In this document: in pieces, positions 1 through 44,770 of the stretch
How positions within the stretch are numbered: the stretch's first letter is position 1
How the letters are laid out: every line of letters begins with the position of its first letter
Assembly (NCBI GenBank): GCA_012511395.1
Contig: JAAZGD010000057.1
Location: forward strand, 1-44,770
Origin: Clostridiales bacterium
Lineage (GTDB): Bacteria > Bacillota > Clostridia > Peptostreptococcales > Anaerovoracaceae
Direction: 5' to 3'
Length of the DNA stretch: 44,770 bases
Translations under genes and position numbers: made by a program
The notes under the pieces: model-generated
The model's input: the letters and a program-made list of their open reading frames with translations, nothing else
Databases searched by the model: none
Told to the model about the DNA's origin: nothing

Positions 1-1
1 A

Positions 2-45
2 AAGAGAAGCTTTAAAGGCTTCTCTTTTTCTTTTCTTTTCTTTTA
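2..45 (+). terminator. Rho-independent terminator of an upstream, off-window gene
   Basis: Perfect 9-bp stem AAGAGAAGC (2-10) / GCTTCTCTT (18-26) with a 7-nt loop, followed by the T-rich run TTTTTCTTTTCTTTTCTTTT. Confidence 0.6.
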
Positions 46-86
46 ATTTGATGTAGATTCAAAGTAGAAAGGAAAGGGCATTTAAG

Positions 87-830
87 ATGATAATTGAAAA
101 TATTTATGAAATAGCCAAAGGTAGGCTTAAAGGGAAAAAGCTTGATAGAGTTTTAATAGGCATCTCTTTACTTTGTACATCCTTAGATGATGGCACCATA
201 GGTGTAACTTACGTTTTAAGAAATGAGATAGATGGTGTATGTGGCTCTCTTCCAGAGGGGAATATGGTAGGAATGGAAGGTGCTTACTTAGGCTCATTAG
301 CAGTGGAAGGAGACAATGTGCTTTCAAGAACCTTAGGACTGTCTGTTATTAATTCTCAAGAAAGGGTGAATAGGGACTTTCTTTATACTGATGAAGATGC
401 AGTAACAGCAGCTGATTTAAGAAAGGAAGATGTGGTAGGAGTAGTAGGTCATATTGGGCCTGTAATTATGAGAGCAACTGGCCTTGTAAAGGAGATACTG
501 GTCTTTGAAAGGGATGAAAAGAAAGAAGGGTTTGATACTGACTTAGAAGAACTAAAAAGGTGCGATGTAGTATTTATTACTTCTGCAACATTTGTAAATA
601 ATACTTTAGAGGAGGTTTTAGAAAAAGTTGGGAATCCAAGAGAAGTGGTTTTAGTAGGTTCCACCACTCCCTTATATCCTGAAGCCTTCACGAAAAGCAA
701 GGTTACCATGCTGTCAGGGACAAGATGGTTACCTGAATATAAAGAGGAAATCTTTAATGAAGTAGGCCAAGGTGCCTGTATGCGTCAGCTGATCAAAAGA
801 GGGGAAAAGGTTACCATAAAAATAAAGTAA
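87..830 (+). CDS. DUF364-type protein (putative metal-chelation / Rossmann-like domain)
   Basis: 247-aa ORF with an AAAGGAAAGGG SD-like stretch upstream. The N-terminal part and the C-terminal Rossmann-like segment (VVGVVGHIGP..., DVVFITSATFVNNTLEE) look like the DUF4213/DUF364 architecture. This is a family call from memory only. Confidence 0.55.
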   Translation: MIIENIYEIAKGRLKGKKLDRVLIGISLLCTSLDDGTIGVTYVLRNEIDGVCGSLPEGNMVGMEGAYLGSLAVEGDNVLSRTLGLSVINSQERVNRDFLYTDEDAVTAADLRKEDVVGVVGHIGPVIMRATGLVKEILVFERDEKKEGFDTDLEELKRCDVVFITSATFVNNTLEEVLEKVGNPREVVLVGSTTPLYPEAFTKSKVTMLSGTRWLPEYKEEIFNEVGQGACMRQLIKRGEKVTIKIK

Positions 831-945
831 CAAGGGAGCTGTAAATAGTGTTGTTACGTTACAAACAAAATGTATAATGGTCATAACTATAAGGTGATGT
901 GTCATTTAAGTATGTTGAGGAGCTTTTGTAAAAGGAGGGATTTTT

Positions 946-2502
946 ATGAGAACTAAATTGACCGAAAATACAAAACCCGGTAAACGCTTTCTAGTATTTC
1001 TTATTATTGGCCTATTGATTTTCAGCTTTTCAGCTTGTGGCGGAGGGGCTGTTGAATCAAAAGGGAATATGGCAGTTACTGTGGAAAGGGAACTTGGACC
1101 TGAAGCTCTAAAAATTGCTAATGAAGCTACAGCTATGGCTCTTAGACAGTATGTTTATGCAAGGCTTTTAACTGAAGACTATATTGAACAAGATATCTCA
1201 AACATAACTATGAAGGACTTGTCTTTAAAGATAGACAACCTTCTCCTTGCCTGGCAGAACGCTGAAAGCTTTTCTAAAAATGCTATGGACCTTACAGAAA
1301 GAGCAGTTATGGTTTTGGAAATGACAACAGGCAAACAGGAATCGCTTGCAAAGTGGTATTTAGGTAAGTCTTTCTTTCCTATAGCCTATGGTGCTGAAAG
1401 AGATGTGGATATCCAAACGTGGGCAGAAGACTTAACGGATCAATTCGATGCTTTAAGGGGAGCTAATAGATACCAGCAGTTAGCTAAGCAGCTTGGAACA
1501 GATACTAAAACTGCTGTTGAACGGATGAATATGGCACAGAAAATAATTATAAATGCAGCAGAACTGGAAGAGGCTCAAGCAGTTGTAAATGCATATACTG
1601 ATAGCATTAATTATCTCACCGCCATTAAAACCACCAGCAAGGTAGCTATGGTTGGATGGAGCATGGCGGCAACAGGCGGAGCAAGCGTGGGTTTACTTGA
1701 AGGGGCAGGCCTTGTTGTAGGAGGTGCTGACTGTATAGTAGAGGTTTATGAAACAGGCAGCACTATCGTACTTGGAGAGGACCATAAGGTAACAACAGCA
1801 TTTTCAGATATAAAAGAAAAGATGGCGCCTGTGTCTGCTATTATAGGCCTTGTTACTTTGGATCCAAAGGCTGTTGGTAAGACTGCAAAGGATACAGTAG
1901 ATACCTTAGCCTATGTAACAGATTCACTGCTTGATTTTATATATGAAGATAAAATTATAGGCATTAAAATAGAAGGAGTATCAAAAGATGCTGTTACTAT
2001 GGGTGCCGATGTATTTGAGATAGGAGATGAAGAAGCACTTTTAGCTTCGGGCTTTGTTTTTCCTGAAACTGAAAAGACTATATCTCAAGTAGTGGAATCT
2101 TGGGAGCCGGACGCTTCTATGGTTATGGATCGTATGGAGAAATTGGATTCACAGATGGTAGGGCTTGAGAATAAAGTGTCTGGGCTTACTAGTGGAAAGA
2201 TAAATATTTCAGGAATCTATACGCAAGTAAGTACTAATAATTATGATGATGAAGAAGATATTGCAGTTGTAAAGCTGGAGGTTTCAGGAAATATTGTCAA
2301 TGTTACTGATGAAGATGGAGAAGTAACAGCTGTGAATTACGATCCAAGAAACAATACCATATCATATAAGGAAGGTGATACGGATTATAAAATGAAGTTT
2401 ACAAGAGAAGATGGTACTGTAGTTGGAAATGGTTATATGAAAACTGTTATATGGGGCATGCCCGTTGAACTGACTGTGGTAATGACAAAAACTTCAGACT
2501 GA
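946..2502 (+). CDS. Lipoprotein of unknown function
   Basis: Strong SD (AAAGGAGGG, 7 nt before the ATG). It has a signal peptide with lipobox FSFSAC-GGG. I recognise no catalytic motif. Confidence 0.75.
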   Translation: MRTKLTENTKPGKRFLVFLIIGLLIFSFSACGGGAVESKGNMAVTVERELGPEALKIANEATAMALRQYVYARLLTEDYIEQDISNITMKDLSLKIDNLLLAWQNAESFSKNAMDLTERAVMVLEMTTGKQESLAKWYLGKSFFPIAYGAERDVDIQTWAEDLTDQFDALRGANRYQQLAKQLGTDTKTAVERMNMAQKIIINAAELEEAQAVVNAYTDSINYLTAIKTTSKVAMVGWSMAATGGASVGLLEGAGLVVGGADCIVEVYETGSTIVLGEDHKVTTAFSDIKEKMAPVSAIIGLVTLDPKAVGKTAKDTVDTLAYVTDSLLDFIYEDKIIGIKIEGVSKDAVTMGADVFEIGDEEALLASGFVFPETEKTISQVVESWEPDASMVMDRMEKLDSQMVGLENKVSGLTSGKINISGIYTQVSTNNYDDEEDIAVVKLEVSGNIVNVTDEDGEVTAVNYDPRNNTISYKEGDTDYKMKFTREDGTVVGNGYMKTVIWGMPVELTVVMTKTSD

Positions 2503-2528
2503 GCAAGCTTAATTTAAAAATCCTAGAC

Positions 2529-2798
2529 TCATCTCGTAGATACTCGGTATGTAGGAAAAAATAAGAGTCGCTGCATCTTTAATTTGATGCAACGGCTCAT
2601 TTTCATAAGGAATTCTGCCAAAAGGAACGGGACTGTCTTCATTTTCTGTAAGGGACGCAGGCAGATAAATTTTAGGCGAATAATACCCATAACAAAGGGC
2701 GTTTCTAAATGCTCCGAAAGATAGATACTATCTCTTTCATGAACAGCATTTTTGTAAGTCCATAAGTGAGAAAATGTATTTACTTTCCAAATCCACAT
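2529..2798 (-). pseudogene. Decayed fragment of an M56 (BlaR1/MecR1-type) sensor-peptidase gene
   Basis: The ORF reads ...IYLSEHLETPFVMGIIRLKF.... A 1-nt frame change at that point gives PKIYLPASLTENED..., the typical M56 segment SPFxxGIIRPKIYLP. There is no N-terminal TM region and no intact HExxH. It overlaps the 3' end of the MoeA-like gene. Confidence 0.35.
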
Positions 2799-3796
2799 TT
2801 AGGATATGTGCATACTTCACAGTCCATGCAGAGGCCTCCGTGGGCTAGCCTTTTAACGTCGCCTCTTGTTACGTGTTCACCTGCTAAAAGTCTTGGGACA
2901 ATTAAATCGAATATGCTGGTTCTTGAGTACATGACGCAACCCGGTAATCCTACTACAGGAACATTATCAATATAGGCTAGCATGAACATGGCACCGGGTA
3001 ATACAGGCGCTCCATATATTACTATATGGCCTCCAGCTGCTCTTATGCCCGATGGCGTTCTATCATCTGGATCTACTGACATACCTCCTGTAACACCTAT
3101 TATTTCTGCGCCTTCTTCAATTAAAAGTTTAATTTTTTCGCTTATCATTTTTACATCGTCGTCAGCGAAGTATTGTTTAAAAACTTCACTTCCTAAATCT
3201 TTAAACTTTTTATCTAGGACAGGGCCGAATTTATCTTCAATTCTTCCTGAATATACTTCGCTGCCAGTTGTGACTAGACCTACTTTCATTTTCTTTAAAG
3301 GCTTTACTTGAATAAGGGTTCCTTCTTCTAAGGTTTTTTCTGCAGCTTCCACAACACCTGGGTTTACGAAAAGTGGGATAACTCTTGTGCCTGCCAGCTT
3401 ATCACCTTTTTTAACTAATTGATTTTCCTTAATAGAAGCAAACATTATATCGTCTTGCTCAATTAAGTGGCCAAGAAGATCCACATTGATCTTAAGTAAT
3501 CCATCTATATCAGCAAAAATTTCCACTTTACCTTCAGAAGGTCCTTTTAAGGTAACCCCTGAACCACAAGCTGCTTTGGCTATTCTTAAAGCTGCTTCAT
3601 CCTCATGGATATCCTGGTCTTCCTTTTCCACCACATAAAGATGCTGCTTCCCCATGGAGAGAAGGACAGGAATATCCTCTTCCTTTATAACGTGGCCTTT
3701 TTTAAAGCGAGGCCCTTTATATTCACCTGGGAGTATTTGAGTTATGTCGTGGGCAAGAACAGTACCTATTGATTTTTCAACTTCGATTTCCTTCAT
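2780..3796 (-). CDS. MoeA-like molybdopterin-binding protein (MoeA N/linker part plus MoCF-binding domain, Cys-rich C-terminus)
   Basis: 338 aa. The MoCF_biosynth-type segment is VGLVTTGSEVYSGRIEDKFGP...IGVTGGMSVDPDDRTP. The C-terminal motif is GGLCMDCEVCTYPKCGFGK. It is the last gene of the mod-xdhC operon, with a 3-nt gap to the upstream gene. Confidence 0.7.
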   Translation of the reverse strand: MKEIEVEKSIGTVLAHDITQILPGEYKGPRFKKGHVIKEEDIPVLLSMGKQHLYVVEKEDQDIHEDEAALRIAKAACGSGVTLKGPSEGKVEIFADIDGLLKINVDLLGHLIEQDDIMFASIKENQLVKKGDKLAGTRVIPLFVNPGVVEAAEKTLEEGTLIQVKPLKKMKVGLVTTGSEVYSGRIEDKFGPVLDKKFKDLGSEVFKQYFADDDVKMISEKIKLLIEEGAEIIGVTGGMSVDPDDRTPSGIRAAGGHIVIYGAPVLPGAMFMLAYIDNVPVVGLPGCVMYSRTSIFDLIVPRLLAGEHVTRGDVKRLAHGGLCMDCEVCTYPKCGFGK

Positions 3797-3799
3797 CTT

Positions 3800-4996
3800 T
3801 TAATGTCCTTTCGAAAATGATAATATGGCCAGACTTCCCTTTGGAAGGTGCAGCCTGTTTTTTTCTTCTAAATTCATACCCAAGAAGAAGGTAATTATTG
3901 CTTCCATTATGCCTTTATGACATACAAGCACAATGTCCCGCTCTTCATTCAGATATTTTACCAGACTCTTTAAAGCTCTGTATCGTAAATCATAAAAGTT
4001 CTCGCCGCCGTGACCTTTCCATGTTAAGGTGTTGTTTCCTCTGTCCTGGTAATCGTTGGGATAGCGGGTTTTAATGTAGGATATGGTTTCTCCATCCCAG
4101 GAGCCTAAATTAATTTCACGAAAGCCCCTGTCCGTTATGAAGTCACCTTCACCTGCGATTATCTTCATGGTATCTACGGCTCTTTTTAAGTCGCTTGATA
4201 TATACAAGGGGTTTTCAAGACTCTGTTGTCCCAGGGTTTCCTCGATTCTTTCGCCTTGTTTTCTCCCTTTATCATTAAGGTCCACATCGTACTGACCTAT
4301 GAAAACCTTTTCCCTGTGCTGTACAGTTTCTCCGTGGCGGACAAGATACAAGGTATTTGAAAACTTGTCAAATGTTGATTCAAAGGGTTGAGGTATATAT
4401 TTTTGGAGAAGTTCATAATCTTCTTTTTCATCCATATCAAGAAGCACACCTTCGTTGTTTACAGGCACTCTTATCATCATATCTTTATTTTCGTAAAACC
4501 TGGTTATTTCCTTTAAGCCTGCTTTTCCTGTATTCGATATAATCAAGGGTACTGCGGCCCGGGGGATTAAAAGAGGATGACCTTTTTTCCCCATGAAAAC
4601 AGGGACAGCAAAGGAGTTTTTATCCTCTTTCCATGCTTCATGAAGCTTTAAATATTCATCCTTCGTAACAAGAGGATAATCTACGGGTAAATATAGTATG
4701 CCTTCTGTTTCCTCGTAAAGATGAGCCATAATATAGTTAAGGCCTGAAAGGAGGGAGGAATACATGCCCTTTTGAAAATCTTCATTATGGACAAGGTGAA
4801 CTGAATTTCCCAAAAGATTTTTGATGTCTTCGCTTTCATAGCCTGTTACGACTACAATTTTTTCCAACCCTGCGTCTTTCATGGTATTTATTTGTCTTAT
4901 AATCAAGGGCTCTCCCTGAAAGGGTAAAAGGGGTTTAAAAGCTTCCATTCTGCTGCTGAAGCCTGCCGCAAGGATCAGCCCTGTCATCTTTTTCAT
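3800..4996 (-). CDS. Fusion protein: MobA/MocA-like NTP transferase (N-terminal) plus histidine phosphatase / phosphoglycerate-mutase-family domain (C-terminal)
   Basis: The N-terminus GLILAAGFSSRMEAFKPLLPF...VVVTGY is the MobA-like nucleotidyltransferase signature. From about residue 213 it reads LYLVRHGET...GENF...LVCHKG, the RHG and second-His motifs of histidine phosphatases. It abuts the xdhC stop. Confidence 0.75.
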   Translation of the reverse strand: MKKMTGLILAAGFSSRMEAFKPLLPFQGEPLIIRQINTMKDAGLEKIVVVTGYESEDIKNLLGNSVHLVHNEDFQKGMYSSLLSGLNYIMAHLYEETEGILYLPVDYPLVTKDEYLKLHEAWKEDKNSFAVPVFMGKKGHPLLIPRAAVPLIISNTGKAGLKEITRFYENKDMMIRVPVNNEGVLLDMDEKEDYELLQKYIPQPFESTFDKFSNTLYLVRHGETVQHREKVFIGQYDVDLNDKGRKQGERIEETLGQQSLENPLYISSDLKRAVDTMKIIAGEGDFITDRGFREINLGSWDGETISYIKTRYPNDYQDRGNNTLTWKGHGGENFYDLRYRALKSLVKYLNEERDIVLVCHKGIMEAIITFFLGMNLEEKNRLHLPKGSLAILSFSKGH

Positions 4997-5821
4997 TTAA
5001 AGATCCTCCATTAGCGACCTTATCTTAATCATTTCTGCCGTAATGCTGACAGCTATTTCTTCGGGGCTTTTACCGCCTATGGGAAGGCCTATGGGAGAAT
5101 GGACTTTATCCAGCTCCTCCTGGGTAAAGCCATCCTTTAAAAGTCTGTCATATATGCCCTTGACCTTTGATTTGCTTCCAATCATCCCGATATAGGCATG
5201 GTCTCTTTTTAAAGCTTGTTTTAACACCTCATAATCTCCCTGATGACCTCTTGTTACGATTACTATGAAGGAAGTTTTACAGGTTGTGATTTGTGAAAAA
5301 GAATCTTCAAAGGAAGGTATAAGGATTACATCTTTGGATAAAGGAAAGAGTTCCTTATCTGCATACTCTTCCCTGTCATCCACCATAACAGTATCAAAGG
5401 ACACATATCTTAAAAGAGGCTCCAAACTTCTTCCTATGTGGCCGCAGCCGAAAATATAGCTTGTGAAATTCAAGCGAAAGCTATTAAGAAAATCTTCTCC
5501 CTTGTCGTGAGGGTAGTATTGGAAATGGACGAAAGCCGTGCCGCCGCACTGCATATCAAGGCCTTTTGATTCATCTTCAGTTAAGGTGAATTCTTCCACA
5601 TGAGGTTCGGATCTGTCGAAAAAATCCAAGGCCATCTTTTGAATCAGCCCCTCAAGGGCACCGCCCCCCACAGTTCCGGCACAGCTGCCGTCTCTTGCCA
5701 TAACAAGAAACGCACCTCTTTTTCCCGGGGATGAACCCAGTGTGTCCGTAATCTCCGCTATTACAAAAGCCTTGTCTTCTCTGACAAGGTCCTTAACAAA
5801 ATCCGTTGCTTTCTTTTTCAA
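4997..5821 (-). CDS. xdhC: XdhC/CoxI-family molybdenum-cofactor insertion chaperone
   Basis: 274 aa. It has an N-terminal XdhC_CoxI-like segment (GSSPGKRGAFLVMARDGSCAGTVGGGALE) and a C-terminal Rossmann segment (IFGCGHIGRSL...VMVDDREE). Confidence 0.8.
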   Translation of the reverse strand: MKKKATDFVKDLVREDKAFVIAEITDTLGSSPGKRGAFLVMARDGSCAGTVGGGALEGLIQKMALDFFDRSEPHVEEFTLTEDESKGLDMQCGGTAFVHFQYYPHDKGEDFLNSFRLNFTSYIFGCGHIGRSLEPLLRYVSFDTVMVDDREEYADKELFPLSKDVILIPSFEDSFSQITTCKTSFIVIVTRGHQGDYEVLKQALKRDHAYIGMIGSKSKVKGIYDRLLKDGFTQEELDKVHSPIGLPIGGKSPEEIAVSITAEMIKIRSLMEDL

Positions 5822-5835
5822 AGTTAGTACCCCTT

Positions 5836-6513
5836 TCAGGATTGGGAGTTTGACAGAACTCCTTTTTTCATCATGTATACCGTATCGCCCAACAGTTCTC
5901 CTTCCTTCCTGTTATGGGAAACTAGGATTGAAGGGATCTTAAAGGTCTCTTTTATAAAGAGAAACTCTTTGTACATGGTTTCTTTAGTGTCTTCATCAAG
6001 AGCAGAAAAAGGTTCATCAAGGAGAAGAAGGGAGGGCTTGGTAACAATAGCTCTGGCAAAGGCTATTCTCTGTTTTTCACCTCCCGAGGTTTCCCCCGGC
6101 CTTCTGTTTTCAAGGTGAAGAATTCCCAAAGTCTCCATGGTGTTTTTTGCTTATTCCAGTTTTTCCGCTCCCGTTAGGCCAAGCTTCTCTTTATTCTGAT
6201 TAATAATACCATACATAATGTTATCAAGGACAGTCATGTGAGGAAAGAGATGGTAATTTTGAAATACATATCCTATATCCCTTCTTTTTACAGGGATATC
6301 AATTTTCTTACCGCCCTCCGTTTTTTTATAAAGCACTTTGTTCTCAAGGCTAATTTCACCTCTGTCGGGAACAAGAAGACCTGCTATTAGATTCAAAAAA
6401 GTGGTTTTCCCGGAACCGGAGGCGCCTTGAATAACGGTGACTCCTTCAAGGAATTCACCTTCACATTTTAGATTGAATGTTCCAATATTCTTTTCCACAT
6501 TGAAATACAACAT
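5836..6513 (-). pseudogene. modC: Molybdate ABC transporter ATPase ModC interrupted by an in-frame TAA
   Basis: ORF 6151-6513 carries Walker A ([16 protein letters not shown]). ORF 5836-6138 carries the signature and Walker B ([13 protein letters not shown]...[12 protein letters not shown]). Both lie in the same reading frame and are separated only by TAA (6151-6153) plus 4 codons. Confidence 0.8.
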
Positions 6514-6533
6514 AGTTTTTCTTGTTTCCTTTT

Positions 6534-7196
6534 TTACAGTCTGAAATCTTTTTTCTTTAGGTACATGTTCATGAGAAAGATCAGCAGAAAGCTGAAAACA
6601 GTCATTAACACCACCAGCTGCTGAGCAAGAGGGGAGTTTCCCGACTGAACCGCATAATATATGGCTGTTGGAATAGTTTGAGTCTTGTTTGGAATATTCC
6701 CGGCCACCATAAGAGTGGCGCCGAATTCACCAAGAGCCCTTGCAAAGGTCAAAGCTATTCCGCTTATGATCCCGGGATAGGAAAGGGGGAGCAGCACGGT
6801 GAAGAAAATCTTCACTTCCCCGCTTCCAAGGGTTCTGGCTGCTTTTTCATAGGATGGATCCACAGACAGAAAGGCGGCTTTGGCATTCTGATACATTAAG
6901 GGTAAGGCCACTACTGAAGAGGCTATGACGCAAGCCCCCCAGGTGAACACCACCTGAAGATGGAAGTTTTCCAAAAGGAGCATGCCTAAAGGCCCCCTTT
7001 TGCCAAACAGGTAAAGAAGAATGTAACCTGTTACAGAAGGGGGCAATATCAGGAGAAGAATAATCAATGTTTCAAAAAAGTTTTTAAAAGGCACAGAGCG
7101 CTTAGTTAGAAAATAGGCGATTAAGGTGCCTGTTATAAAGGCTATAAAGGTGGCGACAATGGCCACCTTTACAGACAATAGTATTGGAGTCCACAT
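6534..7196 (-). CDS. modB: Molybdate ABC transporter permease
   Basis: 220 aa and multi-TM. It has the EAA-type loop [23 protein letters not shown] typical of ModB/CysTW permeases, and sits between modA and modC. Confidence 0.85.
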
Positions 7197-7212
7197 GATG
7201 GTATCCTTTTTA

Positions 7213-7980
7213 TTAAATTACATCGAAGCTGTAGGATTCAAGTATTTCTTTTGCGTCATCGGTTTTTAGAAACTCAAGAAAGGCCACAGCCATTTCCTGA
7301 TTATCACCCTCATTAAGAGCGGCTACAGGATAAACTATAGGCTTATGTGAATCAGCAGGAAAATTCTCAACCACTGCCCCTGTCTTTAAAAGAACAGCAT
7401 CTGTAAGATACACAACTCCGCAGTCCACATTGCCTGAATCAACGTACTCAAGAACGGCTCTTACATCCTTTGCATAGATTACCTTGCTTTCAAGGCCGTC
7501 CCACAGGCCTAAGGAAGTGAGAGCATCAAAAGCATATTGACCTGCAGGAACACTTTCTGGTTCTCCTATGGCTATACTATCTACTTCTGAAAGATTGGCT
7601 AATGTAATATCATTCATTTTCTCAGAAGAAGCTATAAGGGTAAGAGTGTTTCTGATAAGGTCTTCTCTTGTGTCTTCAATAAGAAGGTCCTCCTCCTCTA
7701 AAGCATCCATATGGCTTTTGGAAGCTGAGATAAATACATCACAGGGTGCACCCTCAAGGATCTGAGTTTTTAAGGAGCCGGAGCTTCCGAAGTTAAATTC
7801 AATCTTTACATTGTGCTCCGACTCAAAGAGAGCGGCAATGTCAGTCAGGGCATCGGTAAGGCTTGCGGCTGCAGACACGCTTAATACTGTTAACTCTTCC
7901 TCCTGTGGGGTATCAGAGCAGGCAGAAAAAGAAAACAGGACAAGTAAAATCAGCATTGCATAAATCAGGAATCTTTTCAT
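7213..7980 (-). CDS. modA: Molybdate-binding lipoprotein
   Basis: Signal peptide with lipobox FSFSAC. The ModA-like motifs are SAAASLTDAL and FNFGSSGSLKTQILEGAPCDVFISAS. I placed the start at MKRFLIY (7980) rather than the longest ORF (8013). Confidence 0.85.
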   Translation of the reverse strand: MKRFLIYAMLILLVLFSFSACSDTPQEEELTVLSVSAAASLTDALTDIAALFESEHNVKIEFNFGSSGSLKTQILEGAPCDVFISASKSHMDALEEEDLLIEDTREDLIRNTLTLIASSEKMNDITLANLSEVDSIAIGEPESVPAGQYAFDALTSLGLWDGLESKVIYAKDVRAVLEYVDSGNVDCGVVYLTDAVLLKTGAVVENFPADSHKPIVYPVAALNEGDNQEMAVAFLEFLKTDDAKEILESYSFDVI

Positions 7981-8033
7981 AACAAACCTCCAAAGTATAT
8001 AGAAACTAACCAAAACTAACTAAACCCAACTGA

Positions 8034-8088
8034 AATGATTATAATCCAAGATAAAATCATTGTCAATAATCTAGATTTAGATTAGAAT
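8034..8088. promoter_or_regulatory. Operator-like repeats overlapping face-to-face divergent promoters (candidate molybdate-responsive operator)
   Basis: An inverted repeat AATGATT (8034-8040) N14 AATCATT (8055-8061) spans the -10 to -35 region of the mod promoter. A perfect 10-bp palindrome AATCTAGATT lies at 8068-8077, followed by a second TAGATT. On the plus strand, TTGTCA (8060-8065), a 17-nt spacer and TAGAAT (8083-8088) would serve the regulator gene. Confidence 0.45.
8038..8066 (-). promoter_or_regulatory. Consensus sigma-A promoter of the modABC-xdhC-NTP transferase-moeA-like operon
   Basis: On the minus strand it reads TTGACA (8061-8066), a 17-nt spacer, then TATAAT (8038-8043). Confidence 0.7.
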
Positions 8089-8124
8089 GAAATAGGATAC
8101 CCTTGATTGTGAAAGGATAAAGCT

Positions 8125-8646
8125 ATGGAAGAAGTGCTGTATACTCCCGAGGAACTGGCAGAAAAATTAAAGCTGTCAAAGTATACCATCTACGAAATGA
8201 TTAAAAGAAATGAAATAGAGGCTCATAGAATAGGCAGATCCTTGCGTATTTCAGAAGGGCAGCTTCAGGATTATCTCATAAGAACAAGAGCCAAAGAAAA
8301 TACCTTTGACGGTCATATAGAATTTGAAAAGGGAATTCAGTACGGGGTAATAAGAGATGTAAAAATCGCTGTTAATACAGACCTTGAAGGCAAGGTAAGA
8401 ATATACATTAAGCCTGAAGATATAATTTTAAGCAGAGGTACATTTGTAAGCAGTGCAAGAAACATGCATTACGGCAAAGTCCTGGACCTTATGTATGATG
8501 ACAGACTGGCGAAGCTTATTTTAGATATAGGGATTCCTCTGGTAGTATTAATAACAAAAAGATCTTTGGATGAGATGGAGATAAAGATAGGTGACTATCT
8601 CTATGCCGTTTTTAAAACCATGTCAGTGAAGGTTACAAAGAGATAG
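8125..8646 (+). CDS. Excisionase-type HTH plus TOBE (Mop-like molybdate-binding) transcriptional regulator
   Basis: The N-terminus LYTPEELAEKLKLSKYTIYEMIKRNEIEAHRIGRSLRI matches an HTH_17/MerR-like excisionase-family HTH. The C-terminus NMHYGKVLDL...LVVLITKRSLDEMEIKIGDYLYAVFKTMSVKV is TOBE-like. It is divergent from modA. Confidence 0.7.
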   Translation: MEEVLYTPEELAEKLKLSKYTIYEMIKRNEIEAHRIGRSLRISEGQLQDYLIRTRAKENTFDGHIEFEKGIQYGVIRDVKIAVNTDLEGKVRIYIKPEDIILSRGTFVSSARNMHYGKVLDLMYDDRLAKLILDIGIPLVVLITKRSLDEMEIKIGDYLYAVFKTMSVKVTKR

Positions 8647-9607
8647 TTTTCTTTTTAGCCTCCCTTTCCTGAACCTTGTCCAGCCTTTTCAATACACTTT
8701 TACAGGAACATGGCTCTTTTATGAACCTTGATATGTCACCTGTCCTGTAGCGAAGAAAGGGCATGCCTTCTCTTGTAAGGGTAGTCATTACTATTTCCCC
8801 CCACTGACCGTCGGGGAGGATTTTTTTTGTTTGAGGGTGGATTATTTCTATAAAAATATCGTTTTCTCTTAAGTGGTATCCCACAGGGGGATCAATTTGG
8901 GAATCCCTGCAGCTCATGGCACAGCCATAGCCTGTTTCCGTCATACCGTAGTGCTCAAAAACCTTGGAACCCCATATATTCTTAATTGAAGTGACAGTAT
9001 GGAGGCTTACGTAATCTGCGCTTAAAAGAACTGATTCAGGCCGTAGATAGGGCTTTCTTTCCATAAGGCCGAGGAGTAAAGAGGGAGGACCTATAATGGA
9101 GGTTATACCATCTTCATCAGGATTAAATGTGGGCTGTGCCCCGAGACGGGTAACGGCTTTTTCTAAAAGCAAGCCCAGAGAGCCTTCCGCTTCGTGGGGA
9201 AAGAGAATCAGAACCTTGTCCTTTTTGGAAATCATGCATCTTAAACCGAAGTTAAAATAGTCCATGGTATTCTCTTGGTCCTTTTCCGTAAAAAAAACCC
9301 TTTTGGGCTCACCTTGGGAGCCGCTTGTAAAGATTGTGACCACCCTTTGGATTCTGCTCTTAGGAACACAGAGCATATCTGAATAATTATCTTTTAAATC
9401 GGAGGTTGTGGTAAAGGGTATGTCTTCCCAGGGCAAAGAAGGGTTAAGCCTCTTTCTGTGAAAGGGGCTTTGTTCATATACATAGAAGATAAGGCCTTCT
9501 CTTTTATTCTTAACGTAGCTGTCAATGGCTTCTCTTGTTAGAGGGAGGTCTTTAGAAAGTCCGAGCTTTTCTTTAATAAAGGGATCAAGATACATTTTTA
9601 CTACCAC
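8633..9607 (-). CDS. PaaK / F390-synthetase-like adenylate-forming enzyme lacking the C-terminal subdomain
   Basis: The AMP-binding motifs are FTSGSQGEPKRV, YGMTETG and RYRTGD. The ORF stops about 35 aa after the TGD motif, at the position of the usual hinge. The start is GTG 9607 or ATG 9595. It overlaps the stop of the upstream gene. Confidence 0.7.
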   Translation of the reverse strand: MVVKMYLDPFIKEKLGLSKDLPLTREAIDSYVKNKREGLIFYVYEQSPFHRKRLNPSLPWEDIPFTTTSDLKDNYSDMLCVPKSRIQRVVTIFTSGSQGEPKRVFFTEKDQENTMDYFNFGLRCMISKKDKVLILFPHEAEGSLGLLLEKAVTRLGAQPTFNPDEDGITSIIGPPSLLLGLMERKPYLRPESVLLSADYVSLHTVTSIKNIWGSKVFEHYGMTETGYGCAMSCRDSQIDPPVGYHLRENDIFIEIIHPQTKKILPDGQWGEIVMTTLTREGMPFLRYRTGDISRFIKEPCSCKSVLKRLDKVQEREAKKKTISL

Positions 9608-9987
9608 TCTAAAAGATCTGTAAGCTTTTCATAGGTGGCTTGAATCAAGGTGGGGCAAAGGGTCTCCTTGCGGGAGTCGTCGTCTCCTACAAGCATGTAA
9701 CAGGAAGTAGTTCCGAAGGTTTCTGTAAACCAGTCATTTAACTGTGAGATTCTATATTCTTTTGCCTTCTCGTTATCTATGAGAGAGAGAAGACAGAACC
9801 CTGCTGAAAGGGCGCCACACTTTTCTGTAAGGCCCATACCGCCGCAAAGACCTCTCATAGCTTTAATAAGATCAGGGTTATCCTTTCCAAGATGTTCCAA
9901 AGCCAGAATGAAAATAATCTGGCTGCAGCAGTAGCCTTCAAGGGACAGCATCATAATTTTTTCTTTCATATTTTTATACCTTTTCAT
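9601..9987 (-). CDS. C-GCAxxG-C-C family (putative redox-active Cys) protein
   Basis: The motifs are GYCCSQII, EKCGALSAGFCLL, SCYMLV and LCPTLI, spaced as in the C_GCAxxG_C_C family. An alternative start lies at 9969 (MKEKIMM). Confidence 0.65.
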   Translation of the reverse strand: MKRYKNMKEKIMMLSLEGYCCSQIIFILALEHLGKDNPDLIKAMRGLCGGMGLTEKCGALSAGFCLLSLIDNEKAKEYRISQLNDWFTETFGTTSCYMLVGDDDSRKETLCPTLIQATYEKLTDLLEW

Positions 9988-10678
9988 AAACTAAAAGACA
10001 GTACCCTGTGTTTTTACTTTGCGCTTCCGCCGGCACATAATCATCAAGGGAGCCTTCCTTCATAATAATTTCAGCTGCATAAGTAGTAAGGTCATAGGTT
10101 CTGTCTTCAAAGAGAAGTTCCTTGAATCCTATTTTCTCAATATCAGGTCTAAGTCTGTCCATAAGAAGGACTTTATTAAAGACATAAGTGGATGGAGGAG
10201 TTTCCTTTTCATCCTCTGAAAGTGTACCCTGTTTATGTCTTTCCTGATAATCGTAAACTTTTTCATCTACTTTTTTTTTATTAAAATCATCCAAAGTCTT
10301 CCAGTAAAGAGAAGAGATTAAAAGTTTTCCGCCTTTTTTTAGAACACAGTAGGCTTCGTGGACAGCCTCCAAAGGCAAATTGATTTCTGAGAGAACGCAC
10401 TCCATTAAGATGCCGTCAAAGGTATGGGAGGAAAAGCCATCAAGAAATTCCCCGTCTCCTATTTGAAAATCTATATGAGGGAACTTTTCTTTGGCCTTCC
10501 CGATTTTTTCTGCATTTAGATCTATGGCCGTTGGAACTAAAGAGTATTCTTCATAAAGGAAGTTGGCAGTATCTCCTTCTCCTGAACCTATATCAAGGAC
10601 CTTGTCTCCCTCTTTAAAATTACAGATTTCCAATCCTCTTCTTGTTATGTCGAATCCGCCTGGTCTTTTAAGACTCAT
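9974..10678 (-). CDS. Class I SAM-dependent methyltransferase
   Basis: Motif I is VLDIGSGEGDTANFL, post-I is AIDLN, and a further motif is ILMECVL. The start ATG at 10676-10678 forms an ATGA overlap with the radical SAM stop. The longest ORF would start at 10726. Confidence 0.75.
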   Translation of the reverse strand: MSLKRPGGFDITRRGLEICNFKEGDKVLDIGSGEGDTANFLYEEYSLVPTAIDLNAEKIGKAKEKFPHIDFQIGDGEFLDGFSSHTFDGILMECVLSEINLPLEAVHEAYCVLKKGGKLLISSLYWKTLDDFNKKKVDEKVYDYQERHKQGTLSEDEKETPPSTYVFNKVLLMDRLRPDIEKIGFKELLFEDRTYDLTTYAAEIIMKEGSLDDYVPAEAQSKNTGYCLLVYEKV

Positions 10679-12060
10679 TTTCTTTCTCCTTCCAGCCGTT
10701 CTCTGTGATAAATATTGTATGAGCAAAAGGGAATTACCCTGTTGTCAGGTGATAACACATGAACTCTGCAGCGCTTCAGCCTTTCCTGATCTACAGACAG
10801 GCAGTCCTGAAAGGCCATGGAAGATAAAGTGAACATGGAACGCTTGCAGTTATACAGAAAGCTGTCAAAGGAATCGGGGGAATCAGCTGAGCAGCAGCAT
10901 GTGTTTCCCTTGCCGCCCCATTTATTTAAAACAAAGCCTCTGTCTTTAATAATGATATCCAAGGGGTCCACAGAAGTACAGCAGCAGGCAGGTTCTTCGA
11001 GAGTATCTTCTCTCAAAGGTGTTATGGTTTTATCCTCTGATATGGTAAAGGTGCCGTGAAATCCACAGAGGGGATGGCCTGTTGCCATGGGAGACAGCAT
11101 GTCTTTAGTAATTTTACCTTCTGTAGCCCTTTCAATCTCATCTAAAAGTTCAAACATTGTAACTCTTTTATTAAGAGTGTCTTTTACTGTATCTACAGGA
11201 TATCTGCCGAAGAAAGAGACGGGCTGAAAGTGAATCCCTGAGACTATATCGAGATTTTCAAAGAGAAAATCCATCATTTCCTTTATTTCATGAAAGTTTA
11301 CACCTTTAACAAGGGTAGGAACAAGGGTAACGGGAAGCTGTGCCTTTCTGCAGTTTTCAATGGCTTTTTTCTTTAAATGAAGAAGCCTTTCATTTCGTAA
11401 AGCCATATAAGTTTTATCATTTGTGGAATCGAATTGAAGAAAGACAACAGATGCGCCGTTTTCTTTAAGATTTTCAGCATAGCCCTCTTCTAGGGCAAGA
11501 CGTTTGCCATTTGTATTTATCTGTAAGTATGGAAAACTTAAATCCTTGGCTGTTTTCAACATTTCCGGCAAGTCATCCCTTACAGTCGGTTCGCCGCCTG
11601 AAAACTGTATGTTGTAGGGCCTTTCTTCTCCCAGAGACTTAAGAAATTTCAACTTTTCCTCTATTTCCAAAAGAGAGGGCTCAAATTCATCTATGGCTCT
11701 CTCAGATTCCGCAAAGCAGTAAGGGCAGTGTTGGTTGCACCGTTTAGTTATCTCAAGCAAAACGCAGCAGGGTGTCTGCATATGGTTTTCACAAGGGCCG
11801 CAATGAAGAGGGCACTCAGTATTGCCCTTAAAGGCGTCCGTTCCCTTAGTCAGAGGCTTTTTAGGAGGAATGTTAACGGTCTTTACAGAATCCCACTTCA
11901 AAAATGCTTCCAAAGAATCACATACTAAAAGAGAAAAATTTCCATGTTCAGGACAAGTTTTTTCCAGATAAACGAGATTGCCGGAAGCTTTGTAGCAAGC
12001 AGGTATAAGCTTTTGGCAACATGGACATAAACTGGTGGTTTTTCTGATAATTTCAGTCAA
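10675..12060 (-). CDS. Radical SAM enzyme with an N-terminal Zn-ribbon-like module and a Cys-rich C-terminal region
   Basis: TTG start with AAGGAGG 7 nt upstream. The Cys motifs are CPCCQ...CPEHG, CPLHCGPCENH, the radical SAM core CNQHCPYC, then ACCCTS and TCCCSA. The C-terminal signature is SSMAFQD...RVIPFCSYN. Confidence 0.8.
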   Translation of the reverse strand: MTEIIRKTTSLCPCCQKLIPACYKASGNLVYLEKTCPEHGNFSLLVCDSLEAFLKWDSVKTVNIPPKKPLTKGTDAFKGNTECPLHCGPCENHMQTPCCVLLEITKRCNQHCPYCFAESERAIDEFEPSLLEIEEKLKFLKSLGEERPYNIQFSGGEPTVRDDLPEMLKTAKDLSFPYLQINTNGKRLALEEGYAENLKENGASVVFLQFDSTNDKTYMALRNERLLHLKKKAIENCRKAQLPVTLVPTLVKGVNFHEIKEMMDFLFENLDIVSGIHFQPVSFFGRYPVDTVKDTLNKRVTMFELLDEIERATEGKITKDMLSPMATGHPLCGFHGTFTISEDKTITPLREDTLEEPACCCTSVDPLDIIIKDRGFVLNKWGGKGNTCCCSADSPDSFDSFLYNCKRSMFTLSSMAFQDCLSVDQERLKRCRVHVLSPDNRVIPFCSYNIYHRERLEGERK

Positions 12061-12084
12061 AATAAAGCCTCCTTAAACAAGGAA

Positions 12085-12113
12085 ATTATATAGGGAGGGT
12101 GATTTTTTGTCAA
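12085..12113 (-). promoter_or_regulatory. Consensus sigma-A promoter of the radical SAM operon
   Basis: On the minus strand it reads TTGACA (12108-12113), a 17-nt spacer, then TATAAT (12085-12090), about 25 nt upstream of the SD. Confidence 0.7.
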
Positions 12114-12169
12114 ACCGGGGGAAAGGTTAAAAATAACAATAAAGTACCATAATCAAATGCAATAGATTA

Positions 12170-12199
12170 TTGATAAAACTGTGGAACTTATGGTATATT
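12170..12199 (+). promoter_or_regulatory. Candidate promoter of the aldehyde oxidoreductase operon
   Basis: TTGATA (12170-12175), an 18-nt spacer ending in TGG, then TATATT (12194-12199). This leaves a leader of about 75 nt before the AGGGAGG SD. Confidence 0.45.
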
Positions 12200-12281
12200 C
12201 AAGGTGGAATATTTTCAAACAATCTCAACTTATATTTATTGTGATTTCTCACAGGAAAAAGATATCAGGGAGGAAGTATCT

Positions 12282-15131
12282 ATGAAATTGCGGAAGCTAA
12301 CTTTAAACATTAACGGCGCGGATAGAATGTTTATCTGCAATCCGGAAACAGACTGTTTGGCCACCGTTATAAGAAGACTTGGTTTAACGGGAACCAAAGT
12401 AGGCTGCGGAACAGGTGTATGTGGTGCCTGCTCTGTTATTCTTAACGGGAAAGTAGTAAGGTCCTGTACAAGGAAAATTTCATCTATTGAGGAATACAGC
12501 AAAATTACCACAATTGAAGGTATAGGTGCTCCAAATTACCTTCATCCTTTGCAGGTGGCATTTATGCATTCAGGTGCTGTACAGTGCGGTTTCTGTACAC
12601 CGGGATTCATCGTATCCGCTTACGGCCTTCTTCAGGAAAACCCCAATCCCACAAGAGAAGACGTGAGAGAGTGGTTCCATAAGCACAGAAACATTTGCAG
12701 ATGTACAGGTTACAAGCAAATAGTGGATGCAGTTATGAATGCAGCTAAAGTAATGCGAGGCGACTGCGCTTTGGAAGACATTATGGTGAAGCTACCTGAA
12801 GACAGGGATTACTACGGCAAGCCCTTAGTAAGGCCTGCAGCTCTTGCAAAGGTATGCGGTGTGGCTGACTACGGTGATGACATTGAGCTTAAGATGCCTG
12901 AAGGAACTCTTCATGCAGTATTTGTTCAGCCTAAAGTAACTCACCATGCGAAGCTTTTGAAGATCAATACGGAAGAAGCAGAAAAAATGCCGGGTGTATA
13001 TAAGATTATTACCCACAAGGATGTTAAAGGATCGAACAGATTGAATTTCTTCCAGCTTTCCGCAAGGACTCTTGCCACAGAGCAGAGCCATGTGCTTTTG
13101 GCTGAAGATAAAATATTCAACTACGGCGACGTTGTGGCCATGGTTGCGGCAGATACCAAAGAACATGCAAGAAATGCCGCTGCCAAGGTTACCATAGAAT
13201 TTGAGCAGCTGCCGGAATACTTAAATTACCTGGAAGCAGTAATGCCTGATGCTCAAAGAATCCATGATGACCATCCAAACGTATGGTGCCTGCAGCCCAC
13301 ATTGAAGGGCGAAGAGGATGTTAAAGGCCTTATAGATAAGTCGGCAAATGTGGTGGAAGGAAGCTTCTACTCCACAAGGGAGCCCCATATGCCTATTGAA
13401 GGCGATACCATTCAAGCTTACTGGGGCGACGACGGCATGTTGACAGTTCACTGTAAAGCTATGGCAATTTACGCAAATATAGGAGATATTGCAGAAGCCA
13501 CAGGAGTTGATCCTGAAAAGATCAGAGTGGTACAAAATCCAACGGGAGCATCCTTTGGATGGGGAATTGCCGGAGCCACTTATTCCCTGGCGGCTATAGC
13601 ATGCTTGGCCTGTGATGACCTTCCTGTTGCTCTGTCCATGAACTATCAGGAATTCATGGCCTTCAGCGGAAAACGTGCACCTTCCTTTACAAATGCAAGG
13701 CTTGCCTGCGATGATAAGGGCAAGATAATTGCTGCAGAGTGGGATTGCGGACTTGATCACGGCGCATATAACGAGCTGGGTGACGACCTGACCACAAGGC
13801 CTGCAAGGTTCACATTCTTCCCCTACAATGTGCCTAATGTTATGGCCCTTTGCAGGGTTGCATGTACAAACCATGCTTATGCAACTGCATATCGTGGTTA
13901 CGGCTCACCTCAAGCATACACATCTTCAGAAGCTCTCATGGATATGATGGCTGAAAAACTTGGAATGGACCCCTTTGAAATAAGATGGGTTAATATTGCA
14001 AGAGAAGGAGATCTTAATATTAACAGCTACCCCTTTGTGGATTACCCAATGGAAAAAATGATGCAGACCATGAAACCGATTTATGAAAAGGCAGTGGCAA
14101 AAGCAAAGGCTGAGGACACTCCTAAAAAGAGAAGGGGAGTGGGAATTGCATGGGGTGGCTACAATGTAACTGAGGGAACCTCCGACCAGTGCACAGTAGC
14201 TCTGGAGTTAAGCCCTGAAGGAAAATTTGTAAAATACGATACTTGGCAGGACCAGGGCCAGGGCGGAGACATAGGATCTCTTATGACTACACTGGAAGCT
14301 CTGAAGCCTTTAGGTGTTTCAGTGGATGATATAGTTCTCATACAAAACGACAGCAAACACTGTCCTGACTCAGGAGCAACCGCTTCAAGCCGTCAGCACT
14401 ATATGAACAGCATCGCAGTTTCCATGGCAGCAGAAAAACTTATAAACGCCATGAAGAAAAAGGACGGAACCTTTAGAACCTACGATGAGATGGTGGCGGA
14501 AAAGATACCTACAAAGTATGAGGCACAGTATGAGAATCCAACAGATCCCGACCTTGCCGATCTTGATCCAAACACAGGCGTAGGAAATCCAACACCTGCA
14601 TATACCTATGCTCTGTTCATGGCAGAAGTGGAAGTGGATACAGAGACGGGCAAGACAAAGGTTATAGGCTATACATCTGTAAATGACGTAGGAGTAATCG
14701 GAAATGTGGCAGCAGTGGAAGGACAAGCTTACGGCGGACTTTCCCACTGCATAGGTTTTGCTCTTTCTGAAAACTATGATGATGTTAAAAAGCATGACAA
14801 TATTTTCGGCGCAGGAATACCAACCTGTACTGACATACCTGATGACTTCAATCTTATTCATCATGTTACTCCAAGGAAGAAGAACCCCTTTGGTTCATCA
14901 GGTTCATCGGAGGCATTCCAGTCCTCAGGTCATATGGCAGTAATAAATGCTATTAACAATGCCTGCGGCGTAAGAATTTATGAGTTGCCTGCAACTCCTG
15001 CGAAAGTTAAGGCCGGGCTGGATAAGCTTGCAAAGGGTGAGGAGATTAAACCGCCTAAGAAATACTTCCTGGGCTCCGACTTCTATGAGGAGATGGCAAA
15101 CTTGAAAGCAAATCCCATTAAGGTGGAATAG
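12282..15131 (+). CDS. Molybdopterin-dependent aldehyde oxidoreductase of the xanthine-oxidase family (single-chain 2x[2Fe-2S] plus Mo domain, Desulfovibrio MOP type)
   Basis: The start MKLRKLTLNINGA follows an AGGGAGG SD. The 2Fe-2S motifs are GCGTGVCGACSV and QCGFCTPGF...CRCTGY. There is no FAD domain. The Mo-domain segments align by eye with D. gigas MOP, including the catalytic Glu context FGSSGSSE. Confidence 0.85.
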   Translation: MKLRKLTLNINGADRMFICNPETDCLATVIRRLGLTGTKVGCGTGVCGACSVILNGKVVRSCTRKISSIEEYSKITTIEGIGAPNYLHPLQVAFMHSGAVQCGFCTPGFIVSAYGLLQENPNPTREDVREWFHKHRNICRCTGYKQIVDAVMNAAKVMRGDCALEDIMVKLPEDRDYYGKPLVRPAALAKVCGVADYGDDIELKMPEGTLHAVFVQPKVTHHAKLLKINTEEAEKMPGVYKIITHKDVKGSNRLNFFQLSARTLATEQSHVLLAEDKIFNYGDVVAMVAADTKEHARNAAAKVTIEFEQLPEYLNYLEAVMPDAQRIHDDHPNVWCLQPTLKGEEDVKGLIDKSANVVEGSFYSTREPHMPIEGDTIQAYWGDDGMLTVHCKAMAIYANIGDIAEATGVDPEKIRVVQNPTGASFGWGIAGATYSLAAIACLACDDLPVALSMNYQEFMAFSGKRAPSFTNARLACDDKGKIIAAEWDCGLDHGAYNELGDDLTTRPARFTFFPYNVPNVMALCRVACTNHAYATAYRGYGSPQAYTSSEALMDMMAEKLGMDPFEIRWVNIAREGDLNINSYPFVDYPMEKMMQTMKPIYEKAVAKAKAEDTPKKRRGVGIAWGGYNVTEGTSDQCTVALELSPEGKFVKYDTWQDQGQGGDIGSLMTTLEALKPLGVSVDDIVLIQNDSKHCPDSGATASSRQHYMNSIAVSMAAEKLINAMKKKDGTFRTYDEMVAEKIPTKYEAQYENPTDPDLADLDPNTGVGNPTPAYTYALFMAEVEVDTETGKTKVIGYTSVNDVGVIGNVAAVEGQAYGGLSHCIGFALSENYDDVKKHDNIFGAGIPTCTDIPDDFNLIHHVTPRKKNPFGSSGSSEAFQSSGHMAVINAINNACGVRIYELPATPAKVKAGLDKLAKGEEIKPPKKYFLGSDFYEEMANLKANPIKVE

Positions 15132-15223
15132 CAAAATCTTTAAAAAGCTGAATAACAAATGAAAGTCGGTAGGTTTGCGGGATGGTTCATTTCGCAAGCC
15201 TATCGTTTTATAAAGGTGAAAGT

Positions 15224-17497
15224 ATGGCATTGGAAGATTATTTGGACAATTTTAAAAACTGCCTTGAAAAGGAGGAGCCTTTTTGTCGTTCTGCCTGTCC
15301 TTTTAGGTTTGACGTAATAGGGATGATGGAAAGGATTAAGAGAGGCGCCTATAGAGGAGCATATCAGCTGTACAGGGACCGGGTGGTTTTTCCTGAAATC
15401 GTATCGATACTCTGTCCAAAACCCTGTGAGGCTGTGTGTCCAAGAAAGGATTACGGAGGCTCTTTGAGGATAAGGGACTTGGAAAAAGCCGTTGTGGAAA
15501 ACACAGAGGACAGGACTCCCACAGTTTTTAATGTGCCCAAAAAAGAAAAAACTCTGGACATCATCGGCGGAGGTATCAGCGGCCTTGCGGTGTTGGCAAG
15601 GCTTGCCGCAAAGAATTACAAGGTTACTCTATATGAAAAGAGCCACAGGTTGGGAGGCCATCTGTGGGAAAGGCTTCCTGACGGTGAGTTTTTAAAAGAC
15701 ATGGAGAACCAGCTTTCAGGCCTTGATTATACATTGAAGCTTAACCATGAGGTGAAGGATTTAAAGGAAGTCCTTCCTGCTTCGGCAGTCTTTGTTGCTA
15801 CAGGAAAAGGAGGCCAACTTTTTTCGGCAAGCCATGAGGACGACCTTTTGGTACCTAAGGAAGGCGAACCCCTTTTAGTTGCGGGGGGCAGATTATTTAT
15901 TGACGATGATATTTACAGCCTTTCAGACAGCCTTGATAAAGCAGTTATGATAGACAACTATTTCAGAACGGGAAGAATCATACCTGCTAAAAAATCAGAG
16001 AAAACCAAAACAGTAGTGGATAAGAAAACCTGGCTCTTTGACGGTGTTAAGGGAAAAGAAGGACAACCTCTTTCGAAGGAAGAAATGTTAAAGGAAGCCC
16101 AAAGATGCTTTTTATGCCAGTGCGATTTTTGCAGAACAAACTGTGATATTTTGGAGTATGTGGATAAATGGCCCTTAAGAGTTAAGGATGAGGTGGTGGC
16201 TACCACCATACCGGGCTGGTCTGAGGTAAAAGCTACTCCCGCAAAAAGGCTTATGAGTTCAAGCAATCTGGAAGATCTTTTAAAAGAGGTGTGTCCTGAA
16301 AAAATAGACCTTGACGGCCTTCTTCTTGAGGGTAGAAAGAGCATGCATAGACAGGACAAGGCTCCTTGGGCTTTCCATGATTTCTGGCTAAAGGACATGG
16401 ACCATGCCGACTCGGAAAAAGCCGCTTTGGGAAGAATGAAGGGTGATAAAGAAAAGTGTGATTATTTGTTTTTCCCGGGATGTCAGCTTGGGGCAAGCCG
16501 TCCCGACCTTTTGGAGAAAGCAGTGGATATTTTCTTTTCAAAGGAGGAGAATTCAGGCCTTCTTCTTCAATGTTGCGGTGTACCTGCTCTTTGGGCAGGC
16601 AGGGAAGATGAATATAATGAAAAACTTAATTTCATAAGGAGCTTTTGGGAAAAGTCCGGGAGGCCAACCGTAGTGACCACTTGCCCCACCTGTCAAAAAA
16701 GGTTTAAGGAAGACCTGGAGGAAATTCCTGTTATCTCCTATTATGAATGGCTTGAGCATAAGAGTGTGGATATTAAAAAAAGCGATAAAGAGTATGCAAT
16801 ATTTGATGCATGCGCTGCAAGAGACTTTCCAAAAATCCATGAGGCAGTAAGAAGTCTTGCAGAAAGAGCGGGGAATTTTAAAGAGCTTCCTGAAAGGGAA
16901 GAGGGGGCCAAGTGTTGCAGCTTTGGAGGCCAGTCCTCCATCGCAAACCCGGGATTTAAGGATTTCGTAGTGGAAAAGAGAAGTTCCTTAAGCCATCTGC
17001 CCTATATAACCTATTGTGTAAATTGCAGAGATGCTTTCCTGGACAAAGAAAAGGAAGCAGTTCATATTTTGGACCTCGTATTTGGAACGGAAAAAGAAAT
17101 TGCCATGAAGGTTTCCACAGAAAGTGAAAGAAGAAGAAACAGAGAAACTCTTAAAAGAGCAGTGCTGAAAAAGCAGTGGGCAGAGGAAGTGAAGGAAGAA
17201 AAAATGGATATAGAACTTGTAATGTCAAAGGAAGTGGAAGAAAAAATCAGCGGTATGAGAATACTGGAGGAAGAGATTATTGAAACTATTGTTTTCTTAG
17301 AAAGCACAGGCAGAAAAATACGACATGAGGGGAAAAACACTTCTTCAGGGTATAAAGAGATAGGCTATATGACGTATTGGGTGGAATATGAAAAGCTTTC
17401 GGAAAATAAGTTTAAGGTTCACAACGCTTATTCCCATAGAATGAAAATAGAGCTGGAGGAGGTTTGGGATGGACGAAAAAGAGACGATCATATGTGA
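15224..17497 (+). CDS. Multidomain redox protein: GltD-like Fe-S N-terminus, FAD-type Rossmann segment, Cys-rich linker and two HdrD/GlpC-like CCG domains
   Basis: Motifs in order are CRSACPF...CPKPCEAVCP, IIGGGISGLAVLARLAAKNYKVTLYEKSHRLGG, CFLCQCDFCRTNC, FFPGCQLG, LLQCCGVPA, CPTCQ, KCCSFGG and YCVNCRD. I chose the start at MALEDYL (15224), which has an AAAGGTGA SD. Confidence 0.7.
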   Translation: MALEDYLDNFKNCLEKEEPFCRSACPFRFDVIGMMERIKRGAYRGAYQLYRDRVVFPEIVSILCPKPCEAVCPRKDYGGSLRIRDLEKAVVENTEDRTPTVFNVPKKEKTLDIIGGGISGLAVLARLAAKNYKVTLYEKSHRLGGHLWERLPDGEFLKDMENQLSGLDYTLKLNHEVKDLKEVLPASAVFVATGKGGQLFSASHEDDLLVPKEGEPLLVAGGRLFIDDDIYSLSDSLDKAVMIDNYFRTGRIIPAKKSEKTKTVVDKKTWLFDGVKGKEGQPLSKEEMLKEAQRCFLCQCDFCRTNCDILEYVDKWPLRVKDEVVATTIPGWSEVKATPAKRLMSSSNLEDLLKEVCPEKIDLDGLLLEGRKSMHRQDKAPWAFHDFWLKDMDHADSEKAALGRMKGDKEKCDYLFFPGCQLGASRPDLLEKAVDIFFSKEENSGLLLQCCGVPALWAGREDEYNEKLNFIRSFWEKSGRPTVVTTCPTCQKRFKEDLEEIPVISYYEWLEHKSVDIKKSDKEYAIFDACAARDFPKIHEAVRSLAERAGNFKELPEREEGAKCCSFGGQSSIANPGFKDFVVEKRSSLSHLPYITYCVNCRDAFLDKEKEAVHILDLVFGTEKEIAMKVSTESERRRNRETLKRAVLKKQWAEEVKEEKMDIELVMSKEVEEKISGMRILEEEIIETIVFLESTGRKIRHEGKNTSSGYKEIGYMTYWVEYEKLSENKFKVHNAYSHRMKIELEEVWDGRKRDDHM

Positions 17498-17663
17498 GAA
17501 ATGTAATGTAGAGATGGTGATTCTGGAAGCAGATTTCTCCTACTTAAAGAGATCCTTCAGACATCCTGTATACAGGTGTCCTTCCTGTGGCCAGGTCTAT
17601 ATCCCGGAAGAGCTGGCAAAGGGCAGGATGCAGGAAGTGGAAACCCTTCTTGAGGATAAATAG
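17469..17663 (+). CDS. Small zinc-ribbon (2x CxxC) protein
   Basis: A GGAGGAGG SD lies 6 nt before the ATG. The motifs are CEKC...CPSCG. It overlaps the last 29 nt of the upstream gene. Confidence 0.65.
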   Translation: MDEKETIICEKCNVEMVILEADFSYLKRSFRHPVYRCPSCGQVYIPEELAKGRMQEVETLLEDK

Positions 17664-17680
17664 AAAAAAGGAGTAGGGAA

Positions 17681-18373
17681 ATGGATATTTACGGTATACA
17701 AAAGGTTACGCTTCTTGACTATCCTGACAAGGTGGCCTGTACAGTTTTCACAGGAGGCTGTAACTTTAAATGTCCCTTCTGTCATAACAAACTTCTTATA
17801 GGAGAAGTTCCGGCAGAACCTGTGATGGAGGGAGAAGAATTTTTTAAGTTCCTTGATTCAAGAAAGGGCTTGCTTGACGGTGTTTGCATTTCAGGAGGAG
17901 AACCTCTTGTACAGCCTGACCTTGAAGACTTCATTAAAGGTATTAAGCAGAGGGGATTTTTAGTAAAGCTTGATACAAACGGCAGCTATCCCGAAAGGTT
18001 AAAGAGCCTGGTGGAAAAGGGCCTCATAGATTATGTGGCCATGGATATTAAGAACTCAAGGGGAAAGTATGGTAAAACAGCAGGGCTTGATATAGTGCCT
18101 TTAACAGCCATTGAAGAAACGGTGGAATATCTTCTGGGAGGTCCTGTAGACTATGAATTCAGGACTACAGTTCTGCGGGATTTTCATGAGGAAGAAGATT
18201 TTAATGAAATAGCCCAATGGATTAAGGGTGGAAAAAGGTATTTTATTCAGAACTTTGAGGATTCAGACGGTGTTTTAGTGCCGGGGCTGTCTCCTTATGA
18301 GAAGGAAGATTTGGAAAAGTTTGCTGATATTTTAAGAAAAACCATGGAATATGTGGAAATCAGAGGAATTTAG
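17681..18373 (+). CDS. nrdG: Anaerobic ribonucleoside-triphosphate reductase activating protein (radical SAM)
   Basis: YPDKVACTVFTGGCNFKCPFCHN contains the CxxxCxxC cluster motif. GVCISGGEPL is also present. The 230-aa length is typical of the NrdG class. Confidence 0.85.
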   Translation: MDIYGIQKVTLLDYPDKVACTVFTGGCNFKCPFCHNKLLIGEVPAEPVMEGEEFFKFLDSRKGLLDGVCISGGEPLVQPDLEDFIKGIKQRGFLVKLDTNGSYPERLKSLVEKGLIDYVAMDIKNSRGKYGKTAGLDIVPLTAIEETVEYLLGGPVDYEFRTTVLRDFHEEEDFNEIAQWIKGGKRYFIQNFEDSDGVLVPGLSPYEKEDLEKFADILRKTMEYVEIRGI

Positions 18374-18377
18374 AATA

Positions 18378-18424
18378 CCACTACATGTTGTTGTGTTATT
18401 AAAATATTTATCTATATCTTGTGT
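18378..18424 (+). promoter_or_regulatory. Two candidate NrdR boxes
   Basis: CCACTACATGTTGTTG (18378-18393) and TATCTATATCTTGTGT (18409-18424) match the ACACTATATATAGTGT-type consensus at roughly 10/16 and 11/16. They are spaced 31 bp apart, just upstream of the nrdD promoter. Confidence 0.5.
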
Positions 18425-18432
18425 AAAACCTC

Positions 18433-18461
18433 TTGACTGTGATACTGGCAAGGTATATTAT
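18433..18461 (+). promoter_or_regulatory. nrdD promoter
   Basis: TTGACT (18433-18438), a 17-nt spacer, then TATTAT (18456-18461). Confidence 0.6.
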
Positions 18462-18505
18462 GTAGGCACACATAAGGGAGAATAAAAGTAGGTCAAGAAA
18501 GGTAA

Positions 18506-20896
18506 ATGGGTGGAGTCATGTATAAAGTAGAAAAAAGGGACGGCAAAGTAGTTGACTTTGATATAACGAAAATAAGTAAAGCGATTACCCAGGCCTTTGA
18601 AGCTGAAAACATGGAATATAACCAGGACATAGTGGATTTTCTGGCGTTGAAAGTCACCTCAGACTATGAGCCAAAGGTGAAAGACGGCCTTATAGGCGTT
18701 GAAGACATTCAGGACAGCGTGGAAGGCGTACTCATTAAAGCCGGTTATACCGATGTGGCAAAGTGCTATATCCTTTATCGTAAGCAGCGAGAAAAGATAC
18801 GTAATATGAAATCCACCATCCTTGACTACAAGGAGATTGTGGATAACTACGTTCATTTAAATGACTGGAGGGTAAAGGAAAATTCCACAGTTACTTATTC
18901 GGTAGGAGGCCTCATCTTAAGCAACTCAGGAGCAATAACCGCAAACTATTGGCTCTCTGAGATTTATGATGAAGAGATAGCAAGAGCCCATAGAAATGCA
19001 GACCTGCACATTCATGACCTTTCCATGCTGACAGGCTACTGCGCGGGCTGGTCTTTAAAGCAGCTTATTGAAGAGGGCTTAGGCGGGATTCCCGGCAAAA
19101 TAACTTCATCTCCTGCAAGTCATCTTGCTACTTTGTGCAACCAGATGGTTAACTTTTTAGGTATTATGCAAAATGAATGGGCAGGAGCCCAGGCTTTTTC
19201 TTCTTTTGATACATACCTTGCACCTTTTGTAAAGGTGGACAACCTGACCTTTGACGAAACAAAAAAGAGCATAGAGTCCTTCGTATACGGCGTCAACACA
19301 CCATCAAGATGGGGAACTCAGGCTCCCTTTTCCAATATAACACTGGACTGGACCGTGCCTAACGATATGGCAGAGCTGCCATGTATAGTAGGCGGCAAAA
19401 AGATGGATTTTAAATATAAAGACTGTAAGGAAGAAATGGATATGGTAAACAAGGCCTTCTTAGAAGTTATGATTGAAGGCGATGCCAACGGAAGAGGATT
19501 CCAGTATCCCATTCCCACATATTCCATTACAAAGGATTTTGACTGGTCTGAAACTGAAAACAATAAACTCTTATTCGAAATGACCGCAAAGTACGGCACT
19601 CCATATTTTTCAAATTATATTAACAGCGATATGGAGCCAAACGATGTAAGAAGCATGTGCTGTAGGTTAAGACTGGACTTAAGAGAGCTGAGAAAGAAGT
19701 CAGGAGGCTTCTTTGGATCAGGGGAAAGCACAGGCTCCATAGGAGTAGTGACCATTAACATGCCAAGAATAGCCTTTTTATCAAAGGATAAAGAGGAATT
19801 CTTCAAAAAACTGGACAAGATGATGGACATAAGCGCCCGTTCTCTCAAGGTGAAAAGAGATATTATAACGAGACTTCTTGAGGAGGGACTCTATCCATAC
19901 ACCAAGAGATACTTGGGGAATTTTGAAAACCACTTCTCAACCATAGGGCTTTTGGGAATGAATGAAGCTTGCCTTAATGCACCATGGATTAAGAAGGATA
20001 TGGCCCACGGGGAAGCTCAGGAGTTTACAAAGGAAGTTTTAAATCATATGAGAGATCGCCTTTCTGATTATCAGGAAATGTACGGAGACCTCTATAATCT
20101 GGAAGCAACTCCTGCAGAATCAACCACCTATAGATTGGCTAAACACGATAAGGAAAGATATCCTGAAATTATTACGGCGGCAGAAGAAGGGGGAACTCCT
20201 TATTACACAAACAGTTCCCATCTTCCTGTAAGCTTTACAGAAGATATATTCTCAGCTCTTGATATTCAGGACCGGCTTCAGACTCTATATACTTCAGGGA
20301 CAGTATTCCATGCCTTCTTAGGTGAGAAGCTGCCCTCCTACAGTTCTGCCATGAATCTTGTAAGAAAGATAGCCGAAAACTATCATCTGCCTTACTACAC
20401 CATGAGCCCTACTTATTCAGTATGTAAAAACCATGGTTATCTGGCGGGAGAATATAAAGAGTGCCCTGATTGCCACGAAGAGACAGAAGTGTACAGCAGG
20501 ATTACAGGCTACTATCGCCCTGTAAAGAACTGGAATGCAGGAAAAACTCAGGAATATAAAGAGAGAAAGCTCTATATTCCGGAAAACTCTGTTTTAACTG
20601 AGAGGGAAAGGGTAAAGAGTAATCTGGCTTCCAAAGGAAATGGTTTTTCCTACGGAGGTATTATGGAAGACGGAGTATACTTGTTCACCACAAAGACCTG
20701 CCCTAACTGTAAAATGGCAAAAGGCTTTCTTGAGACTGCAGGAGTGGAATATACTGCGGTAGATGCTGAGGATAATCTTGAGATGACAAAGCTTTTAAAC
20801 GTAAATATGGCACCTACCCTTGTGGTGGTAAGGGGAGAAGAACTGAACAGATATAACAATGCTTCCGATATAAAGAGATATTTAGAGGCGAAATAA
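18506..20896 (+). CDS. nrdD: Anaerobic (class III) ribonucleoside-triphosphate reductase with a C-terminal fused glutaredoxin/thioredoxin-like domain
   Basis: It has an ATP-cone N-terminus (KVEKRDGKVVDFDITKI), an MCCRLRL loop, Zn Cys residues (CKNHG...CPDC) and the glycyl radical motif RITGYYRPVKNWNAGK. About 100 extra residues follow, with YLFTTKTCPNCKMAKGFL...APTLVV. An alternative start lies at 18518. Confidence 0.9.
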   Translation: MGGVMYKVEKRDGKVVDFDITKISKAITQAFEAENMEYNQDIVDFLALKVTSDYEPKVKDGLIGVEDIQDSVEGVLIKAGYTDVAKCYILYRKQREKIRNMKSTILDYKEIVDNYVHLNDWRVKENSTVTYSVGGLILSNSGAITANYWLSEIYDEEIARAHRNADLHIHDLSMLTGYCAGWSLKQLIEEGLGGIPGKITSSPASHLATLCNQMVNFLGIMQNEWAGAQAFSSFDTYLAPFVKVDNLTFDETKKSIESFVYGVNTPSRWGTQAPFSNITLDWTVPNDMAELPCIVGGKKMDFKYKDCKEEMDMVNKAFLEVMIEGDANGRGFQYPIPTYSITKDFDWSETENNKLLFEMTAKYGTPYFSNYINSDMEPNDVRSMCCRLRLDLRELRKKSGGFFGSGESTGSIGVVTINMPRIAFLSKDKEEFFKKLDKMMDISARSLKVKRDIITRLLEEGLYPYTKRYLGNFENHFSTIGLLGMNEACLNAPWIKKDMAHGEAQEFTKEVLNHMRDRLSDYQEMYGDLYNLEATPAESTTYRLAKHDKERYPEIITAAEEGGTPYYTNSSHLPVSFTEDIFSALDIQDRLQTLYTSGTVFHAFLGEKLPSYSSAMNLVRKIAENYHLPYYTMSPTYSVCKNHGYLAGEYKECPDCHEETEVYSRITGYYRPVKNWNAGKTQEYKERKLYIPENSVLTERERVKSNLASKGNGFSYGGIMEDGVYLFTTKTCPNCKMAKGFLETAGVEYTAVDAEDNLEMTKLLNVNMAPTLVVVRGEELNRYNNASDIKRYLEAK

Positions 20897-20910
20897 GGCG
20901 GAGGTTTTAA

Positions 20911-21822
20911 ATGAAGGACATCACAATAATAGGAGGCGGTTGTGCAGGTTTAACGGCAGCCGTGTACGGAGCAAGGGCAGGAAAGGATGTGCTGGTTCTT
21001 GAAGGAGGAGTTCTTGGGGGACAGATAAGCTATTCTCCAAGAGTGGAAAACTATCCTTCCATTCAATCCATCAGCGGCGCAGATTTTTCCGAACAGCTCT
21101 ACGAGCAGGCCCTGTCACTTGGAGTATCAGTTGAGTTTACAGAGGTTACGGAAGTAAAGGAGAAGGACAACCATTTCGTTGTAGTTACAGGTCAAGGTGA
21201 GTTTGAAACTAGGACGGTGGTAATTGCAACAGGTGTAAAACACAGAGCTCTGGATATAGACGGAGAGAAGGCTATGGCAGGTCATGGCGTGTCATATTGT
21301 GCCACATGTGACGGAGCCTTTTTCAGAAACCAAAAGGTGGCTGTTGTGGGAGGCGGAAACACTGCACTTCTGGGAGCGGAATACTTGTCTTCAATCTGTG
21401 ATCACGTTACCCTTATTCACAGACGGGATGCCTTCAGGGGAGAAGAGGCTTTAGTAAAGAGGCTTAGAGAGAAGGATAATGTAACCTTGATGACTCCTTA
21501 TGTAGTAACGAAAATTGAAGGGGAAGGAGCATTAAAGGGAGCCATAGTTAAAAATGTTAAAGACGAAAGTGAAACATCTTTGGATGTAAGCGGAATTTTC
21601 GTTTTAGCAGGTCAAATTCCAAACAATGACCTGTTTAAGGATTTGGTTAAGCTTACAGAGGGCGGATTTATAGATGCTAAAGAAGACTGCAAAACTTCAA
21701 GGCCCGGAATATTTGTGGCAGGAGACTGCAGGGAAAAAACTGTAAGACAATTGACCACAGCAGCGGCTGACGGAACGGTGGCGGCCCTTGCAGCATCTTC
21801 ATACATAGATGAGAATTTTTAA
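20911..21822 (+). CDS. trxB: Thioredoxin-disulfide reductase (low-Mr, NADPH type)
   Basis: The motifs are GGGCAGLTAA (FAD), the redox-active site CATCDG, GGGNTA with HRRDAFR (NADPH), and FVAGDC. Confidence 0.9.
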   Translation: MKDITIIGGGCAGLTAAVYGARAGKDVLVLEGGVLGGQISYSPRVENYPSIQSISGADFSEQLYEQALSLGVSVEFTEVTEVKEKDNHFVVVTGQGEFETRTVVIATGVKHRALDIDGEKAMAGHGVSYCATCDGAFFRNQKVAVVGGGNTALLGAEYLSSICDHVTLIHRRDAFRGEEALVKRLREKDNVTLMTPYVVTKIEGEGALKGAIVKNVKDESETSLDVSGIFVLAGQIPNNDLFKDLVKLTEGGFIDAKEDCKTSRPGIFVAGDCREKTVRQLTTAAADGTVAALAASSYIDENF

Positions 21823-21902
21823 TCTTTTCGAGGAACAGGCTTAAACCTTAAGAAATCCTTTGGAAGGAATGCAGCTGATTTAAAAACAACCTGGAGAGCG
21901 AC

Positions 21903-22562
21903 ATGGAACTGGATCAAATATTAAAACAACGACAAAGCATCCGCAAGTTCAAAAATGTGGATATTCCCGATTCGGATATTGAGGAAATGGTCAAGGCGGC
22001 CGGTACTGCCCCTTCGGGAAAGAATATTCAAAACTGGTATTTTGTGGCTATAAAGCAGGAAGCTGCCAAAAAAGCCATTGGGGAAATCATTGAGAAGAAG
22101 AAGGAAGGAATTGCCCGTAAAATGGACGAGGTTGACGGGGATAAGGCAGCACGTTTTCGTAAGTTTGTGAAGAACTTTACCTTCTTTGCCACAGGTGCCC
22201 CTGTGCTGTTTCTGGTTTTTGCCGAAAACTATTACCCTTCCGGCTATAGGGAATATGAGCTCATAAACGCTCCCCGGGAAGTATTGGATGACCTGCTTTA
22301 CCATCGTAACCCCGGCATGCAATCAATAGGAGCCCTTCTTCAAACCTTTAGCTTAAAAGCCGTGGATATGGGCTATGGAACGTGCTGGCTCACCAGTGCC
22401 AATTATGCGGGAGAGGAAATCCAAAAATGGGCTCAGGATGAGGGGATTTTCTTCAAAGAGAACTATTTCCTTGCGGCCATGATGGCTCTCGGGGTTCAGG
22501 AAGAAGGAGCCAGAAGTCCGGGACGAAAAACGTTAGAAGAAATATATACGCTGATCAAATAA
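21903..22562 (+). CDS. Nitroreductase-family flavoprotein
   Basis: The N-terminus ILKQRQSIRKFKN...IPDSDIEEMVKAAGTAPSGKNIQNWYFV is the classic nitroreductase signature. Confidence 0.8.
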   Translation: MELDQILKQRQSIRKFKNVDIPDSDIEEMVKAAGTAPSGKNIQNWYFVAIKQEAAKKAIGEIIEKKKEGIARKMDEVDGDKAARFRKFVKNFTFFATGAPVLFLVFAENYYPSGYREYELINAPREVLDDLLYHRNPGMQSIGALLQTFSLKAVDMGYGTCWLTSANYAGEEIQKWAQDEGIFFKENYFLAAMMALGVQEEGARSPGRKTLEEIYTLIK

Positions 22563-22596
22563 AGTAATTAAAGCTTTTAAGAGAATATATTGAAAT

Positions 22597-22632
22597 AAAA
22601 GGGAAGTATCACCATAGATACTTCCCTTTTTT
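22597..22632. terminator. Bidirectional rho-independent terminator between convergent operons
   Basis: The stem is GGGAAGTATC (22601-22610) / GATACTTCCC (22617-22626) with a 6-nt loop. AAAA flanks it on the left and TTTTTT on the right. Confidence 0.75.
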
Positions 22633-22674
22633 AAGGTTTGATTTCCATGGAACCAGAGTGGTCTTTTTATTTTG

Positions 22675-23613
22675 TTATCTCAGGAAACCTTGCAAAATTT
22701 TCTCTTCTGCCTCTTCTTCTGTAAGGCCCAGGGCCATCAGCTTAATGAGCTGCTCGGAGTTTATCTTTCCTAAGGCAGCCTCATGTACCAGCTGAGCATC
22801 CTGATGGTAAGCGGTGATTTCAGGTACGGAAGAAACTACAGCTTCATCCATTATGATGGAATCACACTGTATATGGCCACGGGACTCTTCATAGCCTCTT
22901 AAATTTAAGTGGAACACCTGCTTTGATTTTCCCATGGCTACAGAACGGGAAATGATTTGGGCTGTAGAGTCTTTGCCTTTAAGCTCCACCGTCACATTTG
23001 ATTCAGCCTCCTGAGCTTCGTCAGTCAACAGCCTTTCTGTCACTATGAGCTTTGCATTTTTCTCAAGATATACATCTGTATCTCTCACAGTTTTGTCAAC
23101 GCCTCTTATTTGAATCATTTCCAGCTCAGCTACACCATTTTCTTTAATATGAATAATGGTCTTGGGGTTTAAAATCTTTTCCCCCCTGCCTTTGCCCTCG
23201 CCATAATGTTTTTCCACATACTTCATTCTGGCATTTTTTTCTATGAAAAACTCATGGATGCCGTCGTGTTGGGATGTAGCTTCCGAGTCGTTATGAATAC
23301 CGCACCCTGCAACTATTTCCACATCAGAGTCTTCCCCCACCAAAAAGGTATTGTAGACAAGGTCATTCATGGACTGTGAAAGGATTACAGGAATATGAAC
23401 GCTTTCATTTTTCGTCCCGGGTTTTATAATAACATCAATACCCGGCTTATCCTTCTTCGTTACGATGTTAATGTTCTCTGTAGTATTCCTTAATACGCCT
23501 TCGCCGTTTTTCCTTATGTTATATGCACCCTTTGGCATATCGTGAATATTTGCCACCTCTTCCAAAAGAGTTTTATGTGTCACATCCAGCAATTGCACGC
23601 CCTCCTTTATCAC
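22675..23613 (-). CDS. SufB/SufD-family Fe-S assembly scaffold protein
   Basis: 312 aa. The N-terminus LLEEVANIHDMPKGAYNIRKNGEG and a beta-helix-like repeat region are typical of clostridial SufBD proteins. The likely true start is TTG at 23592, preceded by AAGGAGGG. Confidence 0.7.
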   Translation of the reverse strand: MIKEGVQLLDVTHKTLLEEVANIHDMPKGAYNIRKNGEGVLRNTTENINIVTKKDKPGIDVIIKPGTKNESVHIPVILSQSMNDLVYNTFLVGEDSDVEIVAGCGIHNDSEATSQHDGIHEFFIEKNARMKYVEKHYGEGKGRGEKILNPKTIIHIKENGVAELEMIQIRGVDKTVRDTDVYLEKNAKLIVTERLLTDEAQEAESNVTVELKGKDSTAQIISRSVAMGKSKQVFHLNLRGYEESRGHIQCDSIIMDEAVVSSVPEITAYHQDAQLVHEAALGKINSEQLIKLMALGLTEEEAEEKILQGFLR

Positions 23614-24325
23614 AGTTCTGCCTGCAGCGGCAGTCTGTATCTATGAGTTCTATTTCGGAAAGAATTTTTTCTTTCGTAGTAATATCAGAAACCATACCAT
23701 CCTCTAAAACTATTACCTGATCTGCCAGCTTAATAATTCTGTCCTGGTGAGAGATGATGATAATAGTGGTGTCATGGTTCCGGTTCATGTTCTCAAAGGT
23801 TTCAGACAGCCTTTGAAAGCTCCATAAATCTATACGTGCTTCAGTCTCATCGAAAATAGCCACCTTAAGATCTTTGGCAAGTATGGAGGCTATCTCCACA
23901 CGCTTTAACTCTCCTCCCGAGAAGGTGGCATTAAGCTCCCTATCAAGATAGTCTTGAGCACAAAGGCCCACGTCATATAGAAGGTCACAAGGATTTTGCA
24001 CCTTGCCGCCTCCTGCCATATCAAGGAGCTGACTGACCTTTATGCCTTTAAACCGAGGGGGCTGTTGAAAGCCGTAGCCTATACCAAGATTAGCTCTTTC
24101 GTTAATCTTCATATCGGTTATGTCCACACCGTCTAAAAGGATCTGACCACTTGTAGCCTTATAAATTCCCATTATGGCCTTAGCAAGAGAAGACTTGCCA
24201 CCGCCGTTTGGGCCTGTAATTACATATATCTTTTTCCTATGAAAGGAGAGGTTAATATTTTTCAATATTTCCTTTTCCCCCTCCAAATCCTTTAAGGTTA
24301 AACTTAAATCTTTTATCTCTATCAT
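23573..24325 (-). CDS. sufC: SufC-like ABC ATPase with a Cys-rich C-terminal tail
   Basis: The motifs are Walker A GPNGGGKSS, signature FSGGELKR and Walker B VAIFDETEA. The tail is DTDCRCRQNCDKGGRAIAGCDT. I placed the start at MIEIKDL (SD GGAGG 8 nt upstream). Confidence 0.7.
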   Translation of the reverse strand: MIEIKDLSLTLKDLEGEKEILKNINLSFHRKKIYVITGPNGGGKSSLAKAIMGIYKATSGQILLDGVDITDMKINERANLGIGYGFQQPPRFKGIKVSQLLDMAGGGKVQNPCDLLYDVGLCAQDYLDRELNATFSGGELKRVEIASILAKDLKVAIFDETEARIDLWSFQRLSETFENMNRNHDTTIIIISHQDRIIKLADQVIVLEDGMVSDITTKEKILSEIELIDTDCRCRQNCDKGGRAIAGCDT

Positions 24326-24375
24326 TTCAAAATCCTCCACATGTCTATTTATTCCACCAAAGGAGGAAATGAAAC

Positions 24376-24405
24376 AAAAAAAGCCCTAAAAGGGCTTTTT
24401 TAAAA
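24376..24405 (-). terminator. Possible terminator or attenuator between the NifX-like gene and sufC-like
   Basis: An AAAAAAGCCC / GGGCTTTTTT hairpin with a 5-nt loop and a T-run on the minus strand. The GC core is short. Confidence 0.45.
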
Positions 24406-24418
24406 AGACTTCTTGGTG

Positions 24419-24757
24419 TTAATGATTATGCTCTTTACAAGGTCCGCCCTTTCCCTCAAGGTCTCCTCTTAAGTACGCTAATACAGCATCCTCCGCAAGA
24501 CCGTTCGCACCTAAGGCTACTTCAATATTGTTCTCATTAAAAATATCGATAGCTCCTTGCCCCATACCTCCTGAGATTATTACATTTACTCCATGCTCAT
24601 GTAAAAACAGGGGAAGGAACCCGGGCTTGTGGCCGGGGTTTGGTACTGTTTCAAAGGATTCTATCTCACAGTCTGATACTTGGAAAATATGGAAGCTTTC
24701 ACAGTGGCCAAAGTGGTCTGTGACTCTGTTTCCATCACTTGCTACAGCGATTTTCAT
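24419..24757 (-). CDS. NifB/NifX-family (dinitrogenase FeMo-cofactor-binding domain) protein
   Basis: MKIAVASDGNRVTDHFGHCESFHIF...VNVIISGGMGQGAIDIF is the typical Nitro_FeMo-Co domain pattern. Confidence 0.75.
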   Translation of the reverse strand: MKIAVASDGNRVTDHFGHCESFHIFQVSDCEIESFETVPNPGHKPGFLPLFLHEHGVNVIISGGMGQGAIDIFNENNIEVALGANGLAEDAVLAYLRGDLEGKGGPCKEHNH

Positions 24758-24769
24758 GTATTGTTCCTC

Positions 24770-25591
24770 CTATAAATTTATTTGTAAACCTGTATATTGA
24801 TAGTCGATTTGATCTTTTAAGCGTTCCTTTAACAATTCATAAGCCGGCAATCCTGTGCAGTGGCAGGTGTAATACTTTGAGGGCTTATCTTTTAAGTAGT
24901 CTGAAAGACTTATTACAAGCTCTGAATTATCGGGATCCCCTTCTTCTCTGAAAAGATGGAAGCCTCCTAAAACGAAATCAGGGTATGCTTTTCTTTCTTT
25001 ATAGTACTGCTCCATAATATTTGCTATACCGCTGTGAGCACAGCCTATGAAGAGGTATGTTTTATCATTTTCTGTAATTATCATGCTCTGCTCATGAGCA
25101 AAATCATCTAAAGACTGATCTCCGTCTTTATCAATAAATAGTTGAGAGTTTCCCGGAGGATTCATAAGGGAACCTTTTACTCCTGAAAAAATCTCCACCC
25201 CTTTCATAATCTCCATCCTCTGGGGAGGGAAAACTATTTGAGGTAAATCAAAGAAGGATTTGTCCACCCCGATATAGACTACCCGCCCGTCATTTTCATG
25301 GGCATAAAAATCGCTAAAGCCTTCATGGCGTATATATATTTTGGCTTTTTTGTTAAGCTCTGTGAAAGCTTTAATACCGCCTGTATGGTCGTAGTGACCG
25401 TGTGATACCACGCAGAAGTCTACGTCCTTAAGAGGTACCTTCATCTTCTCCGCATTTTCTATAAAATTGGGGCTTGCCCCAAAATCAAAGAGAATGTTTT
25501 TGCCTAAAGCCTCTATGTATAGAGAAAGGCCATGCTCCTTGTGGAACTCAGGGCTCATACTTTCATTTTCAATCAGAACAGATAATTTCAT
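24770..25591 (-). CDS. MBL-fold metallo-hydrolase (COG1237-like)
   Basis: The N-terminus is MKLSVLIEN. The metal-binding motif VVSHGHYDHTGG is present, along with a later GCAHSG and CHC. Confidence 0.75.
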   Translation of the reverse strand: MKLSVLIENESMSPEFHKEHGLSLYIEALGKNILFDFGASPNFIENAEKMKVPLKDVDFCVVSHGHYDHTGGIKAFTELNKKAKIYIRHEGFSDFYAHENDGRVVYIGVDKSFFDLPQIVFPPQRMEIMKGVEIFSGVKGSLMNPPGNSQLFIDKDGDQSLDDFAHEQSMIITENDKTYLFIGCAHSGIANIMEQYYKERKAYPDFVLGGFHLFREEGDPDNSELVISLSDYLKDKPSKYYTCHCTGLPAYELLKERLKDQIDYQYTGLQINL

Positions 25592-25602
25592 AGGACACCT
25601 CC

Positions 25603-26469
25603 TTATTCGAGCACCATGTTTTTAATATCGGGGAACATTGATCTTAGAGCGTCGCCCGCCTTTGTAGCTGTGTGTACAATGGAAACTCCCTTGTTCACAG
25701 CATTGACAGCTTCAGTGTCGTAGGGAATTTGGCCCAGGAAGGGAATGTTTTCATTTTTTAAATACTCCCGGATCAGATTGCTGTTCTCTTCGTTTATATC
25801 GTACTTGTTGATTATAACACAACATTTAACATTGAAACCCTCTGCAGTTTTTAAAATTCTTTTCATATCGCTTATGCCTGTGAGAGAAGGCTCTGTAACG
25901 ATTAAGGCAAGGTCCACTCCTGAAAGGGAAGCTATGACAGGACATCCGATTCCGGGGGATCCGTCAAGAATAGCCAGATCGCCTTTCAAGTCCTGTTCAA
26001 AGAGTCTGGTTTTCACGCTTGTTACGAGAAGGCCTGAGTTTCCCGCTCCGATTTTCAGTTGGGCGGTGGAAAAGGTTTTATCGTCATCCTTATAAAGCAT
26101 CAGCTCCCCTGATTTTTCTGGAAGGATTGAGACTGCATCATGGGGACAAACAAAATGGCAGACGCCGCAGCCTTCACAGCTTATGGGATCTACTCTGTAT
26201 GTGTCGATTATAATTTCTATGGCATCAAAGCGGCAGTGCTCGTAGCATAAATTACAGGAGATGCACTTGTCTGTGTCTATGTATGCCTTAGGCAGGCCGT
26301 AATAATCCTTAAAATCATAAACCTCTTTATGGTTGAGAGTTAAATGAAGATTAGGTGTATCCACATCGCAGTCTGCGTAGGACAGACAATTAAACAATTC
26401 TATTAAGGCTGTGGCCACCGTTGTTTTCCCGGTGCCGCCTTTACCGCTTAAAACCAGCAGTTTTTTCAC
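25603..26469 (-). CDS. MinD/ParA-type P-loop ATPase with an inserted 2x[4Fe-4S] ferredoxin domain
   Basis: It has a deviant Walker A (SGKGGTGKTT) and the ferredoxin motifs CISCNLCYEHC and CEGCGVCHFVCP. Confidence 0.8.
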   Translation of the reverse strand: MKKLLVLSGKGGTGKTTVATALIELFNCLSYADCDVDTPNLHLTLNHKEVYDFKDYYGLPKAYIDTDKCISCNLCYEHCRFDAIEIIIDTYRVDPISCEGCGVCHFVCPHDAVSILPEKSGELMLYKDDDKTFSTAQLKIGAGNSGLLVTSVKTRLFEQDLKGDLAILDGSPGIGCPVIASLSGVDLALIVTEPSLTGISDMKRILKTAEGFNVKCCVIINKYDINEENSNLIREYLKNENIPFLGQIPYDTEAVNAVNKGVSIVHTATKAGDALRSMFPDIKNMVLE

Positions 26470-27304
26470 TTTTTGCCTCCCTGTATATAGTGTTAAGCAG
26501 TTTTGAGAAGAATTTTTCCCACTTGGGGTTTTCCTCTGCCAGAATTTTCCCCTTGCTGTTTTCTTCTCCCATTTTTTTATCGTAGGGAATTTCTGCGATT
26601 ATGGGCAGATTGTTTTCTCTGCAAAAAGCAAAGGTAGGATTTTCCTCTCCCGTGGATTTATTAATGATTATTCCAAAAGGGATTTCATAAAGGGTAACAA
26701 GATCGTATACCAGCTTTAAATTGTGAGCGCCAAACAAGGTGGGCTCTGCCACCAATACTGCGTAATCCGCATCCCTAATACTTTCAGTTACGAGGCAGCC
26801 TGTTCCGGGGGGACAGTCTATAAAGGTAAAGCTCTTGTATGTTTTGGAATTTTCCAAGAGATTTTGAACCAGCTTCGTCCCCGAAGCTTCTCCTATTTTC
26901 ATCTCTGCCGATAATACAGTGATTTTATCTTTAACCCCCAAGTAGACCTGCCCTAATGTTTTCGGAATTTCTGTAAAAGCTTTGGTGGGGCATACTAAAA
27001 GACAACCGCCACAGGAGTGACAAAGCTGGGGGAAGACCATTAATTTGTCACCTGTATAGGCCAAGGCGTTAAACTTGCAGAAGTCTACGCATTTTTCACA
27101 GCCGTTGCATTTACTTTGGTCTACTTGGGGAAGAGGTTGAGTAACAGTTTCTGCAGATATTATATGAGGCTTAAAGTATATTCTGCCGTTTGGCTCCTCC
27201 ACATCGCAGTCCACATAGACTGCTTCCTTTGCAGCACTTGCTATATTCACGCTGAGAAAGGTTTTACCCGTTCCTCCTTTACCACTTAATACAGCAATCC
27301 TCAT
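26441..27304 (-). CDS. MinD/ParA-type P-loop ATPase with an inserted 2x[4Fe-4S] ferredoxin domain (paralog)
   Basis: The motifs are SGKGGTGKTF, CNGCEKCVDFC and CHSCGGCLLVCP. It overlaps the downstream paralog by 29 nt. Confidence 0.8.
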   Translation of the reverse strand: MRIAVLSGKGGTGKTFLSVNIASAAKEAVYVDCDVEEPNGRIYFKPHIISAETVTQPLPQVDQSKCNGCEKCVDFCKFNALAYTGDKLMVFPQLCHSCGGCLLVCPTKAFTEIPKTLGQVYLGVKDKITVLSAEMKIGEASGTKLVQNLLENSKTYKSFTFIDCPPGTGCLVTESIRDADYAVLVAEPTLFGAHNLKLVYDLVTLYEIPFGIIINKSTGEENPTFAFCRENNLPIIAEIPYDKKMGEENSKGKILAEENPKWEKFFSKLLNTIYREAKSEKTAGFKR

Positions 27305-27309
27305 ATGAT

Positions 27310-27671
27310 TTACCTGCCGTGACGAAGGCCTTCATGAGTCCTTGTAAGAAGGGAAAGCTTTCCTTCTTCAAAAGCCTTTAAAGTTTCTTCTATAAGTAAG
27401 GAGGATGTTTCATAAATCTTAATACCGGCCTCTCTTATTACAAGAGATGCATTTTCTCCCAAGCGAGGTGTAATAAGAACATCTGCACGGGCATTTGCAA
27501 GAATCTGTGCCGCCTTACTCCTGCGCCGGAGGGGCTGTTCACAGAATCATTTAAAATGTAGTTCTTTGTATTTGTCTTTGAATCAAAGATGAGAAAATAA
27601 GGGGCTCTGCCAAAGTTGGAGCTTACCTTGCTTTCATCAGTTTTGTCCGTTACGGGAATAGCAATTTTCAT
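27310..27671 (-). pseudogene. NifB/NifX-family protein gene with a 1-nt frameshift
   Basis: From ATG 27671 (SD AAAGGAG) it reads MKIAIPVTDKTDESKVSSNFGRAPYFLIFD...SPSGAGV. The frame is then lost near 27512-27518. The next frame continues AAQILANARADVLITPRLGENASLVIREAGIKIYE... to TAA at 27310-27312. The 362-nt span is not a multiple of 3. Confidence 0.75.
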
Positions 27672-27704
27672 GTTTTTTCTCCTTTTGCTTCTGGTTATAC
27701 AGTA

Positions 27705-27732
27705 ATTATACAACATAGATGACATATGTCAA
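27705..27732 (-). promoter_or_regulatory. Consensus sigma-A promoter of the NifX/MinD-ferredoxin/MBL operon, with a palindrome over the -35 element
   Basis: On the minus strand it reads TTGACA (27727-27732), a 16-nt spacer, then TATAAT (27705-27710). A perfect 12-bp palindrome TGACATATGTCA (27720-27731) overlaps the -35 element. Confidence 0.65.
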
Positions 27733-27777
27733 ATACTTGAAAAAAGAGAAATTCCTTTGAGGGGGACATTTTTGGCC

Positions 27778-27806
27778 TTGCAAAACGAACATATGTTCGA
27801 TATAAT
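27778..27806 (+). promoter_or_regulatory. SOS promoter: a LexA (Cheo) box inside the spacer of a near-consensus promoter
   Basis: TTGCAA (27778-27783), a 17-nt spacer, then TATAAT (27801-27806). The spacer contains CGAACATATGTTCG (27786-27799), a perfect match to the Firmicute LexA consensus CGAAC-N4-GTTCG. Confidence 0.85.
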
Positions 27807-27833
27807 GATGGCACCTTCAAGGAGGAAAAAGAA

Positions 27834-29066
27834 ATGATACTTCACGTAGACGCAAACTCTGCATACTTAAGCTGGACGGCTGCGGCTCTTCTTGAGAAGG
27901 GAGGAGCGGTTGATTTACGCCTGGTGCCTTCAGTAATAGGAGGCTCTGAGAAAAACAGGCATGGCATAGTGCTGGCTAAATCTATTCCTGCAAAGAAAAT
28001 GGGAGTTAAAACGGGAGAAACCCTCTTTGAAGCAAGAAGCAGGTGTCCCCATCTTTTAGTATATCCTCCTGACTACGGTCTGTATGTTCTGGCCTCAGAC
28101 AGCATGGTTGAAATTTTAAGGCAATACAGCTCCTTTGTGGAAAGATACAGCATAGATGAGTGCTTTTTAAAATGGGAGGGAAGAAGGGAAGAAAGCGTTA
28201 AAGCGGCCTTCGCCATTAAGGAAAGGATTAAGAAGGAGCTGGGGTTTACAGTAAATGTGGGGGTTTCCACAAACAAGCTTTTGGCAAAAATGGCATCGGA
28301 GCTAAAAAAGCCGGATATGGTTCATACGCTGTTTAAGGAGGAGATGGAGGAAAAGATGTGGCCTCTTCCTGTGGGGGATCTCTTTATGGTGGGAAGAGCT
28401 ACGGAAAGGAAGTTGAAAGGCGTTGGAATAAATACCATAGGAGATCTTGCTTCAGCCGATAAGAGATGGCTCAGGCTTTTGTTAAAAAGCCATGGGGAGC
28501 TGGTCTATAGATATGCAAACGGTATAGATGAAACAGGAGTTTCAGAAAATTGCTTCAGCCTTCATAAAAGTGTGGGAAACAGCTTGACCACCTCCTATGA
28601 TGTAACGGCCTTTTCTGATGTAAGGGCCCACCTTTTAGGACTTTCAGAGCAGGTGGGCATAAGGGTGCGAAAGCTTGGGATGGAAGGGGATCTTATTTCC
28701 GTGTGGTTTAAAACAGAAGGGTTTCTTTCTTTAAGCCATCAGCGTAGGCTTCCCTATTATACAGCCTCCACCTCAAGAATATATGAAAATGCCATTATTC
28801 TCATGGAGGAAGCATGGAAAGGCCAGCCTTTAAGGCAGCTTGGTGTGTCTATAGGAGACCTTGTAAAAAAGAAGAAGGGCCAAATAAGCATATGGGAAAA
28901 GACGGAGGAAAAAGAGGACAGGCTTAATGAAACCTTAGATGCTGTAAGAAAAAGATACGGTAGAGAAAGCATAATAAGGGCAAGGTTTGCAAATAGCTGT
29001 CATAAGCCTTTAGTAGGAGGGGTGGGGGATATGGAATATATTATGATGGGAGGATATGAAATATGA
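27834..29066 (+). CDS. Y-family (UmuC/PolY-type) translesion DNA polymerase
   Basis: The motifs are ILHVDANSAYLSW, VERYSIDECFL and VGVSTNKLLAKMASE, the ImpB/MucB/SamB-family signatures. The SD is AAGGAGG. Confidence 0.85.
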   Translation: MILHVDANSAYLSWTAAALLEKGGAVDLRLVPSVIGGSEKNRHGIVLAKSIPAKKMGVKTGETLFEARSRCPHLLVYPPDYGLYVLASDSMVEILRQYSSFVERYSIDECFLKWEGRREESVKAAFAIKERIKKELGFTVNVGVSTNKLLAKMASELKKPDMVHTLFKEEMEEKMWPLPVGDLFMVGRATERKLKGVGINTIGDLASADKRWLRLLLKSHGELVYRYANGIDETGVSENCFSLHKSVGNSLTTSYDVTAFSDVRAHLLGLSEQVGIRVRKLGMEGDLISVWFKTEGFLSLSHQRRLPYYTASTSRIYENAIILMEEAWKGQPLRQLGVSIGDLVKKKKGQISIWEKTEEKEDRLNETLDAVRKRYGRESIIRARFANSCHKPLVGGVGDMEYIMMGGYEI

Positions 29067-29326
29067 AAATCTTAGCAGAGCCCATAGATGCTTTAGTGTT
29101 CTTTCATAAAGGGAAAATACCTACTCCTTATAAGTTTAAGTACGTGACGGTCCCCGGAGAAAGAGAAACTGTATATGTGGATAAAATTCTTGAGGTAGAT
29201 GAACAGAAAATTGCAGGGATCCGCTCCTTTGTGTATAAGTGCCAAAGCATCATAGGAGAAGAAATTAAAAGGTATGAGCTGAAATATATAATAGAAGAGT
29301 ATAGGTGGGAGCTTTATAAAATGTGA
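29063..29326 (+). CDS. Small protein translationally coupled to the Y-family polymerase (unknown function; position of an accessory subunit)
   Basis: An ATGA stop/start overlap lies at 29063-29066. The protein is 87 aa with no motif I recognise. Confidence 0.55.
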   Translation: MKILAEPIDALVFFHKGKIPTPYKFKYVTVPGERETVYVDKILEVDEQKIAGIRSFVYKCQSIIGEEIKRYELKYIIEEYRWELYKM

Positions 29327-29386
29327 GAAGAGTCTTCCTTTGTGGTATAATCATAAAAATATTAAAAGTCATAAGGGGAAATAGAT

Positions 29387-29992
29387 ATGATTAAAAAGCT
29401 TTCAGCTATAGCACTTATAGCAGTCCTTCTTTTCACACTTGCTTCCTGCAAAGGTGAGCCTGTACAAAATGAGAAAGAGGATGAAAATAAAAACCCTGAT
29501 ATCGAATGGATTAATGAAATTTCAATGCCTTCTGAATCTGGATCCTCACGAGGGTTGGAAAACATTTCAACTCTTGATCTTTATGGAAATCCCGTAGATT
29601 CGGGAATTTTTAATAATTACGAAATAACCATAGTAGATGTGTGGGGCACTTATTGCAGCCCATGTATTAAGGCTATGCCTGTACTTGCTTCACTTCATGA
29701 GAAGTATGAGGATAAAGGTGTAAATGTTATAGGTATAGTAATAGATATTCAGAATAAGGACTTATCTCCTAAGGCTGAGGGTTTAGTTACAGCCATGGAT
29801 ATTACACAGAGGACCGGAGCAGACTTTACCCATATATTAGCTTCAAAGAATATTATTTCCTCTGTTGTAAGAAACATAAGCGCAATACCGGCTTCCTTTA
29901 TTGTAGACAGTGAAGGCAATGTAATTACGAAAATTCTTTACGGTGGTCACAGCCTTGAACAGTGGGAAGAATTAATAAATGAGTACATCTAA
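29387..29992 (+). CDS. TlpA/ResA-like extracytoplasmic thiol-disulfide oxidoreductase lipoprotein
   Basis: Signal peptide with lipobox LASC-KG. It has a thioredoxin fold with the active site WGTYCSPC and the conserved IPASFIVD (cis-Pro region). Confidence 0.8.
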   Translation: MIKKLSAIALIAVLLFTLASCKGEPVQNEKEDENKNPDIEWINEISMPSESGSSRGLENISTLDLYGNPVDSGIFNNYEITIVDVWGTYCSPCIKAMPVLASLHEKYEDKGVNVIGIVIDIQNKDLSPKAEGLVTAMDITQRTGADFTHILASKNIISSVVRNISAIPASFIVDSEGNVITKILYGGHSLEQWEELINEYI

Positions 29993-30137
29993 AAAAAGGA
30001 AAGACTATAGAGTAAAAGCATTACTTCTGCTTTTAGTAGGCCTCCTCTTTATTGCCATAGGAGTATTTAGAGGAGAAGTCTTTGTGGTTTTAACGAAAGC
30101 CATCCACATTTGTTTGGAATGTATAGGTATAGGCTAA
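29979..30137 (+). CDS. 52-aa membrane mini-protein with a C-terminal CxxC motif (not in the supplied ORF track)
   Basis: The ATG at 29979 overlaps the tlpA-like 3' end by 14 nt. The product is MSTSKKRKDYRVKALLLLLVGLLFIAIGVFRGEVFVVLTKAIHICLECIGIG. The TAA at 30135-30137 directly abuts the next ATG. It has a basic N-terminus, one TM helix and a CLEC motif. Confidence 0.6.
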   Translation: MSTSKKRKDYRVKALLLLLVGLLFIAIGVFRGEVFVVLTKAIHICLECIGIG

Positions 30138-31001
30138 ATGAAGAGGCATATCATTCAAGGAGCTTTTACAGCTATTACAAACAGCTACTATAAAGGGTTT
30201 TTAGCGGGAAGCATTTACCAGGGAAATGGTAAAGCTCTTTGCCTTCAGGGGCTTAATTGCTATTCCTGCCCAGGTGCTTTAGGGTCATGTCCAATCGGCT
30301 CTTTCCAGGCAGTGGCAGGTGCAAGAGGTTATACGGTTCCTTTTTATCTCATTGGATTCTTTCTGGCTTTCGGTGCTTTTTTCGGCCGTTTTGTCTGCGG
30401 ATATCTTTGCCCCTTTGGGTTGTTTCAGGATTTATTACATAAGATTCCATTTCCTAAGAAAATAAGGAAGGTGCCATTTGATAAGTACTTAAAGTATTTA
30501 AAGTATTTCTTCCTTTTAGTTTTCGTGTTTCTACTACCGGCTTTTGTAAGTAATGATTTTGGAGTAGGAGACCCTTGGTTTTGTAAGTATGTTTGTCCTT
30601 CAGGGACTTTTATGGCAGGATGGCCTCTTGTAATTTTAAATGGAGGTATAAGAGGGACCATTGGATTTTTATTTGCATGGAAATCCTTTATACTCATCGC
30701 AATAATTATTCTGTCCATAATTATTTACAGACCTTTTTGCAGATACATATGTCCTTTAGGAGCTATTTACGGCTGTTTTAATAAAGTGTCTTTTTATAGA
30801 TTCAATGTAAATAAGGATACTTGCATAGAGTGTAAGAAGTGTCAGGAAGTTTGCAAGTTTGATATACCTGTATATTTGACTCCCAACTCTATGGACTGCA
30901 TAAGGTGCGGGGACTGCTTAAAAGTATGTCCTACAAACGCATTACAAAGAATACCTTATCTTAGAAGTCAGGAGGAGCTTTTAAGTGACAAGGCTAAGTA
31001 A
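30138..31001 (+). CDS. NapH/MauN-like integral-membrane polyferredoxin (4Fe-4S binding protein)
   Basis: Several TM segments carry CxxxCP-type motifs (CYSCPGALGSCP, CGYLCPFG, CKYVCPSG, CRYICPLG). The C-terminus has 2x[4Fe-4S] motifs CIECKKCQEVC and CIRCGDCLKVCP. Confidence 0.8.
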   Translation: MKRHIIQGAFTAITNSYYKGFLAGSIYQGNGKALCLQGLNCYSCPGALGSCPIGSFQAVAGARGYTVPFYLIGFFLAFGAFFGRFVCGYLCPFGLFQDLLHKIPFPKKIRKVPFDKYLKYLKYFFLLVFVFLLPAFVSNDFGVGDPWFCKYVCPSGTFMAGWPLVILNGGIRGTIGFLFAWKSFILIAIIILSIIIYRPFCRYICPLGAIYGCFNKVSFYRFNVNKDTCIECKKCQEVCKFDIPVYLTPNSMDCIRCGDCLKVCPTNALQRIPYLRSQEELLSDKAK

Positions 31002-32388
31002 AGTAGTTGCTGTTTTAATAGCTCTTATTTTAGTGATTTCTTCTTCATCTATATCATGGGGTGCCTTGATGCCTTTAGGATTTTCACCTTGGGCAGAAGG
31101 GGGCATAAAAAGATCCATAGGTTATGATGTTATGCCCAAAATATATGAGGACCTTGATATGAGAGAAGCTGCCACAAGGAAGGAATTCACTTATCTTGCA
31201 GTTAACATTTATGAGACCTTGTCGGGAGAAAAGATTAAGGAGCTTTCCTATGAACCTTTTTTAGATATAAGTGATGAGGAAGTGGGCAAAGCTTTTTCCA
31301 TAGGAATAGTTAATGGAGTGGGAGAAGACATGTTTGATCCTGAGGCCAGTCTTACAAGGGAACAGGCTGCCACCATGTTAACTAGAATCTATTTAAAGGT
31401 ATCAGAAAAACCAGTTGATAACAGGGGGAGTAGTCTTTTTAAAGATGACAAATATATAAGCTCCTATGCAAAAGAAGCGGTTTACTTTATGGCGAAAAAA
31501 GGCATGGTGGAAGGAATGGGAGATAATACCTTCGGACCCCTTCTTTTAGTTACGAAAGAACAAGCCTTGACCATAGGTGCGAGAATGCTGGACTCCTGGT
31601 TTCTTTCAATGGATAGAGAAAGACCTCTTAAATATACTTTTGGCATGAGAACTAACACCTTGGAGGAGATTTACAGTGTTTTAGAAGGAACAAAAGAAAC
31701 AGGGAGAAACAAAGTCTCTTTAAGAATGGATAAGGGACTTTACGACCACTTTATGAGCTTGGGCCTTCCCTATTACTTTAGAGGCATTGAAGGTATAACA
31801 TGCAGATATTATGAGAAAATAGGACTTGTTGAGATGGAGGTAGCATATAACAGATACCTTACCCTTTCTGCATATATAAATAATAAACTAGAAGGGGAAA
31901 TCACTTCTGAAATACTGATTCTTGATTCCACCATTGACCATATTTTAGAAAACATTACTATGGACTCAATGAGCCTTTATCAAAAGGAAAGGGCTGTTCA
32001 CGACTATATGGTAAAGACTTATGAGTACGATACCAAGGTTAAGGAAAATGACGGGAAAAATATAAGCAGATCCTTTGCCGGGCTTTTGCAAAACCAGAAG
32101 GGAGTATGCTCTGCTTATGCGGAGCTCTTTGATTTATTTATGATGAAAATTGGTGTGCCTTCTCTTACGGTAATAGGAACAGTAAAGGATGGAGGAGGCC
32201 ATATGTGGAATATGGTTTACCTTTCGGATAACTGGCATATGGTAGATGTAACATGGGATGACCCTGTGCCTGACAGGCCGGGGAAAACAAGATATAACTA
32301 CTTTAATATTTCAACTGAGCAACTTAAAGAGACACATATTTTTGAAGAAGAAAACTATCCTCTTGCAACTTCAGGAAAGATTAATTAA
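30985..32388 (+). CDS. Secreted SLH-repeat protein with a transglutaminase-like cysteine-protease core
   Basis: GTG start with an AGGAGG SD, plus a signal peptide. The SLH-like repeats include MFDPEASLTREQAATMLTRIY and NTFGPLLLVTKEQALTI. The C-terminal Cys-His-Asp core is KGVCSAYAELF ... GGGHMWNMV ... MVDVTWDD. Confidence 0.7.
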   Translation: MTRLSKVVAVLIALILVISSSSISWGALMPLGFSPWAEGGIKRSIGYDVMPKIYEDLDMREAATRKEFTYLAVNIYETLSGEKIKELSYEPFLDISDEEVGKAFSIGIVNGVGEDMFDPEASLTREQAATMLTRIYLKVSEKPVDNRGSSLFKDDKYISSYAKEAVYFMAKKGMVEGMGDNTFGPLLLVTKEQALTIGARMLDSWFLSMDRERPLKYTFGMRTNTLEEIYSVLEGTKETGRNKVSLRMDKGLYDHFMSLGLPYYFRGIEGITCRYYEKIGLVEMEVAYNRYLTLSAYINNKLEGEITSEILILDSTIDHILENITMDSMSLYQKERAVHDYMVKTYEYDTKVKENDGKNISRSFAGLLQNQKGVCSAYAELFDLFMMKIGVPSLTVIGTVKDGGGHMWNMVYLSDNWHMVDVTWDDPVPDRPGKTRYNYFNISTEQLKETHIFEEENYPLATSGKIN

Positions 32389-33659
32389 AGGTCCTTAAAG
32401 GAGAATGCTCTTTCTCCTTTTTTAAAGTCAGCTAAAGTATGGCCCTTTCCTCTTAAAATATACTTGTAGGTCAACAGGCCTTCAAGTCCCACTGGGCCTC
32501 TTGCATGAAGCTTGCCTGTGGAGATACCTACCTCTGCACCAAAGCCGTATCTGTAACCGTCTGCAAATCTGGTGGAGCAGTTGTGATATACACCTGCAGA
32601 GTCCACCTTGTTGAAAAAGCTTTTTGCTGAATTTTCATCCTCTGTAATTATGGCATCAGTATGGTGGGAGCCGTATTTATTTATATGGTCAACGGCTGAG
32701 TTTAAGGAATCTACCACCTTTATGGAAAGCTTGTAGTCAAGGTATTCAGTGTGGTAATCTTCATCTTTAAGCAAAGGTACATTAATTATTTTTCCGGTAT
32801 TTTCACAGCCCTTCATTTTTACATCGTCCTTTAATTTCTTGAAAACCATGGGAAGAAAAATTTCGGCAATATTTTTGTGAACCAAAAGAGTTTCAACAGC
32901 ATTACAAGCTGCCACATAATCTGTTTTTGAATCCCAAATAATGTTTAAAGCCTTTTCCAAATCCGCTCTTTCGTCCACATAGATATGACATACTCCATCA
33001 GCGTGACCCATAACAGGTATTCTGGAATTATCCTTTATATATCTGACAAATTCGTTGCTGCCTCTTGGAATTATTAAGTCTACATAGCGGTCCCAGGAAA
33101 GGAGAGTCAAGGTATCTTCTCTCGTTTCAAGAAGAAGAATGAAGTTTTCGGGGAAGCCTGTACTTTTACCTGCTTCTTTAATAATCTGAAATAAGGCTTT
33201 ATTTGTATTAAGGGCTTCACTGCCACCCTTTAAAATAACTGCGTTTCCGCTTTTTATGCAGAGAGCAGATATTTGAACCAGAGCATCAGGCCTTGATTCG
33301 AATATTACACCGATGACTCCAATGGGGCATGTCAGCTTTTCCAATATCAAGTCTTCTGACAGCTCCCTTTTTAAGAGAGACTTGTTTAAGGGATCCTCCA
33401 TGAGGATTAAATCCTCAATTCCGGAAACCACCTCCAGAAGTTTTTCCTCATCAAACTTCAGCCGATCTAAAAGAGGCTGGTCAAGGCCTTCCTTAACTCC
33501 TTTTTCCAAATCCTTGTGGTTTGCCTTAAAAATTTCATCTTTATTTTCTTTAAGCAAGGAAGAAAGAGCTTTCAAGCAATTGTTTCTTTCTACAATAGAA
33601 ACTGCGGCAAGTACAAGGCTTGATTCCTTTACCTCTACTGCTCTTTTATCATCCGTCAT
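32385..33659 (-). CDS. proA: Glutamate-5-semialdehyde dehydrogenase (gamma-glutamyl phosphate reductase)
   Basis: 424 aa. The ProA-type motifs are IGVIFESRPDA, AVILKGGSEA and ACNAVETLLVH (catalytic Cys). It shares an ATGA overlap with the upstream gene. Confidence 0.9.
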   Translation of the reverse strand: MTDDKRAVEVKESSLVLAAVSIVERNNCLKALSSLLKENKDEIFKANHKDLEKGVKEGLDQPLLDRLKFDEEKLLEVVSGIEDLILMEDPLNKSLLKRELSEDLILEKLTCPIGVIGVIFESRPDALVQISALCIKSGNAVILKGGSEALNTNKALFQIIKEAGKSTGFPENFILLLETREDTLTLLSWDRYVDLIIPRGSNEFVRYIKDNSRIPVMGHADGVCHIYVDERADLEKALNIIWDSKTDYVAACNAVETLLVHKNIAEIFLPMVFKKLKDDVKMKGCENTGKIINVPLLKDEDYHTEYLDYKLSIKVVDSLNSAVDHINKYGSHHTDAIITEDENSAKSFFNKVDSAGVYHNCSTRFADGYRYGFGAEVGISTGKLHARGPVGLEGLLTYKYILRGKGHTLADFKKGERAFSFKDL

Positions 33660-34642
33660 CTCATGTCCTCCTGTAATTTAATTAAGATTTCTTTTATTAG
33701 AAGGTTTGCTCCTTCGTGGTTGTCTTTGTTTTCATCTCTCAATATTAAAAATCCTTCCTGATTTATAAATTTACTTTCATTAAGGCCTAAGCCTTTAAGA
33801 TCTGCAAATATAGTGCTGTCTTTATTATACAAAGGAACAGAGATTTCAAAAAGGGAGGAATCTCTGCTGAAGGCTCCGCCAATTTTGTTTTCCCCGTCAG
33901 AAAACGAATAGTAGTTTACAGGCTCTCTGAACTGAGTACCTTTTGCTGTAAGGTTGTCCCTTTTCAAATCCATCTTTTCCACATAGAGCCTGCCGTTTAT
34001 GGGAAAGCCACTATAGAAAAAACCTTCATGAACATTAAAGATATCTTCCTTTTGAAAGAGCAGGGAAAGCTGGGAAAGGTCATCAAGGTTATGTAAAAGG
34101 ATTAGGTCCTTAAGGCTTCTACTTTTGGTTTTTAAATATTCCTCGTACATCTTGATGCTTTCTTCTCCTGATATTTCATCCTTCCTTAAATTTGATAAAC
34201 CAAAATATCGTTCCACCGTCTTTTGCTTAAGGTTGGCCATGGCAAGGGCATGAGGGGAATGAGACTTAATAAGCCTGTAAAGGTCAAGATGGAAAGGGAA
34301 GAGAGGAGCTTTAAGGTTGTACTTTCTCATTCTTTTAACCAGAAAAGGCAGATCAAAGGATGCACCGTTATATGTAACTAGGGCATCAAGTTCCTGAAGC
34401 TTTTCCGAAAGGCTTATAAGGAGAAGCTCTTCCTTTTCAGGCTTATCCAAAAAGAACTGGAACATTTCTCCCTTCCCCTCTTCATTAAAGGCTAAGAGGC
34501 CTCCCAGTACAATTTTATCCCAAAGGGAATTAAGACCTGTAGTTTCCAGATCAAAGAAACCTACTTTTAAGCCATTAAAATATGGTTTAAGGCAGGAAGG
34601 AGAAGTTAAATTGTAGTTTGTAGTATTAATCACGGTTTCCAT
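33656..34642 (-). CDS. RNase-H-like / DnaQ-fold exonuclease domain protein (YprB-like)
   Basis: The Exo I-like motif is VGFFDLETTGL, followed by LVTYNGASFDLPFL. No SD precedes the ATG. Confidence 0.6.
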   Translation of the reverse strand: METVINTTNYNLTSPSCLKPYFNGLKVGFFDLETTGLNSLWDKIVLGGLLAFNEEGKGEMFQFFLDKPEKEELLLISLSEKLQELDALVTYNGASFDLPFLVKRMRKYNLKAPLFPFHLDLYRLIKSHSPHALAMANLKQKTVERYFGLSNLRKDEISGEESIKMYEEYLKTKSRSLKDLILLHNLDDLSQLSLLFQKEDIFNVHEGFFYSGFPINGRLYVEKMDLKRDNLTAKGTQFREPVNYYSFSDGENKIGGAFSRDSSLFEISVPLYNKDSTIFADLKGLGLNESKFINQEGFLILRDENKDNHEGANLLIKEILIKLQEDMR

Positions 34643-35040
34643 AGAGGAATTATAGCATTAAGAGGAGTATAAAACAAAATAGGCCGTTACAAACGACCTA
34701 TTCTGTTCAAAAGGGGTATTGGGATTAGAGATTAAAGAGGTTATCAGGGGGATAACCACATATAAATTATATTTACTTAAGGTGGATAATGCAAGAAATA
34801 GAGCAATAATATTAGGCGATTGGAAGGGGAAGAAAGAGAAACAAGGAAAAGTAAGGATTTTGTAAACAAAATTATGGAAAGCATACCGCAAGTTCGTACT
34901 AAAATCATAATTCCAAAAACATCTGTTGAAGGAGCCAATACTCTATTGTGTAACCATAAGAATTTATGATAGTATTACATTTGGAAAATATTATGTAAAG
35001 CAGCATATTAAATAGAAATGGAAAGGTGTGTAAAGGGACA

Positions 35041-35838
35041 ATGGAAGCCATCAGGGAATTGATTAAGGAGAGCAGAAAAATAGTCCTTAAGGTGGGGAGT
35101 AACGTTCTGTCAGACGATAAAGGCGTTGTTAACAGCGAAAATTTAAAAAATCTTGTGGACCAGACCATGGAATTTATAAAGATGGGCAAGCAGGTAGTGA
35201 TCGTATCTTCAGGAGCCGGCATATGCGGCGTGGGAGCCATTAATAAATGGACCAGAAGAGATGACATAAGCTACAAGCAGGCTTTATGCGCAATCGGCCA
35301 GGTGGAGTTGATGCTGGGGTATAAGGAGGCCTTCATGGCCCACGGTGTTCATGTAGCCCAGATCCTTTTGACGCGGGAGGATTTTCAGGATAGATATAGG
35401 ACCTTAAATATGAGAAATGCTTTGTTTACGTTGGTAGATGAAGGTGTAGTTCCCATAGTAAATGAAAATGACAGCGTTTGTGTGGAGGAAATAAAGATAG
35501 GCGATAACGACACCTTAAGCGCTTTAACTGCCAACCTTTGGAACGCAGATCTTCTTATAGTCCTATCAGATATAGACGGGGTCTATGACAAGGATCCAAA
35601 GAAAAACGGTGATGCCAACTTTATTGAGGAGGTTTGGGATATAGACGGGTTACTTCAGGAAATTGATGTTTTTGGGAAAAGCGACTTTGGCACAGGCGGA
35701 ATACTGACGAAAATCGAAGCAGCCAGAAGAGTGAATGAATATGGAGCTTCCATGATTCTCCTGAATGGGAAAAAGCAAAACATCTTAAAGGATGCTATTT
35801 CGGGAGAAGCAAAGGGAACGGTGTTTTTCCCAAGGTAA
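35041..35838 (+). CDS. proB: Glutamate 5-kinase (short form without PUA domain)
   Basis: The motifs are KIVLKVGSNVLS, VVIVSSGA, PIVNENDSV and IGDNDTLSA. The start is ATG 35041, or GTG 35026 for the longest ORF. Confidence 0.9.
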   Translation: MEAIRELIKESRKIVLKVGSNVLSDDKGVVNSENLKNLVDQTMEFIKMGKQVVIVSSGAGICGVGAINKWTRRDDISYKQALCAIGQVELMLGYKEAFMAHGVHVAQILLTREDFQDRYRTLNMRNALFTLVDEGVVPIVNENDSVCVEEIKIGDNDTLSALTANLWNADLLIVLSDIDGVYDKDPKKNGDANFIEEVWDIDGLLQEIDVFGKSDFGTGGILTKIEAARRVNEYGASMILLNGKKQNILKDAISGEAKGTVFFPR

Positions 35839-35852
35839 AGGAGGAGATATAT

Positions 35853-36662
35853 ATGGTTCTGGGATTTATAGGAGCAGGCAATATGGGAGGTGCCATATTA
35901 AAGGGCACCATTCAGTCAGGCCACTTTGACAAAAGCGATATGATGGTCTGCGAAAAAGATAAGGCTAAAAGAAAGAGCTGGGAGGATTTGCTCCTTATAA
36001 AAACTACAGATGATGTTAAGGAGCTTGTAGAAAAAAGTGACATAATCATTCTTGGAATCAAGCCTGATGGTTTTTCTGAAGTTATGCCTTTAGTGGCGGA
36101 GAGCATATCTGCAGGGAAAATCCTCATATCTATAGCTGCAGGTATATCCCTTGAATATCTGGAAGGCTTTCTGCCTCCTTTTTCAAAAATCATAAGAGTG
36201 ATGCCAAACACTCCTGCTATGGTGGGGGAAGGAATGAGCGCGGTCTGCTATAACAAGGCGGTTTCAAGGGCGGACCTGGATTTGCCTGTGAAAATATTTG
36301 AAAGCATAGGGAAGGTGAGAGAGGTAACAGAGGATTTGCTCCACTGTGTTATAGGCGTGTCGGCAAGTGCACCTGCATACACATACCTTTATATAGAAGC
36401 CCTTATGGAGGCCGCTGTAAATAACGGAATGGACATAGAGGACGCCCAGATATTTGCGGCCCAAGGAGTCCTGGGTGCGGCAAAGATGGTGCTGGAGACA
36501 GGACTTGAGCCAAAACAGTTATGTTTAAATGTATGTTCAAAAGGAGGGACTACCATAGAAGCAGTGGACACTCTTTTAAACAACGGCTTTAAGGATAAGG
36601 TAAAGGAAGCTTTCCAAGCGGCGGTGGAAAAGTCCAAGGCAATGACGGAAAATAAAAAATGA
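35853..36662 (+). CDS. proC: Pyrroline-5-carboxylate reductase
   Basis: The motifs are LGFIGAGNMGGAI, RVMPNTPA and SKGGTTIEA. Confidence 0.9.
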   Translation: MVLGFIGAGNMGGAILKGTIQSGHFDKSDMMVCEKDKAKRKSWEDLLLIKTTDDVKELVEKSDIIILGIKPDGFSEVMPLVAESISAGKILISIAAGISLEYLEGFLPPFSKIIRVMPNTPAMVGEGMSAVCYNKAVSRADLDLPVKIFESIGKVREVTEDLLHCVIGVSASAPAYTYLYIEALMEAAVNNGMDIEDAQIFAAQGVLGAAKMVLETGLEPKQLCLNVCSKGGTTIEAVDTLLNNGFKDKVKEAFQAAVEKSKAMTENKK

Positions 36663-36673
36663 AGGAGCCGTAG

Positions 36674-37222
36674 ATGGCATTTATAGAGAAGACAATTAAA
36701 TCAAAGAGAATATATGAAGGCAAAATTCTTAACTTACGAATAGATGAAGTAGTCTGTGTAAAGGGCAACACCTCCATAAGAGAAATTGTTGAACATAGAG
36801 GGGGAGTGGTGATGGCCGCTGTCACCTCGGACCTTGATATGGTAATGATAAGGCAGTTTAGAAAGGCTGTGGAGGAAATTGTATTTGAAGCACCTGCAGG
36901 AAAGCTGGAAGCAGGTGAAGAAATAAGGAAGGCTGCTTTAAGAGAGCTTGAGGAAGAAACAGGCTATAAAGCGAAGACTATGGAATATATGGGAAGTTAC
37001 TATGCAAGCTGCGGTTACACTGAGGAGAAACTCCATCTATTTTTATGCACAGACTTAATTAAAGGGGAAGCTACCCCTGATGAAAATGAAGATATTGATT
37101 TGGAGCTTGTACCCTTGGAAAGACTTTATGAGATGACAGTAAAGGGTGAGATAAAGGATGCAAAAACAGCTCTTATAATAATGCTGGCAGCAGATAAAAT
37201 GGGGATAAAGAAAAATGGATAA
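36674..37222 (+). CDS. Nudix hydrolase (ADP-ribose pyrophosphatase-like)
   Basis: The Nudix box is GKLEAGEEIRKAALRELEEETGY. The N-terminus matches the NudF-like pattern (IYEGKILNLRIDEV). Confidence 0.8.
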   Translation: MAFIEKTIKSKRIYEGKILNLRIDEVVCVKGNTSIREIVEHRGGVVMAAVTSDLDMVMIRQFRKAVEEIVFEAPAGKLEAGEEIRKAALRELEEETGYKAKTMEYMGSYYASCGYTEEKLHLFLCTDLIKGEATPDENEDIDLELVPLERLYEMTVKGEIKDAKTALIIMLAADKMGIKKNG

Positions 37223-38105
37223 GCATCTTGCCGACTTCCGGGAGCATCTGGAGAAAGAGCTTAATAAATCAAAAAATACGGTGGATGCATATATAAGGGA
37301 CCTGAAGCAGTTTGAAGCATGGCTTCTGGAAAAGGATGTATCAAGTCTTGTTAAAGCAAAGAATATTCACATTACAGGGTATCTGCTTTATTTAAAGGAG
37401 AAAAACAGAGAGGGAAGCACTGTAAATAGGAAGACTGCATCCTTAAGGGCCTTTTACAAGTATGGGCTTTTAAAAAAGCTGATTGAAGAAGACCCTCTGG
37501 TTCACATTAAGGTACCAAAGCAAAAGGAGAAGGAGATTCAGTACTTAACAGTTCCCGAGGTGGAGAAGTTGATGGCGCTGCCTAACAATTCTCTTTTTGG
37601 AATAAGAGACAGAGCTATCCTTGAAATCCTTTATGCCACAGGAATAAGGGTGACTGAGCTTGCCCAGGCCAACCTTTCGGATATTAATATGAGAATGAGC
37701 TATATAACCATGAGAGGCGACCATGGCAAAGCCAGAATCGTACCCATCGGAAAGCCGGCAAAGGCTGCTTTGGAAGAATACGTTTATGATATAAGGCCGA
37801 AAATTGCAAAAGGAAAGGCTGAAAAGGATTCGCCGCTTTTCCTTAATTATGCGGGAAAAAGGCTGACAAGGCAGGGTTTATGGAAGATTGTGAAAGGCTA
37901 TGCCAAAAAGACAGGCCTTGAAGATAAAATCACTCCTCAAGTATTGAGAAACTCCTTTGCGGTTCATATGCTGGAGAATGGAGCGGACTTAAAAATTTTG
38001 CAGGAGCTTTTGGGCCATGAAGACCCTGCAAGGCTTCAACTGCTGTTGACTGTAAGCAAAAGCAGAATAAAGGATGTGTATGACAGCACTCATCCCAGGG
38101 CCTAA
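37215..38105 (+). CDS. XerC/XerD-family tyrosine-recombinase homolog lacking the catalytic Tyr and the first catalytic His
   Basis: It has a SAM-like N-terminal domain (NTVDAYIRDLKQFEAWL). Arg-I (YATGIRVTEL), Lys (GKARIVPIG), Arg-II (VLRNSF) and His-II (LLGHED) are present. TPH is replaced by TPQ, and the usual TTQIYTHV reads ARLQLLLTV. Confidence 0.8.
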   Translation: MDKHLADFREHLEKELNKSKNTVDAYIRDLKQFEAWLLEKDVSSLVKAKNIHITGYLLYLKEKNREGSTVNRKTASLRAFYKYGLLKKLIEEDPLVHIKVPKQKEKEIQYLTVPEVEKLMALPNNSLFGIRDRAILEILYATGIRVTELAQANLSDINMRMSYITMRGDHGKARIVPIGKPAKAALEEYVYDIRPKIAKGKAEKDSPLFLNYAGKRLTRQGLWKIVKGYAKKTGLEDKITPQVLRNSFAVHMLENGADLKILQELLGHEDPARLQLLLTVSKSRIKDVYDSTHPRA

Positions 38106-38134
38106 AAGAATGAGGGAAAAGAATAAAAAAAAGA

Positions 38135-38163
38135 TTGAATTGAACATCCTGCTATGCTAAACT
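38135..38163 (+). promoter_or_regulatory. Candidate rplS promoter
   Basis: TTGAAT (38135-38140), a 17-nt spacer ending in TGC, then TAAACT (38158-38163). Confidence 0.4.
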
Positions 38164-38238
38164 ATAAAGGTTATTACGGGCGGTCCTCTTAAGAGATAAG
38201 TCTTAAAGAACGTCTTGGGGGAGAGGAGGAATACGAAT

Positions 38239-38580
38239 ATGGATATTTTAAGAGAAGTAGGAAAAGAATACTATAAAGAAGAAGTGCCGAAATTCGGGGT
38301 TGGTGATACTGTTAAGGTATATATTAAAATCAAAGAAGGCACCAGAGAGAGAACTCAGATTTTTGAAGGCTTCGTATTAAAGAAGCAGTCAGGCGGTATC
38401 AGCGAAACTTTTACCGTAAGAAGAATCTCATCAGGCGTAGGTGTGGAAAAGACCTTCCCCCTTCATTCTCCAAAGATTGAAAAGGTTGAAGTCGTTAGAC
38501 GAGGCGATGTAAGAAGGGCCAAACTTAACTATATGAGAGAAAGAACAGGAAAAGCTGCAAGGATTAAATCAAAGCAGTAG
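38239..38580 (+). CDS. rplS: 50S ribosomal protein L19
   Basis: The sequence MDILREV...[29 protein letters not shown]...[21 protein letters not shown] is recognisable as L19. An AGGAGGA SD lies 8 nt before the ATG. Confidence 0.95.
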
Positions 38581-38602
38581 ATTAGAAAAACAGACAAGCT
38601 TT

Positions 38603-38626
38603 AAAGGACCCCTTGGGTCCTTTTTA
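38603..38626 (+). terminator. Rho-independent terminator after rplS
   Basis: A GGACCC / GGGTCC stem extended by AAA/TTT, with a 3-nt loop, followed by TTTTT. Confidence 0.65.
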
Positions 38627-38652
38627 ATACCGTTTACTTGTGAGTAGGGATT

Positions 38653-39492
38653 ATGAACAACATTAATTGGTATCCGGGCCATATGAAAAAAACAAGAGAG
38701 CTGATTGAAGGACACCTTAAGAAGGTGGACTTGGTGCTGGAGGTAATAGATGCAAGGATTCCTGTCTCTTCAAAAAACCCTGTTATAGATTCCGTTGTTC
38801 TGCATAAACCCAGGATTACTGTTTTTAATAAAGCTGATCTTTCAGATCCTAAAGAGACGAAAAAATGGTTAAGGAGCTACAGGGAACAGGGAATTTCGGC
38901 TGTTGCCGTAAACAGCCTTTCAGGCGAAGGTTTCCCCGCTCTTTATAAAAGGATGGAAGGTTTACGGGATTTAAAGAATAAGGACAAACCGGTAAAAAGG
39001 CCTTTTCGTATAATGGTTGTAGGCATTCCCAACGTGGGGAAATCCTCATTGATCAACAGGCTGGTTAAAAGAAAGGGCACCGCCACAGGAAACAGACCCG
39101 GTGTTACAAAGGGAAAACAGTGGCTTTTAATGGATAACGGCATGGAGCTTTTAGATACGCCGGGGATTCTTTGGCCCAAGTTTACCCATAGAAAAACAGG
39201 CCTTGCCCTTGGGTTCTTAGGCTCCATTAAAGATGAAATCCTTGATACGGAAAGTCTTGCCCTGGAACTTATTAAGGAACTTATGAAGATAAAGCCTGAA
39301 GTTCTATGGGACAGATATAGAATCGAAACGGAGAATATGACTCCTCTTGAAGTCATGGAGGCTATAGCGAAAAACAGAGGCTATTTAAGAAAAGCAGAAG
39401 GTGTGGATTACGAAAGAACGGCAAGGACAGTTCTTGATGAATTCAGAAAAGGAAAGCTGGGCAGAATTACTTTGGAACCCTTGGAGGAATAG
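38653..39492 (+). CDS. rbgA: Ribosome biogenesis GTPase A (YlqF/RbgA), circularly permuted GTPase
   Basis: The N-terminus is INWYPGHMKKT. The G4 motif NKADL precedes the G1 motif GIPNVGKSSLIN, and DTPGILWPK is also present. Confidence 0.9.
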   Translation: MNNINWYPGHMKKTRELIEGHLKKVDLVLEVIDARIPVSSKNPVIDSVVLHKPRITVFNKADLSDPKETKKWLRSYREQGISAVAVNSLSGEGFPALYKRMEGLRDLKNKDKPVKRPFRIMVVGIPNVGKSSLINRLVKRKGTATGNRPGVTKGKQWLLMDNGMELLDTPGILWPKFTHRKTGLALGFLGSIKDEILDTESLALELIKELMKIKPEVLWDRYRIETENMTPLEVMEAIAKNRGYLRKAEGVDYERTARTVLDEFRKGKLGRITLEPLEE

Positions 39493-40155
39493 ATGACAAG
39501 AAAAGAGAAGGAAGAGGAAAGATTCAAGCAGCTGGTTTTAATGGAGCGTCAGCTGGAATATGAAGGCCTTAAGTATATTGCAGGTGTAGATGAAGTGGGA
39601 AGAGGGCCGCTTGCAGGCCCCGTCTTAGCGTGTTGCGTGGTGTTGCCCAGAGACTTTTATGAGCTTGGAATTGATGATTCCAAAAGACTGTCTGAAAAAA
39701 GGAGGCAGTTTTTATCAGAGATTATTCGAAAGGAAGCATTGGCCTTTGGAATCGGAAGGGTGGAGCCGGAACAGATAGATGAGATAAATATTCTAAGGGC
39801 TACAAAGAGAGCCATGACAGATGCAATTAACGCCTGCGATATTATGCTTCAGGAAAGAGGAGGAGCCATAGAGTATCTTTTAATAGACGGGATGTCCTTG
39901 GAAAACCTGGGAATTCCCCAGGACAGCGTCATAAAGGGGGATTCCACATGTTTAAGCATTGCGGCGGCTTCCATAGTTGCAAAGGTAGAAAGAGACAGAA
40001 TGATGGAGGCATATCATATCATATATCCGGGATATGGCTTTGACAGAAATAAAGGCTACGGCACCAAGGAACACTGTAACTGCCTTTTGGAAAAGGGACC
40101 CTGCCCCGTTCACAGAAGAAGCTTTATTAAAAAGATAGGAAGCAGAAATTATTAA
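39493..40155 (+). CDS. rnhB: Ribonuclease HII
   Basis: The motifs are AGVDEVGRGPLAGPV, DDSKRLS and ASIVAKVERD. Confidence 0.9.
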   Translation: MTRKEKEEERFKQLVLMERQLEYEGLKYIAGVDEVGRGPLAGPVLACCVVLPRDFYELGIDDSKRLSEKRRQFLSEIIRKEALAFGIGRVEPEQIDEINILRATKRAMTDAINACDIMLQERGGAIEYLLIDGMSLENLGIPQDSVIKGDSTCLSIAAASIVAKVERDRMMEAYHIIYPGYGFDRNKGYGTKEHCNCLLEKGPCPVHRRSFIKKIGSRNY

Positions 40156-40229
40156 TAATCTTTCTTTATTTTATGGCCTTAAATATGGTATATTAAGAGG
40201 TAAATTCTATTTAAAGGGGGCTTACACAT

Positions 40230-41906
40230 ATGAGCTTAAAAAGCGATATCCAGATTGCGCAAGCAAATGAAATGAAGGAAATTTACGAGCTGGCAAAGGA
40301 GGCGGGTATTGATGAAAAATACCTGGAACCTTACGGGAAATACAAGGCGAAAATAGATTACAGTATTTTGAAGGACAAGGAGAAGGAAAAGAACGGAAAG
40401 CTTATCCTTGTTACTGCAATTACTCCTACACCTGCAGGAGAAGGAAAGACTACTACTACAGTGGGCCTGGCTGACGGATTGCGAAAACTCGGGAAGAAAT
40501 CCTTTGTGACTTTAAGGGAGCCTTCTCTGGGCCCTGTCTTTGGAGTAAAAGGCGGTGCCGCAGGCGGCGGCTATGCACAAGTAGTACCTATGGAGGATAT
40601 TAACCTCCACTTCACAGGAGATATTCATGCAGTAGGCGCCGCAAACAATCTTATTGCTGCCATAATGGATAATCATATATATCAGGGAAATGCTCTGGGA
40701 ATCGATGTGAGAAAGATCACTTGGAACAGATGCATGGATATGAACGACAGACAGCTTAGGAACATTACAGACGGCCTTGGAGGAAAAGTCAACGGGGTTC
40801 CAAGAGAAGACCACTTTGATATTACCGTAGCCTCGGAGATCATGGCGATTCTGTGTCTTTCAAAGGACATGGATGATTTAAAGGATAGGATTTCAAAGGT
40901 TGTTGTGGGCTATAGCTTTAAGGATGAGCCTATAACTGCAGGTGAATTGAAGGCCCAAGGAGCCATAGCGGCATTGTTGAAGGATGCTTTAAAACCTAAT
41001 CTGGTTCAGACTCTGGAGCATACACCTGCCTTTATTCACGGAGGCCCCTTTGCAAATATTGCCCATGGCTGTAATTCTATTATGGCTACAAGAACTGCTT
41101 TAAAGCTTTCAGATTATGTAGTTACAGAAGCAGGCTTTGGGGCTGACCTGGGAGCTGAAAAATTTATCGACATTAAATGCAGAGTTGCGGACCTTCGCCC
41201 CAACTGTGTTGTAATAGTGGCTTCCGTAAGATCGCTTAAGCACCACGGAGGCGTTTTGAAGGAGGATTTATCCAAAGAAAACCCAGAGGCCCTGGCTAAG
41301 GGCCTTCCCAATCTGTTACAGCATGTGGAAAACGTGACCAGGGTTTACGGTCTTCCTACAGTGGTGGCAATCAACAGATTTCCTACGGATACTGAGGAGG
41401 AGATCTCTTTAATCAGGGAAAAGTGTAATGAGCTTTCAGTAAATGTGGCTCTGTCAGAAGTATGGGAAAAGGGCGGTGAAGGTGGAAGGGAGTTGGCGGA
41501 GGAAGTAGTAAGACTTTGCGAGACAGAGAGCAAGATGAACTTTGTCTATGAAACAGATTCTGCCATTTTAGATAAAATAAAGAGTATTGCCACAAGGGTG
41601 TATAGAGCGAAGGATGTGGTTCTCCTTCCCAACGCTCAAAAGCAGATGGAGCAATTAACGGCTCTTGGCTATTCGAAGCTGCCTGTATGTATGGCAAAAA
41701 CTCAATACAGCTTCTCAGATGACCCTTCCCTTAGGGGGACTCCCAAGGATTTCGTAGTTTCAATCAGAAACCTGAAGGTATCTGCCGGAGCAGGGTTTAT
41801 TGTAGCTTTGACGGGAGATATTATGACTTTGCCGGGACTTCCCAAGGTACCTGCAGCAGAAAGTATTGATGTTGACAGCAAGGGAAAGATAACAGGATTG
41901 TTTTAG
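40230..41906 (+). CDS. fhs: Formate--tetrahydrofolate ligase
   Basis: 558 aa. The motifs are [37 protein letters not shown] and the C-terminal PGLPKVPAA. Confidence 0.95.
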
Positions 41907-41945
41907 CGCATAAAGCAAGGGGATTCGCCGGTTTGCTCAAAGGGT

Positions 41946-41985
41946 AAACAGTGTTGATTTCATTGAATTAGCACTGTTTTTTTGG
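41946..41985 (+). terminator. Rho-independent terminator after fhs
   Basis: An AAACAGTG (41946-41953) / CACTGTTT (41972-41979) stem, extendable inward with A-U and G-U pairs, followed by TTTTTTT. Confidence 0.55.
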
Positions 41986-42011
41986 TAAAATGTGCTACGG
42001 AGGTTTTTCCT

Positions 42012-42860
42012 ATGGCAATGAGACTATCAGGAGCTCCTGTGAGAGATAAAATCCTTAAATACATCCTTTTAAAAGGCAGGGAAGCAGGAGTTAATGCGGG
42101 CCTTACGGTTTTGCGTATGGGAGAGAAGCCAGAGGACTTAGCTTATGAAAAATCAATAATTGCCATGGGAGAAAAAGCAGGTATTACTGTAAAAGTGAAG
42201 CTTCTTGATGAAAACATGACAGACAAGAAAGCAAAGGACTTAATATCTGAAATAAATAACGACAAGAGTATTCACGGCGTTCTCCTCTTAAGACCTATGG
42301 CAAATAAAGAAGCGGAAAAGGCCATTACGGAAAATCTTGCACCTTCAAAGGATGTGGACGGCATAACACCTTCCTGTATGGCAGGCCTTTACGGGGCTGA
42401 CAAAACATATTTTCCGCCCTGCACAGCCAGAGCATGTATGGAAATTCTGTCCTTTTACAATCTTTCCCCCAAAGGAAAAAGAGTGGTTGTAATAGGAAGG
42501 AGTCTTGTTATAGGAAAGCCTGTTTCCATGATGCTTTTAAGAGAGGATGCTACAGTTACAATATGTCACAGCAAAACTTCAAACCTTAAGGAAATCACGA
42601 AAAATGCTGATATTGTAATTGTTGCAATAGGCAGGAGAGAAGCTATAGGAGGAGAGTTTTTAGAAAAAGGCCAGACAGTTATAGATGTGGGCATAAATGT
42701 TACAGAGGAAAATAAGCTTATAGGCGATGTTAACTATGAAGAAGCATTTAGTATAGTCGATAATATCACTCCTGTGCCCGGCGGCGTAGGCTCAGTAACC
42801 GCAAGCTTGCTATTGCTTCACTGTTTACAGTCCTGTCTTGGTATAATAGATAAGTATTAG
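42012..42860 (+). CDS. folD: FolD-family methylenetetrahydrofolate dehydrogenase homolog (cyclohydrolase residues substituted)
   Basis: The motifs KDVDG, VVVIGRSLVIGKPVSMMLL, ICHSKT, VIDVGIN and TPVPGGVGSVT match FolD. The segment YxxxK reads YEKSI, and GILVQLPLP reads GVLLLRPMA. I placed the start at the ATG 8 nt after GGAGG. Confidence 0.8.
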   Translation: MAMRLSGAPVRDKILKYILLKGREAGVNAGLTVLRMGEKPEDLAYEKSIIAMGEKAGITVKVKLLDENMTDKKAKDLISEINNDKSIHGVLLLRPMANKEAEKAITENLAPSKDVDGITPSCMAGLYGADKTYFPPCTARACMEILSFYNLSPKGKRVVVIGRSLVIGKPVSMMLLREDATVTICHSKTSNLKEITKNADIVIVAIGRREAIGGEFLEKGQTVIDVGINVTEENKLIGDVNYEEAFSIVDNITPVPGGVGSVTASLLLLHCLQSCLGIIDKY

Positions 42861-42876
42861 ATAAGGGGAAAAATAA

Positions 42877-44154
42877 ATGGAAAAATATGACTGTATGATA
42901 AGAATATTGGAACAGGAATTGGTGCCGGCCATGGGCTGTACTGAACCTGCCGCCGTGGCTTATGCCGCTAACTTAGCTAAAACTGCCCTTTCAGATATCC
43001 CCGATAAAGTGATTGTGACAACATCGGGGAATATTGTTAAAAATGTGAAAGGTGTGGTAATCCCTAATTCGGGGGGTCTAAAGGGTTTAAAGGCATCCTG
43101 TATTCTTGGGGTGGTAGCTCCTGATTCGGGAGGTGAGCTTGATATTCTTGAGAAGCTTTCAGAACAGGAAATTATTAAAGCAAATGAACTTTTGGAAACA
43201 GATTTTTGTGAAACCAGATTGGAAGAGAATGAAGGTCCGCTATATATAATGGTTACAGCAGAAAAAAATGGCCACTGGGCAACAGCTGTAATTAAGGGAG
43301 GCCATACTGATGTAATGCTGATTAAGAAGGATGAAGAGATTATCTTTAAAAGTGAGCCCACGGTGGAACAGGATACAGGCTCCGCAGACGACTGTCTCAG
43401 TGTAAAAGACATAGTCGCCTTTGCTTCTGAAGGTGATATTTCTGCTGTAATTCCCTTGTTGGACAGACAGATTAAACTGAATACTGAAATTTCCGATGAA
43501 GGGATGAACAGGGAATACGGAGCTGCAATAGGCAGAATGCTGAAGGAAGAAAATCCTGATGATATTAGAATAAGAGCGAAGGCAAAAGCGGCAGCAGGAG
43601 CTGATGCAAGAATGGGCGGAAGCCCTATGCCTGTAATCATTAATTCGGGCTCGGGGAACCAGGGCATTACAGTAACTGTTCCTGTAGTTGAATATGCTAA
43701 GGAGCTTAATGCATCAAAGGAAAAACTTTACAGAGCTTTAATCATCAGCAATCTTGTATCTGTACATATTAAAAGGCATATAGGAAAGCTCTCCGCCTTC
43801 TGCGGTGCAGTTTCTGCAGCCTCCGGGGCAGGAGCTGCCATAACCTTCTTAAAGGGGGGCGGCTATGAAGAAATAGCGGCTACCATAACCTCCACCATAG
43901 CAAATGTAAGCGGTATATTCTGCGATGGGGCAAAGGCCTCATGTGCGGTAAAAATTGCCTCTGCCCTTGATGCTGCCATTATGGCAGACACCTTAACACA
44001 GATGGAAAAAACTTTCTCCGAAGGTGACGGCATTGTAAGCTGCGATGTGGAACAGACCATAAGGAATTTAGGGGATGTAGGCGGTAAGGGAATGAGAGAA
44101 ACTGATGTTGAGATTATCAAGGCTATGTCCAAGCCTTGCGATAAACAGGAATAA
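42877..44154 (+). CDS. UPF0597 / serine-dehydratase-alpha-like protein (L-cysteine desulfidase family)
   Basis: The motifs MGCTEPAAVAYAA, NSGSGNQG and FCDGAKASCA are typical of the YhaM/CyuA-type family. Confidence 0.75.
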   Translation: MEKYDCMIRILEQELVPAMGCTEPAAVAYAANLAKTALSDIPDKVIVTTSGNIVKNVKGVVIPNSGGLKGLKASCILGVVAPDSGGELDILEKLSEQEIIKANELLETDFCETRLEENEGPLYIMVTAEKNGHWATAVIKGGHTDVMLIKKDEEIIFKSEPTVEQDTGSADDCLSVKDIVAFASEGDISAVIPLLDRQIKLNTEISDEGMNREYGAAIGRMLKEENPDDIRIRAKAKAAAGADARMGGSPMPVIINSGSGNQGITVTVPVVEYAKELNASKEKLYRALIISNLVSVHIKRHIGKLSAFCGAVSAASGAGAAITFLKGGGYEEIAATITSTIANVSGIFCDGAKASCAVKIASALDAAIMADTLTQMEKTFSEGDGIVSCDVEQTIRNLGDVGGKGMRETDVEIIKAMSKPCDKQE

Positions 44155-44175
44155 ACAGAAGACGAGGATAACATA

Positions 44176-44770
44176 ATGCAAAACAATTTGGCTAAAACAT
44201 ATAGCCCTGAAGACTTTGAACATAGAATATATGAGATGTGGGAGAAAAGCGGAGTTTTCTCAACGAAAAGGGATCCTGATAAAAAGCCCTTTACCATAAG
44301 CATGCCCCCTCCCAATATAACGGGGCAGCTCCATATGGGCCATGCTCTTGATCAAACTCTGCAGGATGTTCTTATAAGGTACAAAAGGCTTAAGGGATTT
44401 GCCAGCCTTTGGGTGCCGGGCTCTGACCATGCCAGCATTGCAACAGAAGTTAAGGTGGTGGAGAGGATTAGAGAAGAAGGCCTTGAAAAGCAGGATATAG
44501 GAAGAGAGGAATTCCTTAAAAGAGCCTGGCAGTGGAAAGAGGAATATGGCGGAATAATTACTCAGCAGTGCAGAAGGCTGGGAGATTCCTGCGATTGGCA
44601 CAGGGAACGGTTTACCATGGATGAGGGCTGCAATATTGCAGTTACGGAATTCTTTATAAGGCTCTATGAAAAGGGTTTGATTTACAGAGGAAACCGTATA
44701 ATCAACTGGTGTCCCACCTGCGGTTCAGCTTTGTCCGATGCGGAGGTTGAACATGAAGATGTAAAGGGGC
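44176..44770 (+). CDS. valS: Valine--tRNA ligase, 5' part (runs off the window)
   Basis: It stays open from ATG 44176 to the window end and is not in the supplied track. The sequence [26 protein letters not shown]...[14 protein letters not shown] carries the HIGH motif, followed by [13 protein letters not shown]. Confidence 0.9.

What the first reader, a model, noticed from the sequence alone, without database searches (positions are those of the whole stretch)
8633..12113. Radical SAM / SAM-methyltransferase / C-GCAxxG-C-C / adenylating-ligase operon embedded in a molybdenum-cofactor locus: candidate undescribed cofactor or ligand maturation pathway
**Seen in sequence.** Four minus-strand genes are translationally coupled. 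There is an ATGA overlap at 10675-10678, a 14-nt overlap at 9974-9987 and a 7-nt overlap at 9601-9607. A perfect TTGACA-17-TATAAT promoter drives them, and the first gene uses a TTG start behind AAGGAGG.

**Context.** The operon is divergent from a MOP-type aldehyde oxidoreductase, which in Desulfovibrio uses molybdopterin cytosine dinucleotide. On its other side lie modABC, xdhC, a MobA/MocA-like NTP transferase and a MoeA-like gene. None of the four proteins belongs to the canonical Moco pathway (MoaA-E, MogA, MoeA, MobA/MocA).

**The radical SAM enzyme.** It has an N-terminal CPCC...CPEHG module, CPLHCGPC before the CNQHCPYC core, two CCC triplets and a C-terminal ...AFQD...IPFCSYN. From memory, this architecture is shared with the archaeal MJ0619 pterin C-methylase and with tetraether synthase Tes.

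**From recollection, unverified.** I also recall NCBI family models named after D. vulgaris loci DVU_1551 to DVU_1557. They cover an NTP transferase, an AMP-dependent ligase, a C-GCAxxG-C-C protein, a methyltransferase and a redox protein, next to the mop gene DVU_1559. No function is assigned to them.

**Inference.** The operon may methylate or otherwise decorate the pterin cofactor, or build a small ligand, for the adjacent Mo enzyme.
Basis: partly seen in the sequence, partly recalled or inferred. Interest (0 to 1): 0.85.

Follow-up and report, generated by a model that had tools for sequence, protein, structure and literature searches.

The report
Helper genes for a molybdenum enzyme
Four tightly packed genes (a radical SAM enzyme related to the archaeal tetraether-lipid synthase, a methyltransferase, a small cysteine-rich protein and a shortened adenylating enzyme) belong to a nine-gene set that travels with a molybdenum aldehyde oxidoreductase in distant anaerobes. 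NCBI already catalogues the set, I found no paper that tests its function, and gene fusions found here tie it to the enzyme that finishes the molybdenum cofactor.

Summary
Four co-directional, tightly packed minus-strand genes sit behind a perfect TTGACA-17-TATAAT promoter, divergent from a MOP-type aldehyde oxidoreductase (AOR) and next to modABC, xdhC and a MocA-like NTP transferase.

They are not uncatalogued. They hit the NCBIfam models TrsS, DVU_1556, DVU_1555 and DVU_1553, and the window carries all nine families of the D. vulgaris DVU_1551-1559 set.

The radical SAM enzyme is a paralogue of tetraether synthase Tes (GDGT-MAS, which is MJ0619). The "pterin methylase" comparison is obsolete.

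- The cassette is conserved in two distant TrsS clades, sampled as 80 genome loci and 60 metagenome loci.
- True Tes loci lack every cassette gene.
- TrsS occurs fused to the NTP transferase, the methyltransferase, the ligase or DUF5714 in different lineages.

The best reading is one accessory pathway working with the cytidylyltransferase/XdhC branch of molybdenum-cofactor maturation for this AOR. The chemistry is unresolved. This is a new member of a known but functionally uncharacterised kind.

The parts
12085..12113 (-). Sigma-70-type promoter TTGACA-17-TATAAT of the four-gene operon. The RBS AAGGAGG lies at 12068-12074.
   Evidence: 12/12 consensus match; sequence read directly.
10675..12060 (-). 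TrsS-clade radical SAM enzyme (461 aa, TTG start), a paralogue of tetraether synthase Tes/GDGT-MAS.
   Evidence: - NF045646 TrsS 466 bits (cut-off 490), against Tes 348 bits.
- PF23545 + PF04055.
- 7TOL E 3e-82.
- AF2 model TM 0.79 to 7TOM.
- Metal-site motifs conserved.
9974..10678 (-). DVU_1556-type class I SAM methyltransferase. Its ATG at 10678 overlaps the TrsS stop (ATGA).
   Evidence: - NF045667 148 bits (cut-off 155).
- Methyltransf_11/25/31.
- Fused to TrsS in P0273, P0288, P0304 and P0307.
9601..9969 (-). DVU_1555-type C-GCAxxG-C-C protein (122 aa from ATG 9969; 128 aa if ATG 9987 is used).
   Evidence: - NF045669 116 bits (cut-off 103) and PF09719.
- 99% identical to an NCBI protein named DVU_1555 family from an Anaerovoracaceae MAG.
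- All-helical AF2 model with no PDB neighbour.
8633..9595 (-). DVU_1553-type PaaK-like adenylating enzyme that lacks the ANL C-terminal domain (320 aa from ATG 9595; 324 aa if GTG 9607 is used).
   Evidence: - NF045666 338 bits (cut-off 300).
- The PaaK alignment stops at residue ~331 of 437.
- Invariant tail Lys319 aligns with the terminal Lys of full-length homologues.
- Fused to TrsS in P0269, P0305, P0302 and P0343.
12279..15131 (+). MOP-type (single-chain, MCD-dependent) aldehyde oxidoreductase, divergent from the operon.
   Evidence: - NF045668 1184 bits (cut-off 1100).
- 1DGJ E 5e-253; D. gigas MOP 1SIJ/1VLB E 1e-249, full length.
15182..17497 (+). FAD/NAD(P)-binding, two-CCG-domain iron-sulfur protein (the "diclust_near_Sec" family).
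   Evidence: NF045663 671 bits (cut-off 530); Fer4_20, NAD_binding_8 and CCG domains.
17469..17663 (+).
   Evidence: NF045645 79.9 bits (cut-off 60); follows the CCG protein directly in 48 of 53 loci.
8125..8646 (+). ModE-like regulator (HTH_17 + TOBE/Mop domain), convergent with the ligase gene.
5836..8013 (-). modA, modB and modC. modC is interrupted by an in-frame TAA at 6151-6153. The genes sit behind a second perfect consensus promoter at 8038-8066.
4997..5821 (-). XdhC-family Moco chaperone related to the AOR-specific subfamily.
   Evidence: NF045664 279 bits (cut-off 350); XdhC_CoxI + XdhC_C. It follows the ligase in most related loci.
3800..4996 (-). MocA-like NTP transferase (the N-terminal part of the DVU_1551 family) fused to a CobC-like histidine phosphatase.
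   Evidence: - NF045665 189 bits over profile positions 2-225 of 359; His_Phos_1 at residues 216-397.
- The family is fused to TrsS in P0266, P0270, P0282 and in the single ORF L091:8825-11413.
2780..3796 (-). MoCF_biosynth-domain (MoeA/MogA-like) protein with a Cys-rich C-terminus.
   Evidence: 69-77% identical in L005, L018 and L078.

Best explanation
**Identity (about 0.9).** The four genes are the TrsS, DVU_1556, DVU_1555 and DVU_1553 part of a nine-family cassette. The other five families are the DVU_1551 NTP transferase/phosphohydrolase, an XdhC, the DVU_1557 small redox protein, a CCG/FAD protein and a MOP-type AOR. The cassette is conserved from Desulfovibrio-type organisms to this Anaerovoracaceae genome.

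**Function (about 0.45, inferred).** TrsS, the methyltransferase, the adenylating enzyme and the MocA-like cytidylyltransferase with its phosphohydrolase work as one physically coupled pathway. That pathway finishes or tailors the molybdopterin cytosine dinucleotide cofactor, or a ligand at its Mo centre. XdhC then inserts the product into the AOR.

**Proposed steps (all inferred).**
1. TrsS keeps every metal site of Tes, so it should cleave SAM reductively.
2. It should then abstract H from an unactivated sp3 carbon, possibly a methyl group placed by the methyltransferase.
3. It should make a new C-C or C-S bond through a carbon-sulfur intermediate on its C-terminal [4Fe-4S] cluster.
4. Its lipid pocket is replaced by a short Cys-rich segment, so the substrate is small or protein-bound, not a membrane lipid.
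5. The ligase keeps the adenylation lysine but, in this lineage, has lost the domain needed for CoA thioester formation. It probably makes an acyl- or cofactor-adenylate that is passed to another nucleophile.
6. The C-GCAxxG-C-C protein and the DVU_1557 protein travel with the AOR/CCG pair. They are more likely thiol or metal redox partners than biosynthetic enzymes.
For: **Shown**
- Family hits for all nine genes.
- Conserved order TrsS-MTase-CGA-ligase-XdhC-NTP transferase in Clostridia. Of 56 loci with at least 6 kb downstream: MTase 48, ligase 44, CGA 41, NTP transferase 39, XdhC 37. AOR is present in 23 of 33 well-flanked loci.
- The same nine genes are collinear in a second clade whose TrsS is only 32-44% identical to the window's, for example L082 and L093. 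Of 23 well-flanked loci: ligase 21, MTase 17, CGA 16, AOR 13. Four sampled TrsS of that clade pass the curated TrsS cut-off.
- Negative control: 20 low-identity loci, of which the four scanned are true Tes, carry none of AOR, Diclust, CGA, XdhC or the NTP transferase. A methyltransferase hit occurs in 2 and a ligase hit in 1 of the 18 with usable flanks.
- Rosetta-stone fusions, with both halves above curated cut-offs wherever they were scanned against NCBIfam: NTP transferase(+HD)-TrsS, MTase-TrsS, TrsS-MTase, TrsS-ligase, TrsS-DUF5714.
- One fusion was verified as a single 862-aa ORF inside a complete cassette, L091:8825-11413.
- Tes metal ligands are conserved: C12X2C15X20C36X2H39, C83/C87/C90, C108/C112/C115, and M415 aligned to the labile Met439.
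- The ligase truncation retains the terminal Lys.
- In one subclade a CobW-type metallochaperone GTPase is inserted after TrsS, and some of those loci sit beside moaA, moaB/mogA, moaE, moeA and moeB.
Against: - No biochemical or genetic data exist for any of the accessory families; the literature searches were empty.
- Moco/MCD has no carboxylate for an ANL enzyme to activate.
- MCD formation needs no phosphatase, yet the cassette always carries one.
- From my own knowledge, high-resolution D. gigas MOP structures show an unmodified MCD. Any product must therefore be labile, transient or not on the pterin.
- About 30-40% of well-flanked loci have no AOR within 10 kb.
- The methyltransferase and C-GCAxxG-C-C protein can be replaced by DUF5714 (Anaerovorax odorimutans, L004), and the ligase can be absent (L005, L078).
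- In C. ljungdahlii the AOR, CCG protein, 4-Cys protein and C-GCAxxG-C-C protein are described as a four-gene set without mention of a radical SAM gene.
Confidence: 0.5

Rival explanations
1. The cassette makes a separate small-molecule or protein-bound redox cofactor, which the AOR/CCG-protein/DVU_1557/C-GCAxxG-C-C module then uses as electron acceptor or donor. One example would be a thiol or dithiol made by LipA/BioB-like sulfur insertion into an activated acid. Under this reading the Moco genes are present only because the AOR needs them.
For: - The CCG domains are of the heterodisulfide-reductase type.
- The C-GCAxxG-C-C gene sits beside AOR/Diclust rather than TrsS in L006, L028, L043, L053 and L059, and likewise in C. 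ljungdahlii.
- An ANL enzyme needs a carboxylate, which Moco lacks.
- The methyltransferase's next-best named hit is BioC.
- Tes chemistry goes through a carbon-sulfur(cluster) bond.
Against: - TrsS is fused to a MocA/PucB-like NTP transferase, a family known (my own knowledge) only from Moco dinucleotide formation.
- XdhC and the NTP transferase follow the ligase in the same operon in most loci.
- No candidate product is known.
Confidence: 0.2
2. The relation is reversed. Aldehyde oxidation by AOR, passed through the CCG/FAD protein and the rubredoxin-like DVU_1557 protein, supplies the low-potential electrons that TrsS needs. TrsS then makes an unrelated product.
For: - DVU_1557 lies directly upstream of TrsS in many loci, for example L002, L009, L028, L035 and L120.
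- Radical SAM enzymes need a low-potential reductant (established knowledge).
Against: - This does not explain the NTP transferase-TrsS fusions.
- It does not explain the CobW-type GTPase and Moco-biosynthesis neighbours of TrsS where AOR is not adjacent.
- Cells normally use flavodoxin or ferredoxin for this purpose (my own knowledge).
Confidence: 0.1
3. It is a catabolic route. An aldehyde is oxidised by the AOR, and the resulting acid is activated by the PaaK-like ligase, as in anaerobic phenylalanine/phenylacetate degradation. The radical SAM enzyme and methyltransferase act on the same substrate.
For: - The ligase's nearest characterised relatives are phenylacetate-CoA ligases.
- AOR plus an acid-CoA ligase is a known catabolic pairing (my own knowledge).
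Against: - In this lineage the ligase lacks the CoA-thioester-forming domain and scores far below the PaaK cut-off (99 against 646 bits).
- No downstream CoA-ester enzymes are conserved nearby.
- Fusions of TrsS with the Moco-type NTP transferase make no sense in catabolism.
Confidence: 0.07
4. TrsS is a bacterial tetraether or membrane-spanning lipid synthase like Tes, and its position next to the AOR is incidental.
For: - 32% identity and TM 0.79 to GDGT-MAS.
- Bacterial Tes homologues have been proposed as brGDGT synthases.
Against: - Tes model score 348, below the cut-off of 450 and below the TrsS score.
- The lipid-pocket region (residues 333-405) is not alignable and is shorter.
- The true Tes loci recovered here have none of the cassette genes, whereas TrsS loci do.
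- There are fusions to Moco-type and other cassette enzymes.
Confidence: 0.03
5. It is a RiPP maturation operon: a radical SAM enzyme, a methyltransferase and an ATP-dependent enzyme acting on a peptide.
For: The enzyme types resemble some RiPP clusters.
Against: - There is no room for a precursor gene. The four genes abut or overlap, and the only conserved small ORF is the DVU_1557 zinc-ribbon protein next to the CCG protein.
- Hits to SPASM and RiPP maturase models cover only the radical SAM core and fall far below their cut-offs.
- No protease or exporter is present.
Confidence: 0.01

Closest known systems
TrsS / DVU_1551-DVU_1559 neighbourhood (NCBIfam NF045645, NF045646, NF045663-NF045669; TrsS listed from Haft & Tolstoy 2025, mSystems 10:e0141724)
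   Same: All nine families hit in the window. Five are above curated cut-offs: DVU_1553, DVU_1555, DVU_1557, the CCG protein and the AOR. Four are just below or partial: TrsS, DVU_1556, XdhC and DVU_1551. The gene neighbourhood matches that of loci whose proteins pass all cut-offs.
   Different: - This is the Cys form, with no selenocysteine.
- The operon is split by a ModE-like gene and modABC.
- The NTP transferase carries a histidine phosphatase instead of the HD domain.
- The ligase lacks the C-terminal domain.
- I could not read the 2025 paper, so I do not know what function, if any, it proposes.
Tetraether lipid synthase Tes / GDGT-MAS (MJ0619; PDB 7TOL, 7TOM)
   Same: - Same four-domain build.
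- Rubredoxin-like CX2CX20CX2H site, N-terminal CX3CX2C(+His) cluster, radical SAM CX3CX2C, and C-terminal cluster domain with the labile Met.
- E 3e-82, TM 0.79.
   Different: - The central lipid-binding region is missing, replaced by a short Cys-rich, poorly predicted segment.
- It scores below the Tes cut-off.
- The genomic context is entirely different.
- It works like Tes at the level of radical initiation and probably the cluster-sulfur intermediate, but it is not a Tes.
XdhC/MocA-dependent maturation of xanthine-oxidase-family enzymes (R. capsulatus XdhC; E. coli PaoD + MocA for PaoABC)
   Same: An XdhC-family chaperone and a MocA-like NTP transferase sit next to the client Mo enzyme.
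   Different: The known systems need only the chaperone, the cytidylyltransferase and a cysteine desulfurase (my own knowledge). Here four to five further conserved proteins, including a radical SAM enzyme, are genetically and physically (by fusion) tied to the cytidylyltransferase.
Dedicated metallocofactor assembly sets that combine radical SAM, methyltransferase, nucleotidyl transferase and adenylating enzyme (the Hcg proteins of the FeGP cofactor; also NifB, and CoxDEF for the Mo-S-Cu site of CO dehydrogenase)
   Same: The same mix of enzyme types is dedicated to one metalloenzyme. This comparison is by analogy, from my own knowledge.
   Different: There is no sequence relationship beyond the radical SAM core (NifB and HydE are only remote fold matches). 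It is an analogy, not membership.
Phenylacetate-CoA ligase PaaK / coenzyme F390 synthetase group of ANL enzymes
   Same: The N-terminal domain motifs TSGSQGEPK, YGMTE and YRTGD, with best PDB hits 2Y27 and 4R1L.
   Different: - In this lineage the C-terminal domain is reduced to a ~10-residue tail that keeps one invariant Lys.
- Scores are far below the family cut-offs.
- The substrate is unknown.

Membership tests
TrsS (NF045646, radical SAM (seleno)protein) | Reaches NCBI's curated equivalog cut-off (490 bits). | tested here: not met
   The score is 466.1 bits, 5% short. It is still the best model by 118 bits over Tes. A. odorimutans P0027, 51% identical to the window protein, is named TrsS by NCBI. 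The cut-off is an annotation rule, so I file the protein as TrsS-clade and state the shortfall.
TrsS (NF045646) | Full-length match with the Tes-type metal-site cysteines and histidine. | tested here: met
   The match covers profile positions 2-434 of 441. Invariant residues are C12, C15, C36, H39, C83, C87, C90, C108, C112, C115, C431, C446 and M415.
TrsS (NF045646) | Neighbourhood of DVU_1551/1553/1555/1556/1557 families, XdhC, the CCG protein and a MOP-type AOR. | tested here: met
   All are present in the window. The same set surrounds TrsS genes that pass the cut-off.
TrsS (NF045646) | Selenocysteine (optional in the family). | tested here: not met
   There is no in-frame TGA in the window gene, and none aligned to Cys in 160 related loci. 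This is the Cys form.
Tes / GDGT-MAS (NF045702) | Curated cut-off of 450 bits and a full-length match that includes the lipid-pocket region. | tested here: not met
   The score is 347.6 bits in two stretches. Residues 333-405 are unaligned with 7TOL. True Tes from metagenomes score 632-716.
Class D radical SAM pterin methylase (the MJ0619 annotation) | A demonstrated pterin C-methylase activity of the founding member. | not testable with these tools
   The founding annotation could not be corroborated and was judged incorrect by the structure paper. The family definition itself has lapsed.
DVU_1553 family AMP-dependent ligase (NF045666) | Curated cut-off of 300 bits and a full-length match. 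| tested here: met
   338 bits over profile positions 3-330 of 331.
PaaK phenylacetate-CoA ligase (TIGR02155) | Cut-off of 646 bits and both ANL domains. | tested here: not met
   99.5 bits. The alignment ends at PaaK residue ~331 of 437.
DVU_1555 family C-GCAxxG-C-C protein (NF045669) | Curated cut-off of 103 bits and the conserved Cys pattern. | tested here: met
   116 bits and PF09719 at 81 bits. Invariant residues are C14, C15, C42, C51, C59, C90 and C105, in the numbering of the 122-aa form.
DVU_1556 family methyltransferase (NF045667) | Curated cut-off of 155 bits. | tested here: not met
   148.1 bits over profile positions 4-212 of 213, with a ~37-residue insertion. It has the same position after TrsS as in 48 of 56 loci. 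This is a marginal shortfall.
Canonical Moco pathway (MoaA) | Equivalog cut-off and the C-terminal GTP-binding cluster domain. | tested here: not met
   75-93 bits against cut-offs of 231-325, covering the radical SAM core only.
RiPP radical SAM/SPASM maturases | A SPASM domain and an adjacent precursor peptide gene. | tested here: not met
   Only core hits appear, far below their cut-offs. There is no free intergenic space or conserved small precursor ORF.

The most novel reading that the evidence does not exclude
MOP-type aldehyde oxidoreductases of anaerobes carry, in vivo, a cofactor feature that has never been seen because it is labile or lost on aerobic purification. It could be a carbon- or sulfur-based ligand or bridge at the Mo/dithiolene centre, or a modified dinucleotide. 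It would be built by a Tes-like radical SAM enzyme working in complex with the cytidylyltransferase, a methyltransferase and an adenylating enzyme. That would amount to a new branch of molybdenum-cofactor biosynthesis.
Probability: 0.2. Interest if true: 0.9.

Novelty: new member of a known kind. Interest (0 to 1): 0.58.

Why it matters
- **Moco maturation may be incomplete as understood.** By my own knowledge, xanthine-oxidase-family enzymes are thought to need only Moco synthesis, a nucleotidyl transferase, XdhC and a sulfurase. A radical SAM enzyme, a methyltransferase and an adenylating enzyme are conserved across phyla and repeatedly fused to the cytidylyltransferase. That points to a step still missing for the MOP-type enzymes of sulfate reducers and gut/sediment clostridia.
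- **A caution for lipid biomarker work.** "Bacterial Tes homologues" have been counted as candidate brGDGT synthases. A large clade of them (TrsS) sits in Mo-enzyme cassettes and lacks the lipid pocket. Homology searches for tetraether producers will therefore pick up false positives.
- **Testable.** D. vulgaris Hildenborough carries the founding cassette (inferred from the DVU_ locus tags in the NCBIfam family names, not checked on its genome here), and by my own knowledge it is genetically tractable.

Tried and rejected
- **Haft & Tolstoy 2025 and Haft & Gwadz 2023.** Neither is held in the library. What those authors say about TrsS function is unknown to me.
- **Literature.** Searches for DVU1550-1560, for TrsS, and for C-GCAxxG-C-C plus AOR found no functional study.
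- **Selenocysteine position.** No Cys-aligned in-frame TGA appears in any of 160 loci.
- **Moco riboswitch or other RNA.** Nothing reached Rfam gathering scores in the window.
- **Shared operator.** I found none between the two perfect promoters.
- **Homology of C-GCAxxG-C-C with DUF5714.** hhalign gave probability 0.1, so I rejected it. Only a short CG-A-x-x-G-like motif is shared.
- **Fold of the C-GCAxxG-C-C protein.** The model is confident (pLDDT 88.7), but it has no PDB neighbour (best E 5).
- **Word-index search with the 128-aa protein.** It returned only 7 relatives.
- **ThiS/MoaD-like carrier idea for the C-GCAxxG-C-C protein.** Rejected: the protein is all-helical and has no conserved C-terminal Gly-Gly.
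- **Whole-genome phylogenetic profile (TrsS against AOR presence).** Not possible with these tools; only ±10 kb neighbourhoods were available.

Full report
**1. What is at the coordinates**

Four minus-strand ORFs fill 8633-12060:
- a 461-aa radical SAM protein (TTG start at 12060)
- a methyltransferase
- a C-GCAxxG-C-C protein
- an AMP-binding protein

The promoter TTGACA-17-TATAAT at 12113-12085 is a 12/12 match. It is one of only two such sites in the 15.4 kb scanned; the other precedes modA. AAGGAGG lies 7 nt before the TTG.

The ATGA overlap at 10675-10678 is real. The other two overlaps depend on start choice. Homologue N-termini, an AAAGG upstream and identical database proteins favour ATG 9969 and ATG 9595. 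Those starts give 4- and 5-nt gaps instead of 14- and 7-nt overlaps. Either way this is one compact operon. GC content is about 40%. Proteins 99-100% identical occur in an Anaerovoracaceae MAG.

**2. Family identities**

NCBIfam gives the following:

| Gene | Model | Bits | Cut-off |
|---|---|---|---|
| Radical SAM | TrsS (NF045646) | 466 | 490 |
| Radical SAM | Tes | 348 | 450 |
| Methyltransferase | DVU_1556 | 148 | 155 |
| C-GCAxxG-C-C | DVU_1555 | 116 | 103 |
| Ligase | DVU_1553 | 338 | 300 |

Around them:
- a MOP-type AOR (1184 bits, cut-off 1100), matching D. desulfuricans and D. gigas structures at E about 1e-250 over the full length
- the "diclust_near_Sec" FAD/CCG protein (671 bits, cut-off 530)
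- an AOR-type XdhC (279 bits, cut-off 350)
- the N-terminal half of the DVU_1551 NTP transferase, fused to a CobC-like histidine phosphatase

I also found a 64-aa gene at 17469-17663.

The window therefore holds all nine families of the D. vulgaris-named set. "Undescribed" is too strong. A 2026 review lists TrsS as a radical SAM selenoprotein family from Haft & Tolstoy 2025. I could not obtain that paper.

**3. The radical SAM enzyme**

The closest solved structure is GDGT-MAS, by sequence (7TOL, E 3e-82) and by model (TM 0.79). GDGT-MAS is MJ0619. Its earlier annotation as a pterin C-methylase could not be reproduced and was judged incorrect by the structure authors.

The window protein keeps these sites:
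- the rubredoxin-type site, with identical spacing (C12X2C15X20C36X2H39)
- the N-terminal cluster cysteines (C83, C87, C90)
- the radical SAM motif (C108, C112, C115)
- an invariant Met415 that aligns with the labile Met439 ligand of the C-terminal cluster

Residues 333-405 correspond to the Tes lipid pocket. They do not align, are shorter and Cys-rich (two CCC triplets), and are poorly predicted.

**4. The ligase and the small proteins**

The ligase aligns with PaaK only up to residue ~331 of 437. Full-length homologues exist. Their terminal lysine aligns with the invariant Lys319 in the short tail of the window protein. Adenylation is therefore probably retained, while the CoA-thioester conformation is lost in this lineage.

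The C-GCAxxG-C-C protein gives a confident all-helical model with no PDB neighbour. It has no ThiS-like C-terminus.

**5. Comparative genomics**

*Genome scan.* The scan returned 80 loci, nearly all Anaerovoracaceae and related Clostridia. Of the 56 with at least 6 kb downstream:
- methyltransferase 48, ligase 44, C-GCAxxG-C-C protein 41, NTP transferase 39, XdhC 37
- 26 have all five, in the order TrsS-MTase-CGA-ligase-XdhC-NTP transferase

Of the 33 with both flanks long, 23 have the AOR and 21 the CCG protein within 10 kb.

*Metagenome scan.* I seeded this with distant TrsS sequences. It returned 60 TrsS-clade loci (32-44% identical to the window TrsS) and 20 lower-identity loci.
- The distant TrsS loci show the same nine genes collinear. 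In L082 the order is MoeA-like, AOR, CCG protein, DVU_1557, MTase, CGA, XdhC, NTP transferase-HD, TrsS, ligase.
- Of 23 well-flanked loci: ligase 21, MTase 17, CGA 16, CCG protein 14, AOR 13.
- Four of them scanned against NCBIfam pass the TrsS cut-off at 502-668 bits.
- Four of the 20 low-identity loci were scanned and are true Tes (632-716 bits). The group carries none of AOR, Diclust, CGA, XdhC or the NTP transferase; a methyltransferase hit occurs in 2 and a ligase hit in 1. They serve as a built-in negative control.

*Chance.* Under a generous chance model the AOR association has P below 1e-10. The loci are not phylogenetically independent, so that figure overstates the evidence.

DVU_1557 follows the CCG protein directly in 48 of 53 loci.

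**6. Fusions**

An exhaustive HMMER search of 1.84 billion representatives found 452 relatives at E <= 1e-30. Among the best 150 are proteins in which TrsS is fused to:
- the DVU_1551 NTP transferase, with or without its HD domain (P0266, P0270, P0282)
- the DVU_1556 methyltransferase, in both orders (P0273, P0304; P0288, P0307)
- the DVU_1553 ligase (P0269, P0305, P0302, P0343)
- DUF5714 (P0255, P0293, P0356)

Both halves are above curated cut-offs wherever they were scanned against NCBIfam. One fusion is visible as a single 862-aa ORF inside a complete cassette on a 30-kb contig (L091:8825-11413). These fusions are the strongest evidence that the radical SAM enzyme, methyltransferase, ligase and cytidylyltransferase act together.

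**7. Variation**

- In one TrsS subclade a CobW-type G3E GTPase follows TrsS. Sometimes the rest of the cassette comes after it. Sometimes only a DUF5714 protein does, in loci next to moaA, moaB/mogA, moaE, moeA and moeB.
- In A. odorimutans, DUF5714 replaces the methyltransferase and the C-GCAxxG-C-C protein. The two small proteins are not detectably homologous.
- The NTP transferase always travels with a phosphohydrolase. It is an HD domain in the Desulfovibrio-type family, a histidine phosphatase here, and in L093 a separate histidine-phosphatase-HD fusion.
- The C-GCAxxG-C-C gene sits beside the AOR/CCG pair in some loci. C. ljungdahlii has two AOR + CCG + 4-Cys + C-GCAxxG-C-C sets that are induced on syngas.

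**8. Interpretation**

*Shown.* Identity, conserved synteny in two distant clades, specificity relative to Tes, fusions, conserved Tes metal sites, and the truncated ligase with a retained Lys.

*Inferred.* The cassette has a redox module (AOR, CCG protein, DVU_1557, C-GCAxxG-C-C) and a maturation module (TrsS, methyltransferase, ligase, NTP transferase/phosphohydrolase, XdhC). The maturation module acts on or around the MCD cofactor destined for the AOR. TrsS uses Tes-like H-abstraction and cluster-sulfur chemistry on a small or protein-bound substrate.

*Problems I cannot explain.* Moco has no carboxylate for the ligase. MCD synthesis needs no phosphatase. The D. gigas enzyme structure, as I recall it, shows ordinary MCD.

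*Rivals.* They are, in order of weight:
- a separate redox cofactor for the CCG module
- AOR as the electron supplier for TrsS
- aldehyde/acid catabolism
- lipid synthesis
- a RiPP

The last three are poorly compatible with the data.

**9. Novelty**

This locus is a further Cys-form member of a catalogued cassette for which I found no experimental function, here in a clostridial lineage that scores just under two curated cut-offs.

The open question is real and testable: what a Tes-like radical SAM enzyme does in molybdoenzyme maturation.

A practical by-product is that TrsS-type "bacterial Tes homologues" should not be read as tetraether-lipid synthases.

Noticed in passing
window 17469-17663 (+): A 64-aa CxxC...CPxCG protein of the DVU_1557 family (79.9 bits, cut-off 60). 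It overlaps the end of the CCG-protein gene by 29 nt.
   Followed up: yes
window 5836-6513 (-), stop at 6151-6153: modC is split into 120-aa and 100-aa ORFs by an in-frame TAA. Related loci have it intact. This may be a pseudogene or a sequencing error.
   Followed up: partly
window 3800-4996 (-); L093:12638-14400; P0266: The MocA-like NTP transferase of this cassette always comes with a phosphohydrolase. Here it is a CobC-like histidine phosphatase. In the Desulfovibrio-type family it is an HD(IG) domain. In L093 it is a separate His-phosphatase-HD fusion. MCD synthesis as known needs no phosphatase.
   Followed up: partly
window 87-830 (+); L012, L022, L030 and others: A DUF364/DUF4213 ("putative heavy-metal chelation") protein. 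Relatives recur a few kb from the cassette in 8-9 other loci. In L012 the flanking ORFs, an ATPase of the SufC/ABC cluster and unannotated ORFs of 337 and 362 aa, look like an ABC-transporter set.
   Followed up: partly
L024, L029, L047, L058, L061, L065, L077 and others (downstream of TrsS): In one subclade a CobW/HypB-type G3E GTPase is inserted directly after TrsS, sometimes with a DUF5714 (MbdU-like) protein. In L061 this lies beside moaA, moaB/mogA, moaE-like, moeA and moeB genes; L065 has a truncated moaA-like ORF nearby.
   Followed up: partly
window 8038-8066 (-): A second perfect TTGACA-17-TATAAT sits in front of modA, divergent from the ModE-like regulator gene (8125-8646). I found no operator shared with the TrsS promoter.
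   Followed up: partly
window 15167-15205 (+): An 18-bp-stem hairpin followed by a T run lies between the AOR stop (15131) and the CCG-protein gene. It could be a partial terminator setting the AOR:partner ratio.
   Followed up: no
window 18506-21822 (+): An anaerobic ribonucleotide reductase NrdD with a C-terminal glutaredoxin-like domain. The activase NrdG precedes it and a thioredoxin reductase follows.
   Followed up: no
window 22675-27304 (-): A SufBD-like + SufC-like pair, an MBL-fold protein, and two tandem MinD/ParA-type ATPases with 2x[4Fe-4S] ferredoxin inserts (weak MrpORP-like hits). This may be a metallocluster-handling set about 5 kb from the cassette.
   Followed up: no
window 2780-3796 (-): A MoCF_biosynth-domain protein with an unassigned N-terminal half and a C-terminal CMDCEVCTYPKCGFGK motif. 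It is 69-77% identical in L005, L018 and L078, much more conserved than its neighbours.
   Followed up: no
L065:7511-8074 and L070: MoaA-like ORFs of 187-197 aa that match only the second part of the radical SAM domain and lack the CX3CX2C motif. They lie next to TrsS.
   Followed up: no

Follow-up and report, generated by a model that had tools for sequence, protein, structure and literature searches.

The five-gene array at positions 27732 to 24377 on the minus strand of the window (the whole stretch analyzed here, 44,770 nt of contig JAAZGD010000057.1 from a Clostridiales bacterium) is probably a Firmicute variant of the anaerobe-specific orange protein (ORP) complex cluster. This reading is supported by the match of its first NifX-like protein (NifX1) to the Desulfovibrio gigas orange protein (2wfb, 3e-11), by the match of its second (NifX2) to MrpORP (8.5e-31), and by the Orp3/Orp4 architecture of its two ATPases, A and B. 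In addition, true MrpORP is encoded in orthologous clusters that share the operator and the A/B order. The preliminary description of this DNA had seen an orphan combination of unestablished function; instead, the combination corresponds to the ORP gene set, which has an experimental literature extending from 2011 to 2021.

The array appears to be driven by a sigma-70-type promoter, TTGACA-16-TATAAT (27705..27732, minus strand), which matches the consensus at 12/12 positions and the −35 box of which lies inside the palindrome TGACATATGTCA (27720..27731). Downstream, all on the minus strand, are the genes for NifX1, a Di-Nase (PF02579) protein of the orange-protein/Orp8/MTH1175 type broken by a 1-nt deletion (27310..27671); for ATPase A, a MinD/ParA-class, Orp3/Orp4-like protein with an inserted 2×[4Fe-4S] ferredoxin domain and CbiA, ParA, and Fer4 Pfam matches (26441..27304); for ATPase B, its paralogue, also with an inserted ferredoxin domain and recognized as an ORF and by Pfam (25603..26469); for an MBL-fold metalloprotein with an HGHYDH motif (PF00753; 24770..25591); and for NifX2, a stand-alone MrpORP C-terminal Di-Nase domain identified by its NF041136 match (24419..24757). 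The ORF listing, Pfam, and NCBIfam agree with the gene positions and assignments of the preliminary description, and the 29-nt overlap of B with A and the promoter with its overlapping palindrome were found where it had placed them. Its statement that nifHDK and nifEN are lacking also holds, as no nitrogenase-type family was found among window ORFs of at least 100 aa lying outside longer ORFs. By contrast, the hairpin that follows the array (24377..24401, minus strand), which it had called weak, folds at −12.8 kcal/mol (z = −4.2, with 0/200 shuffles folding as well) and has a U run behind it, making it a credible predicted terminator.

The reading frame of NifX1 is split in the window into segments 27438-27725 and 27310-27462, which match PF02579 positions 1-50 and 62-93, and the true start is the ATG at 27671. 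The frameshift consists of one A missing from an AAA run at ~27514. That this lesion, correctly reported earlier for the window, is private to the window's assembly is evident from five independent assemblies of the same organism, all of which carry the intact gene: an ENA contig, otherwise identical across gene and promoter, encodes an intact 120-aa protein, as do 4/4 independent metagenome assemblies. The intact protein also matches PDB 1eo1 (9e-19) and 1rdu (4e-16). The window copy bears several radical private substitutions as well as the frameshift; if these changes are real, the system in the window's strain may be impaired.

ATPases A and B, ~31 kDa each and built on a MinD-like fold with two [4Fe-4S] motifs, show, as judged from sequence and model, the architecture described for the Orp3/Orp4 pair in PMC6345978. 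In ATPase A, the deviant Walker A motif, the eight ferredoxin cysteines, Cys33, and Cys170 are all invariant, and the best fold matches of its AF2 model (pLDDT 91) are to archaeal MinD and then to ApbC, BchL, NifH, and Cfd1. Comparison of the pair with the SIMIBI proteins NifH, BchL, Mrp-NBP35, CooC, and HypB reveals the same deviant Walker A and dimerizing ATPase fold, together with an invariant Cys after Walker B/switch II (DxPPGxxC), which presumably lies at the cluster-ligand position of NifH. However, the inserted two-cluster ferredoxin domain has no counterpart among the solved structures found, and the window proteins would form a heteromeric A/B pair with a hypothetical bridging cluster.

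NifX2 aligns with positions 265-364, the Di-Nase domain, of the 365 positions of NCBIfam NF041136 (MrpORP) at 107.5 bits, far below the cut-off of 450 for this family. It keeps the HFGHCE, proline-rich (PGHKPG), and C-x-H (C-x2-H) motifs of MrpORP (NF041136; Pardoux et al. 2019), but the Fe-S-transferring ATPase domain with the CXXC bridging-cluster motif is found neither at the locus nor elsewhere in the window. Its PDB matches include PH0822 and TM1290 and do not include 2wfb. The MBL-fold protein, which matches PDB 2p4z (5e-39) and TM1679 (3h3e; 2e-25), occupies the slot where relatives have the Mrp/NBP35 ATPase; among the 46 fully flanked loci, 10 have an MBL gene behind ATPase B, and five of these have Mrp too.

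[quoted passage not shown] Like the orp5-orp4-orp3/orpR/orp7-orp8-orp9 cluster of D. vulgaris Hildenborough, the window locus encodes paired paralogous MinD-type ATPases that contain two [4Fe-4S] motifs (Orp3/Orp4), a small orange-protein homologue made up of a single Di-Nase domain (Orp8), and an MrpORP-type Di-Nase domain, and both systems occur only in anaerobes. There are clear differences between them. The window lacks the Mrp/NBP35 P-loop domain, with the MBL-fold gene in its slot; its locus has neither OrpR nor a sigma-54 promoter, having a sigma-70 promoter and TGACATATGTCA instead; and it forms a single operon where Desulfovibrio has two divergent ones. IssA of Pyrococcus furiosus is a further Di-Nase protein involved in the storage of Fe-S species in an anaerobe without nitrogenase, and it holds thioferrate via a cationic C-terminal tail (PMC6345978).

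Related clusters show a strongly conserved core. The A-then-B order is found in 79/80 genome loci, spanning bacteria and archaea, and the 46 fully flanked loci hold NifX1 in 43 cases, NifX2 in 34, Mrp in 17, and MBL in 10. The cluster is intact in Veillonella, Anaerococcus, Christensenella, Izemoplasmatales, Sphaerochaeta, and Bathyarchaeia, and its proteins keep 50-68% identity between orders, a sign of purifying selection. In Firmicutes and Sphaerochaeta, homologous clusters encode an MrpORP that is full-length and, by its profile score, above the equivalog cut-off of NCBIfam. Among clusters sharing the A/B order and operator, the scores are 460.7 in Christensenella (L015) and 470.8 in Anaerovirgula (L016), with further values of 451.2 (L026) and 461.9 (Sphaerochaeta, L043), and the Desulfobacterota loci L072 and L073 score 518-523. 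In Tissierella, MrpORP is encoded in two parts, as separate P-loop and Di-Nase genes.

The array promoter is the sole 12/12 match in the region, where promoter-like sites are not enriched overall (15 vs. 11.8 ± 3.6 in shuffles). It is kept nearly base for base in locus L002, at 66% protein identity, and dozens of other species show the same promoter/palindrome layout. Allowing at most one mismatch, 54 TGACATATGTCA sites were counted upstream of homologous clusters, in 34/71 genome loci, compared with four across the other 1.06 Mb, and we take TGACATATGTCA to be a conserved operator, new in this analysis. Elsewhere the palindrome usually occurs as two copies bracketing the promoter; the window holds a single copy, site 1, and lacks site 2. 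Only site 1 is seen here, and the −35 box that it overlaps is conserved for reasons of its own.

An unbiased metagenome search by the double site alone returned 120 loci, 99 of which have DUF134 or ORP-type genes adjoining, and in 83 a DUF134 gene starts within 700 nt. DUF134 is a sigma-70 region-4-type helix-turn-helix family that is often fused to PF02579. Because the double site lies nearly always beside a DUF134 gene, often as a NifX-type fusion, a DUF134-family protein is likely to be the cluster-sensing regulator of the predicted operator, and since the sites bracket the promoter, this regulator is likely to be a repressor. At the array locus itself there is no DUF134 gene, and TGACATATGTCA may thus be a relic in this array.

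Together with the Desulfovibrio biochemistry, these observations suggest how the ORP-type system might work. A DUF134-family protein, encoded elsewhere in this genome, would bind TGACATATGTCA. We infer that ATPases A and B form an ATP-dependent heterodimer that serves as an Fe-S carrier and associates with the small Di-Nase protein. The Di-Nase proteins would hold a noncovalent metal-sulfide species, which in relatives is Mo-Cu-S, [3Fe-4S], or thioferrate, and the system may store, mature, or hand on this species under strongly reducing conditions. The same species could set transcription through DUF134, with the Di-Nase domain that is fused to DUF134 in many organisms acting as sensor.

The preliminary description had proposed a metal-sulfur cluster device independent of nitrogenase, which agrees with the published Desulfovibrio ORP system, and had joined to it a Suf partner and a client encoded nearby. 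The latter model, an Fe-S or heterometal assembly line using the adjacent SufC/SufBD-like scaffold and serving a CCG-domain, radical SAM, or Mo-hydroxylase client a few kilobases away, draws on the Suf-like pair, which lies in the same orientation 78 nt downstream, on the Mo-Cu-S cluster of the D. gigas protein (PMC6345978), and on the Mo/W ABC transporter, MoeA-, MobA-, and XdhC-like genes, Mo-hydroxylase, and GltD/CCG protein that lie 2.8-17.5 kb off in the window. We nonetheless consider it unlikely. The pair adjoins the array, as had been noted, but its membership in the unit is opposed by the terminator in between, by its absence from 80/80 related loci, and by its solo occurrence in unrelated contexts; in the relative with the closest synteny, the same array stands without the pair, and the Mo gene cluster is nonsyntenic in L002 within the 16.9 kb covered. 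In a census of the 134 nearest neighbors, no client recurs: they fall into 150 Pfam families, the commonest being radical SAM (6/134), with NifU_N in three, and nitrogenase is outside the 25 most frequent families. A nearby client, CCG-domain, radical SAM, or other, is therefore unsupported.

Somewhat less probable still is a system for spatial positioning or cell division akin to MinD, as was first suggested for the Desulfovibrio ORP complex; its Fe-S domains would be redox sensors rather than cargo. The best fold matches of ATPase A do include MinD, Soj, FleN, and McdA, and the ORP literature describes the Desulfovibrio complex as "putatively involved in cell division," with polar localization of MrpORP and, at the C termini of Orp3 and Orp4, an amphipathic helix like that of MinD. 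However, minC, minE, parB, and division genes are neither adjacent nor recurrent in the neighbor census; the constant partners, cluster-binding Di-Nase proteins, are often joined by an Mrp/NBP35-type Fe-S carrier, and the candidate regulator, often Di-Nase-fused, better fits a metal-cluster logic. We regard as highly improbable that the array is a degenerate FeMo-co biosynthesis remnant, that is, NifX/NafY-type carriers and a NifH-like ATPase left after nif loss, with the frameshift as a sign of decay. NifX, NafY, and the NifB C-terminal domain do share with the window proteins the PF02579 fold family, which binds complex metal-sulfur cofactors noncovalently, and the fold matches include NifH and BchL, but the window proteins belong to the MTH1175/TM1816/ORP and TM1290/PH0822 subfamilies, lack a nitrogenase context, and score far under the equivalog cut-offs (nifX, 17.4 bits vs. 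112; nifB, 18.4 vs. 343). The purifying selection on a cluster that is intact from Veillonella to Bathyarchaeia, the neighbor census, and the five assemblies with intact NifX1 likewise favor the ORP-variant reading over decay.

The Suf-like pair is a free-standing two-gene module and an incidental neighbor of the array. The SufC-like ABC ATPase (23573..24340, minus strand) has a Cys-rich C-terminal tail, scores 131 bits on TIGR01978 (cut-off, 212.8), and probably starts at the ATG at ~24325, behind GGAGG; a strong homologue of it is found in 0/80 related loci. The short SufB/D-core protein (PF01458; 22675..23592, minus strand) lies in an ORF spanning 22675-23613, and the gene caller's start at 23592 gives 305 aa. 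Like the minimal SUF-type systems SufBC and SmsCB, the pair combines an ABC ATPase with a SufB/D core and lacks SufS, SufE, and SufU, but it falls far below the SufB, SufD, SufC, and SmsB cut-offs, and in other genomes it is unlinked to ORP-type clusters. Homologues of the SufBD-like protein, 70-76% identical, occur in many Bacillota and in Synergistaceae, and the pair itself recurs in Dehalobacter and Tissierella. A strong terminator hairpin follows the SufBD-like gene (22597..22630, minus strand; −21 kcal/mol, z = −6.2).

Pfam and NCBIfam concur on every gene of the minus-strand block from 27732 to 22675, all of which are present as the preliminary description had listed them. Proteins A (26441–27304) and B (25603–26469), whose genes overlap by 29 nt, are 287/288-aa CbiA/ParA-type P-loop proteins, and in both two 4Fe-4S motifs are inserted after approximately residue 60 (Pfam CbiA/ParA plus Fer4). 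Neither protein passes the MinD equivalog models (minD_bact TIGR01968, 26.7 and 48.9 bits against a cutoff of 212.9; minD_arch TIGR01969, 41.8 and 51 bits against 201.75), and no min genes (minC/minE partners) adjoin the array. The MBL-fold protein, of 273 aa with a metallo-beta-lactamase fold, is similar over its full length to PDB 2p4z (5e-39 across residues 2–269) and also matches 3h3e (TM1679; 2e-25), a family labeled [quoted passage not shown]; its HxHxDH metal motif is intact, with SHGHYDH read from the translation. An exact look-up of the window's MBL protein returned no record, and a literature search on COG1149/COG1433 and on the MBL family COG1237/2P4Z/7DCK/TM1679 found nothing relevant. 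The two NifX-like proteins, NifX#1 (27310–27671) and NifX#2 (24419–24757), both contain the Di-Nase domain (PF02579) and belong to different subfamilies of it. Intact NifX#1 matches the structures of MTH1175 (1eo1; 9e-19) and TM1816 (1rdu; 4e-16), and NifX#2 those of PH0822 and TM1290. The nifX (TIGR02663) and nifB (TIGR01290) equivalogs are not passed, with scores of 17.4 against a cutoff of 112 and 18.4 against 343.65, and the reported absence of nitrogenase genes was borne out, as no nitrogenase-type family is found in the window among ORFs of at least 100 aa not inside a longer ORF.

The orange protein (ORP) complex of Desulfovibrio contains Orp3, Orp4, Orp5, Orp8, and Orp9 (PMC6345978). 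The paralogues Orp3 and Orp4 both combine two [4Fe-4S] ferredoxin motifs with a MinD-like C terminus, Orp8 is a homologue of the Mo-Cu-S orange protein, and Orp9 is another name for MrpORP; Orp3, Orp4, and Orp8 copurify and take Fe-S from MrpORP (PMC6345978). The adjacent A/B pair of the window, matched by architecture, has the arrangement of Orp3/Orp4, with eight ferredoxin cysteines and an invariant deviant Walker A motif. The single-domain NifX#1 is Orp8-like and homologous to the orange protein, as its intact form matches the D. gigas protein ORP (PDB 2wfb) with E = 3e-11 over 97 residues. NifX#2 aligns to positions 265–364 of the NCBIfam MrpORP equivalog model with 107.5 bits (E 8.5e-31; cutoff 450), and its motifs DHFGHCE, VPNPGHKPG, and C-K-E-H are counterparts of the CXHFGHCE, proline-rich, and CDH motifs of the [3Fe-4S]-binding Di-Nase domain of MrpORP (Pardoux et al., PMC6345978). 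However, there are differences between the systems. The window lacks a full MrpORP, having its Di-Nase part only, and a Mrp homologue is absent across the window. In addition, the Desulfovibrio clusters employ σ54 promoters and the activator OrpR, in contrast to the consensus σ70 promoter of the window. Architecture, the 2wfb match, and the MrpORP model thus point to an ORP gene set without the Mrp P-loop domain, in which an MBL-fold gene occupies the place of the P-loop half. The locus, previously regarded as an orphan, is better described as a variant of the ORP cluster, with an MBL-fold protein, without Mrp, and with a DUF134-linked operator at a σ70 promoter.

A genome scan with the A/B alignment, in which ORFs were labeled with phmmer seeds, yielded 80 loci from Bacillota, Synergistota, Spirochaetota, Chloroflexota, Desulfobacterota, Planctomycetota, Bathyarchaeia, and Thorarchaeota. 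The order A then B holds in 79 of them. In the 46 fully flanked loci the pair is accompanied by NifX1 (43 loci), NifX2 (34), DUF134 (26), Mrp (17), DUF5320 (11), and MBL (10); the MBL gene always lies after B, in five loci with Mrp and in five without. Four loci (L015, L016, L026, and L043; 451–471) have, after B, a gene that exceeds the MrpORP equivalog cutoff of 450, and the corresponding gene scores 518–523 in the Desulfobacterota loci L072 and L073, which argues that the window cluster is orthologous to clusters with a true MrpORP. In Tissierella, MrpORP is divided between a P-loop gene (348 bits over model positions 1–243) and a NifX2 gene, in the order DUF134, NifX1, A, B, Mrp, NifX2, and a Cloacimonadales locus has the order DUF5320, DUF134–NifX fusion, A, B, NifX2. 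The closest syntenic relative, L002, contains the same five genes as the window at 66% protein identity, followed by a C_GCAxxG_C_C gene (10912–11355). A-type ATPases have more than 7,900 homologues at E < 1e-10, and NifX#2 has 3,575, of which the best 120 are all stand-alone proteins with 60–68% identity. ORP-type clusters range from Firmicutes to Bathyarchaeia, and few gene sets of unknown function are more widespread in strict anaerobes. To our knowledge, all ORP experiments so far come from two Desulfovibrio species, where the genes are regulated by a lineage-specific σ54 activator; the present comparison adds that the Firmicute clusters are the same system and that the MBL-fold protein is a recurrent extra component.

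Several of the retrieved loci show further arrangements. A Smithella metagenome-assembled genome (L088, 8550–9833) encodes, next to an A/B pair, a 427-aa protein in which a NifU-like scaffold domain (TIGR03419, 103 bits) is fused to the MrpORP P-loop domain, an arrangement that ties the cluster to Fe-S scaffold chemistry. In L046 (7980–9045) and L085 (3632–5343) a second small set near the main cluster consists of DUF5320–DUF134–NifX1 or DUF5320–DUF134–MBL, and the latter combination indicates that MBL can pair with DUF134 without the ATPases.

The main new result is a conserved operator with a link to DUF134. The array promoter (TTGACA-16-TATAAT, 27732 to 27705) is of σ70 type and the sole 12/12 match in the region, and the palindrome TGACATATGTCA at 27720–27731, which lies over its −35 box, is exact and unique in the window; both had been correctly noted beforehand. 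The site is kept at 11 of 12 positions in L002. A 10-mer, GACATATGTC, is present in 34 of 93 loci examined and adjoins the homologous cluster in all occurrences but one (a third copy in L030, 1.8 kb upstream). It is often doubled, with copies 34–40 nt apart, and is usually arranged as GTTATTGACATATGTCA over the −35 box, approximately 10 nt, TATAAT, approximately 10 nt, and TGACATATGTCAaaAAC, with the GGAGG-ATG of a DUF5320 or DUF134 gene on the 3′ side. When one mismatch or none is allowed, 54 sites fall within 660 nt upstream of 34 of the 71 genome loci, compared with four in the remaining 1.06 Mb, and three of those four encode the conserved D/E-I-C-H of protein A. By lineage, sites are found at 30 of 42 loci in Bacillota, both loci in Spirochaetota, and the single loci of Izemoplasmatales and Synergistota, and at none of the 12 loci in Desulfobacterota, 5 in Planctomycetota, and 4 in Archaea. 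They occur at 29 of the 41 loci with an in-cluster DUF134 gene and at 5 of the 30 without.

As an unbiased test, metagenome contigs were searched with nothing but the double site as query (22 specified bases), and 120 loci were returned. ORP-type genes lie beside the double site in 99 of these, and 83 have a DUF134 gene that begins no more than 700 nt from it and reads away; the first gene after the site is DUF134 in 61 loci and DUF5320 in 27. Nearly all of the 21 loci without ORP genes are tandem-repeat arrays, and the other exceptions are one site at a contig end by an "MPK..." start, one before a class II aldolase, and one unresolved. In seven of the metagenome loci (L115, L122, L132, L136, L148, L177, and L192) the tandem arrays have a unit of approximately 22 nt, CCTGACATATG(T/C)CAACAAnGTT, with the palindrome inside, and are flanked by a 285-aa gene (MTHNLLKGKRGIIFGAL...) on one side and, on the other, by a protein of at least approximately 1,035 aa with a signal-peptide-like N terminus; no ORP genes are found beside these seven arrays. 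In L154 the class II aldolase gene (PF00596) has a double TGACATATGTC site (332–383) upstream of it in a promoter-like layout; of all 120 loci, this is the only one that offers a clear candidate for a regulon member outside the ORP clusters.

DUF134 proteins contain a helix-turn-helix of the σ70 region-4 type, and many of the operator-linked ones are 240–262-aa fusions with a PF02579 Di-Nase domain. In the simplest interpretation of these sequence patterns, DUF134 would be the autoregulated DNA-binding protein of the operator, with the Di-Nase domain as its sensor. The two sites bracket the core promoter, which suggests repression. The window and L002 keep only the site that overlaps the −35 box: one site with at most two mismatches is present in the window, and no second site was found there downstream of the −10 box. 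The 44.7 kb of the window contain no DUF134 homologue, and the DUF134 protein acting on its operator is possibly encoded in trans; L145 and L171 are also without a DUF134 gene yet keep both sites. Our literature search found no paper on the operator motif or on DUF134/COG1342/UPF0251 function, which is not proof of absence. We propose, at somewhat less than even confidence, that TGACATATGTCA (extended, GTTAnTGACATATGTCAnTAAC) is the operator of an undescribed transcription factor family, DUF134/COG1342, that senses a metal-sulfur cluster through its fused or adjoining Di-Nase (NifX-type) domain and controls ORP-type clusters across Bacillota, Synergistota, and Spirochaetota, with the MBL-fold protein replacing or assisting the Mrp/NBP35 carrier in cluster loading. 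The operator is sharply defined and tied to a protein often fused to the same cluster-binding domain as the ORP proteins, and this link between operator and DUF134/Di-Nase is the part most deserving of follow-up: the effector that releases DUF134 from the operator should be, or report on, the physiological ORP ligand.

Other modes of control were considered for the array. The palindrome could be taken for a LexA box, as it shares the core ACATATGT with a perfect Cheo box 55 nt away, but its half-sites are TGAC rather than GAAC and the motif is also conserved in loci without a polymerase gene, and we rejected this reading. A σ54 promoter, as used by the Desulfovibrio clusters, was likewise discarded: there is no −24/−12 match on the minus strand upstream, and matches across the window are at chance level. 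No AAA+ enhancer-binding protein was found among the window's ORFs, and no riboswitch or other Rfam RNA in the window.

The Cheo box itself, a perfect Gram-positive SOS (Cheo/LexA) site CGAACATATGTTCG at 27786–27799, is located inside a plus-strand promoter-like site (27778–27806), between the −35 and −10 hexamers of a divergent Y-family DNA polymerase gene (IMS/IMS_C; 27834–29066), whose stop codon is overlapped by an 87-aa ORF at 29063–29326.

Both A and B contain the deviant Walker A motif SGKGGTGKT, the signature lysine of which marks ATP-sandwich dimers of the MinD/NifH/Mrp class. Cys33 (DCD), Cys170 (DxPPGxxC), and the eight ferredoxin cysteines do not vary among A- and B-type proteins of distant phyla. 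A confident AF2 model of A (pLDDT 91) superimposes best with archaeal MinD, and the further matches of the fold search, ApbC, BchL, NifH, Cfd1, and ATPase-type HypB, are all generic members of the MinD/ParA class; no solved structure with the ferredoxin insert was found in that search. By analogy, A and B are expected to form a heterodimer whose nucleotide cycle would govern how a cluster on the Di-Nase proteins is bound or passed on, and the inserted ferredoxins would supply electrons.

The Suf-like pair (22675–24340), which had been linked to the array, begins 78 nt after it. The intervening hairpin at 24401–24377, previously called weak, has 11 pairs, −12.8 kcal/mol, and z = −4.2 and is followed by a U run, which makes it a credible terminator of the array after NifX#2; a stronger hairpin terminator (−21 kcal/mol) follows the SufBD-like gene. 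The link is further contradicted by the related loci, none of which (0 of 80) has a SufBD-like or strong SufC-like gene, and by L002, where the array is conserved and the Suf pair absent. The pair has the domains SUFBD_core (PF01458) and ABC_tran and passes none of the Suf equivalogs (SufC, 131 against 212.8; SufB, 80.3 against 346.4; SufD, 77.5 against 222; SmsB, 59.9 against 650), and no desulfurase is present in the window. The SufBD-like protein, called as 305 aa, is 70–76% identical to proteins of Dehalobacter, Desulfonispora, Peptococcaceae, Tissierella, and Synergistaceae. In Dehalobacter and Tissierella the gene for the same ABC ATPase (251 aa) precedes it, in unrelated neighborhoods without ORP genes. 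The pair is a free-standing two-gene Suf-like module, and its position beside the array is incidental.

Nearby CCG-domain or radical SAM proteins had also been put forward as clients. In a Pfam scan of the 134 proteins encoded closest to related clusters on either side, core genes left aside, no recurrent client emerged: there were 150 different families, the commonest being Radical_SAM (6), DUF5320 (5; part of the cluster), Response_reg (5), Pyr_redox_2 (3), and NifU_N (3), and the 25 most frequent families among the 134 neighbors include no nitrogenase family. The module is self-contained and its surroundings are variable. A false lead is thereby removed: neither the Suf pair nor the nearby enzymes are partners of the array. 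The window does contain a Mo/W-related neighborhood (87–17497), with DUF364/DUF4213 ("heavy-metal chelation"), MoCF_biosynth, MoeA-like, XdhC, and HTH_17 genes; a MobA-like NTP transferase fused to His_Phos_1; a Mo/W-type ABC transporter; an AMP-binding fragment; a C_GCAxxG_C_C/methyltransferase/radical SAM group, including a radical SAM protein that carries an HMPTM zinc ribbon; a Mo-hydroxylase of 975 aa with two [2Fe-2S] domains; and a GltD-like/CCG protein. This neighborhood is in keeping with the Mo-Cu-S chemistry known for the D. gigas orange protein. However, the Mo/W genes are separated from the Suf pair by at least 5 kb and from the array by at least 7 kb, with nrdD, trxB, and a nitroreductase gene between, and none is present in the 16.9 kb of L002 that were analyzed; as a pointer to the role of the array, this context is a weak lead. 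In the interval 18506–21822, the anaerobic ribonucleotide reductase NrdD has a C-terminal glutaredoxin-like domain (PF00462, residues 724–762), and a thioredoxin-reductase-like gene directly follows, as in L002. The window's C_GCAxxG_C_C gene (9601–9987) is 15 kb off, beside a radical SAM gene; genes for this "putative redox-active protein" lie in or directly after some ORP-type clusters (L002, L012, L017, L042, L194, and L208).

The reported frameshift in NifX#1 is present in the window but is private to this assembly, the gene being intact in independent ones. Its true start is the ATG at 27671, and the break occurs at approximately 27514, where the window has AA in place of an AAA run. An ENA metagenome contig (L001) that is 97.5% identical to the window overall, and 100% over NifX#1 and the promoter apart from an extra A, encodes with that A an intact 120-aa NifX#1. 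The extra base is also present in all four Logan contigs from unrelated runs (two landfill, one manure, and one wastewater), which are otherwise identical to the window across 27300–27760. NifX#1 is thus intact in the natural population, and the locus should be read as functional.

Compared with the four metagenome assemblies (X1–X4), the window has 13 private substitutions in 20001–34733 (at positions spanning 20651–30247) and, for X1–X3, none in 34706–40000. Eight of these substitutions are transversions, and of the 11 that fall within genes, 10 alter the encoded protein; three are in the SufC-like gene (23811, 23836, and 23845), where P166T and G169R hit the conserved DEPxxG (Walker B/D-loop). 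This pattern looks unselected, as from a local assembly error or very recent mutation. A joint of 22600 to 27821 in X3 and X4, which would delete the whole block, was rejected as evidence of excision, as it is based on two A-rich matches of approximately 18 nt and the contig continues into an unrelated NifX-like gene. The Mo/W-type transporter (SBP_bac_11, permease, and ATPase) also carries a private nonsense change: at position 6151 the window has T for A, and the resulting stop codon (TAA) splits the ABC ATPase gene (5836–6513, minus strand), where all four metagenome assemblies read TAT (Tyr).
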